From contig DNPI01000041.1 of NCBI GenBank assembly GCA_003501525.1, positions 1 through 32,507 on the forward strand: a stretch of DNA of 32,507 nt, in the 5' to 3' direction. The notes under the pieces are model-generated. The model ran no database searches, was not told the DNA's origin, and saw nothing but the letters and a program-made list of their open reading frames with translations. Position 1 is the first letter of the stretch. Every line of letters starts with the position of its first letter. Shown piece after piece: positions 1-32,507 of the stretch. A program made the translations under genes and the position numbers. Source of the stretch: Planctomycetota bacterium (GTDB lineage: Bacteria; Planctomycetota; UBA1135).

Positions 1-2
1 GG

Positions 3-323
3 GTGGGAGTGAACGGGCATTTGGCTTTTAATGAACCAGGCTCTGAAGTGGACTCTCGCGCGAGGAAAGTTAATCTTGCGCCAGAAACTCTGGCTCGGAT
101 GCCCGATGGAGTTAACTACAACGAGGCTCTTACTCTTGGGATTGCGGACATTTTGGAAGCGAAAGAGATTCTTTTTGTCGCAACTGGTGCGGACAAAAGT
201 AAAGCCGTTCAGCGAGCCTTAAAGGTTCCACCGTCAGCCGATTGTCCGGCCTCTTTCTTGCAAAAGCATCCATCGGTTACTTGGCTAATTGATGTAGCCG
301 CCGCTTCTCTTCTTCAAGGATGA
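3..323 (+). CDS. nagB: glucosamine-6-phosphate deaminase, C-terminal part (5' end lies outside the window)
   Basis: The ORF is open to the window edge. The translation 'GVNGHLAFNEPGS...ALTLGIADILEAKEILFVATGADKSKAV' matches the conserved NagB active-site block (G-x-NGH-[IL]-AFNEP) and the C-terminal layout of NagB. Stop TGA at 321-323. Confidence 0.8.
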   Translation: MGVNGHLAFNEPGSEVDSRARKVNLAPETLARMPDGVNYNEALTLGIADILEAKEILFVATGADKSKAVQRALKVPPSADCPASFLQKHPSVTWLIDVAAASLLQG

Positions 324-333
324 GGCTTTTCGG

Positions 334-2814
334 TTGAGTTTCGTTCTTGCCCTTGCATTTCTCCAGCAAAATCAACTTGAATGGTCAAGCCTAGCTTCTC
401 TCGAGGGTAACCGCGGATTGGCGGGAATATTTGCAGGGGTTTCAGGGCCCGATCAGTCGCTTCTTATTGCTGGCGGTGCCGATTCCTCTAACGCGATGCC
501 CAGAGAGGGTGCCAATCCAGTGTGGACCGATCAGGTATGGGGTCTGAATGGTTTGGAAGGGGAGTGGGAAAGCGTCGGGACATTGCCCTTTCCTTTGGCG
601 CACGGGAGTTCTCTTCCATGGGGTGACGGTTTTCTTGTACTTGGGGGAAATAACTCGAAGGGAAGCTTGTCTTCAGTCTTCCAACTCCTCTGGGATGGTG
701 AAGTCCTTTCCTTTGAGGATTTTCCCCCCTTGCCGAAACCCTCCTCATTTCACTGTTCAGGGAAAATTGGGACCACTGTTTTTGTCCTTCCGGGCCAGCT
801 GGATTCTCCGCCTGCCGCGTTGATTGATGAGTTCTGGTCTTTCAATCTTGCTCAGCCCGAGACCGGTTGGAAGCGGGAACCTTTGTGCCCCGGAGGGCCT
901 CGCATTAAAGCCTCCGCTGCAGTCCAAACGCTTGGCGACGGCAGAGAAGGGTTTTTTGTCTTTGGCGGGGAACATCCAGAAAAAGGTGTTCTTTCAGACG
1001 CATGGGTTTTTCTCCCCGGTGAAGGGTGGCGTGCTCTTGCCAGTTCCCCTCTTCCAAAATCGGCGGCTGGAATTCACTCAATAGGGCAATCGCATATCCT
1101 TCTTTTTTCTGGAGGAGGAGGTCCTTTGGGAGACCTTCCCCAGCAAAACAATTCGGAGTATCCGTCTGAAGTTTTTGCTTACCACACCATTACCGATACT
1201 TGGGCCCAGAGTGGTGCAATGCCAAGGGGGATGGTTGCTGGACCTTTGATTCAGTGGAATGGAAGTCTAATTCTGATTTCTGAAGAAATTCGGCCCGGGA
1301 TTCGTACTTCACTTTTCCATCGTGCAGAAATGATTAAGGGTAGAGGTGCTCTGACATCTGTTGATCTTCTAATCCTTGTCCTCTACTTGACTCTTTTAGT
1401 AGGCATGGGGATTTATTTTGCGCGGCGAACTCGTGGTAGCCAAGATTTCTTCTTAGCTGGACGGCGGGTTCCGGGATGGGCGGCAGGGTTGTCAATTTTT
1501 GGCACGCAACTTTCGGCGATTACATTTCTGGCGACCCCAGCGTTGGCCTACGCCACGGACTTGCGTTATATCCCGACCTGGATTTCAATACTTCTTGTGG
1601 CGCCATTGATTGTCTATGGATTCTTGCCAATGTTCAGGCGCCTTTCTCTTGCTACTGCCTACGAATATCTGGAGCGTCGATTTTCTCTTGCCGTGAGGAT
1701 GTTTGGATGTTGTGCTTTTCTCATTGCCCAATTAGCTCGGACGGGTGTCGTAGTTTTCCTCCCCTCGCTAGCCCTAGCAACGGTTACGGGATTTGATATT
1801 CGCATCTGCATTCTTTCCATTGGAGTTTTAGCGACTCTATACACAACTTTGGGGGGAATGGAAGCTGTTGTCTGGACCGATGTCCTTCAGGTTTTTGTCT
1901 TGGTTGGAGGCGTTCTGGTGGCATTGGGAATCGCCATTAGCGGAGCAGGTGGTGTTGGTCCCCTTTGGGATCTTGCCCAGAAAGATTCTAAATTTGTTCT
2001 TTGGGATGGCCGTTTTGCTTGGACAGAAACCGCTAGTTGGTCGCTTCTGCTGGGCTCCATTTTCCTGATGATTCCACCATATGCCACTGACCAAGCGATT
2101 GTTCAGCGATACATGAGTACTCCAAATGAGAAGGCCGCTGCCCGGGGGGTTTGGTTAAACGGGTGGCTTTCCATACCTGCTGGGATTTTATTTCCGATTC
2201 TTGGGGCATGTCTTTATGCCTTTTACAAGGCTCAACCGGAAAAGCTCCTTGTGGGAATGCCTAACGATGGGATATTCCCACTCTTTATCGGCGCTGAAAT
2301 GCCGGTAGGTTTGACGGGGTTAGTAATAGCCGGCCTCTTTGCCGCGACGATGTCATCCTTGGATTCCTCAATGCACAGCATCGGAACGGTAGTAGTCAAC
2401 GACTTTCATCGCCGATTTGGGAAACTGCGCGAAGATTCCGAGGTTCTGAAACTTGCGCGCAAATGGACAATGGTGGCGGGCTTTTTTGGTACAGGTTGCG
2501 CTCTTCTCTTTTCCACTTGGGATGTGCGCTCTCTCTTTTTGTTTTTCTTAAAGTCCTTGGGCCTCCTGTCTTCAGGCCTTGCGGGGGTATTTCTATTGGG
2601 CCTCTTTACTCATCGAGCTCATGCTGCGGGAGTCCTTGTGGGAGCGTTCGTGTCAGCCCTCGCCTTGGGCTGGGCATCCATGGCGACCGAGTTGCATACT
2701 TTTTGGTTTGCTTTCGTGGGGATGGGGACCTGCGTTACTGTGGGGTGGTTAGCGAGTTTATTAATCCCAAATCCTGATTGTTCCGACTTTGTGGGAGCAG
2801 AGCCTCCAGCTTGA
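334..2814 (+). CDS. fusion protein: N-terminal Kelch-repeat beta-propeller (NanM/YjhT-like sialic-acid mutarotase family) plus C-terminal sodium:solute symporter (SSS/SLC5 family)
   Basis: 826-aa ORF. TTG at 334 is the first possible start after an in-frame TAG at 295-297. Residues ~1-335 carry repeated Kelch-like blades ('LLIAGGADS', 'FLVLGGNNS', 'FFVFGGEHP', 'ILLFSGGGG'). From ~aa 345 there is a typical SSS signature, 'QDFFLAGRRVPGWAAGLSIFGTQLSAITFLATPALAY', followed by many hydrophobic helices. Confidence 0.75.
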   Translation: MSFVLALAFLQQNQLEWSSLASLEGNRGLAGIFAGVSGPDQSLLIAGGADSSNAMPREGANPVWTDQVWGLNGLEGEWESVGTLPFPLAHGSSLPWGDGFLVLGGNNSKGSLSSVFQLLWDGEVLSFEDFPPLPKPSSFHCSGKIGTTVFVLPGQLDSPPAALIDEFWSFNLAQPETGWKREPLCPGGPRIKASAAVQTLGDGREGFFVFGGEHPEKGVLSDAWVFLPGEGWRALASSPLPKSAAGIHSIGQSHILLFSGGGGPLGDLPQQNNSEYPSEVFAYHTITDTWAQSGAMPRGMVAGPLIQWNGSLILISEEIRPGIRTSLFHRAEMIKGRGALTSVDLLILVLYLTLLVGMGIYFARRTRGSQDFFLAGRRVPGWAAGLSIFGTQLSAITFLATPALAYATDLRYIPTWISILLVAPLIVYGFLPMFRRLSLATAYEYLERRFSLAVRMFGCCAFLIAQLARTGVVVFLPSLALATVTGFDIRICILSIGVLATLYTTLGGMEAVVWTDVLQVFVLVGGVLVALGIAISGAGGVGPLWDLAQKDSKFVLWDGRFAWTETASWSLLLGSIFLMIPPYATDQAIVQRYMSTPNEKAAARGVWLNGWLSIPAGILFPILGACLYAFYKAQPEKLLVGMPNDGIFPLFIGAEMPVGLTGLVIAGLFAATMSSLDSSMHSIGTVVVNDFHRRFGKLREDSEVLKLARKWTMVAGFFGTGCALLFSTWDVRSLFLFFLKSLGLLSSGLAGVFLLGLFTHRAHAAGVLVGAFVSALALGWASMATELHTFWFAFVGMGTCVTVGWLASLLIPNPDCSDFVGAEPPA

Positions 2815-2818
2815 TCTA

Positions 2819-3952
2819 ATGATGTTTGTTTTCTTGTCCGTTTTCATTTTTTCTGTTCAGGATCCGGGGCTCCCGGGTTATTCCATTCCGGTTATTGATA
2901 TAGATTCTGAATTTTTCAGGCATGTTGAAGTAGATCGAGAAGAGGGCCAGTATTTGGGGCATGTAACCACGGCAATGCTCGAGGATGGAAAAACTATTTT
3001 TGCTGTTTATCCGAAAGGTCATGGGAAGGGTGCCATCGTGATGAAGCGCAGTGACGATGGGGGGGAAACTTGGTCAGACCGTTTGCCGACGCCGAAATCA
3101 TGGGCGCATTCAGAGGAGGTCCCGACTCTCTACCGCACCATTGACAGGCAAGGCAAGAGGCGGTTCATCCTCTTTTCGGGCCTTAGAACCATAAAGCGGG
3201 CTTATTCAGAGGATGATGGGAAAACTTGGTCCGAACTGGAGCCCATTGGCGACTACGGAGGCATTGTTTCCTGTGCGGATATGGAAAGGACAGTCGATGG
3301 TCGATATTTTGCACTGTTTCACGACGACGGCCGATTTACGCCGTCCAAATACACTACCCAGGATGGTCACCCTTTCCACGTTTATCAGATATGGTCCGAG
3401 GACGGAGGAATGACTTGGGGAACGCCTCGCACGGTCGCTTCCCATCCGAAGGCCCATTTATGTGAGCCAGGCATTATTCGTTCTCCTGACGGGAGCCAGC
3501 TGGCAGTGCTTTTCCGTGAAAACAGCAGGAAATACAATGGTTTTGTGATGTTTTCGGATGACGAGGGGGAAGCTTGGTCTCAGCCCCGTCAACTTCCCGC
3601 TGCCCTAACCGGAGACCGCCACACAGCTCAATATGCTCCTGATGGTCGACTGTTCATCAGTTTTCGGGATACTACTCGGGAATCTATTACTCAAGGCGAT
3701 TGGGTGGGCTGGGTTGGTAGTTTTGAAGACATCGTGGATGGGCGCGAGGGCCAATACCGAATTCGACTCAAGGACAACAAGCATCGCTGGGACTGCGCAT
3801 ATCCGGGTGTAGAGATTCTCCCGGATGGCACTTTTGTTTGCACCACTTATGGGCATTGGACAGAGGGGCAGTCTCCATGGATTCTTTCGGTACGCTTTAA
3901 GCTAGACGATTTGGATGCTCTCCTTTCGTTGGCACCGCTGGACAAGAAGTGA
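2819..3952 (+). CDS. BNR/Asp-box beta-propeller protein, sialidase-like (GH33-like)
   Basis: Four Asp-boxes (S-x-D-x-G-x-[TA]-W) are present: 'SDDGGETWS', 'SEDDGKTWS', 'SEDGGMTWG', 'SDDEGEAWS'. The ATG at 2819 lies 4 nt after the upstream stop. An alternative TTG at 2789 would overlap the transporter gene. The N-terminus 'MMFVFLSVFIFSV' is hydrophobic. Confidence 0.7.
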   Translation: MMFVFLSVFIFSVQDPGLPGYSIPVIDIDSEFFRHVEVDREEGQYLGHVTTAMLEDGKTIFAVYPKGHGKGAIVMKRSDDGGETWSDRLPTPKSWAHSEEVPTLYRTIDRQGKRRFILFSGLRTIKRAYSEDDGKTWSELEPIGDYGGIVSCADMERTVDGRYFALFHDDGRFTPSKYTTQDGHPFHVYQIWSEDGGMTWGTPRTVASHPKAHLCEPGIIRSPDGSQLAVLFRENSRKYNGFVMFSDDEGEAWSQPRQLPAALTGDRHTAQYAPDGRLFISFRDTTRESITQGDWVGWVGSFEDIVDGREGQYRIRLKDNKHRWDCAYPGVEILPDGTFVCTTYGHWTEGQSPWILSVRFKLDDLDALLSLAPLDKK

Positions 3953-5331
3953 CCCGCCCTCCTCGATTCAAAATTAGAGAAACGGAATTAAATCTCGTCT
4001 CTTGTCATACCCGGATTCCGTTTCGCTTTGGTGCTCACACTTTGACGACTGCGCCATACGCTACGGCGACAGTGACAGTCACCAGCGAGGACGGCGCTGT
4101 TTCCAGGGGGGCGTCTTCAGATCTTCTTATTCCTAAGTGGTTTGAGAAGGATCCGGAGAAAACCCCACAAGAGGACTCCGAGGCCCTTGCTGCCAGTGCC
4201 GCATTAGCCTTTGAGTGTGCAGAGAATCTCGATTCGGCTTCTGTTTTTAGCATTTGGCGTGAAGTGCATCGGACTAGAGTTGAGAGTCAACCCCGTGAAG
4301 CTCCTGACCTCTTAGTGCGGGGATTCGGAGTCGCCCTCTTGGAAAGGGCGTTAATCGACGCTGTTTGTCGACAGCATGCGGTTTCCTTTCATGACGCTTT
4401 GCGGAGTAACCTCTTTGGCTTTTCTCCTGAATCGATTCATCCTGAACTTTCAGGTTGGGATTTGGGCAAGACATTGAGCCCGGCGCCGGCCACCTCAATC
4501 AAAATTCGACATACAGTGGGCCTCCTAGATGCACTGCGGTGTAAACAGGATGAAGCCTTCCACGATGGTTTCCCGAGCTCGCTAGTGGAAGATATTCGTC
4601 ATTATGGGCTAAATCACTTCAAGATTAAATTGTCGGGGGATGAAAGCGAGGATTTGGCTCGACTTAAGTCAATTGCCGCAATTTTCAAATCCGAAGTTCA
4701 AGGGAAGCCGCGTTTCACCTTTGATGGAAATGAACAATTTGAGAGTCTTGTGCCGCTTGCGAATCTATTGGAGAGTTTGGCGGATTCCCCTGAGGGCAAA
4801 GAATTCCTTTCTGGGCTTTTGTTTATTGAACAACCTCTCATGCGGGAGCAAACCTTTAATCCGGATGCACATCGAGACATTGCTCGAGTGGAAGCTTTTA
4901 GCCCGCTACTCGTGGATGAAGCAGACTTTGATTTTTGGGCTTTTCCGGCAGCGGTAGCTGTTGGTTATCGGGGGATATCGGTGAAAGCGTGTAAAGGGAT
5001 TTTCCGTGCACTGCTCAATTTTGGGCTGTGTCAATCCAGAGGTGGGGGCTTATTCCAATCGGGCGAGGATTTGACAAATCTTCCGATTCGGGCACTACAG
5101 CAGGATTTAGCGCTTATGGCGACTCTCAATATTCCCCATGTCGAGCGCAATGGTCACCATTATTTTCGAGGCCTTGATCATTTACCCTCTTCCGTGTCAG
5201 CAGAGGCTCTTCTGCATCATCCAGATATTTACCAAAAAGAGAAGAGCGTTGTCGCATTAAATGTGAACCGAGGCAGGCTGGACATTGCCTCGTTACATTG
5301 CTCCGGATTCGGTTGTGCTGTAGCCCCATGA
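3949..5331 (+). CDS. enolase-superfamily enzyme (mandelate racemase/muconate lactonizing enzyme-like, MLE-subgroup-like)
   Basis: GTG start overlaps the upstream stop (GTGA at 3949-3952). Barrel-domain motifs appear in the expected order: KxK 'HFKIKLSGD' (K225/K227), metal ligands 'FTFDGNEQF' (D259), 'FIEQPL' (E294) and 'LLVDEADF' (D323/E324), then 'ISVKACKG' (second catalytic Lys region). Confidence 0.65.
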   Translation: MTRPPRFKIRETELNLVSCHTRIPFRFGAHTLTTAPYATATVTVTSEDGAVSRGASSDLLIPKWFEKDPEKTPQEDSEALAASAALAFECAENLDSASVFSIWREVHRTRVESQPREAPDLLVRGFGVALLERALIDAVCRQHAVSFHDALRSNLFGFSPESIHPELSGWDLGKTLSPAPATSIKIRHTVGLLDALRCKQDEAFHDGFPSSLVEDIRHYGLNHFKIKLSGDESEDLARLKSIAAIFKSEVQGKPRFTFDGNEQFESLVPLANLLESLADSPEGKEFLSGLLFIEQPLMREQTFNPDAHRDIARVEAFSPLLVDEADFDFWAFPAAVAVGYRGISVKACKGIFRALLNFGLCQSRGGGLFQSGEDLTNLPIRALQQDLALMATLNIPHVERNGHHYFRGLDHLPSSVSAEALLHHPDIYQKEKSVVALNVNRGRLDIASLHCSGFGCAVAP

Positions 5332-6770
5332 AAGATTTTCGCCTGCCCGCTTCTTTTGCCGATGCTGTGGATTTCGATGCTCGTCTGAAAGACATAGACC
5401 CGGCTTTGGGGTGTGACGCTGATTTGCTTGATAAGACTGGGCCTATGGGGCAGTCAATCCAGATTGGCAATAAAACTCTTAGAAACCGCTTCGCCATTCA
5501 CCCGATGGAGGGATGGGATGGTACCCATGAGGGTCTTCCATCAGAAGCGACATTACGTCGCTGGCGGCGATTTGGCTTAAGTGGGGCTTCTTTAATTTGG
5601 GGTGGAGAAGCTTTTGCCGTAGTCCCCGAGGGCCGAGCGAACCCTAATCAACTACATCAGGGGAGTAGCGCCTCTGCTGGTGATGGTCTCAAGGGACTGC
5701 TCAAGGAGCTCTGCATTGGTCGGGAAGAGGCAGGGGTAGAGCAGCAAGATTTTTTTGCAGGTCTCCAATTGACCCATTCAGGCCGATGGTCAAGTCCAAC
5801 CAAAGCAGGGGCATCCCCTCGGATTGCTTATCGACACCCCACTCTTGATGAGAGAGCTGGTGTCCAATCTGATGAGGCAATATTGACTGATGAAGAAATC
5901 GCAGCTCTCCCTGGGAAATACGCGGCTGCTGCTCTTCTTGCCGCAGAAGCTGGATTTGGATTTGTAGATGTCAAATGTTGTCATGGTTATCTTCTCCATG
6001 AATTTCTCTCGGCGCGATCCCGACCCGGGCCTTGGGGAGGAGACTTTGAAGGGAGAACGCGACTATTTCGCGAGATAGTTGCGGCTGTGAGGGAAGCGGC
6101 CCCGGCCATCGAAATCGGAGTTCGTCTTTCAGTGACGGACTTGTTCCCTTTCTCTTCTGGAGAGGAAGGTAGAGGAGAGCCCGACGGCTTGGAAAAGAAT
6201 CTCCCTTATGAAGCAGCTTTTGGCCTTAATCCGGATAATCCTCTCCAGCCTGATTTCGCTGAGCCATTCCGTTTCATTTCTCTTCTTGAGAAGATGGGGA
6301 TATCTCTGATTAATCTGACGGTGGGTTCTCCGTATTACTGCCCTCACGCGCAGAGGCCCGCCGCTTTCCCTCCCAGTGACGGCTACCAGCCGCCTGTAGA
6401 CCCTCTGGAGTCAGTGGCAGCGCATCTGTTGGCAGCTCGAGCATGCAAGGAGGAGTTCCCGCACATGATTTTTGTGGGTTCTGGTTACTCCTATTTGCAA
6501 GATTGGTTGCCTCATGTTGCCCAGAATGAAATCCGCGAAGGCCACGTTGATTTCGTGGGATTGGGGCGGATGGTTTTGTCTTATCCGGAACTGCCGACAG
6601 ATATCTTGGCAGGTCGTCCGTTGCGGAAAAAACAGGTTTGCCGTACTTTCTCTGATTGCACAACTGGTCCGCGAAACGGTATGCCCAGCGGCTGCTATCC
6701 CCTTGATCCTCACTATCGAGGCCTTCCTGAAGCCAAAAGAATCCGGGCTTTACGTCCGCGAAAAAACTGA
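5328..6770 (+). CDS. Old Yellow Enzyme-family NAD(P)H:flavin oxidoreductase (FMN TIM barrel)
   Basis: ATG at 5328 overlaps the upstream stop (ATGA). The six-frame ORF extends upstream to 5298. OYE signatures seen: 'NRFAIHPMEGWDG', 'GFGFVDVKCCHGYLLHEFLSARS', 'DFVGLGRMVLSYPELP'. Confidence 0.75.
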   Translation: MKDFRLPASFADAVDFDARLKDIDPALGCDADLLDKTGPMGQSIQIGNKTLRNRFAIHPMEGWDGTHEGLPSEATLRRWRRFGLSGASLIWGGEAFAVVPEGRANPNQLHQGSSASAGDGLKGLLKELCIGREEAGVEQQDFFAGLQLTHSGRWSSPTKAGASPRIAYRHPTLDERAGVQSDEAILTDEEIAALPGKYAAAALLAAEAGFGFVDVKCCHGYLLHEFLSARSRPGPWGGDFEGRTRLFREIVAAVREAAPAIEIGVRLSVTDLFPFSSGEEGRGEPDGLEKNLPYEAAFGLNPDNPLQPDFAEPFRFISLLEKMGISLINLTVGSPYYCPHAQRPAAFPPSDGYQPPVDPLESVAAHLLAARACKEEFPHMIFVGSGYSYLQDWLPHVAQNEIREGHVDFVGLGRMVLSYPELPTDILAGRPLRKKQVCRTFSDCTTGPRNGMPSGCYPLDPHYRGLPEAKRIRALRPRKN

Positions 6771-6826
6771 GTCGACCTGATCCCCATGCCTTTGAAGGGC
6801 TGCCTAATGCTGCTCCACCTGACCCG

Positions 6827-8170
6827 GTGTCGATTTCTAAGGAAGTTGCTTGGCTCGAATACCAAGAAACGCGGCCCACCTGGAGTCGATGGTTTTCATT
6901 TTTCCGAAAAGGGGGCCCAGGTTATCTGCAGAGCGCTCTTACTTTGGGAGGCGGAACTGCTGCGACCATGCTTTTTGCTGGTGCCGCCTTTGGGTATGGC
7001 TTGATTTGGGTAGCTCCGGTATCGATGCTTCTAGGGATGGTGATTTTTTCCGCTGTAGCCCACCAAACCCTTTCTACGGGCAAGCGACCCTTTTTGGCAA
7101 TGCAGCAGCATGCGGGCCCAGTTTTCGCCTGGGCATTCGCAGGCGGAGCAGTTTTCTCATCCATCATTTGGCATTTTGCTCAATATTCGCTTGGTGCGGT
7201 AGTGTTGGAGGATATGGGCCTAGCTGCTGGGCTTAATATTCCTCGCTGGATTTGTGGCGCAATTATTTTGGCTGTTGCGATTGCGTGGACTTTCGCCTAC
7301 GGCCGCACCCCTCGCCTTCTGGCTTGGTTTGAATTGTCCTTAAAGATTCTGGTCTGGGGGATTGTTGGGTGCTTTGGGCTTGTCGTTTTTCAAACCGGAA
7401 TCCGTGATCCTCTAGCGCTAGTTGCAGGCTTTGTTCCATCATTGCCGACGGGGACGTCTGAGGTATCAGCGCTTACTGTGGTTGTGGGAGGATTAGCGGC
7501 AGCTGTGGGTGCCAACATGCTCTTTCTCTACCCCTATTCTCTCCTTGCGCGGGGTTGGGGTAGGGCACATCGCCGTCTCGCCCGCTTTGACCTTTTCGCT
7601 GGTATGTTTTTGCCTTACTTTCTTGCTACCAGTTTGATGGTAATTGCCACCGCCAATACTTTTTATTACGGAGGCACAGAGTTCTCGGGTATGCGACTGA
7701 GTCCGGTTGAAGCCTCTAAAATTTTGTCAGGATCCATTGGGCCGGTTGTTGGCCGCTTAGTCTTCAACCTTGGAATTTTGGGAATGGCGCTTTCTTCCAT
7801 TATTTTGCAGATGATTTGCTGCGGCTTCGTTGCCATGGAAGTTTTCGGGTTGAAATTCGGCAGCCCTCGTTATCGCCTTGCCTGTCTTCTTCCGGCGCCA
7901 GGCGTTCTGGGAGCGGTACTGTGGACTGATATATCTCTTTGGGTTGCTGTCCCAACGACTCTACTGTGCGGTTTTCTTCTTCCGCTCGCCTATCTTGGAT
8001 TTGTCAGGCTCCAAAGAAGTTCAGTTTATCTTGGCTCCGATCTTCCCCGCGGCCCGAAAGCTACGGCCTGGATTGGTGCGATGCTGGTGGCCATTCTTGT
8101 TTTAGTCGTTTTCTTGGGCTGGAAGGCCGTTGATATCGCCCTACCCGCTTTTATGGGGGGAATTCTTTGA
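6827..8170 (+). CDS. Nramp-fold integral membrane transporter with non-canonical (non-metal?) substrate site
   Basis: GTG start; ~11-12 hydrophobic helices. The N-terminal block 'GPGYLQSALTLGGGTAATMLFAGAAFGYGLIWV' aligns with the Nramp/MntH TM1 block 'GPGFL.S.AYIDPGN.AT..QAGA.FGY'. The metal-binding DPGN is replaced by GGGT (6947-6958). Confidence 0.55.
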   Translation: MSISKEVAWLEYQETRPTWSRWFSFFRKGGPGYLQSALTLGGGTAATMLFAGAAFGYGLIWVAPVSMLLGMVIFSAVAHQTLSTGKRPFLAMQQHAGPVFAWAFAGGAVFSSIIWHFAQYSLGAVVLEDMGLAAGLNIPRWICGAIILAVAIAWTFAYGRTPRLLAWFELSLKILVWGIVGCFGLVVFQTGIRDPLALVAGFVPSLPTGTSEVSALTVVVGGLAAAVGANMLFLYPYSLLARGWGRAHRRLARFDLFAGMFLPYFLATSLMVIATANTFYYGGTEFSGMRLSPVEASKILSGSIGPVVGRLVFNLGILGMALSSIILQMICCGFVAMEVFGLKFGSPRYRLACLLPAPGVLGAVLWTDISLWVAVPTTLLCGFLLPLAYLGFVRLQRSSVYLGSDLPRGPKATAWIGAMLVAILVLVVFLGWKAVDIALPAFMGGIL

Positions 8171-9330
8171 CTCAATCTTCGGTGCGCCTTCCTGAAGGTG
8201 GTGAGTTGATTATCGAGGGCAACCTGCTTTTGCCTTTTGAGGAGGAGCTGGCCGAGCTGGGAGATTCGCCTCCTCCCGTGAGAAAATCTTGGGCAGCCCT
8301 CCAGGTTGTTGTGCAAGGGGAATATGCCACCACGGGTCACTCTTTAACCACCCCAGGCTCGCATGAAGAAATTGGAAAATTTCTCGATTGGGAAGCTACG
8401 ACTGAGCTTCGTCGGAACCTGGGGGCCCAAGGCTTTGGGGTCGCTGAAGCGATGGATACTGCTCAGCGATTTTTCTTGGGTTGGGAGAATGCTCGGCAAC
8501 TTATTGAAAACACCGCTGCCCTTGATCTTCCTTTAGGTTTTGTTGCAGGTGCTAGCTATGACCATTGCCCTTCTCCGTCGAGCTTAGATGAACTATGCGA
8601 TTCAGTTTCTTTTCAGGCTCGTGCAATTGCTGACCTCGGTGGAGTGCCGGTTATTTTGCCGATGCCATGGTTATGTGAAATGGAATGTGGCCCCGAAGAC
8701 TTTGTCGTTGCCTATCGGAAAATCCTCGAAAGTTTGGATTGCTCCGTTTACCTTCACTGGCTCGGCCCAATGTTTTTGCCGGTTCTAGAAGGCTATTTTC
8801 CCAGCGACAGTTTTCAGCGAATAATGGCTTTGAACAGGGAGCAAGTCTTAGGTGTAAAAATATCTCTTTTGGATCCTGTGCGTGAGGTCGCAATTCGCCG
8901 CAGTTTGGCTGAACATGGGCAAGAAACTTTGACAGGCGATGATTTCAACTTTGCGTCCCTCATTGCGGGCGATGAAAAGGGTTTTAGCCACGCGTTGCTC
9001 GGGATTCTTGGTGGTATTTCTCGCCCGGCGAGCCTAGCTTTTCAGTTTTTAGCCCATGGAGCGGAGGACAAATTCCGCCAGTTAATGAATCCATGTGAAG
9101 TGCTTTCTCGCGCGGTTTTTGAATCTCCCACCCAGCACTACAAAGCTGGTTTGGCTTTTCTTTCATGGCTAGACGGGCAGCAACCCAACGCCATGTTGGT
9201 GAATCGCGAAGACCTTGCTCGTGACAAAAATCACCTACTGAGATTGGTGGAACTCGCTATTGCTGCTGGAGTGTTTACTCGCCCCGATTGCGTGGCAGAA
9301 AATTTTTCTAGTTGGTTGGGAACGGATTAG
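8167..9330 (+). CDS. DUF993-like protein (predicted TIM-barrel, function unknown)
   Basis: TTG start overlaps the upstream stop (TTGA at 8167-8170). The block 'LDWEATTELRRNLGAQGFGVAEAMDTAQRFFLGWENARQLIENTAA' matches my recollection of the conserved DUF993 (PF06187) core, 'DWdaTlafRrhLws.GlGVAEAMDTAQRgmGLdW'. This is recalled, not searched. Confidence 0.5.
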   Translation: MTQSSVRLPEGGELIIEGNLLLPFEEELAELGDSPPPVRKSWAALQVVVQGEYATTGHSLTTPGSHEEIGKFLDWEATTELRRNLGAQGFGVAEAMDTAQRFFLGWENARQLIENTAALDLPLGFVAGASYDHCPSPSSLDELCDSVSFQARAIADLGGVPVILPMPWLCEMECGPEDFVVAYRKILESLDCSVYLHWLGPMFLPVLEGYFPSDSFQRIMALNREQVLGVKISLLDPVREVAIRRSLAEHGQETLTGDDFNFASLIAGDEKGFSHALLGILGGISRPASLAFQFLAHGAEDKFRQLMNPCEVLSRAVFESPTQHYKAGLAFLSWLDGQQPNAMLVNREDLARDKNHLLRLVELAIAAGVFTRPDCVAENFSSWLGTD

Positions 9331-11135
9331 CGACCCGCTTTTTGCACTTCAATCTCACTAAACCCGAGAGGGCTTTGACCGACTTCTCCTGTCCAAGCGC
9401 TCAATATTCGCACTTCCAGAGTCTTAATGGAGGTAGTTTTCGGAAGCTTTAGGATTCCTTTTCGATTCTCTTCTTTAGGCATCTCTAAGGAAAATTCGAG
9501 CTTTGAATTTAAGAGAATTAAGAGGTGTCGCGGTCTGGCTAGCCCTTTTCGAAAAGGCATAGTATTTGGGTGGGCAAACATAACCTTGTTAGCTTTTATT
9601 GCAGCGGGCAGGGTTAGGGTAATTGATGGGTTGGGATCGTCAACCTCACACATCCAAGCCGTTTTCAGGTAGGTGTCAGCGGCCAGTTTCCCGGGGTGAG
9701 CACTCTTTTCGCTTGATGTTCGCACTTCGGGAAGAAATCGTTTTAGTAGGTTTTTCTCTCCGTCTTGCGCATATTCAAGCAATTCGTGTTCTAAGACCAT
9801 TTCAATTTTGACCTGAATAATCCCGCTATTGAACAGGCTTTCGGGTGATTCCGCCTCTGCGCGGATTTGAAATTCTCCTGAAGTTCCAAATCGATGTTGA
9901 AATGCAAACCCTTGCGCTGGGTTCTTCTCTTCTTTGAGTAGGCGCCATTCGACGTCGCCTACTTTGCGCCAGAAATAACGAACTATCTCAGGTTGAATTG
10001 GTGGCTTTGAAACCCAGAACGTCATAGGCGTGTCGCCACTAGCGCGAAGAATCAGCTCGCCCTGTTGGGGGGAACTTTCCCAGTGAGGTTGCCCGACTGC
10101 TCCCGACACAGCAGAGGCAGTTGCTCTTCTAAGAAAGAGAAGAGCCATGCTGGTGCCCAGTTCCCCATGTTGCTCTTGTGCGAGGTCGATAGTTTCTTTC
10201 GAGGGTGTCCTATCCCAACTTCCCAGAGAAGTTTGACGTTTTAAGAGCGCAGTCGCTCCTTCTTTGTACCAATCGTGGGCTCCTATTTTTTCAATTCCTC
10301 TGAGTGCTCCTACTCGTTCGTATCCCCAAAGATTGAATGCGCCCCAAGATCGATTAGGGGGATTGCCGGAAGTGACAAAGAAATCGCCTAGCCATTGGAG
10401 ACATTCGATTTGGACTTTTTCCATGGTTTTGCGGTGTCTAGCTGCCAGTCCATCGCCAAGATTTCGTGCACACAATTCAAGAAGAGTGATACCCGCAGCA
10501 GTCATTGAGCCAGATGGCCCTGCCCCAGGTCTGTATGTGAATCCTCGGCGGCGAAGACTCTCTCCAGCTTCATTTTTCACTTCTTCCACGGGAGTGAGAC
10601 AGGACATAGTTCCTGTATAGAGCTTCCTCCAATATTTGGTGGGGATACGAATCCCTGCTTTTTCGCAAGCATCCAATGCAAGTCCGGCGAGAAGTGTGTT
10701 TGATAGATCTTCGTGGCTGTGGCCACTTCCGTAGTCAAAGACACCGCTATCCGGCATCCACGAAAGGAGGTCGCCCGCGAGCTCCTCCATCCACGGTGTT
10801 TTGCTCCGGTCCTGACTCGCTTCCAGCGCGAGAAGCGTAAACCCTGCGCTATAGACTCTTTGCGGGGGACGCGGCTCCATCCACGTAAAAGCTCGCATTA
10901 TGGCTGGATGCTCAGAGGGAACGCCGCACTTAAGCAGTGTGTAGACGACCAATGGGGTAATGCCTGTGGGGTACCATTGGTCGACCCAGCCCCCCCAAGA
11001 CCCATCTAGCAATTGTCGATCGAGTAAAAAGTCGACCCCCTTCTCTATAGCGTCATTCGCTTGCAATCTGAGGTCTTGCCCGTAAAGAGGGCCACTTGCT
11101 GTGCTGAGGCATAGAATCGCCAGAGGGATTTTCAT
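9327..11135 (-). CDS. secreted prenyltransferase/squalene-cyclase-repeat (alpha/alpha-toroid) protein with C-terminal beta-sandwich (discoidin-like) domain
   Basis: Signal peptide 'MKIPLAILCLSTASGPLYGQ'. The N-terminal ~350 aa contain 'LLDRQLLDGSWGGW' and 'LLKRQTSLGSWD' repeats typical of terpene-cyclase/prenyltransferase repeats. The C-terminal ~150 aa ('...IKANKVMFAHP...IKTLEVRILSAWTGE...GFSEIEV') resemble galactose-binding-like domains. Confidence 0.5.
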   Translation of the reverse strand: MKIPLAILCLSTASGPLYGQDLRLQANDAIEKGVDFLLDRQLLDGSWGGWVDQWYPTGITPLVVYTLLKCGVPSEHPAIMRAFTWMEPRPPQRVYSAGFTLLALEASQDRSKTPWMEELAGDLLSWMPDSGVFDYGSGHSHEDLSNTLLAGLALDACEKAGIRIPTKYWRKLYTGTMSCLTPVEEVKNEAGESLRRRGFTYRPGAGPSGSMTAAGITLLELCARNLGDGLAARHRKTMEKVQIECLQWLGDFFVTSGNPPNRSWGAFNLWGYERVGALRGIEKIGAHDWYKEGATALLKRQTSLGSWDRTPSKETIDLAQEQHGELGTSMALLFLRRATASAVSGAVGQPHWESSPQQGELILRASGDTPMTFWVSKPPIQPEIVRYFWRKVGDVEWRLLKEEKNPAQGFAFQHRFGTSGEFQIRAEAESPESLFNSGIIQVKIEMVLEHELLEYAQDGEKNLLKRFLPEVRTSSEKSAHPGKLAADTYLKTAWMCEVDDPNPSITLTLPAAIKANKVMFAHPNTMPFRKGLARPRHLLILLNSKLEFSLEMPKEENRKGILKLPKTTSIKTLEVRILSAWTGEVGQSPLGFSEIEVQKAGR

Positions 11136-11210
11136 TCTCGGTTAATCTTAACGACCCCTGATATCATTCCCGCCACTTAGGATTTCGCCTATCCCGTTCC
11201 GTATAAATTG
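11136..11210. promoter_or_regulatory. divergent intergenic region between the 602-aa gene (-) and the beta-helix gene (+); contains inverted repeat GTTAA-N2-TTAAC
   Basis: This is one of only two sizeable (>70 nt) non-coding spacers between divergent genes in the window, so it presumably holds both promoters. A 12-bp inverted repeat 'gttaatcttaac' lies at 11141-11152. No promoter consensus could be assigned. Confidence 0.25.
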
Positions 11211-12335
11211 ATGACAGATTCCTCTTCGCCTAGTTCGACAGCACGCTTCTTCTTTTACGTACTGGCCTTTCTTGGAGTTGCCCTTATTTTCTCTGCCTTT
11301 TCCGATTGGAAAAGCCCAGTCATCAAGGACTTATTCTCCGATAGTAAACCGGGGATTGCGCTAGATCCTTTTGCCATTGACAGAGGGGTGCCGTCTGGCA
11401 GCAGCTTTGCTTTTAGTCGCAACAATGCTTTGTGGGTTTCGGGCGCAAGTGGTAGCGACGCAACCGGGACCGGTGCTGAATCCAATCCCTTTAGGACGAT
11501 CCAGAAAGGATTGAATGCAATGGTAGATGGTCAAGCGTTAGCTATTAGGCCAGGAACCTATCGAGAGGCTCTCGATATGCCGACCGTCGGGACGCCTGGG
11601 AAAGGGCTTCTTGTGACAGGGATGGGATCCGGAAAAACGATTGTCGACATTACGGGGACTGGCACTGAGCATGCTGTTGAATTCGCCAATGGGGCTTCGC
11701 ATATTACTCTTCAAAATCTTTCTATTCGGGGTGGCGCTGATAGTGGTCGATGGTCCCATGGGGTTTACATCAGCAAAGAAGGAAAGAATGAGCATATTAT
11801 TCTGAAGAACCTTGATATTGATTGGAATGGGCAGAAAGATCGCGGCTCTGGAATTTTCGTTTTTGAGCAAGCGGCGGCGAATCTTGAGGTTCAAAATGTC
11901 AAAGCCACCGGTGCTTCAGATGGTATTTATTTGAAAGGCAGTAATGCCATTAAGGTCCAGAACTGCACTTTCTTCAACAATATTGAAGACGGGATAGATC
12001 TCAATGGTGGGACCGAAATTTTTCTTCTGGACAATGAATGTTATGGCAATGGGGATCGAGGTATTGCTGTCCACGGAAACGAATTGCCCCAGAGCGGCGG
12101 TGTCCTGCGCGGTAACAATTTGCACGGGAACAAGGATGGGATTGCCTTTTATCTAGCGGCCGGAACCCGGGTGATTGACAATAGAATTGAAGGGAACGCT
12201 GCCTACGGCTTGAGAATTGCTGGGCAAAATTTGACGATTGAGAAGAATTACTTTTCAGGGAACACGGAGGGGCATATTAATGAAAACCCCAATTCCGTAA
12301 ACATCACTTACAGCGATAACGTTCTAGAAGACTGA
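11211..12335 (+). CDS. membrane-anchored right-handed parallel beta-helix repeat protein (pectate-lyase fold)
   Basis: N-terminal TM segment 'FFFYVLAFLGVALIFSAF'. 'SNPFRTIQKGLNAMVDGQALAIRPGTYRE' is the typical entry motif of beta-helix (DUF1565-like) proteins. Periodic repeats follow: 'DGIYLKGSN', 'DGIDLNGGT', 'RGIAVHGNE', 'DGIAFYLAAG', 'YGLRIAGQN'. TTG at 11208 is an alternative start. Confidence 0.65.
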   Translation: MTDSSSPSSTARFFFYVLAFLGVALIFSAFSDWKSPVIKDLFSDSKPGIALDPFAIDRGVPSGSSFAFSRNNALWVSGASGSDATGTGAESNPFRTIQKGLNAMVDGQALAIRPGTYREALDMPTVGTPGKGLLVTGMGSGKTIVDITGTGTEHAVEFANGASHITLQNLSIRGGADSGRWSHGVYISKEGKNEHIILKNLDIDWNGQKDRGSGIFVFEQAAANLEVQNVKATGASDGIYLKGSNAIKVQNCTFFNNIEDGIDLNGGTEIFLLDNECYGNGDRGIAVHGNELPQSGGVLRGNNLHGNKDGIAFYLAAGTRVIDNRIEGNAAYGLRIAGQNLTIEKNYFSGNTEGHINENPNSVNITYSDNVLED

Positions 12336-12338
12336 TGC

Positions 12339-12833
12339 TTACAGGGCGGCAATACAGGCTTGTGTGATGTCTTGTGCGGGGTATCCTGCTGGAATCTCAG
12401 GAATCCGATTGGTGCTGCCCTTTTCTACGACGAGAACGCAATTGGTATTTCTCGATGCTTGTTCGAGGACTTTTTTGTAGGTGGATGTTGCTTCTCGCAT
12501 CAATTGCGCCCATCGAGCTGAACCGCGTCGGATTTTTTCTTGATTAATTGTTTGGTAAGCAGGGATAGCGAGATAAACCTTTTTGCTGTCTACTTCTGCG
12601 AGAGAGTCGCCTCGCTCAGCACTAAATCCGCTCACGCTGCCTCGGAGGATAGGGCTTCCGCCTCTCTCGTTTTCTTCGAGAATTAGGGTGGCAGCGTTTT
12701 TTTCCTTAGCCGTAGGCGCAGGTCGGCTGTCGCCCTGTCGTAACCAGAACGCTGCTGCACAAAGAGCAGCGAAGGGGACAATCGCCAGCCGCATTCGCGT
12801 ACCTGTGCTAACGGTTCTATTGAATCCAAGCAT
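12339..12833 (-). CDS. small exported protein of unknown function (weak Skp/OmpH-like resemblance)
   Basis: 164-aa ORF lying 33 nt downstream of the preceding gene in the same orientation. It has an N-terminal hydrophobic segment 'LAIVPFAALCAAAF'. The C-terminal 'VLVVEKGS...AQDITQACIAAL' loosely resembles Skp family ends. Alternative ATG at 12794. Confidence 0.35.
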   Translation of the reverse strand: MLGFNRTVSTGTRMRLAIVPFAALCAAAFWLRQGDSRPAPTAKEKNAATLILEENERGGSPILRGSVSGFSAERGDSLAEVDSKKVYLAIPAYQTINQEKIRRGSARWAQLMREATSTYKKVLEQASRNTNCVLVVEKGSTNRIPEIPAGYPAQDITQACIAAL

Positions 12834-12866
12834 TCTTTCAGCCTAGCAGATTATGAGTTGAGGAGA

Positions 12867-15542
12867 TTAAAGCGCGATATCCCGAATCCAGATATTGCGA
12901 TAGCGAACAGGGTTCCCGTGATCTTGTAGCCGGAGTGGAAGCTTGGATGGTCCTGCTTTGTATGGCAGAATTTTTCTGTGTGTGGTTGGACCGAGAATTT
13001 CGCGGTTGAAGTGGATAAGGATGCCGTTGTGGAGAGCGGTTATTCGGGCAGGCTCCAGAAGCTCTTTTCCGTTTTCTGAAAATCGAGGGGCCTTAAAAAA
13101 GATGTCATACGATTGCCATTCGCCAGGTGGCTTGGAGGCATTTACATCTGGAGGATGTTGTCCATATATCCCTCCGGCCTGACCATCTGGATATGACCGA
13201 CTAGACCAGGAATCAAGGACCTGAATCTCGTATTTCCCCATGAGGTAGACACCACTATTGCCAATGCCTTGTGACGACCCACCAGATTTTGAGGGAGTTG
13301 CGAATTCAACATGCAGTTGGCAGTCTCCGAAGTCTTGGCGAGTTTGGATGTCACCTGTTCCGTTCACTTCCATGACTCCGTCAATCAGTTTCCATTTTGC
13401 ATCGCCTCCAGAAGACGATGCCCATTTGTCCAGCCCTGTGCCGTTAAAAAGAACTATGGCGTCAGAAGGTGCCGAGGTGCCGGTCCCCGGCTGGACAAAA
13501 TTGGGACTAGGTCGCTGAGAGTCATGCACATGCCATTCGGTTCCAGGAATGAGAGGCGTGTCGCGATATCCCACCGCCGGCTGTCCTGCAGCCGGCGGGG
13601 GATCTTCTTGGAGGAGTTCGCGCACCATTGGCTCAATAGATTCCGCCCATGTTCTATAAGCACCCTCATTAAGGTGCAGTAGGTCGGGCATGACCTCCTT
13701 CGAAAGCCCTCCATTGGTGCTTAAGAAATTCGAACCAATGTCTAAGTAATGGACGCGATTTCTGGATTGAAGGCGCGAGAAAATCTCGTTTGCCCCTTCA
13801 TTTATAAGTCTGTACCGGTTTTCGGCGTTTTCTCCTCTAGGAAAAATCCCTAGGAGAAGAATTTCAGCATTAGGTAATTTTTCTAGTAGTACGGAAGTGA
13901 TTTTCTCTACGCCATTTGCGATGTCTCTGCTGGAATCGCTCCCTGCATTGTTTGTGCCAATCATTACGACAGCTAGTTCCGGGTTTATCCCGTCTAAATT
14001 CCCGTTTTGCATTCTCCAAATGACATGTTGAGTGCGATCTCCGCCAATCCCAAGATTCAATGCGTTGCGGTCCCCATAGAATTTTTCCCAAATCTCTCTT
14101 CCGGCCCCTTCCCAACCTTGAGTGATTGAATCTCCAATCATCACCATCCGTACGCCTCCTTTTGCGGCATTTTCGTTCATCTTCTTGTGTCTCGTTTGCC
14201 ACCATTCATCTTTCCGGTCTACGGGTTTAATGGTTGCAGGTGTTGCAAGTTCCCGGATGAGGACATTCCGGAATTCGATTGGGGCTCCGTGATGTTGGAG
14301 CGCAAGAGGCCCTTCACTTGCGACTCCAGGGAGTTGGGCATTTTCGATGACATTTTTCCCATTTAGAGTGACGGAGAGGCTATCCCCCTCCATTTTGATG
14401 AAAAAGCGATTCCATTTTCCTAATGGGGCGTCCGCGGCTTCGCGTGGAGTGACAGCGGCGCGGACTTCAGCGGGCATATTTGGGTCGGTTCTGTAGCCAT
14501 AGACCTCTCCGCTACCAATGGGCCAGCACCAAATATTGACTTGGCTTTTGCTACTTCCTCGGAGATAGATGCCGCTGTCTCCGGCTTCGTCTACTTCGAC
14601 TTTGAGTTGTCCGCCAGCTTCGTTGACAGCATAGTCGCCATTGGGCAGAACTACCGGGACTTCGACTTTTTTAGAGGGTCCACTCCAGCGCCAATCAGCA
14701 ATTAATTCAAAATCGCCAAAACTGTCTTCGGTCCAGAGAGTGTCGCCTTTGCCGTCGTAAGCGAGCACCCCTCCTCCTGCTTTCCAGTGCCCCTTGTTCT
14801 TCTCTTCAACTTTCCAACCATCGAGATCGATTCCTCCAAACAGTGGAACGAAGCCATTCCCTGGGATGGCAATCTCCTCGGGTTTGAGATCCCCTGAGGG
14901 AGGTAGTTCTCGAATACGCAAATTCCGAAAATGGACCTCGCTGCCCTCGGCTTCTAGGCAAAGGTGCCCTTGTCTGGGTGCGCACGCTTCGCCGCTTGTT
15001 ACTTCTTTGCCGTTAACTTCCAGGCGGAGAGTGCCGTTGTTGCAAGTAACTCGGTAATGATTCCATTCAGGAGCTGGTTTTGTGCGCTCTTCTGTGGGGA
15101 AACTTCTGGAACCGCCATTTGGTCGAGGATTGTGTGGGGTCATTTTTGCTCCCCAGATTGGAAAGACATCGCCGTGGAGCGTGTACCAATTCCCTTTAGG
15201 GCCGGTCATGATTTGAACTTCGACCGCCCGGGCGAAGGGCGTCCCTTTGGCTGGAATCCCATCTGACCATACGAATAGTCCGGCATTCCCATCCTTCTCT
15301 ATGTGTCGCCATTCCATTTCGAGGACAAAGTTTTCATAAACCTTTGTTGTTCGAAGTAGCCCAACTGGATTGCCCGTGCAGATAATCATTCCGTTTTCGA
15401 CTCGGAAGGTTGTGTCGTCACAATTCAAAAGCTCCCATCCGGAAAGATCTTTGCCATTAAAGAGAGGCTCAAAGCCGTCTTCCTGAGCAGCCAAGCAAGG
15501 GGAGCAGAAGGTTACGAAGAGGAGGGGGAGAAGGGGTTTCAT
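12867..15542 (-). CDS. secreted multidomain protein: DUF1080 - DUF1080 - SGNH/GDSL esterase (PAF-acetylhydrolase/sialate-O-acetylesterase-like) - DUF1080
   Basis: Start chosen at ATG 15542 ('MKPLLPLLFVTFCSPCLAAQ' signal peptide), which removes the overlap with the upstream gene. There are three DUF1080 units, each opening with 'LFNGKDLSGW' / 'LFGGIDLDGW' / 'LFNGTGLDKW' and closing with 'HFRNLRIREL' / 'EFRNVLIREL' / 'RYRNIWIRDI'. SGNH blocks are I 'MIGDSITQGW', II 'NLGIGGDRT', III 'MIGTNNAG' and V 'PDLLHLN'. Confidence 0.8.
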   Translation of the reverse strand: MKPLLPLLFVTFCSPCLAAQEDGFEPLFNGKDLSGWELLNCDDTTFRVENGMIICTGNPVGLLRTTKVYENFVLEMEWRHIEKDGNAGLFVWSDGIPAKGTPFARAVEVQIMTGPKGNWYTLHGDVFPIWGAKMTPHNPRPNGGSRSFPTEERTKPAPEWNHYRVTCNNGTLRLEVNGKEVTSGEACAPRQGHLCLEAEGSEVHFRNLRIRELPPSGDLKPEEIAIPGNGFVPLFGGIDLDGWKVEEKNKGHWKAGGGVLAYDGKGDTLWTEDSFGDFELIADWRWSGPSKKVEVPVVLPNGDYAVNEAGGQLKVEVDEAGDSGIYLRGSSKSQVNIWCWPIGSGEVYGYRTDPNMPAEVRAAVTPREAADAPLGKWNRFFIKMEGDSLSVTLNGKNVIENAQLPGVASEGPLALQHHGAPIEFRNVLIRELATPATIKPVDRKDEWWQTRHKKMNENAAKGGVRMVMIGDSITQGWEGAGREIWEKFYGDRNALNLGIGGDRTQHVIWRMQNGNLDGINPELAVVMIGTNNAGSDSSRDIANGVEKITSVLLEKLPNAEILLLGIFPRGENAENRYRLINEGANEIFSRLQSRNRVHYLDIGSNFLSTNGGLSKEVMPDLLHLNEGAYRTWAESIEPMVRELLQEDPPPAAGQPAVGYRDTPLIPGTEWHVHDSQRPSPNFVQPGTGTSAPSDAIVLFNGTGLDKWASSSGGDAKWKLIDGVMEVNGTGDIQTRQDFGDCQLHVEFATPSKSGGSSQGIGNSGVYLMGKYEIQVLDSWSSRSYPDGQAGGIYGQHPPDVNASKPPGEWQSYDIFFKAPRFSENGKELLEPARITALHNGILIHFNREILGPTTHRKILPYKAGPSKLPLRLQDHGNPVRYRNIWIRDIAL

Positions 15543-15556
15543 GGGTTTGAATGCTA

Positions 15557-16474
15557 CTAGTCTTTTGCACATCTGAATCCAGTGTGGTTAAGCCCAGTGT
15601 CAGGGCTTGTTTTCATGCGAGCTCCTGGACGATAGCCAGCGCAGTACAGGTCGCTACAAAGCCAGGACCCTCCACGCATTACGCGTTTTTTGATTCCTGG
15701 CTCCGATGGGTCGAAGGAATCAGTAGGGCCTTTAGGGTTTTTTACTCGGTTTGCAGTAAGAGAATATGCGTCAGGGCGATACCAATCTGCGCACCATTCC
15801 CAGACATTGCCGGCCATGTCTTGGAGGCCCCAACCATTGGCGGGAAAACTTCCCACTGGAGCAGTCCCACTGAAGCCGTCAGTCTTTTTGTCTTTTGAGG
15901 GGAATTCGCCTTGCCATATGTTTGCATACCACTTGCCTCCAGGGTTTTCTTCATTTCCCCAAGTCCAAGGGGCTTTTTCCAGTCCCCCGCGGGCGGCGAA
16001 TTCCCATTCTGCTTCGGTTGGCAATCGTTTTCCTGCCCAGCGCGAAAAAGCGATGGCGTCGTCCCACGAGACGTGGACAACCGGATGATCCATCCTGCCC
16101 TTTAGTGAACTATTAGGCCCTTCTGGATGTTTCCAATTGGAACCTGTTGTCCAACCCCACCAGCTGCCAGGGCCATCCTCGAGTTGCTCCGCACCTAGAA
16201 ACACCACCGATCCGGGGTCATTGGAGGAGAAAGGGATTTCGGCTGTGGTGAGATAGCCCGTGTCGTCAACAAATTTTTGAAATTGAGCGTTAGTGACTTC
16301 TGTCTGGTCCATCCAGAATCCGGAGACGGTTATTTCTCGAGCAGGGAACTCGTCAGGTTGAGCATGAAGGCTGTCTCCTCCCATGGTGAAGGTTCCACCG
16401 GGAATCCAAATCATTCCCTCTGGTTCTCCGCAGGAAACTAGCAGAATCAGGGCAATGCCCTTGACTCGCCTCAT
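15557..16474 (-). CDS. formylglycine-generating enzyme (FGE/SUMF1 family), predicted lipoprotein
   Basis: Lipobox 'LLVSC'. FGE-sulfatase domain motifs 'HPVVHVSWDDAIAFSRWAGKRLPTEAEWEFAARGG' and 'GNVWEWCADWY' are present. The catalytic copper-binding Cys pair is conserved in 'RGGSWLCSDLYCAGYRPGAR' (C273 at 15656-15658, C278 at 15641-15643). The start overlaps the upstream stop (ATGA on the minus strand). Confidence 0.8.
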   Translation of the reverse strand: MRRVKGIALILLVSCGEPEGMIWIPGGTFTMGGDSLHAQPDEFPAREITVSGFWMDQTEVTNAQFQKFVDDTGYLTTAEIPFSSNDPGSVVFLGAEQLEDGPGSWWGWTTGSNWKHPEGPNSSLKGRMDHPVVHVSWDDAIAFSRWAGKRLPTEAEWEFAARGGLEKAPWTWGNEENPGGKWYANIWQGEFPSKDKKTDGFSGTAPVGSFPANGWGLQDMAGNVWEWCADWYRPDAYSLTANRVKNPKGPTDSFDPSEPGIKKRVMRGGSWLCSDLYCAGYRPGARMKTSPDTGLNHTGFRCAKD

Positions 16475-16932
16475 CCGTCTTCTGTAAATCGCTCGTGCCC
16501 AGCGTCTTCCATTGCTTTAAGGGCATCGTAAGCGGCCTTAGCGGAATCCCGGTCATTTTCGAGCAAGCCCATCTCTAGCTTGAGAAGTTCCTGCTGTGTG
16601 AGAATCATTAGCTTGCGGTAATCGAGGACAAACTCATCGCGCCCTTCTTTTGGGATTGCATCAACCATGGGCGGTGGGATTAATTTCCCTTCGGCGACAG
16701 CTTTTTGCATTTCAACGATGACATCAAGACTTGCGGCGTCTTTTTCTGGATCCTTCAAACTCCTTCGTAGAGATCGCATGCCTCTTTTGAGCACGAGCAT
16801 TCTCTCTTCTAATGGCCCGACTTCCTCTTCTTGAGCCGGTTCTTGAATCGGTTGTGATGCCGGGCCCTCTGGAGACAGAGAGAGCAGGAATAAGATTAGG
16901 AGGAGAGGGCTATAGATAATTAGAACTTTCAT
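16471..16932 (-). CDS. secreted cytochrome b562-like four-helix-bundle protein (putative haem protein)
   Basis: Signal peptide 'MKVLIIYSPLLLILFLLSLS'. The mature part aligns by eye with E. coli cytochrome b562: 'LEERMLVLKRGMRSL' vs 'LEDNMETLNDNLKVI' (axial Met, 16798-16800) and 'LKAMEDAGHERF' vs 'LKTTRNAYHQKY' (axial His, 16495-16497). Confidence 0.5.
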   Translation of the reverse strand: MKVLIIYSPLLLILFLLSLSPEGPASQPIQEPAQEEEVGPLEERMLVLKRGMRSLRRSLKDPEKDAASLDVIVEMQKAVAEGKLIPPPMVDAIPKEGRDEFVLDYRKLMILTQQELLKLEMGLLENDRDSAKAAYDALKAMEDAGHERFTEDG

Positions 16933-16935
16933 AGT

Positions 16936-18276
16936 TCAAAGGACAAGCGTTTGTCCGGGTACTGGGATTGAATATCGGCCATCCGCGTCTGGGAGGGTCG
17001 GAGGAGGTGCGTCCCATGCATACTTTTCAGGTGCGAGAGACACCTCGGAAGCCATTGCATCATCCCAGTTGATAGCTTTGCCTGAATAAGTTGCGAGACG
17101 ACCAAGTATTGCGGTCATGGTGCTTTCAGCGCCATATTTTGTTTCATTGAATGGCCTATCTTCTCTAATGGATCGAAATAATTCGTTGTGTTCTACTTGG
17201 TAGGGGTCGGGTTCTTCGCCGCGGAATTTCCATTTTTCACCTTGGCTGCCCCAGAAGTTTTTCCGTTTAAAAACTTCAATTGCGCCTGAATTAACTGAAG
17301 CACGCCCTTTGGTGCCTTCAACATGCTCAGACACGCTTGACCAACAACCAGGGATGTGGCGGCATTGACTAAACATCCGAGTGCCGTCTGCGTATTCATA
17401 CTCAACGGCATGGTGGTCAAAAATTTCACCGTGGTCTATCCCGTTACGGGATTCTCTCCCTCCCATGCCGAGAGCTCTTACAGGATGTTCACCGTGAATC
17501 CAGTTGCACACATCTAGGTTGTGAATGTGTTGTTCGACAATGTGATCGCCGCAAAGCCAGTTGAAGTAGTACCAGTTCCGCATTTGATACTCCATTTCGG
17601 ATTGCCCTTCTTGGCGCCCTCTAACCCAAACTCCAGACCCATTCCAGTATGCCCGGTAGGCGCGGACATCGCCGATGACGCCGTCATGAATTCTCCGAAT
17701 GGTTTCGAGATAGCGAGCTTGGTGGTGTCTTTGGAGCCCCACTCCCACCTTTAGTCCTTTGCGCGTGGCTTCTTCACCGGCGGCGAGGACTTTCCGGATT
17801 CCTGGAGCGTCCACGGCAACCGGCTTCTCCATAAATACGTGTTTTCCTTGTGCAATGGCATGTTCGAAGTGAATAGGACGGAAGCCAGGCGGCGTAGCAA
17901 GAATGACGAGGTCAACTCCTGCTGCGATTGCTTTTTCATAGGCATCAAATCCCGTAAACCTTCTTTCTTCGGGAACCTTTACGGTTTCCGGGTGATTGTT
18001 TTTGAGATGCTGCAGAGTCCCTTCCAGTCGGTCGCTGAAAGCATCTGCCATGGCGACTAGCTCTACGTTACCTGTTGTCGACAAAGCTTGATTAGCCGCG
18101 CCAGCTCCTCTTCCTCCACATCCCACGAGGGCAACTCGAATAACGTCGTCACCGTGGGCGTTGGCCGGTCGAATAGCGTCAATGGCCTTGCCGACGGTTG
18201 GGATTGCTAGGGTCCCGCCAACAACGACGGCGGATTGTTTAACAAAAGTGCGACGAGAGGTTGAGTGATGATTCAT
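16936..18276 (-). CDS. Tat-exported Gfo/Idh/MocA-family NAD(P)-dependent oxidoreductase
   Basis: Twin-arginine signal 'SRRTFVK' (18238-18258). Rossmann motif 'VALVGCGGRGAGAA', then 'ATPPGFRPIHFEHAIAQGKHVFMEKPVA', typical of the family. 446 aa. Confidence 0.85.
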   Translation of the reverse strand: MNHHSTSRRTFVKQSAVVVGGTLAIPTVGKAIDAIRPANAHGDDVIRVALVGCGGRGAGAANQALSTTGNVELVAMADAFSDRLEGTLQHLKNNHPETVKVPEERRFTGFDAYEKAIAAGVDLVILATPPGFRPIHFEHAIAQGKHVFMEKPVAVDAPGIRKVLAAGEEATRKGLKVGVGLQRHHQARYLETIRRIHDGVIGDVRAYRAYWNGSGVWVRGRQEGQSEMEYQMRNWYYFNWLCGDHIVEQHIHNLDVCNWIHGEHPVRALGMGGRESRNGIDHGEIFDHHAVEYEYADGTRMFSQCRHIPGCWSSVSEHVEGTKGRASVNSGAIEVFKRKNFWGSQGEKWKFRGEEPDPYQVEHNELFRSIREDRPFNETKYGAESTMTAILGRLATYSGKAINWDDAMASEVSLAPEKYAWDAPPPTLPDADGRYSIPVPGQTLVL

Positions 18277-18278
18277 TT

Positions 18279-19409
18279 TTAGCGTTCTCCTTGGCGTTGG
18301 CCGGATTCCACACGGCGGATGTCATCGAGGTCGGCTTCCCAGTATTGCGCCCATTTGTCTTCATGGGGAGGGGAAAAAGGTCGCACTACGCGGAATCCAA
18401 CGAAGGGCGCGTCGGTTAAGTACCAAATGCTTTTGGGCAATTGCGGATCTTGCACCTTCCATCCTTTCTTGGAGGGTGTTCGAGCTGCTGAGCGGAGACG
18501 ATCGGGATCGTCGTCCCAAGAACCACCTCGTACAACTCGAGGGTAAAGAGATTTAGGCCACGCAACTGGATTGTCGGCTGTTTTTAAAAAAGTTTTTGTG
18601 TCCTGCGGCTCGATGAAAGTGGCATAGAAATCCTTATCCCACTCATCCAGAACCCATTCTGAGACATTCCCATGCATATCAAAGAGCCCCCAGGGATTAG
18701 GTTTGAGCTGGCCAACCTTTTGGTATGCATCGTCCGCGTTGTCGAAGTACCACGCATATTCATCAATCGCTTCTGAGTCGTTACCGAAGGACCATGCCGT
18801 TGTTGTTCCAGCTCGGCAGGCATATTCCCATTCGGCCTCTGTTGGCAATCGATAAAACCTTCCCGTCTTCATAGTTAGCCACTTTGTGTATTGCTTGGCA
18901 GCAAATTGGGTCATGCATGCGGCGGGGAAGCCTTCCACTCCCATTCCGAAGTCCATGGGTAAATAAGGTGGCGTTGGTCGGCTGACAGCATCGGCCCAAG
19001 GGTCTTGTGGATTTGCTTCGTAATTTTCTCCTCGTCGAGTGATGTCGAGGGAGAATTGGAATTCTTGATACTCGTCCCAAGTGACTTCGTGCGTTCCCAT
19101 CCAAAAAGGATCAACCTCTACGTTGTGAACAGGCCCTTCTTCTTTTTTACGGTCTTTCTCATCTGGCGGGCTACCCATTCGGAAGGTTCCACTTGGGATA
19201 GGGGTCATTCCAAAGCTGATTAAAGTGCCGGGAATGCTTTCTTTATAAGCCGCCATATCTTCAGGGCTTTCTGCCTGTGCATTAAGGTTCTCAGCGGATG
19301 GAGCAATACCTGGAGGTGAGTCAGGCTTCCCTCGCTCTTGTGCCCAAAGGGGGCTCCCACTGCCCAGGAGAGAAAGTCCTAGGATGGAAGGAAGAATGTT
19401 CCGTAGCAT
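18279..19409 (-). CDS. secreted FGE-sulfatase (SUMF1/DUF323)-fold protein lacking the catalytic cysteine pair
   Basis: Signal peptide 'MLRNILPSILGLSLLGSGSPLWAQ'. FGE-fold motifs 'FWMGTHEVTWDEYQEF', 'YRLPTEAEWEYACRAGT' and 'HGNVSEWVLDEW' are present. The region equivalent to the FGE active site reads 'RGGSWDDDPDRLRSAAR' and has no Cys. Confidence 0.7.
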   Translation of the reverse strand: MLRNILPSILGLSLLGSGSPLWAQERGKPDSPPGIAPSAENLNAQAESPEDMAAYKESIPGTLISFGMTPIPSGTFRMGSPPDEKDRKKEEGPVHNVEVDPFWMGTHEVTWDEYQEFQFSLDITRRGENYEANPQDPWADAVSRPTPPYLPMDFGMGVEGFPAACMTQFAAKQYTKWLTMKTGRFYRLPTEAEWEYACRAGTTTAWSFGNDSEAIDEYAWYFDNADDAYQKVGQLKPNPWGLFDMHGNVSEWVLDEWDKDFYATFIEPQDTKTFLKTADNPVAWPKSLYPRVVRGGSWDDDPDRLRSAARTPSKKGWKVQDPQLPKSIWYLTDAPFVGFRVVRPFSPPHEDKWAQYWEADLDDIRRVESGQRQGER

Positions 19410-19410
19410 T

Positions 19411-20376
19411 ATGAATCGGCGATGGACGCAAGTCCTTGGGTTAGGAATATTAGCCGCCTTTTCCTGTAAGGCCGGGAGTCCTAGTGAGAGGTTTGAATTT
19501 GAGAAACCGGGTATGGGGACTTTATTTAGAATTTCCCTCTACGCTCAGGACTTCGAAACGGCACGCAGCGCAGCTGAGCGAGCGTTTACCCGCATGCAGC
19601 ATCTTGAGAGAGAGCTTAGTGACTGGGATGCCGATAGCGCGGTCCGGAAACTCCCCTTCGCAGGAGGTCGGGTTAATGTTTCTCAGGATCTATGGGACAT
19701 TCTTTTTCTGTCTATTCGAGTCGCCGAGGCGACGAAGGGTGCCTTTGATCCAACAGTCGGCCCGGTGGTGAAGTTGTGGCGCCGCGCTAGTCGCCAACAA
19801 AAATTACCCGCGACAGAGGATATCGAGGCCGCATTGGAAGCCGTAGGTTGGGGACACATGGATTTAATCGATGAAACGGAGATTAATCTAGGAGTCCCGG
19901 GTATGAGGTTGGATTTTGGTGGCATAGGGAAAGGATTCGCACTTGATGCAATGCTCGGCGTTTTGGGAGAAGAAGGCATCGCGTCAGCACTTGTTGATGG
20001 AGGCGGAGATGTCGCAGTATCTAACCCGCCGCCAGGACAGCAAGGTTGGCGGGTGGCCATCGAATCACCACCTTGGTATTCAGGGGAGCAGCTGCGCCTT
20101 CTCCTTGCGAACCAAGCGATTGCATCCTCGGGTACCCGTTTCCGGAAATTTCAAGTAGACGGCCGTACGTGGTCTCACTTGCTGGATCCACGCACAGGCA
20201 TGGCTCTGGATTATGACATTCAAGCGACTGCTCTTGCCCCTTCAGGTGCACTCGCGGACTCCTTAGCTTCTGCAGCATGTGTTTTAGGGCCTGAGGGGTG
20301 GCAGAATAATTCTCTAGCTTCCAAATGGAGAGGGGTGAAAACTTGGTGGTTTCACCCTGATGAGGCTCTGGAGTGA
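19411..20376 (+). CDS. apbE: FAD:protein FMN transferase (ApbE family), predicted lipoprotein
   Basis: Lipobox 'LAAFSC'. ApbE motifs 'AFDPTVGPVVKLW', 'LDFGGIGKGFALD' and 'ASSGTRFRKF...WSHLLDPRTG' are present. In-frame upstream ATGs at 19384 and 19396 are alternative starts; they would overlap the divergent gene. Confidence 0.85.
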   Translation: MNRRWTQVLGLGILAAFSCKAGSPSERFEFEKPGMGTLFRISLYAQDFETARSAAERAFTRMQHLERELSDWDADSAVRKLPFAGGRVNVSQDLWDILFLSIRVAEATKGAFDPTVGPVVKLWRRASRQQKLPATEDIEAALEAVGWGHMDLIDETEINLGVPGMRLDFGGIGKGFALDAMLGVLGEEGIASALVDGGGDVAVSNPPPGQQGWRVAIESPPWYSGEQLRLLLANQAIASSGTRFRKFQVDGRTWSHLLDPRTGMALDYDIQATALAPSGALADSLASAACVLGPEGWQNNSLASKWRGVKTWWFHPDEALE

Positions 20377-20403
20377 TAGTCTGGGGCTTCAGAGAAGCTC
20401 TCC

Positions 20404-21693
20404 ATGACTAGAAAAAATCCCATTTCTCCTAATCCCACCCGCCGAGAATTCTTGCGAAAGAGTAGTGCCGTTGCCGCTGCAACTGCCCTGCCTTTGAAAG
20501 GGGTGGGTTTTCATAATTCCGTTGACGATGTCCTGAAAGTAGGCCTCGTGGGTTGCGGAGGACGAGGGACGGGTGCTGCAGCGAATGCATTGCGTGCCGA
20601 TGCCGCTACGCGTCTCGTGGCTATGGGCGATGCTTTTGCGAATCGTGTTGAGTCTAGCCTTGCTGGGCTTCAAGGAAGCGCTGGTATCGCTGAGCAAGTT
20701 GATGTCCCGCGAGAGCGTCGTTTCTTGGGTTTTGACGCGTATCAACGGGTTATTGAAGAGAGTGATGTAGTTCTTCTTGCAACCCCTCCTCACTTCCGCC
20801 CGCTTCATGTCGAAGCAGCGGTCTCTGCGGGAAAGCATCTTTTCGTAGAGAAACCGGTAGCGGTCGATGCTCCTGGAATCCGTCGAGTGATGGATGCTTG
20901 TAGAGCGGCTGCCGATAAGGGGCTCAGTCTTGTTTCGGGGCTTTGTTACAGGTATCAATTCGCAAAGCAGGAGACCATAAAACGCATTCACGGCGGCGCA
21001 ATCGGTGACCTCGTGAGTCTTCAGTGCTCATACAACACAGGGGGTCTTTGGCACCATGGACGCAAACCAGAATGGAGCGATATGGAGTATCAAGTCCGAA
21101 ACTGGCTTTATTTCAACTGGCTTAGCGGTGACCACATCAACGAACAGCACATTCATAGCCTCGACAAAGTTCTCTGGGCAATGGGAGATGAAACGCCATC
21201 GAAGGTAACGGCGAGCGGGGGACGCATTTCTCGCATCGATGACAAGTACGGCGATATTTATGACCACTTCAATACTGTTTACCAATGGGACAGTGGGGTG
21301 AAAGCTTTCAGCTCTTGCCGACAAATTGTTGGTGCGAGTTCAGATGTCTCTGACTTTGCTCACGGGACTGAGGGGACTGCCGAGATTCAATCTCATCGCA
21401 TTAAAGGAGCGAATGCTTGGCGATGGAGAGGAGATGGCCCAGATGATATGTATCAAAATGAGCATGATGCCCTGTTCAAGAGCATTCGTGCGGGAGCTGC
21501 CGTCAACAATGGAGACTATATGTGCAAATCGACCATGATGGCGATTGCCGCTCGAATGTCTGCTTATACAGGGAGATCTTTGTCTTGGGATGAAGCCATG
21601 AAATCGCAGGAGGACCTCACCCCGGTGGCCTATGTTTGGGGTGATGCACCTGCAATTCGTATCCCACGCCCTGGTGTGACTCCTTTTGTTTAA
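20404..21693 (+). CDS. Tat-exported Gfo/Idh/MocA-family NAD(P)-dependent oxidoreductase (paralogue of 16936-18276)
   Basis: Twin-arginine signal 'TRREFLR' (20437-20457). 'VGLVGCGGRGTGAA' and 'ATPPHFRPLHVEAAVSAGKHLFVEKPVAVDAPGIR' are present. It is collinear with the other copy through 'MEYQVRNWLYFNWLSGDHINEQHIHSLD' vs 'MEYQMRNWYYFNWLCGDHIVEQHIHNLD'. Confidence 0.85.
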   Translation: MTRKNPISPNPTRREFLRKSSAVAAATALPLKGVGFHNSVDDVLKVGLVGCGGRGTGAAANALRADAATRLVAMGDAFANRVESSLAGLQGSAGIAEQVDVPRERRFLGFDAYQRVIEESDVVLLATPPHFRPLHVEAAVSAGKHLFVEKPVAVDAPGIRRVMDACRAAADKGLSLVSGLCYRYQFAKQETIKRIHGGAIGDLVSLQCSYNTGGLWHHGRKPEWSDMEYQVRNWLYFNWLSGDHINEQHIHSLDKVLWAMGDETPSKVTASGGRISRIDDKYGDIYDHFNTVYQWDSGVKAFSSCRQIVGASSDVSDFAHGTEGTAEIQSHRIKGANAWRWRGDGPDDMYQNEHDALFKSIRAGAAVNNGDYMCKSTMMAIAARMSAYTGRSLSWDEAMKSQEDLTPVAYVWGDAPAIRIPRPGVTPFV

Positions 21694-21701
21694 ATCGTTC
21701 C

Positions 21702-23249
21702 TTGCGGATTAAGCGATTTACTGTGCATATGCTTTGGCTTTGCTTGCTGGCTATTGGCTCGTTGTCATGCGATTCAAACTTGGAAGCTGTGCAATCACCA
21801 TCCGCTCCAAATATTGTTTTAGTGGTTGCAGATGACCTCGGTTGGGGGGAGCTCGGGAGCTATGGGCAAACAAAAATTAAGACTCCCAATCTTGACCGTT
21901 TAGCCGCTGAAGGTATTCGATTCACCGATTTTTACTCTGGTAGTCCAGTTTGTGCTCCATCTCGGTGCGTATTGCTGACTGGTCTACATACGGGTAATGC
22001 TTATATTCGCAGAAATGACGAAACCGCAGAACGGGGGGATGTGTGGAACGACCCAGCCTTAGAGGGGCAGCGACCAATTCCTCCCGAAACGTTGACATTG
22101 GCAGAGGTCCTTAAGGACGAGGGCTACGCCACTGCTGCGATTGGGAAATGGGGCTTAGGCTGGCCGGGTTCAACGGGCGACCCCAATTTCCAGGGATTCG
22201 ATTTGTTCTACGGGTACAACTGTCAGCGAGTGGCCCACAACTATTACCCCACCCATATGTGGCGTAACCAGGAAAAAGAACTTTTGGATAATCCAGCTTT
22301 CCGGGCGCGTAACAAATTGCCGAAAGATGCTAATCCAAGCGATCCAGCTTCTTATGCCGCCTATAAAGGTAAAGACTATGCGCCTGATTTCATGGTTAAA
22401 GAGGCCGAAGGGTTTATGCGGACTAGTGCTTCTGAGGGAGCTCCTTTTTTCTTGTATTACCCTTCCCCTATTCCTCACTTGGCTTTGCAAATTCCGGATG
22501 AAGAGCTAGAGGCTTATGAAGGTGAATGGGAAGAAAAACCTTATGTCGGCGGGAAGGGATATTTGCCTCACCCGAAACCGCGTGCCGCTTATGCTGCGAT
22601 GATTACTCGCCTTGATCGAGAAGTCGGGGTCTTGATGGATACTTTGGATGATCTGGATTTGACGGACAACACTCTCTTTGTGTTCACCTCGGACAATGGC
22701 GCTTCGTGGATAGGAGGCGTTGATCTTAATTTCTTTGATAGTTCTGGTGGTTTGCGTGGACGCAAGGCTCAATTGCATGAAGGTGGTATTCGCGTCCCGA
22801 TGATTGCGAGATGGCCCGGGCATATTAAGCCGAACTCGGTCACTCCTTTTGTTGCCGGCTTCCAAGATTTAATGCCGACTATCAGTAGAGCGGTGGCACC
22901 ACGGAAACCGCTGCCTGAGCGCTTGGACGGCATATCTCTTCTTTCGGTGTTACGGGGCCAGGAAGTCGATTTAATACGTTCCACTCCTTTGTATTGGGAG
23001 TACCAGAACCGTCGAGCTCTTCGGAGGGGTGAGTGGAAAATCTATCAATCTGGCCCAAGGCAGCCCTGGCACCTTTATAACCTCAAGGAAGACACTTCTG
23101 AATCTAATGATGTCGCGAAGGAACATCCCGAGTTGTTGCGTGGCTTAATCGCGGAAGCGAATTCAACACGCTCTCCGTCAGAGCTCTATCCGCTCAAGGG
23201 GGTGGATGTTCCCGTTGAGGCCCGTGAGGCTGAAGGGAAGGTTCGCTAG
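21702..23249 (+). CDS. Cys-type (formylglycine-dependent) sulfatase, family S1, predicted lipoprotein
   Basis: Lipobox 'GSLSC'. 'VVADDLGWGELGSYG' is present. The FGly signature 'SPVCAPSRCVLLTGLH' has its C-A-P-S-R core at 21951-21965. 'FTSDNGAS' is also present. TTG start 8 nt after the upstream stop; GTG 21723 and ATG 21729 are alternatives. Confidence 0.85.
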   Translation: MRIKRFTVHMLWLCLLAIGSLSCDSNLEAVQSPSAPNIVLVVADDLGWGELGSYGQTKIKTPNLDRLAAEGIRFTDFYSGSPVCAPSRCVLLTGLHTGNAYIRRNDETAERGDVWNDPALEGQRPIPPETLTLAEVLKDEGYATAAIGKWGLGWPGSTGDPNFQGFDLFYGYNCQRVAHNYYPTHMWRNQEKELLDNPAFRARNKLPKDANPSDPASYAAYKGKDYAPDFMVKEAEGFMRTSASEGAPFFLYYPSPIPHLALQIPDEELEAYEGEWEEKPYVGGKGYLPHPKPRAAYAAMITRLDREVGVLMDTLDDLDLTDNTLFVFTSDNGASWIGGVDLNFFDSSGGLRGRKAQLHEGGIRVPMIARWPGHIKPNSVTPFVAGFQDLMPTISRAVAPRKPLPERLDGISLLSVLRGQEVDLIRSTPLYWEYQNRRALRRGEWKIYQSGPRQPWHLYNLKEDTSESNDVAKEHPELLRGLIAEANSTRSPSELYPLKGVDVPVEAREAEGKVR

Positions 23250-26200
23250 AGGCCTGTTACGTCTGTCCAACTCCGACCAAGCCGAATTTCGTCAATCCAA
23301 GTGGAAACGGATGTTGACCCTATAGATGCGGAGTGCGACTCAAGGCGCAAGCGATCGAAAACGGTAGAAGAATTGCCTCCTGGTCCGATTAATGTCCATT
23401 GATTAGCCCCGACACCTTGGCCGCTTAAAAGAGTGTCGGACAAATGAACGGTGTCGGCGGATGAATCGTATACCTTCATATGAATTTGGTCTTGGTCTAA
23501 GCTACTAGCTGTAATTCTGGCCACGACAAACCAAGTGCAATCCGCCACAGCGGTTCCCCCGGAAACGCTTCCTAAATCGCCTTCTAGTCGCCATTTGCCG
23601 TCTCTGAATCCGATCGAAATTCTGCTACTTCCTCCAGAAGCACTATCTAAGCCGATGAGTCCAACGGGATCGTAAACGCCGGGTTCTCGGTGGATGGCAA
23701 AGGAAAGGTAGTAAACATCATCTCCGCCGAGGTCAAAATCAACAGCAGTGGTGTCTAAGGGTCTTGTACAGACAGTCCCGTCCCATCGACGTTGTGGCCC
23801 TTCGAAAAATCCTCCGGTCTCTACGAAAGGTACGTTGGGTGGATACGCTCCTATAGATCCATTGCGATGGAGATAGCCATGCCCAGCTTGTGCGGCCCAC
23901 GGACCAGAGAATCCTGTGCCGCCTCCTAGACCTCCAAGCTCTTGGCCATCAATGCCCTCTGAGAAAGTTTCGAGAGGATTTACTGTCCAGTCAAAGACAG
24001 TCGTAAATCGCCACATATTTCCTTTGCGGACTTCGCCGGAACTGCCCACTTCGTCTACTCTCCAGTAGTAAGTTGTTAAGGGAGCGAGAGGCCCAGGGTC
24101 AAAAGCAGGGAATGGCCTTGAGCCTTGATATTCTGAAGAAGTGGTGTCGGCGTCTCTTACGGCGGAAAAATTGGTGCCGAAGTAGATGTCGTGAGCTTGA
24201 GTGGATAGACCAGGAATCCAAGCGAGCGTCGCCGTCTGATCTACTGAGCGGGTGCCGTCAGCGGGTGATGGAACCGTGGCCTGTCCTCCAGCTGCTAAGA
24301 GGCCAATTTCAGCCTTGGTCATTCCCCAATTCCAAAGAGTAAATTCATCCATTTGGCCGACGAATCGAGAAGCTCCGTTGCGCGTGGCCACAGGGGCGAG
24401 GCGGACATCGGAGGCCGCAGTATCTAAGTTGAAATCTCCTTGCGCGATTTGTGTCCCATTCTTCCACAGCTTCAGCCGGCCTTTATTGAAAGTAGCTGTG
24501 AGAATCTGCCAAGCGCTTGAATCCCACATCTCTGAGGAAAGAAGCTCCTGGTCTCCCAAGGTGAAGGCGAGAGTGCCATTCCGGACAAGGAAATAGCGGA
24601 GTCCGTTGTTGGATGCTTGAGGGTTCCCAAATCCTCCAAGCCAAGTCTGGTCTGGTGGGGTTTGGTTCCCCATGACATGGAGATTGATGGTCCATGCATC
24701 ACCAGAGCCGGTGGGAACCCCGGAAGCATTGTCGGTTGAGACTTCTGACCAACCATTTACCTCTAAAGCGTTGCCATGGGCAGAGGTTACCCATGAATGT
24801 CCAGGCAGGCCGCTTGGCCCGCTGAAGAATGCCATTTCAGCGCCTCCGAGACGATGGGATGAAGACGGCCTATATCGTTCAATAATTTCCCAACGAATAT
24901 GACGAGCGTCGATGGATGGGAAAGTGTAGAAAGTTGGGCTTCCATGGCCGGTATGGTCGATTTCCACCAGTGGGTCGGAGTTGTCGAAGGAAGAGTCGGT
25001 GCTGAAAATTAGTCGCGATCGACCTGTCCAGTCATTAAAGATAGGGCGATCGAGGTGCATCCAGCCTTGGATGTCGATGATTGCTCCGAAATCACCTTCA
25101 AACCAAGTCCCATGTCCAGGGTTTGTTGTAAAAGGGCTTGTGACTTCCCCGTTGGGCGAAACAAACTGCGTTTCTGCGTTGGAATCGAAAAGGTTGGAGT
25201 GAGGGAAACCGCCAATTGCATTCGAATGAGCAGTGAGCGTGGGAGAATCAACTCTGGCGAGGACTGTCTGAGCGAGGAAGGAGAGCTCATTACCCCCCAA
25301 AGAGGCAAAGGAGTTGCCTGAGTCATAAGCGCTTGTTACTTCCCAGCGAACCCACCGGGCCTGTATTGGGGGGAAGGTGTGGTCTATTTCAGACCCATGA
25401 CCCCAGTGGGATATGTCCACAAAGGGGTCGGAAGAATCAAAAGTAGAGTCTAGGCTGAAAATAAGACGGGATGCTGCTGTCCATTCCCACCAATCCGTCC
25501 GGTCCAAGTGTCTCATCCCGGCAATCTCGACATTCTGAGCGAATTCAAATTCCACCCACGTCCCGTGGCTTGGGTCGGATGAATAGGACCAACCCACCGG
25601 GCCCTGAGCATTAGAGGCAAAGCCTGTATCAGGGTCAGCATCGAGGAGGTTAGCGGCTGAAGTGCCTATGGCAGCATTGGCGTGGCCAATGACAGCAGGG
25701 TTTGCAATCTCAACTAAGACAGATTCAAGCCCGATGGTCCCGCTATTGTTCCTACCCGAAGAATCTGAGGCCAAATCACCGGACGCTTCATCCATCTTCC
25801 ACGACAGGATGAGGTCTTGCCTGGAGACCGCGACTTCGACAATTGAATTTCCGGATAACCCCCCTGGGTCTCCGCCTGTGTACCAGAAAGTGTCTACGTA
25901 CCCTCCAGTCTTTTCAGGATCCGGCGTATAGAGGAGGCGGTCACGCTGCCCCTGCCCGTTCCCGGGGATTAGTCTGACAGTGCCCCCTTTTGCTGTTGTT
26001 GCGTCATAACCAACAATCAGGATGGGGTCATGGTTAATGTCGTAGTCGTTTGCAAGGACGTCGAATATCTGTTCTTGGTCTTTAATCGATGTGACTCGGT
26101 CTGGATCACAGTAGGGTGGAGCGGCAATCTCGTAGGGCGGGACCACGGGCAATCCAAGCCATTCACCTCGCCATTGAACGATGTCGCTCGTTTCAGGGCC

Positions 26201-27226
26201 CAGGAGAAGCCACGCGCCGCACATGGCGCTCCCACCCCAAGGCCAGCAGTCACCGTGTCCGTAGCCCCAGTTGTGGCCGAGTTCGTGGGCCATAATTCCA
26301 GGGCTGTGCCCCCGGTCCCACACCGTAGTGGCGTAGCTCCAGCCTCCAAGGGTGCCGACATATGCAAGTCCTGCGATGCCATCGCCTTGGTAATCCGTTA
26401 ATAGGTAAGCAGTGTCCCGAGGGATGTCCCAATGGTTTGAATCCCAGTCGGAGGCAAAAGTGGATAGGGCATCTCCTGCACTTGTGAAGTTGTAGTAAGG
26501 TTGGTCCCTGACGACTACGGCCGTTAGTTCGTAAACGGTTAGAGCGTCTCGCCCGTAGCACAATTCCACTTGTGCGAGTTGATGTTCTACTCCAGCGACT
26601 GCTCCTGCCACTGTATTGCCTTCTCTCTGGTAGTAGCAATAATCTGCGTCATAAGCGATTTGTGCCTCTCGTATTCGCCATGGGCCAAACCCTGGTGGCG
26701 AGGGGAACAACCAAGATGATGGAGGGGGGATTTGATTTCCCGCTGGGCCATGGGTGGAATTGGTTTCGGGAAGTACAGGGCCAGCTCCTTGAACCCCGCA
26801 GGAATCCGGTTCCATATGCGGGAAAGTTTGCAGCACATGCTGGCCATAAGGTATTCCGCTTCTTTGTCGGGAGAGGGGAATCAGTTGGAGAGGCTTTTCA
26901 CCGTTAGGGAAGTGGAAAACGGCGTGTAATCCATCTTCTCTTAGGGAAGCGGCGATTTGAATTTCCGGGTTATTACGTAGTTGCCCTCGGTAAGTCCGAA
27001 TTGGTGGGCTTGGCGCCTGCTCGTAAGAACCATTTCCATGCACAACACGCACTTGGAAATCAGGAGCACGCAGCGAATGTCGAGTTAGATCGAGAATGCG
27101 TTTTCTGCCTTTGACCTCAACAGCGACAGAAAATGTATTTGGTAGGCCCCTTGGGAGATCAAGGTGCATTTCCCCCAAGGGTTCCTGAGGGGCGAAAAAC
27201 AGCAGAAGGATGGATGGAATTGTCAT
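23246..27226 (-). CDS. giant secreted multidomain protein: ADAM/reprolysin-like (M12B-type metzincin) propeptide and catalytic domain, cadherin/VCBS-like domain, 2 x discoidin-like, LamG, Ig-like, C-terminal LamG-like jelly-roll
   Basis: 1326 aa. The metzincin zinc motif HEXXHXXGXXH is 'HELGHNWGYGH' (26255-26287), with a downstream 'SAMCG' as a possible Met-turn. The propeptide-like N-terminus is 'FSVAVEVKGRKRILDLTRHSLRAPDFQV...LQLIPL', with 'DSCGV' (Cys at 26798-26800). 'IFDVLANDYD' marks a cadherin-like domain. A tandem ~150-aa repeat follows. 'FVGQMDEFTLWNWGMTKAEI' is a LamG signature. 'LAWIPG...TTYYWRVDEV' marks an Ig-like module. The C-terminus ends 'WIDEIRLGRSWTDV'. Confidence 0.75.
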   Translation of the reverse strand: MTIPSILLLFFAPQEPLGEMHLDLPRGLPNTFSVAVEVKGRKRILDLTRHSLRAPDFQVRVVHGNGSYEQAPSPPIRTYRGQLRNNPEIQIAASLREDGLHAVFHFPNGEKPLQLIPLSRQRSGIPYGQHVLQTFPHMEPDSCGVQGAGPVLPETNSTHGPAGNQIPPPSSWLFPSPPGFGPWRIREAQIAYDADYCYYQREGNTVAGAVAGVEHQLAQVELCYGRDALTVYELTAVVVRDQPYYNFTSAGDALSTFASDWDSNHWDIPRDTAYLLTDYQGDGIAGLAYVGTLGGWSYATTVWDRGHSPGIMAHELGHNWGYGHGDCWPWGGSAMCGAWLLLGPETSDIVQWRGEWLGLPVVPPYEIAAPPYCDPDRVTSIKDQEQIFDVLANDYDINHDPILIVGYDATTAKGGTVRLIPGNGQGQRDRLLYTPDPEKTGGYVDTFWYTGGDPGGLSGNSIVEVAVSRQDLILSWKMDEASGDLASDSSGRNNSGTIGLESVLVEIANPAVIGHANAAIGTSAANLLDADPDTGFASNAQGPVGWSYSSDPSHGTWVEFEFAQNVEIAGMRHLDRTDWWEWTAASRLIFSLDSTFDSSDPFVDISHWGHGSEIDHTFPPIQARWVRWEVTSAYDSGNSFASLGGNELSFLAQTVLARVDSPTLTAHSNAIGGFPHSNLFDSNAETQFVSPNGEVTSPFTTNPGHGTWFEGDFGAIIDIQGWMHLDRPIFNDWTGRSRLIFSTDSSFDNSDPLVEIDHTGHGSPTFYTFPSIDARHIRWEIIERYRPSSSHRLGGAEMAFFSGPSGLPGHSWVTSAHGNALEVNGWSEVSTDNASGVPTGSGDAWTINLHVMGNQTPPDQTWLGGFGNPQASNNGLRYFLVRNGTLAFTLGDQELLSSEMWDSSAWQILTATFNKGRLKLWKNGTQIAQGDFNLDTAASDVRLAPVATRNGASRFVGQMDEFTLWNWGMTKAEIGLLAAGGQATVPSPADGTRSVDQTATLAWIPGLSTQAHDIYFGTNFSAVRDADTTSSEYQGSRPFPAFDPGPLAPLTTYYWRVDEVGSSGEVRKGNMWRFTTVFDWTVNPLETFSEGIDGQELGGLGGGTGFSGPWAAQAGHGYLHRNGSIGAYPPNVPFVETGGFFEGPQRRWDGTVCTRPLDTTAVDFDLGGDDVYYLSFAIHREPGVYDPVGLIGLDSASGGSSRISIGFRDGKWRLEGDLGSVSGGTAVADCTWFVVARITASSLDQDQIHMKVYDSSADTVHLSDTLLSGQGVGANQWTLIGPGGNSSTVFDRLRLESHSASIGSTSVSTWIDEIRLGRSWTDVTGL
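24818..25714 (-). repeat. tandem duplication of a ~150-aa discoidin/galactose-binding-like module inside the 1326-aa CDS (aa ~505-653 and ~654-803)
   Basis: By-eye alignment: 'HGTWVEFEFAQNVEIAGMRHLDRTDWWEWTAASRLIFSLDSTFDSSDPFVDISHWGHGSEIDHTFPPIQARWVRWEV' vs 'HGTWFEGDFGAIIDIQGWMHLDRPIFNDWTGRSRLIFSTDSSFDNSDPLVEIDHTGHGSPTFYTFPSIDARHIRWEI'. About half the positions are identical. Confidence 0.7.
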
Positions 27227-27315
27227 TTTTGCTCGTCCAGCACAATTCTACCTCCTAATGAGATATCTGCTTATTCTGTAGCTCTTCTGCGGAGGTAGTG
27301 AGGAGTGTTGATTAA

Positions 27316-28287
27316 TTAGGGTGACTTTACCCGAGGATTGTCATCCAATATTTTGAAATGCTCGGACTGAAAAAGTGCTTTGCCCCCGAATAGATTATTC
27401 TCAAGCCAGGATATCGCGCGATACTTGACTCGGTCATGCTTGTGGGTCGGGGCGGTGTGCCCATTCGGCGTGGTCTCGTATAGGGAGTTGCGCCAATCAA
27501 GGGTGGCAATCTTTTCTTTCATAACGGCGGGGTGGCTTCCCGAATAGCGAGGGATTAAAGCAAGGGGACCGTAGTCAAAATCTTTCGCCTGGGTGGCGGA
27601 CATTTTTTGGGCCCTTTCGGCTCCGAGGTGATTCTCGGTGAAGTAGACGCGTTTCTTTTGCATCGCTGAAGGGGGGCGAACCCAGCCATAATGAAAAATT
27701 CGAGCATTTGCCGCTACAGCGGTTAGCTTTTTAGTCCCTTTCTTTTGTCGATAGGAGACACCGTCGAAATTAGGAATTCTTCGGAAGCTTTGAGCTGAGC
27801 GAAAACTGTGGATTCCGGGGTCGTTTCGCACCAGGCGGATTTCCCGTTTGTACCAGGCATGATTTTTGTGCACATGGTCATAATCGCCCCAAAAGTGAAG
27901 GTAGTCAAAAACCATTGCTTCGACTCGATCATCTGTTAACCACCGTTCGCAATTTTGGCGCAATTGAGGTACATCCTTTTCGTGAAGCACTTCGTCACCT
28001 TGGAGGTATAGGAGCCAATCGCCTGTGCATTTCTCCTTTGCGAGATCGGTTTGATGCGCATGCTCCATTCCGCGGGGGAATTTTTCTAAATCCCAGACGG
28101 TGTCAAAAAGGACTATCTTGTCGGAGTTCAGGGCTTCAATCCTTTGTCGGCTATCGTCGTCCGGGTCTGAATCTCCCAGTGCTATCACAAATTCATCGAC
28201 CAAGTCCAATGCGGATTGAATGCTTTCCAGAATTGGATAATGGAGTTTGTGGGCGTTACGCAGGAAGGTGAATCCACTGAGTCGCAT
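27316..28287 (-). CDS. glycosyltransferase family 2-like protein (tentative)
   Basis: 323 aa with no signal peptide. The N-terminus 'MRLSGFTFLRNAHKLHYPILESIQSALDLVDEFVIALGDSDPDDDS' and the acidic 'LYLQGDEVL' motif resemble a widespread class of small GT2-annotated proteins. This is recalled, not searched. Confidence 0.45.
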   Translation of the reverse strand: MRLSGFTFLRNAHKLHYPILESIQSALDLVDEFVIALGDSDPDDDSRQRIEALNSDKIVLFDTVWDLEKFPRGMEHAHQTDLAKEKCTGDWLLYLQGDEVLHEKDVPQLRQNCERWLTDDRVEAMVFDYLHFWGDYDHVHKNHAWYKREIRLVRNDPGIHSFRSAQSFRRIPNFDGVSYRQKKGTKKLTAVAANARIFHYGWVRPPSAMQKKRVYFTENHLGAERAQKMSATQAKDFDYGPLALIPRYSGSHPAVMKEKIATLDWRNSLYETTPNGHTAPTHKHDRVKYRAISWLENNLFGGKALFQSEHFKILDDNPRVKSP

Positions 28288-28412
28288 TGGCAGCAGGATA
28301 GGGTCTCGGTGCGAATGCTTGGAATTGAGGATTCTTTATCGCCCAAGAGGCTTCAGTATGAGTTAATCTGGAGATGCCCCTGTTCGCTTCAAACCCCTCT
28401 AAGTATTGTTCC
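28288..28412. promoter_or_regulatory. divergent intergenic region between the GT2-like gene (-) and the PQQ-type dehydrogenase gene (+)
   Basis: 125-nt non-coding spacer between divergently oriented start codons, so promoters are presumed to lie here. No consensus elements could be assigned by eye. Confidence 0.2.
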
Positions 28413-29879
28413 ATGATGCGCTTTATTCTTTCGGCTTTGGTTGCCTTCGCTTGTATGGCAACGCCTGTTTCCGCCCAAAAAATTCAAACTGAGCTTTTTG
28501 CCAGTGGCTTTTCGCGGCCGGTTGCCCTGACTGCCCCCGATGGGGACCTGGAAAGGGTTTTTGTTTGTGAGCAGTACACCGGTCGTATCGAGATTGTTAA
28601 AAATGGGACAGTTTTGTCTACGGCGTTCTTAGATCTCGCATCGATTAGCCAAGGCAGCGAACAAGGACTGCTGGGCTTGGCCTTTCATCCGGACTATGAC
28701 CAGAATGGCTATTTCTTTGTCAACTACACAAACTCATCGGGGAATACTCGTGTGGTGCGCTACAAAGTTTCGTCGACTAATCCTGATGTAGCAGATGCGA
28801 ATAGCGCTACGACAATCCTTTCGGTTAGTCAGCCATTCTCGAATCATAATGGTGGGCACATAGCTTTCGGGCCTGATGGATATTTATATATCGGCTTAGG
28901 CGATGGAGGCAGTGGCGGTGATCCTTACGGCAATGGCCAGAAGGGGACCACAATGTTGGGCAAAATGCTGCGCATTGATGTTGACAGTGGCAATCCGTAC
29001 GCAATCCCACCAACTAATCCATTTGTGGGGAACTCCAGCTTCTTGGACGAGATTTGGGCTTATGGGCTGCGGAATCCTTGGCGTTATTCGTTTGACCGCC
29101 AGACCGGCGATCTTTGGATAGGAGATGTCGGACAGAATGCTTGGGAAGAAATTGATTTCCAGCCAGCATCTTCTGCTGGTGGCGAAAACTACGGCTGGCG
29201 CTGTCGCGAAGGTAACCACAACTACAACACTTCTGGTTGCAGCGGCGGTTATACCGCCCCTTTCTACGAGTACAGCCAGAGCAGCGGCACTCCACGAGGG
29301 TGGTGCGTAACCGGGGGTGTTTGCTATCGAGGCACAGACTTGCTCGGCATCCAAGGCACCTATTTCTTTGCTGATTACAGTGCCAATTGGATTTGGTCTT
29401 TTCAGCGGGACACCTCTGGAAGTTTGGTTGACCTACAGAATCGGACTACGGAATTAGACCCTCCGGGCAATCTTTCAATCCGCTACATCTCTTCCTTCGG
29501 AGAGGATGGTAAAGGGGAGGTCTATATTCTTGACCGATCGGGTGGGGAAGTATTCAAGATAATCCCTGATTTCATTGATCTGCAGGTTCCGACTCTTGTT
29601 GCCGGTAGTAGTGCAACCATCACTCTTGCCGATGCCACTCCTAATGCGCAGGTCTATTTGGTTTACAGCATGAATGGGCTCAGCTTGACGGAGATTGCTC
29701 AGCTTGACATCACAATGGTTCTCAAAAACCCTCGTCTTGCTGCTACGCGCACGGCTACGCCAGCAGGGGCCGCTTCATTTAATGTTAATGTCCCGGCCGG
29801 GGCTTTTGGGCGTAATGTCTGGATTCAGGCTGCCGAGATGGGCAACGTTTCCAACTTAGCGATAGTTACCGTCCAATAA
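28413..29879 (+). CDS. secreted PQQ-dependent sugar (glucose/sorbosone) dehydrogenase-like beta-propeller with ~100-aa C-terminal beta-sandwich extension
   Basis: Start chosen at ATG 28413 ('MMRFILSALVAFACMATPVSAQ' signal peptide). GSDH-family motifs seen: 'GLLGLAFHPDYDQNGYFFVNYT', 'HNGGHIAFGPDGYLYIGLGDGGSGGDP', 'GLRNPWRYSFDRQTGDLWIGDVGQNAWEEI', 'ENYGW'. Confidence 0.75.
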   Translation: MMRFILSALVAFACMATPVSAQKIQTELFASGFSRPVALTAPDGDLERVFVCEQYTGRIEIVKNGTVLSTAFLDLASISQGSEQGLLGLAFHPDYDQNGYFFVNYTNSSGNTRVVRYKVSSTNPDVADANSATTILSVSQPFSNHNGGHIAFGPDGYLYIGLGDGGSGGDPYGNGQKGTTMLGKMLRIDVDSGNPYAIPPTNPFVGNSSFLDEIWAYGLRNPWRYSFDRQTGDLWIGDVGQNAWEEIDFQPASSAGGENYGWRCREGNHNYNTSGCSGGYTAPFYEYSQSSGTPRGWCVTGGVCYRGTDLLGIQGTYFFADYSANWIWSFQRDTSGSLVDLQNRTTELDPPGNLSIRYISSFGEDGKGEVYILDRSGGEVFKIIPDFIDLQVPTLVAGSSATITLADATPNAQVYLVYSMNGLSLTEIAQLDITMVLKNPRLAATRTATPAGAASFNVNVPAGAFGRNVWIQAAEMGNVSNLAIVTVQ

Positions 29880-29884
29880 TCGGT

Positions 29885-31558
29885 TTACGAGAGTCCGATT
29901 ACGGTCCCGTCTTCGAGCAGGTCGATGCCTGTGGCCATAGGTTCTCGTGGAAGGCCTGGCATTCTCAAAATGAGACCTGTAAGGACCACTAGGAATCCGG
30001 CTCCAGCGCAGACTTGAATTTCCCGCACTGTTACTTCGAAATCATGTGGGCGGCCTCTTAGGGAGGGGTCGTCTGATAGAGAACTTGGTGCCTTTGCGAT
30101 ACAGATTGGCAGGCCTTCGTAGCCGAGGTTCTTAATCTCCATGAGGTCTTTTTCAGCCTTCTTGGTGTATTCCACATCTCGGGCACCGTAAACCTTTTGG
30201 GCAACCTTAAGAATTTTATCGGGGACCGAATCTGCCAAATCGTATAAAGGTGCCCATGGCGAACGGTCATCTGCAGCGGCTTCTATTAAAGCCTTGGCAA
30301 GGTCTTCGGCTCCTTCACCTCCACGTGCATAGTGGTCAGATACGGCAAAACGAACCCCGAGGTTTTCGCAGCAGGCGCGAACCACTTCGATTTCTTCTTC
30401 TTGGTCGCCGGCAAAACGATTTAATGCTACGACTGGCTCCATGCCGAAATGGCGCACATTTTCTACATGCTTTTCAAGATTGGGTAGGCCGGAGCTCACG
30501 GCTTCGGTGTCAGGTGCATCAAGTTGGCTGACATCTTTGCCGCCGTGCATTTTTAGCGCTCGCAGAGTTGAGACCAGAACGACTAAATCTGGGTCTAGTC
30601 CAGCCGTCCGGCACTTGATGTCGAAAAATTTCTCAGCGCCTAAGTCGAATCCGAATCCAGCTTCGGTTACAGCCCAGTCGGCTAGATGCATTGCCGTACG
30701 TGTGGCTAGCACGCTGTTGCAGCCGTGCGCAATATTGGCAAAAGGTCCGCCGTGGATTAACGCGGGTACGCCTTCAAGCGTTTGCACTAAGTTAGGGTGC
30801 AGGGCATCTCGTAAGAGTGCGAGCATGGCTCCAGTTACTTCTAATGACTCGGCGAGGACGGGCTCCCCTTCGTAGGAGAAACCAACCAGAGTGCGGTTGA
30901 TGCGCTCTCGTAAATCCTCGAAGTTCTCCGCTAGGCAAAGCATGGCCATTACTTCTGATGCTGCAGTAATGTCGAATCCCCCCTCACGCGGCATCCCTTG
31001 TGTTCGGCCACCTAAGCCCATTACTAAATGTCGGAGGGAGCGATCGTTCATGTCTAGCACGCGCCGCCACAGAACTCTTCTAGGATCCAGCCGTGGTTTT
31101 TTCCCGAAATACAGGTGGTTATCAAGAGCTGCCGAAAGCAAGTTGTTTGCACTAGTAATTGCGTGAAAGTCTCCAGTGAAGTGCAAATTAATGCGGTCTG
31201 CCGGCAAAACTTGACTGTAGCCGCCGCCTGTTGCTCCGCCCTTCATGCCCATGCAGGGGCCTAGAGAAGGTTCACGTAAGGCGAGGCACACAGACTCTCC
31301 GAGTCGACCGAGTGCTTGGCCGAGGCCAATAGTGGTTGTGGTTTTCCCTTCACCAGCAGGGGTTGGCGTAATTGCTGAGACTAGGACGAGTTTCGATTTC
31401 CCAGCTCGTTGTCGCGGTTTTTCTAGGATTCGGTGGTGCACCTTTGCCATTGAGTTGCCGTAAGAGATGAGATCTTCGGGAGGGACCCCGAGATCGTTGG
31501 CAATGTCGGAAATATGGCGTGGAGATACCTCTGCGGCGATGTCGACGTCTGTCTTCAT
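29885..31558 (-). CDS. fhs: formate--tetrahydrofolate ligase
   Basis: Classic Fhs P-loop 'SAITPTPAGEGKTTTTIGL', plus 'PCMGMKGGATGGGY', 'GGPFANIAHGCNS' and length. ATG at 31558 ('MKTDVDIAAEV...') is preferred over the TTG at 31567 in the ORF track. Confidence 0.95.
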   Translation of the reverse strand: MKTDVDIAAEVSPRHISDIANDLGVPPEDLISYGNSMAKVHHRILEKPRQRAGKSKLVLVSAITPTPAGEGKTTTTIGLGQALGRLGESVCLALREPSLGPCMGMKGGATGGGYSQVLPADRINLHFTGDFHAITSANNLLSAALDNHLYFGKKPRLDPRRVLWRRVLDMNDRSLRHLVMGLGGRTQGMPREGGFDITAASEVMAMLCLAENFEDLRERINRTLVGFSYEGEPVLAESLEVTGAMLALLRDALHPNLVQTLEGVPALIHGGPFANIAHGCNSVLATRTAMHLADWAVTEAGFGFDLGAEKFFDIKCRTAGLDPDLVVLVSTLRALKMHGGKDVSQLDAPDTEAVSSGLPNLEKHVENVRHFGMEPVVALNRFAGDQEEEIEVVRACCENLGVRFAVSDHYARGGEGAEDLAKALIEAAADDRSPWAPLYDLADSVPDKILKVAQKVYGARDVEYTKKAEKDLMEIKNLGYEGLPICIAKAPSSLSDDPSLRGRPHDFEVTVREIQVCAGAGFLVVLTGLILRMPGLPREPMATGIDLLEDGTVIGLS

Positions 31559-31592
31559 AGGGGGCAAAGTCTAACGAACGGGGGGCATCCTT

Positions 31593-32279
31593 ATGCTGAT
31601 AGGCATGACAGGCATTGAAATACTATTGGGGATAGGAGTATTAGCTTTAATTGGTTTAGGTATCTGGTATGGATGGAAGAAGGAGCAAGAACGCCGCCGC
31701 CTTTTTCAAGAGTGGGCTGATGCAAACAATTGGAGCTATGCCCATGGGCGCAATAAGGAAATATATGGACGATTTGGATTTCTTGACAGGACGAATCAGG
31801 GGCACTCTCGCTATGCGATACATGTTTTAGAGGGGGAGTGGCAAGGCCGAGAGGCTGTTGCTTTTACTTTCCATTACGCCGTTACGCACCATGACGGCAA
31901 GAGGACAAGGACCTCTCATCACTATTTCGGGGTTACCCTGATGCGACTTGAAAAATCTTTCCCGGAGTTGAAGGTTTCCCCTGAGAGTTTTTTTCACAAA
32001 ATCGGTCACGCACTCGGAATGCAGGACATCGATTTCGAATCAATTGATTTCTCGAAGAGCTACGAGGTTAAGTGCTCCGAAAAGAAGTTCGCTTATGACT
32101 TTTTCCATACTCGCATGATGGAGGATTTTCTTGCCCACAAGGGGACAGCTATGGAGCTTGAGGGTGAATGGATTGCCCTATTTGATAAAGGGAAACTTGA
32201 ACCGCACGAACTTGAACCGTGTCTAGATCGCCTTATTCGCATTCGTGAGCAGATGCCTCGCTACCTTTTCAAGAATTAG
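31593..32279 (+). CDS. N-terminally membrane-anchored protein of unknown function (possibly DUF3137-like)
   Basis: 228-aa ORF with a single N-terminal TM segment 'IEILLGIGVLALIGLGIWYGW' followed by a soluble domain. It sits immediately upstream of lemA, a context I recall for DUF3137-type proteins. Alternative ATG at 31605. Confidence 0.4.
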   Translation: MLIGMTGIEILLGIGVLALIGLGIWYGWKKEQERRRLFQEWADANNWSYAHGRNKEIYGRFGFLDRTNQGHSRYAIHVLEGEWQGREAVAFTFHYAVTHHDGKRTRTSHHYFGVTLMRLEKSFPELKVSPESFFHKIGHALGMQDIDFESIDFSKSYEVKCSEKKFAYDFFHTRMMEDFLAHKGTAMELEGEWIALFDKGKLEPHELEPCLDRLIRIREQMPRYLFKN

Positions 32280-32308
32280 GACCAACTTAAATCTCTTAAA
32301 CTATCGCT

Positions 32309-32507
32309 ATGTACATTGCTCTTGGTGCTGTCGCTCTTCTGGCCATTGTTCTTATTGCCTTATACAACGGTTTGGTCTCCATTCGTAATCAATGCGACGA
32401 AGCTTGGTCGAACGTGGATACCGAGCTCAAGCGCCGATACGACCTAATCCCCAACCTTGTAAGTACGGTCAAGGGATATGCTTCACATGAGAAGGACCTT
32501 CTCGAGA
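32309..32507 (+). CDS. lemA: LemA family protein, N-terminal part (3' end outside the window)
   Basis: This ORF is not in the supplied ORF track because it runs off the window. My translation from ATG 32309 is '[66 protein letters not shown]'. That is the typical LemA N-terminal TM segment plus the conserved '[12 protein letters not shown]' block. Confidence 0.85.

Follow-up and report, generated by a model that had tools for sequence, protein, structure and literature searches.

The question raised by this locus is whether seven closely packed genes at the start of a planctomycete contig encode a single, non-canonical pathway for a sialic-acid-like sugar or combine gene sets of separate origin. 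The whole stretch of DNA analysed, referred to here as the window, is 32,507 nt long. An earlier note on it had described seven translationally coupled genes on the + strand and proposed that the last four fill the middle of the Nan pathway. The sequence of the window confirmed seven co-directional ORFs on the + strand, and the junctions agreed exactly with that description: in gene order they are 10 nt (nagB–SiaF), 4 nt (SiaF–BNR_2), a GTGA overlap, an ATGA overlap, 56 nt and a TTGA overlap. The ORF-list starts at 2789 and 5298 are TTGs located further upstream in frame; the starts used here are 2819 and 5328. Profile searches upheld the family assignments (nagB, NANM-SSS, BNR_2, Oxidored_FMN, Nramp and DUF993), the models PF01182, PF13088, PF00724, PF01566 and PF06187 each matching the window protein for which they had been proposed.

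The window begins inside nagB (3..323, + strand), whose C-terminal 106 aa are matched by PF01182 and the NCBIfam nagB models; a complete nagB of 246 aa is present on an identical contig, L001. On this contig, the upstream extension that had been proposed as a check revealed a DUF1080/3-keto-disaccharide-hydrolase gene overlapping the start of nagB, and the operon is therefore at least one gene longer upstream. The genes are all intact and constrained with respect to the nearest relative, UBA1135 (dN 0.14-0.24, dS saturated), and in this comparison nagB, SiaF and BNR_2 are as conserved as the cassette genes that follow them.

The second gene (334..2814, + strand) encodes a protein of 826 aa in which an N-terminal NanM-type Kelch mutarotase domain (PF24996, NANM) is fused to an SSS symporter (PF00474, SSF; 224 bits against TIGR00813). 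NanM-SSS fusions constitute the published SiaF family of sialic-acid transporters (Severi et al. 2021, PMC8461474) and, given its NANM plus SSF architecture, the product belongs to the SiaF clade and is a predicted sialic-acid transporter. Its homologues are located in DHDPS–SiaF–GlcNAc_2-epim clusters, and the partners in 65 SiaF loci from metagenomes are DHDPS, GlcNAc 2-epimerase (AGE) and an orthologue of the BNR_2 protein of the window. The latter, encoded by the third gene (2819..3952, + strand; PF13088), is a secreted protein of sialidase fold with four Asp-boxes, and its orthologues in DHDPS–AGE–SiaF clusters show 63% identity. Alignments with GH33 sialidases are weak and partial; with sialidase 8FEB the second and third Arg and the nucleophile Tyr match and the N-terminal region is unalignable. 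The RIP arginine motif reads SIP, both in the window and in UBA1135, which amends the earlier description of the protein as sialidase-like.

Module A (DUF1080, nagB, SiaF and BNR_2) is a remnant of a PVC/Bacteroides-type sialic-acid cluster. The Bacteroides-type route proceeds through NanA and NanE-II, a GlcNAc 2-epimerase. Window genes 1-3 are shared with such clusters, in which relatives of the window also carry DHDPS/NanA and GlcNAc 2-epimerase. Among the 28 window ORFs scanned with Pfam there was no NanA (PF00701, DHDPS family), and the window contains neither a GlcNAc 2-epimerase (PF07221) nor NanK plus NanE. Judged by sequence, the window would thus retain the dedicated transporter of a canonical Nan operon and lack its lyase and its ManNAc-processing step. 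In UBA1135, a PF00701 gene lies between nagB and SiaF and a PF07221 gene between SiaF and BNR_2. Because this relative keeps the NanA-like DHDPS and the GlcNAc 2-epimerase among the other genes of its operon, the gap at the window locus is the result of gene loss and not of replacement by the downstream genes; as 32.5 kb is all that is known of this genome, nanA and AGE could be present elsewhere in it. The window locus therefore differs from nan clusters elsewhere by the absence of lyase and epimerase, by SIP in place of RIP in BNR_2 and by the addition of four genes.

These four genes are an autonomous and widespread cassette, found mostly in planctomycete genomes. A relative of the enolase-like protein is encoded by 367 species genomes. 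Among the 65 non-redundant loci that extend far enough downstream, 47 show all four genes in order and 63 include one partner gene or more; three long contigs with unrelated flanks each carry MR_MLE_C–Oxidored_FMN–Nramp–DUF993. The flanks are otherwise heterogeneous, apart from recurrent DUF1080 and DUF7133-cytochrome c dehydrogenase-like genes; no aminotransferase or aldehyde dehydrogenase recurs beside the cassette in the neighbourhoods surveyed. Among the 54 loci with enough upstream sequence, SiaF adjoins the cassette in two, nagB and BNR in one, and 52 have no nan gene nearby; the cassette is absent from all 65 SiaF loci from metagenomes. The proposal that the enolase-like, OYE, Nramp and DUF993 genes fill the middle of the Nan pathway is thus unsupported, and so is their co-conservation with the sialidase-like and transporter genes: gene order is conserved for the last four genes and not for all seven together.

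A hint of how the two modules came to be joined comes from UBA1135, where the order is DUF1080–nagB–DHDPS–SiaF–AGE–BNR_2–enolase-like–OYE–Nramp, with 4-nt overlaps throughout and only the start of the Nramp gene visible before the contigs end. In both UBA1135 and about 10 of 62 cassette loci devoid of nan genes, a divergent DUF7133-cytochrome c gene is located upstream, which suggests insertion of the nan genes ahead of a pre-existing cassette. An independent fusion is found in a distant Isosphaeraceae lineage, with the order DHDPS–SiaF–SSF–enolase-like–OYE–Nramp-like and no DUF993; its SSF–enolase junction is a 4-nt overlap, as is the BNR_2–enolase junction in the window. Two independent and translationally coupled fusions of the cassette with DHDPS–SiaF genes raise the possibility of a metabolic link between the modules, and the Isosphaeraceae fusion makes a link of the cassette to sialic-like acids possible.

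The first cassette gene (3949..5331, + strand) encodes a divergent protein that has no Pfam, NCBIfam or PDB sequence match of its own. A direct match to PF02746 or PF13378 was thus not obtained; PF13378 is carried by its homologues. In the family alignment K225-x-K227, D259, E294, D323 and K346 are invariant and lie at predicted strand ends. Profile matches to dipeptide epimerase, MLE and NSAR are weak, and the alignment with dipeptide epimerase pairs the catalytic motifs. The AlphaFold (AF2) model has a pLDDT of 90 and matches many enolase-superfamily structures with a Foldseek probability of 1.0. Its top structural neighbours include galactarolactone cycloisomerase of A. tumefaciens (PDB 4HPN) and 3,6-anhydro-L-galactonate cycloisomerase (PDB 5XD9); dipeptide epimerases and N-succinylamino-acid racemases are also among its sequence and structure neighbours. 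The protein was rightly called an enolase-superfamily member, and the model together with the residue pattern predicts an enzyme of the MLE-type subgroup, which is characterised by a capping domain and a modified TIM barrel with metal ligands ending β3, β4 and β5, KxK on β2 and Lys on β6. The MLE-type catalytic pattern would also suit racemases and epimerases of amino-acid derivatives.

The next gene (5328..6770, + strand) encodes an OYE-family FMN enzyme (PF00724, E = 1.8e-27) whose closest PDB relatives are class III OYEs and whose active site is atypical. The family conserves the motifs HPMEGWD, K-C-C-H-G-Y and CRTFSDCTTxPRNGxxSGCYPLD. The substrate-binding pair, usually H-x-x-H/N, is K-x-x-H with the first His changed to Lys, the Tyr of HGY is kept, and an unusual Glu occupies the position where Cys or Thr normally adjoins the flavin. 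Conserved extra insertions and a C-terminal motif with three Cys are also present; we take this Cys-rich segment to recall the TMADH/FadH family. In three Phycisphaerales loci the OYE gene is swapped for a Gfo/Idh/MocA gene and a xylose-isomerase-like TIM barrel gene.

The third cassette gene (6827..8170, + strand) encodes an Nramp-fold (SLC11-like) protein matching PF01566 over nearly its full length (E = 9e-24), with MntH-type carriers as best PDB relatives; against the MntH model it scores only 51 bits for a cut-off of 430. In the alignment with a solved Nramp, DPGN in TM1 is changed to GGGT and M-P-H in TM6 to G-A-N, and 39 cassette homologues share both changes. Across the family, the metal-binding Asp, Asn and Met, together with the two His of TM6, are therefore replaced, which bears out the view that this homologue is aberrant. 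In contrast, the Mg2+-transporting NRMT branch of SLC11/NRAMP retains the metal-site Asp (Ramanadane et al. 2022, PMC8806188), and the cassette gene sits in an operon of enzymes rather than in a metal-homeostasis context. The protein has the fold and the PF01566 domain of the family but, given these residues, is not to be termed a metal transporter.

The last gene (8167..9330, + strand; PF06187, E = 2e-83) had been listed as a DUF993 protein. The family match stands, but the protein is not featureless: its AF2 model (pLDDT 95.6) has a DHDPS/N-acetylneuraminate-lyase-like TIM barrel fold. The closest Foldseek neighbour is PDB 4DNH, the DUF993 protein SMc04132 of Sinorhizobium meliloti, which belongs to the same Pfam family (E = 1e-59 by sequence; 34% identity in the Foldseek alignment, TM 0.85), followed by DHDPS, NanA, KDG aldolase and A. 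tumefaciens keto-deoxy-galactarate dehydratase (PDB 4UR7) at TM 0.75-0.84. K231, in the predicted strand 227-233 (β6), and G257-D258-D259 of a TGDD motif after β7 are invariant. K231 aligns with K165 of NanA. Against single sequences of NanA and DapA, however, hhalign gives a probability of about 1% or less, a statistically weak alignment, and the two lysines are therefore equated by fold and strand position. In the same weak alignment, the catalytic Tyr of NanA (Y137, β5) corresponds to W198, with H197 adjacent. The β2 motif is AEAMDTAQR and not of the GxTGE type, and the Pfam family is not PF00701. The protein is to be filed as DHDPS-like and not as NanA; its model predicts a barrel of the DHDPS/N-acetylneuraminate-lyase type in which the β6 Lys is the candidate Schiff-base residue.

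Outside the cassette, DUF993 genes were examined on three plasmids of cultured bacteria (Sinorhizobium, Sagittula and Rhodococcus), where each is followed by an AP_endonuc_2 (xylose-isomerase-like) TIM-barrel gene in a neighbourhood of sugar-catabolic type that also includes CoA-dependent enzymes. Unlike the DUF993 gene of the window, these are not paired with enolase, OYE or Nramp genes. The TIM-barrel partner of plasmid DUF993 and the swap of OYE for Gfo/Idh/MocA and xylose-isomerase-like genes both hint at sugar-type chemistry. Literature searches on DUF993, PF06187 and SMc04132 returned no useful result and no published function for DUF993 in the plasmid or cassette context. The point made in the earlier note, that this set of genes matches no characterised pathway, was upheld.

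The analysis establishes the domain families, the folds, the conserved catalytic residues, and the gene order with its conservation, whereas the substrate, the order of the steps and any metabolic link between the modules are inferred. The reading that we favour, with a probability of roughly 0.55, is that the region is one transcription unit made of two modules of separate origin, the cassette serving the uptake and non-phosphorylative degradation of a sugar-acid-like carboxylate. In module A, SiaF would take up sialic acid once its own NanM domain has carried out the periplasmic mutarotation, and NagB would perform the final step of amino-sugar catabolism, the window lineage having lost the NanA-like lyase and the GlcNAc 2-epimerase from this locus. 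The cassette probably imports and degrades a sugar-acid-like compound. The Nramp-fold carrier, its metal ligands gone, would import an organic carboxylate, for which a sugar acid, lactone or anhydro-sugar acid is the likeliest candidate. The enolase-superfamily enzyme would use a Mg2+ site to abstract the proton alpha to the carboxylate and would dehydrate or ring-open the substrate to a 2-keto-3-deoxy acid, which DUF993 may cleave or further dehydrate through a Schiff base on Lys231, as do DHDPS/NAL aldolases and dehydratases. The OYE-like flavoenzyme might oxidise or reduce an enone or keto intermediate; this role is the weakest step of the proposed mechanism. In known non-phosphorylative sugar-acid pathways, dehydratases or cycloisomerases of the enolase superfamily are likewise paired with enzymes of the DHDPS family. 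However, sequence identity to their enzymes is only 12-18%, DUF993 belongs to a Pfam family of its own and does not have the catalytic Tyr of DHDPS where the alignment would place it, and the OYE-type flavoenzyme and Nramp-fold transporter of the cassette have no counterpart in these routes.

That the seven genes would instead act together in one non-canonical pathway on a nonulosonic or ulosonic acid akin to sialic acid (Neu5Ac2en, 2,7-anhydro-Neu5Ac or KDN), with DUF993 as a NanA-type lyase and the enolase-like/OYE-like pair handling an unsaturated or anhydro intermediate, appears unlikely. It would account for the NanA/DHDPS fold and β6 Lys of DUF993, the sole DHDPS-superfamily member of a window operon in which SiaF, BNR_2 and nagB remain intact; for locus L055, which has a canonical DHDPS but no DUF993, as though one could stand in for the other; and for two coupled fusions in distant clades. 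These points lend the earlier proposal partial support, but the cassette is mostly independent of nan genes, and the two observed adjacencies are not clearly above the roughly 0.5 expected by chance in 54 loci from a rough guess of the number of SiaF paralogues per planctomycete genome. Moreover, canonical NanA and AGE coexist in UBA1135 with the enolase-like and OYE-like genes and the start of the Nramp gene, which argues against a replacement there; the cassette brings its own transporter; and enolase-superfamily chemistry depends on a proton alpha to a carboxylate, whereas C2 of sialic acids carries none. In E. coli, YjhC/NanY (NanOx), a Gfo/Idh/MocA enzyme, converts 2,7-anhydro-Neu5Ac and Neu5Ac2en (Kentache et al. 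2020, PMC7315737). This accessory route for dehydrated sialic acids, located next to nan genes, involves the family that substitutes for OYE in some cassettes, a point in favour of the single pathway, but the window cassette has the OYE-type enzyme, and YjhC needs no enolase-type or DHDPS-type partner.

It is also improbable that the cassette degrades an amino-acid-type carboxylate, such as an imino acid resembling hydroxyproline, a betaine or an N-acyl amino acid. The enolase-like protein would then be a 2-epimerase or racemase, the OYE/TMADH-like protein an amine dehydrogenase yielding an imine, DUF993 a DHDPS-type deaminase as in 4-hydroxyproline catabolism, and the LeuT-fold Nramp homologue an importer of amino-acid-like compounds. 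The MLE-subgroup-like pattern with KxK and β6 Lys, the epimerases and racemases among the closest neighbours of the enolase-like protein, and the flavin-adjacent Glu and Cys-rich segment of the OYE-like protein agree with these roles, and the DHDPS family includes pyrroline-4-hydroxy-2-carboxylate deaminase. However, the genes that stand in for OYE and those that partner DUF993 in cultured bacteria are of sugar type, and the recurrent neighbours are the DUF1080 and DUF7133-cytochrome c genes rather than aminotransferases or aldehyde dehydrogenases. Still less credible is an adjacency devoid of metabolic meaning, in which a decaying nan cluster precedes an unrelated operon and the Nramp-like protein is a cation transporter supplying or exporting metal for a Mg2+-dependent enolase-type enzyme. 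The loss of nanA and AGE relative to UBA1135, the usual independence of the cassette and the Nramp class that Pfam still assigns to the transporter fit such a view, but SiaF, BNR_2 and nagB remain intact, with conservation equal to that of the cassette genes, stop/start overlaps join the two modules, and the metal ligands are replaced family-wide when even NRMT keeps the Asp.

It is conceivable, though doubtful, that the cassette represents a previously undescribed catabolic route in which an Nramp-fold carrier would have switched from metal to organic acid and DUF993 would form a new branch of Schiff-base lyases, and which in the window lineage, where NanA and the epimerase are gone from this locus but SiaF, BNR_2 and nagB remain, would have assumed the processing of a sialic-acid-related sugar acid.

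ORF calling on the window identified seven co-directional ORFs on the forward strand between positions 1 and 9330. The earlier note had read them as one alternative sialic-acid pathway, and the array and junctions it gave were borne out by direct reading of the sequence. The stop of nagB (323) and the TTG start of the SiaF gene (334) leave a 10 nt gap, and the SiaF stop (2814) and the ATG start of the BNR gene (2819, the identical start being called on L001, a contig identical to the window) leave 4 nt. The BNR and enolase-like genes share a GTGA overlap (3949-3952) and the enolase-like and OYE-like genes an ATGA overlap (5328-5331); a 56-nt gap then precedes the GTG start of the Nramp-like gene at 6827, and a TTGA overlap (8167-8170) joins the latter to the DUF993 gene. 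The operon reaches upstream beyond the window edge, as a DUF1080/3-keto-disaccharide-hydrolase gene overlaps the start of the full-length nagB on L001. It is closed by a convergent gene on the minus strand (9327-11135), with a 4-nt overlap at the DUF993 stop codon. The 602-aa product of this gene is secreted and shows prenyltransferase/squalene-cyclase-like repeats and an NADase-type glycan-binding (discoidin) domain, both of them weak matches. Promoter and terminator scans gave no signal exceeding shuffled controls.

The remaining genes of the window encode sulfatases, formylglycine-generating-enzyme-like proteins, Gfo/Idh/MocA oxidoreductases and DUF1080 proteins, a content typical of a PVC-group glycan degrader. 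A 901-aa protein (12867-15572, minus strand) combines three DUF1080 (3-keto-disaccharide-hydrolase) stretches with a GDSL/SGNH esterase domain; as sialate O-acetylesterases are among the SGNH esterases, the protein could fit the neighbourhood's sialoglycan theme. The stretch 15557-23249, with ApbE, a sulfatase and two genes each for FGE-sulfatase-family proteins and Gfo/Idh/MocA oxidoreductases, is a sulfated-glycan degradation neighbourhood of the kind typical for PVC bacteria, and a 1326-aa reprolysin-like metallopeptidase with F5/8 type C, bacterial Ig and LamG domains is encoded at 23246-27226 (minus strand).

Most of the family calls made from the sequence were backed by Pfam and NCBIfam searches, which recovered nagB (only its C-terminal fragment lies in the window), BNR_2, Oxidored_FMN, Nramp and DUF993, as well as NANM and SSF together in a single 826-aa protein. 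The fourth protein had no match in Pfam, NCBIfam or PDB sequence searches and its identity was therefore settled by homologues, motifs and a structure model, which proved the enolase-superfamily call correct. K225-x-K227, D259 (DGNEQ), E294 (IEQP), D323 (DEAD), K346/K349 and an ERNGHH motif are invariant in 27 homologues, and in an AlphaFold model (pLDDT 90.3) the invariant residues lie where barrel strands 2 to 6 and 8 end. In Foldseek, many enolase-superfamily structures matched the model with probability 1.0 and identities of 12-18%, the top matches being a dipeptide epimerase, galactarolactone cycloisomerase, 3,6-anhydro-L-galactonate cycloisomerase, N-succinylamino-acid racemase and mandelate racemase. 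The motifs also found their counterparts in dipeptide epimerases and muconate-lactonising enzymes in a profile search, whose E-values were weak (0.002-0.02). KxK together with a β6 lysine is the pattern of the MLE subgroup. This subgroup holds racemases, dehydratases and cycloisomerases.

The NanM-SSS fusion belongs to the SiaF clade of sialic-acid transporters, known in Bacteroidetes, Planctomycetes and Verrucomicrobia (PMC8461474). The gene order DHDPS (the family that includes NanA)–SiaF–GlcNAc 2-epimerase occurs in a planctomycete genome of 8 Mb. This corresponds to the Bacteroides-type route, in which a lyase acts before an epimerase. Genes 1-3 of the window are a trimmed nan cluster of this known type, and ordinary in that both the transporter family and the cluster type have been described. 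The BNR_2 protein, a putative sialidase, has four Asp-boxes and, compared with sialidase 8FEB, counterparts of the second and third arginines and of the nucleophile tyrosine; its RIP motif reads SIP in the window and in the nearest relative, Planctomycetes bacterium UBA1135, alike.

UBA1135 (68-82% protein identity over the best tblastn segments) carries an operon with the order DUF1080–nagB–DHDPS–SiaF–GlcNAc 2-epimerase–BNR_2–enolase-like–OYE–Nramp, joined by 4-nt overlaps throughout and divergent from a DUF7133-cytochrome c gene. The window keeps this gene order but lacks DHDPS and the epimerase, and since its junctions at these places measure only 10 and 4 nt there is no room for remnants. 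The absence of the middle steps of the Nan pathway is therefore a lineage-specific loss at the locus; the proposal that the last four genes fill that gap was not borne out, as the genes were lost there and not replaced. No gene among SiaF, BNR_2 and the cassette is disrupted; dN relative to UBA1135 is 0.14-0.24, and dS is saturated, which leaves dN and the lack of stop codons as the only informative measures. Locus L122, considered as a closer relative of the window with an epimerase, was rejected as UBA1135-lineage DNA with 91% nucleotide identity to the UBA1135 locus L092.

The last four genes, encoding the enolase-like, OYE-like, Nramp-like and DUF993 proteins, behave differently from genes 1-3. 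Three long contigs carry homologues of the enolase-like protein (47-58% identity) in unrelated surroundings; on each, Oxidored_FMN, Nramp and DUF993 genes come next and no nan-type gene is near. A scan of one genome per species recovered enolase-like relatives in at least 367 genomes, mostly marine and other Planctomycetota, and the best 80 loci were analysed. Longest-ORF calling and flank clustering were confounded by long antisense ORFs in GC-rich loci and were dropped; flank content was determined instead by tblastn with defined queries, including the seven window proteins. Among these best 80 of 367, OYE, Nramp and DUF993 followed in order at 47 of the 65 non-redundant loci whose downstream sequence spanned 4.3 kb or more, and at least one of the three partners was present at 63 of the 65. 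On the upstream side, again within the best 80 of 367, a SiaF-type gene was present at two (L009 and L055) of the 54 cassette loci with more than 6 kb upstream, and nagB with BNR at one (L009). The reciprocal search, with the SiaF protein as query, recovered 65 loci from metagenomes: DHDPS was a partner in at least 12 of them, GlcNAc 2-epimerase in five (two of which seem to be copies of one sequence), a BNR_2 orthologue with 63% identity in two (L103 and L111), and the cassette in none. Because cassette loci rarely hold nan genes (2/54) and SiaF loci never hold the cassette (0/65), the two gene sets are not co-conserved, the outcome that the earlier note itself had named as refuting a common pathway. 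The last four genes form an autonomous and widespread cassette, whose hosts are mostly Planctomycetota MAGs, with a few labelled Terriglobia, Gemmatimonadota, Myxococcota or similar.

The recurrent neighbours of the cassette are DUF1080 and DUF7133-cytochrome c genes. In UBA1135, a DUF7133-HEAT-cytochrome c protein (~830-860 aa) is encoded divergently upstream of the cassette on the minus strand (L092:5198-7684); the gene was also found at L007, L027, L028, L065, L074, L081 and L084, and a DUF1080 gene is its frequent companion. As it lies divergently upstream in about 10 of 62 nan-less cassette loci as well (best 80 of 367), its position suggests that the cassette was there first and that the nan genes were added ahead of it. 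The protein might be a periplasmic dehydrogenase feeding the cassette.

Several variants of the cassette were observed. At three Phycisphaerales loci that retain the enolase-like, Nramp-like and DUF993 genes, OYE is swapped for a Gfo/Idh/MocA oxidoreductase and a xylose-isomerase-like TIM barrel (AP_endonuc_2; L052:4914-6903, L061:11483-13543 and L029:11479-13502). In another variant, DUF993 is absent, an extra SSF transporter lies directly upstream and the Nramp-like gene is more divergent, with 33-35% identity (L055:4369-14393, L062:195-6407 and L067:1-5712); the last two contigs, with SSF–enolase–OYE–Nramp, are cut off upstream. OYE is divergent and upstream of an enolase–Nramp pair, without DUF993, at L045, L076 and L079, with a TetR regulator in between at L076 and DUF1080 directly after Nramp at L045. 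A search for DUF993 substitutes at L045, L074 and L076 returned only DUF1080, the TetR regulator and unrelated genes.

The OYE-like protein (PF00724; window 5328-6770) has class III OYEs as its best PDB relatives. In the invariant HPMEGWD motif of the cassette family, a Glu occupies the Cys position of YqjM, next to the flavin (Cys/Thr), and in K-C-C-H-G-Y a Lys replaces the first His of the substrate-binding pair. The family also has a SPYYxPHxQRP insertion and a C-terminal motif, CRTFSDCTTxPRNGxxSGCYPLD (C-x5-C-x11-C), which to our eye recalls the Fe-S segment of the FadH/TMADH family; its three Cys may form a metal or Fe-S site. In the Nramp-like protein, aligned with a solved Nramp, DPGN and M-P-H are changed to GGGT and G-A-N, and both changes are kept in 39 homologues. 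The aspartate is retained even in the Mg2+-transporting NRMT branch (PMC8806188), so these family-wide changes make a metal substrate unlikely. A role of the Nramp homologue in metal supply was rejected, as every ligand residue is lost. The small residues would enlarge the central cavity.

The DUF993 family has a solved, uncharacterised structure, 4DNH, which was the first match to our model (pLDDT 95.6). The next matches, at TM 0.75-0.84, were dihydrodipicolinate synthases, N-acetylneuraminate lyases, KD(P)G aldolase, keto-deoxy-galactarate dehydratase and L-2-keto-3-deoxyarabonate dehydratase. Strand 6 of the predicted barrel carries an invariant lysine, Lys231 (G-x-K-x-S-x-L-D), whose partner in a weak profile alignment is Lys165 of NanA, the Schiff-base residue; strand 7 is followed by a TGDD motif, in which G257-D258-D259 match SGDD of DapA in a similarly weak hhalign alignment. 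These alignments of the DUF993 profile with single NanA and DapA sequences have a probability of about 1% or less and were used for residue pairing only. The catalytic tyrosine of the DHDPS family, however, is not conserved, the aligned positions being H197/W198. From the fold matches, Lys231, the TGDD motif and the missing tyrosine, DUF993 is predicted to be a DHDPS/NAL-type enzyme in its mode of working and not a NanA. In cultured Rhodococcus, Sagittula and Sinorhizobium (L094, L095 and L096), DUF993 genes annotated as 'dihydrodipicolinate synthase family protein' lie on plasmids and are followed in all three by a xylose-isomerase-like TIM-barrel gene ('sugar phosphate isomerase/epimerase'). 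CoA-transferase, acyl-CoA dehydrogenase, SDR/3-ketoacyl reductase and aldo-keto reductase genes are neighbours in 3/3 plasmids, glycerate kinase in 2/3 and ETF genes in 1/3, and the Rhodococcus plasmid additionally carries Gfo/Idh/MocA and sugar ABC transporter genes. These loci look like an uncharacterised CoA-dependent sugar-acid cluster. A deoxyribonate/glyceryl-CoA pathway was followed as a lead, and the literature search did not substantiate it.

The Phycisphaerales swaps, the plasmid contexts and the recurrent neighbours favour sugar or sugar-acid over amino-acid chemistry, and we rate the cassette as a probable sugar-acid-type catabolic cluster. Several non-phosphorylative sugar-acid routes work by pairing an enolase-superfamily dehydratase or cycloisomerase with an aldolase or dehydratase of the DHDPS family. 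On the strength of these contexts and this pairing, we propose a four-step route in which the substrate would be taken up via the Nramp-fold carrier, the enolase-like enzyme would abstract the alpha-proton and catalyse beta-elimination to a 2-keto-3-deoxy acid, DUF993 would carry out Schiff-base chemistry and a flavin-dependent redox step would follow. The analysis establishes the families, folds, residues and gene order; the substrate and the order of steps are inferred. Literature searches found no published function for any of the four cassette genes and no papers on DUF993, PF06187 or the gene-content combinations; SMc04132 appeared only as an entry in an expression table.

That all seven genes serve one sialic-acid-type pathway appears improbable, even though the genes and their coupling are as originally described. 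The Isosphaeraceae MAG locus L055 speaks for it: DHDPS, SiaF, SSF, enolase-like, OYE and Nramp-like genes follow one another without DUF993, the SSF stop overlaps the enolase start, and a canonical DHDPS is present where DUF993 is missing. As its enolase-like protein is far in a distance tree from the window clade, whose nearest members are without nan genes, the cassette must have joined DHDPS–SiaF genes at least twice. However, planctomycete genomes may carry several SiaF paralogues, and with a rough guess of their number about 0.5 chance adjacencies are expected per 54 loci, so that the two observed are suggestive but not significant. UBA1135 has canonical NanA and epimerase genes beside the cassette genes visible there (enolase-like, OYE-like and the start of Nramp-like, within which its contigs end), and sialic acids do not have the alpha-proton required by enolase-type enzymes. 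Overall the single-pathway reading finds partial support; what did not stand is the unity of the set, the cassette being autonomous and nan genes rarely adjacent to it.

In conclusion, the nan part is already known in kind, and the value of the locus lies in the cassette and not in genes 1-3. The cassette is an uncharacterised, widely conserved module of divergent members of known superfamilies and an Nramp-fold carrier that is hardly a metal transporter. It would place a very divergent enolase-superfamily branch in genomic context, suggest for DUF993 (PF06187) a DHDPS-like Schiff-base function open to testing and supply the Nramp/SLC11 fold with its first candidate non-metal substrate. There is a natural experiment too, as one operon occurs with NanA and epimerase in the sister lineage and without them in the window. 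Planctomycetes play a major part in breaking down algal and marine polysaccharides, and an unrecognised sugar-acid route in this group would, if true, have a bearing on marine carbon turnover.

Follow-up and report, generated by a model that had tools for sequence, protein, structure and literature searches.

What a set of genes that encode only exported proteins might accomplish together is the question raised by the 32,507-nucleotide stretch of marine Planctomycetota DNA analysed here (hereafter, the window). Between positions 12339 and 19409, its minus strand carries six closely spaced genes (g1 to g6) that a sequence-only reading took for a single operon and interpreted in two ways: as a periplasmic module for oxidative glycoside cleavage with a cytochrome b562-like protein as electron outlet (reading A), or as an electron-supply chain for a copper-dependent formylglycine-generating enzyme, or FGE (reading B). 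These genes and their divergently oriented neighbours are as follows:

g1: 18279-19409, minus strand, 376 aa; Cys-less FGE-fold protein, PvdO-like, with an export-type N-terminus
g2: 16936-18276, minus strand, 446 aa; Tat-type Gfo/Idh/MocA NAD(P) oxidoreductase
g3: 16471-16932, minus strand, 153 aa; cytochrome b562-family four-helix bundle with an export-type N-terminus
g4: 15557-16474, minus strand, 305 aa; genuine copper-type FGE, lipoprotein
g5: 12867-15572 (first ATG) or 12867-15542 (Met11), minus strand; DUF1080-DUF1080-SGNH esterase-DUF1080
g6: 12339-12833, minus strand, 164 aa; small exported or membrane-anchored protein
ApbE: 19384-20376, start probably at 19411, plus strand; FAD:protein FMN transferase (PF02424), lipoprotein
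Second oxidoreductase: 20404-21693, plus strand; Tat-type Gfo/Idh/MocA enzyme, g2 paralogue
Sulfatase: 21702-23249, plus strand; Cys-type (PF00884, E 2e-53), with a C-A-P-S-R motif identified in the translation

Layout and conservation of the locus

The open reading frame coordinates bear out the six minus-strand genes and their reported junctions, with 2 and 3 nt separating g1, g2, and g3, a 4-nt ATGA overlap between the g3 stop and the g4 start, and 33 nt between g5 and g6. The 14 nt reported between g4 and g5 hold if g5 starts at 15542, the start at 15572 yielding instead a 16-nt overlap; in locus L001 the gene caller places 224 nt between these two genes. Taken from their first ATGs, g1 and ApbE would overlap by 26 nt, which makes an error in one of these two starts probable; with ApbE starting at 19411, the divergent genes lie roughly 1 nt apart. 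Scans for consensus promoters and terminators returned nothing exceeding shuffled expectation. The assigned domains proved right by Pfam and profile matches, and export-type N-termini, as judged by eye, are present on all six products: Sec-type in g1, g3, and g5, Tat-type in g2, a lipoprotein signal in g4, and a single N-terminal hydrophobic segment, either signal peptide or membrane anchor, in g6.

Gene order is conserved at two different depths. The complete six-gene order, together with the opposite-strand ApbE, second Gfo/Idh/MocA, and sulfatase genes, is kept in L001 and L004 (g1 77-79% identical), which argues against a chance grouping, and the core formed by g1, g2, and g3 extends more widely, but the six genes do not recur as a single unit. 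The presumed operon is hence a composite. Its conserved core comprises the Cys-less FGE-fold protein, the Tat Gfo/Idh/MocA enzyme, and b562, in this order, with ApbE and a second Tat Gfo/Idh/MocA enzyme, both left out of the sequence-only finding, encoded divergently. The b562 gene was found directly after the g1-oxidoreductase pair in 11 Planctomycetota loci and directly after g1, with no intervening oxidoreductase, in three more (L005, L007, and L013), with varying downstream genes in these 14 loci. The alignment serving as b562 locus query (A3) is narrower than the one employed for residue conservation (A2) and biased towards the GHERFT subfamily.

The association between g1 and the oxidoreductase reaches further than b562. 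Among 32 orthologue loci, 22 have a Tat oxidoreductase gene as the immediate downstream neighbour of g1, versus none of 20 paralogue loci, and b562 is found in none of the 26 metagenome g1-oxidoreductase loci with enough flanking sequence. The g1-Tat oxidoreductase combination, often accompanied by ApbE, is thus an old and widespread gene pair, which b562 joined in one Planctomycetota clade. Its absence from most g1-oxidoreductase loci indicates that b562 is not needed for the basic function of the pair. Nine other loci feature a Tat-signal TIM barrel (PF01261) beside the pair, whereas no such protein is found among the window ORFs scanned, and esterases or a sulfatase follow the module in L009, L010, L037, and L053, neighbours that connect the pair to carbohydrates. 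DUF1080, Gfo/Idh/MocA, and sulfatase families appear abundant in the Planctomycetota, and some of these adjacencies may therefore be due to chance. None of the papers in the literature library searched connects FGE-fold proteins with Gfo/Idh/MocA enzymes, or b562 with Planctomycetota metabolism, and for the core module, widespread as it is, no counterpart that has been characterised was found.

A cytochrome b562 relative with conserved ligands

The g3 product scores 18.6 bits against the Pfam Cytochrom_B562 model (PF07361), below its gathering score of 30, but some members of its family, which comprises 1,177 representatives after clustering at 50%, reach 34.8-68.9 bits. Across 60 diverse homologues (27-68% identity; alignment A2), M45, E120, and H146 are the only invariant columns, and M45 and H146 align with Met7 and His102, the haem ligands of E. 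coli b562. The family profile matches the PDB sequence of E. coli b562 over its entire length (E 2.7e-4), and an AlphaFold model derived from a deep alignment (pLDDT 88.9, versus only 61 with a shallow one) predicts helices at residues 40-58, 62-82, 95-124, and 128-149. Searched with Foldseek against the PDB, this model matches b562 with a TM-score of 0.85 and an rmsd of 2.4 Å, and all 50 matches listed are b562, engineered b562 derivatives, or b562 fusion constructs. The cytochrome b562-like assignment made from the bare sequence is borne out by these invariant residues and by the profile and fold matches, which make g3 a genuine relative of b562 whose predicted haem ligands are Met45 and His146.

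Like g3, E. coli cytochrome b562 (CybC; 256B) is exported and forms a bundle of four helices spanning about 105 residues. In both proteins the aligned Met is found early in helix 1 and the aligned His late in helix 4, and neither contains a CxxCH motif, suggesting that the haem would be b-type. The two proteins are only about 19% identical, and g3 differs further from CybC in its conserved gene context with dehydrogenases. We know of no established partner for E. coli b562. Members of the family are linked to membrane cytochromes in P0135, L105, and L106; the contigs of the distant members P0151, P0125, and P0154 are too short for an informative gene context.

A second genomic association ties b562 to DUF1080. 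The g5 product harbors three PF06439 (DUF1080) stretches (E 2e-110, 367 bits) and an intact SGNH/GDSL esterase domain (PF13472, E 5e-23) with GDS and DxxH motifs; its structure-database matches are 4qhz, 8tda/8rr2, and PAF-AH Ib. No family match was obtained for g6 itself, yet homologues in L001, L004, L014/L015, and L107 define a conserved family following DUF1080 genes, and the L107 homologue displays weak, below-threshold similarity to OmpH/Skp-like proteins (PF03938, E 5e-5). Three different gene arrangements bring DUF1080 and g6-type proteins together with b562. A b562::DUF1080 fusion (P0139) occurs inside the same module, and as the one case found it counts as a single Rosetta-stone event. 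In L107 some 5 kb separate a b562 gene from a DUF1080 gene on the same strand, and the gene run to which both belong also encodes a multihaem cytochrome c, the g6 homologue, and a ThuA-type dehydrogenase. Genomic context thus connects b562 with the oxidoreductase pair, through 14 loci, and with DUF1080, through one fusion and two other arrangements. ThuA-domain proteins are encoded near the related loci L014 and L107.

Two Tat oxidoreductases and a Cys-less FGE-fold protein

The g2 product combines the N- and C-terminal domains of Gfo/Idh/MocA enzymes (PF01408 and PF02894) and displays a twin-arginine motif (SRRTFVK), a Rossmann loop (GCGGRG), and an EKP motif; the twin-arginine motif is present in 42 of 45 orthologues. 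It shows weak matches to sugar/inositol dehydrogenases and glycoside 3-dehydrogenases, and its best match among solved structures is 5A02 (E 1.6e-10). Against the model for BT2158-type glycoside 3-dehydrogenases (NF058561, cut-off 750), g2 and its paralogue score 45 and 32 bits, both below threshold and over an alignment restricted to the N-terminal half, and g2 is, by this measure, a distant relative of BT2158. The second oxidoreductase is 46% identical to g2, carries a TRREFLRK motif, and adjoins ApbE in L001, L004, L006-L011, L013, L018, and L019, occurring without ApbE in L014.

The g1 product matches PF03781 (E 5e-41) and is 30% identical to g4, but its alignment to FGE is confined to the central core. 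At the site of the FGE Cys pair it reads RGGSWDDDPDRLRSAAR, with an invariant W-D-D-D-P-D in place of the two cysteines and D299 and D301 invariant in orthologues. Since the copper-binding Cys pair is missing, g1 is not an FGE, and the database name "formylglycine-generating enzyme" given to g1-type FGE-fold proteins is almost certainly wrong. At least 7,990 clusters at the 90% level contain g1 homologues, the best 120 of which share 59-77% identity with it over most of its length, and no other member of the core is as well conserved as g1, which shows about 60% identity where b562 shows 35-47%. In the orthologue alignment and motif searches, g1 has neither a conserved Cys pair nor a His cluster, and a flavinylation motif is likewise missing.

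The closest solved structure to g1 is PvdO (5hha, E 2e-24), a periplasmic protein of pyoverdine maturation that, like g1, is exported and adopts the FGE fold without the catalytic cysteines. The match to the NCBIfam PvdO model (NF051459) reaches 115 bits, below the equivalog cut-off of 500, and g1 differs from PvdO in its own invariant insert, WKVQDPQLPKSIWYLTDA, in its acidic W-D-D-D-P-D loop, and in its gene context. To our knowledge, the chemistry of PvdO is itself unsettled.

ApbE is a frequent companion of g1, adjoining it in varying gene orders in 14 of the 33 loci with full flanks. The window ApbE (PF02424, E 1e-64, 219 bits) matches FmnB (7esa, E 2e-33) and retains the catalytic His motif, its "shlldprtg" segment aligning to "hhildpktg". 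As in the extracytosolic electron-transfer systems served by ApbE (PMC8238504; PMC11334425; PMC12052999), a periplasmic lipoprotein ApbE is encoded beside exported redox proteins; unlike in those systems, no neighbour carries the D-x-x-[S/T]-G-A-[S/T] motif. The strict form of this motif (D-x-x-[ST]-G-A-[ST]) was not found within 6 kb of ApbE in 22 loci, and no window module protein contains even [ST]G[AS][ST]; any flavin bridge in this system is hence a conjecture. A "GAS" loop in the second oxidoreductase was discarded as a flavinylation site because it is not conserved. The terms Gfo, FGE, and b562 are likewise absent from the main text of two flavinylation surveys (PMC8238504; PMC11334425).

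The true FGE and its probable sulfatase client

Unlike g1, g4 carries the copper-binding Cys pair, as C-x4-C after RGGS, and an LVSC lipobox. Its matches to PF03781 (E 4e-85) and to human SUMF1 (E 7e-84), the latter aligning both catalytic cysteines ("swlcsdlyc" to "sfmchrsyc"), identify it as a genuine copper-type FGE. It is also a lineage-specific addition to the core module: the succession of b562 and a true FGE is confined to the window and its closest relatives (L001/L004), the remaining 12 module loci with b562 lack a true FGE altogether, and just one of the 33 full-flank loci encodes one. The presence of a sulfatase in the divergent operon provides a simpler explanation for this FGE, as the maturase of that sulfatase, and the Cys-type sulfatase at 21702-23249 is its probable client.

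Comparison with characterised sugar-oxidation systems

The nearest functional precedents are the BT2156-2160 and AL1-5 systems of Bacteroides and Alistipes, in which a Tat-exported Gfo/Idh/MocA glycoside 3-dehydrogenase with tightly bound NAD works with a DUF1080 protein that acts as 3-keto-glucoside 1,2-lyase and hydratase (PMC8121099; bioRxiv 10.1101/2024.03.25.586180). This activity contradicts the keto-glycoside hydrolase role assigned to DUF1080 in the sequence-only reading. For BT2158/AL3 the cycle has been shown to be redox-neutral, and cytochromes have been suggested as possible cofactor re-oxidants, periplasmic re-oxidation being an acknowledged open point (bioRxiv 10.1101/2024.03.25.586180). 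The locus shares with these systems a periplasmic Tat-type Gfo/Idh/MocA enzyme, its NAD presumed to be tightly bound, and an exported DUF1080 protein, and the xylose-isomerase-like TIM barrel of BT2156/AL1 has a Tat-exported counterpart in b562-less relatives of the module. The window itself, by contrast, encodes no TIM-barrel lyase and no SusR-type regulator, its oxidoreductases are both Tat-type with no cytosolic AL4-like enzyme, and its DUF1080 domain is triplicated and fused to an SGNH esterase. Furthermore, the Cys-less FGE-fold protein, ApbE, and cytochrome b562 have no counterpart in BT2156-2160/AL1-5. The sequence-only statement that no characterised system has this composition is therefore valid for these added parts, but not for the central pairing.

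Other precedents bear on the fate of the electrons. Zymomonas glucose-fructose oxidoreductase and Caulobacter aldose-aldose oxidoreductase (5A02) are, like g2, Tat-exported Gfo/Idh/MocA enzymes and carry their own nicotinamide cofactor, as g2 is presumed to do, but they recycle it with a second sugar, whereas the genes for a haem protein and a flavin transferase that accompany g2 suggest an external electron path. Cytochrome-coupled periplasmic oxidation of glycosides to 3-keto-glycosides, as proposed for the locus, is known from LacABC and ThuAB, and the Gfo/Idh/MocA protein ThuB has an accessory subunit (PMC8121099), as g2 would have in g1. In the locus, however, the accessory protein has the FGE fold instead of the ThuA fold, and the cytochrome is b562-type instead of c-type. 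Reading A is partly supported, in outline, as is its cytochrome component, given the conserved ligands, the 14 loci, and the DUF1080 ties; the cluster as a single unit, the hydrolase, and complete novelty are not, and g2 is far from BT2158.

A model for the locus and its alternatives

Although still short of an even chance in our estimate, we tentatively regard the cluster as a composite periplasmic carbohydrate-oxidation locus, and neither as a single invented pathway nor as a support system for FGE. In this model, the Tat-exported oxidoreductases, using tightly bound nicotinamide, would convert a sugar or glycoside hydroxyl into a keto group in the periplasm, and the DUF1080 domains would carry out elimination and hydration of the activated keto-glycoside, a Tat-exported TIM-barrel keto-sugar isomerase-like enzyme taking their place in b562-less lineages. 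The SGNH domain would strip acyl groups, and the sulfatase matured by g4 would strip sulfate. The cycle would not be redox-neutral as in Bacteroides: b562 would relay electrons one at a time, with the dehydrogenase unit at one end and membrane or c-type cytochromes at the other, and would most likely be the outlet to respiration. A flavin supplied or installed by ApbE may bridge two-electron hydride chemistry and one-electron haem, with g1 as an obligate partner acting as a substrate-binding or electron-transfer adaptor. The more specific proposal that the FGE-fold protein, the Tat Gfo/Idh/MocA enzyme, ApbE, and b562 constitute a new periplasmic dehydrogenase complex, passing hydride to an ApbE-dependent flavin (possibly on g1, at a non-canonical site), then to haem b562 and the respiratory chain, is a speculative one that we consider somewhat unlikely.

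The alternatives differ in which protein is placed at the center of the redox chemistry. The proximity of PvdO to g1, and its NCBI name, dihydropyoverdine dehydrogenase, allow by analogy for g1 to be a redox enzyme in its own right and b562 its partner, with b562 and an ApbE-dependent flavin carrying the electrons and the Gfo/Idh/MocA enzymes acting at an earlier or later step instead of donating electrons to b562. Such an arrangement would suit the three loci in which b562 directly follows g1, the persistence of ApbE beside g1 through several rearrangements, and the standing of g1 as the most conserved protein of the module. Yet it must contend with the lack in g1 of the redox-associated features sought, with an analogue whose own chemistry is not known to be settled, and with the presence of the second oxidoreductase in loci without g2, and we deem it unlikely. 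A role for b562 that is unrelated or regulatory is implied if the two oxidoreductases, as in the cycle demonstrated for BT2158/AL3 (bioRxiv 10.1101/2024.03.25.586180), oxidise the glycoside and re-reduce the keto-sugar. The conservation of two paralogous oxidoreductases and the lack of b562 in most g1-oxidoreductase loci are in line with this Bacteroides-type cycle, but b562 has kept its place right behind the pair despite sequence divergence of 35-68%, and this and the b562::DUF1080 fusion both argue for a functional tie, making the redox-neutral alternative rather improbable.

Two further alternatives revolve around sulfatase maturation. We know of no established physiological reductant for FGE, and the ATGA overlap of g3 and g4, present in the window and in L001/L004, together with the nearby Cys-type sulfatase, lends some appeal to reading B, in which the Tat oxidoreductase and b562 would deliver reductant to the copper-dependent g4. 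The distribution of true FGEs among module loci speaks against this proposal, the oxidoreductase pair is found elsewhere with keto-sugar enzymes, and the radical-SAM gene that follows b562 in L017 and L018 encodes an RlmN-type rRNA methyltransferase, ruling it out as an anaerobic sulfatase maturase; reading B is thus very improbable. Equally poor prospects, if not poorer, attend a sulfatase-linked core, in which g1 might bind the sulfatase motif and generate or repair formylglycine with the NAD dehydrogenase, or in which the pair acts on sulfated sugars around desulfation. Its appeal lies in the ApbE::sulfatase fusion proteins of L017 and L018 and in sulfatase genes, which the window, L001, and L004 carry in the divergent operon and L019, L034, and L053 close to the module. 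Sulfatases are, however, very abundant in these genomes and present in only five of the 33 full-flank module loci, the similarity of g1 to FGE does not extend beyond the central core, and the module partners in other lineages are keto-sugar TIM barrels instead of sulfatases.

Implications for periplasmic glycan oxidation

The oxidative, non-Koshland route of glycoside cleavage, in which Tat-exported NAD enzymes work with DUF1080 proteins, has been described only recently, and the re-oxidation of the periplasmic cofactor constitutes a gap in that scheme. The locus provides a concrete candidate re-oxidant in a b562-type protein with conserved ligands that follows the dehydrogenase in 11 of 14 loci and is once fused to DUF1080. 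Furthermore, it brings to light a very abundant pair, a Cys-less FGE-fold protein and a Tat oxidoreductase, often with ApbE, for which no description was found. If the dehydrogenase complex outlined above were to exist, it would provide a member of the cytochrome b562 family with a physiological partner and role, show the FGE fold put to a new use, non-catalytic or flavin-carrying, and define a respiratory, energy-yielding version of the keto-glycoside pathway. Marine Planctomycetota degrade sulfated and acetylated algal glycans, and the module could tie the breakdown of these glycans directly to respiration.

Composition of the gene cluster

The window originates from a marine Planctomycetota metagenome-assembled genome (MAG), and its g3 product is identical to NCBI DDW23_01750. 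The domain assignments that the sequence-only reading made for the six-gene cluster are borne out by Pfam and NCBIfam; the export signals of the products were assigned by eye.

Genes of the cluster
18279-19409, minus strand: g1, 376 aa, FGE-fold protein (PF03781, E 5e-41) lacking the FGE cysteines
16936-18276, minus strand: g2, 446 aa, Gfo/Idh/MocA enzyme with twin-arginine motif SRRTFVK
16471-16932, minus strand: g3, 153 aa, cytochrome b562-like protein
15557-16474, minus strand: g4, 305 aa, FGE (PF03781, E 4e-85) with a lipobox
12867-15572 or 12867-15542, minus strand: g5, 901 or 891 aa, DUF1080 (PF06439) in three stretches plus a GDSL/SGNH domain
12339-12833, minus strand: g6, 164 aa, small protein whose N-terminus may be a signal peptide or a membrane anchor

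Genes g1 and g2 are 2 nt apart, g2 and g3 3 nt; g3 and g4 overlap by 4 nt (ATGA), g5 begins 14 nt after g4 if its internal start is used, and 33 nt separate g5 from g6. If first ATGs are taken as starts, g1 (19409, minus strand) and the divergent ApbE gene (19384, plus strand) share 26 nt. An ApbE start at 19411 (MNRRWTQVLGLGILAAFSC, a lipobox) is more plausible and leaves a spacing of about 1 nt, so that the g1 and ApbE promoters would each lie within the opposite gene; the corresponding gap in relatives is 34-83 nt.

The two FGE-fold proteins share only 30% identity. By its sequence, g4 is a genuine formylglycine-generating enzyme (FGE), matching human SUMF1 (E 7e-84), and the two catalytic cysteines coincide in that alignment. 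The g1 protein, whose nearest solved structure is PvdO (E 2e-24), is not an FGE; it carries an invariant acidic loop in place of the FGE copper site, together with a family-specific invariant insert. Its Cys-less orthologues number in the thousands, under database names that include "SUMF1/EgtB/PvdO family nonheme iron enzyme", and the formylglycine-generating-enzyme name is very unlikely to be correct for them, because the catalytic cysteines are missing.

The cytochrome b562-like protein

Taken alone, g3 scores 18.6 bits against a Pfam b562 threshold of 30, and a word-indexed search recovers only close relatives. Searching 1.8 billion cluster representatives with a profile brought in 1,177 relatives with E ≤ 1e-3, 380 of them with E ≤ 1e-10; almost all are 140-175 residues long. 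Several family members exceed the Pfam threshold (34.8-68.9 bits), and the family profile aligns with E. coli b562 over its whole length (E 2.7e-4). When 60 relatives (27-68% identical to g3) are aligned, Met45, Glu120 and His146 are the sole invariant columns, and the invariant Met and His align with Met7 and His102 of E. coli b562. The AlphaFold model built from a deep alignment is a confident four-helix bundle (pLDDT 88.9) that superimposes on b562 structures with a TM of 0.85 and an rmsd of 2.4 Å; the 50 PDB matches listed by Foldseek are b562, engineered derivatives or b562 fusion constructs. Alignment and model thus assign g3 the predicted fold and ligands of a cytochrome b562. We infer that it binds haem, and any haem would be b-type, since g3 contains no CxxCH motif. 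Glu120 (window about 16573-16575), the one invariant residue beyond the two haem ligands, has no conserved equivalent in E. coli b562; it might contact a haem propionate or serve in docking a partner.

More distant b562 relatives occur alone or beside c-type or membrane cytochromes (loci L104-L106 and protein P0135), which fits a general electron-carrier role. In P0135 (792 aa), L105 (8001-10408) and L106 (6814-8507), the b562 domain is fused to or encoded beside such cytochromes, with a DUF2231-like membrane domain, PSCyt1 and LRR, or a Cytochrome_CBB3-like domain, suggesting a destination for b562 electrons.

Conservation of gene order

A b562-motif search identified ten loci (L004-L013), all in Planctomycetota MAGs, and individual proteins added L001, L014, L017 and L018; all were annotated with the window proteins. 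Gene order up to b562 is conserved in these 14 loci: b562 directly follows g1-oxidoreductase in 11 and g1 itself in L005, L007 and L013, and most have a divergently transcribed ApbE and a further Tat oxidoreductase that shares 46% identity with g2. Conservation does not extend to the genes 3' of b562, which vary (HAD hydrolase, SASA esterase, thioredoxin-like protein, RlmN); a true FGE holds this place in L001 and L004 alone, which are the window's nearest relatives.

A metagenome scan seeded with g1 separated orthologue-grade loci (≥175 bits) from other FGE-family paralogues, which served as a built-in control. Where at least 1 kb of downstream sequence was available, a Tat oxidoreductase lay immediately downstream in 22 of 32 orthologue loci (and upstream in 3 more) against 0 of 20 paralogue loci; ApbE was present in 10/50 and 0/30 of all loci, respectively. 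The twin-arginine motif is found in 42 of 45 oxidoreductase orthologues, and b562 in none of the 26 metagenome g1 loci with enough downstream sequence.

Gene content of full-flank loci (n=33)
At least one oxidoreductase: 28
ApbE: 14
b562, L014 fusion included: 10
DUF1080: 5
Sulfatase: 5
True FGE: 1

The orthologue-paralogue contrast and the absence of b562 from those 26 loci identify g1 plus the Tat oxidoreductase, often with ApbE, as the oldest unit; b562 is a clade-specific addition to this pair.

Companion genes

The association of b562 with DUF1080 is seen three times: in the window, in a b562::DUF1080 fusion within the otherwise typical L014 module (a single case), and in L107/L108. The genes of the latter lie in a row on one strand and encode, in this order, b562, a thioredoxin-like protein, a protein homologous to the window 1326-aa ORF, one DUF1080, a multihaem cytochrome c, a protein homologous to the window 602-aa ORF, a homologue of g6, and GSDH-ThuA. 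A g6 homologue also lies directly 3' of the L014 fusion gene. Taken together, these ties make g5 and g6 recurrent b562 companions, not orphans. Window genes with relatives in the distant L107 hint at a functional set larger than the six-gene cluster.

Window genes with relatives in L107
23246-27226: 1326-aa ORF with reprolysin-like M12, F5/8 type C and LamG domains; homologue at L107 3083-6949
9327-11135: 602-aa ORF with weak squalene-cyclase-like repeats; homologue at L107 9962-11758
28374-29879: GSDH gene; L107 12385-14786 is a larger protein (GSDH-ThuA) with the same Pfam domain, unmatched by phmmer with the window protein

Tat-signal xylose-isomerase-like TIM barrels of one orthologous group flank the g1-oxidoreductase pair in nine loci, all without b562 (L029, L036, L037, L040, L044, L052, L056, L057, L067). 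They resemble hydroxypyruvate isomerase, 2-oxo-tetronate isomerase and keto-sugar epimerases, and suggest that TIM-barrel and b562 lineages handle the keto product or reduced cofactor in alternative ways. Esterases or a sulfatase lie 3' of the pair in other loci.

The window ApbE appears catalytically normal, no neighbour protein carries its flavinylation motif, and a flavin step through ApbE is conjectural. In the window, ApbE and the Cys-type sulfatase are separate genes of one operon; in L017 (676-2994) and L018 (4539-6917) they form one continuous ORF (772-792 aa, C-A-P-T-R motif). The only ApbE fusions found in the literature join ApbE to its own flavinylation target. Elsewhere in the window (334-3952), a sodium:solute symporter with a NanM-like Kelch domain of the sialate mutarotase type fused at its N-terminus is followed by a BNR/sialidase-like gene, in what looks like a sialic-acid-type uptake module.

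A proposed model for oxidative glycoside processing

Two roles had been proposed for the cluster: electron supply to the FGE, and periplasmic oxidative glycoside processing with b562 as electron outlet. The former does not survive the comparison of loci: a true FGE follows b562 only in L001 and L004, and just 1 of 33 full-flank loci contains one. The core pairing of the latter has a characterized precedent, absent from the sequence-only reading, in the Bacteroides BT2156-2160 and Alistipes AL1-5 systems. There, the Tat-exported Gfo/Idh/MocA enzyme holds its NAD tightly and produces a 3-keto-glycoside, and DUF1080 proteins act as lyase and hydratase (PMC8121099; bioRxiv 10.1101/2024.03.25.586180), not as the 3-keto hydrolase that had been envisaged. 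Nevertheless, g2 is not an equivalog of BT2158 (45 bits vs 750), and the window locus, unlike the Bacteroides system, has no TIM-barrel lyase. Weak matches of g2 include sugar and inositol dehydrogenases, Caulobacter aldose-aldose oxidoreductase, DgpA and glucuronide 3-dehydrogenase.

The window locus most likely represents a Planctomycete variant of this oxidative glycoside chemistry. The Tat oxidoreductases would oxidize a sugar or glycoside, the DUF1080 domains would cleave the product, the SGNH domain would de-acylate it, the Cys-type sulfatase encoded nearby, once matured by g4, would desulfate it, and b562 would connect the system to the respiratory chain by one-electron transfer; apart from the domain identities and the synteny, we infer every mechanistic step. 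We found no literature that connects FGE-fold proteins to Gfo/Idh/MocA enzymes or b562 to such metabolism. The individual parts of the cluster are ordinary. The claim that no characterized system has this composition appears to stand for the conserved g1-oxidoreductase-ApbE set and its b562 extension, for which no characterized counterpart was found, and which make the question of cofactor recycling directly testable.
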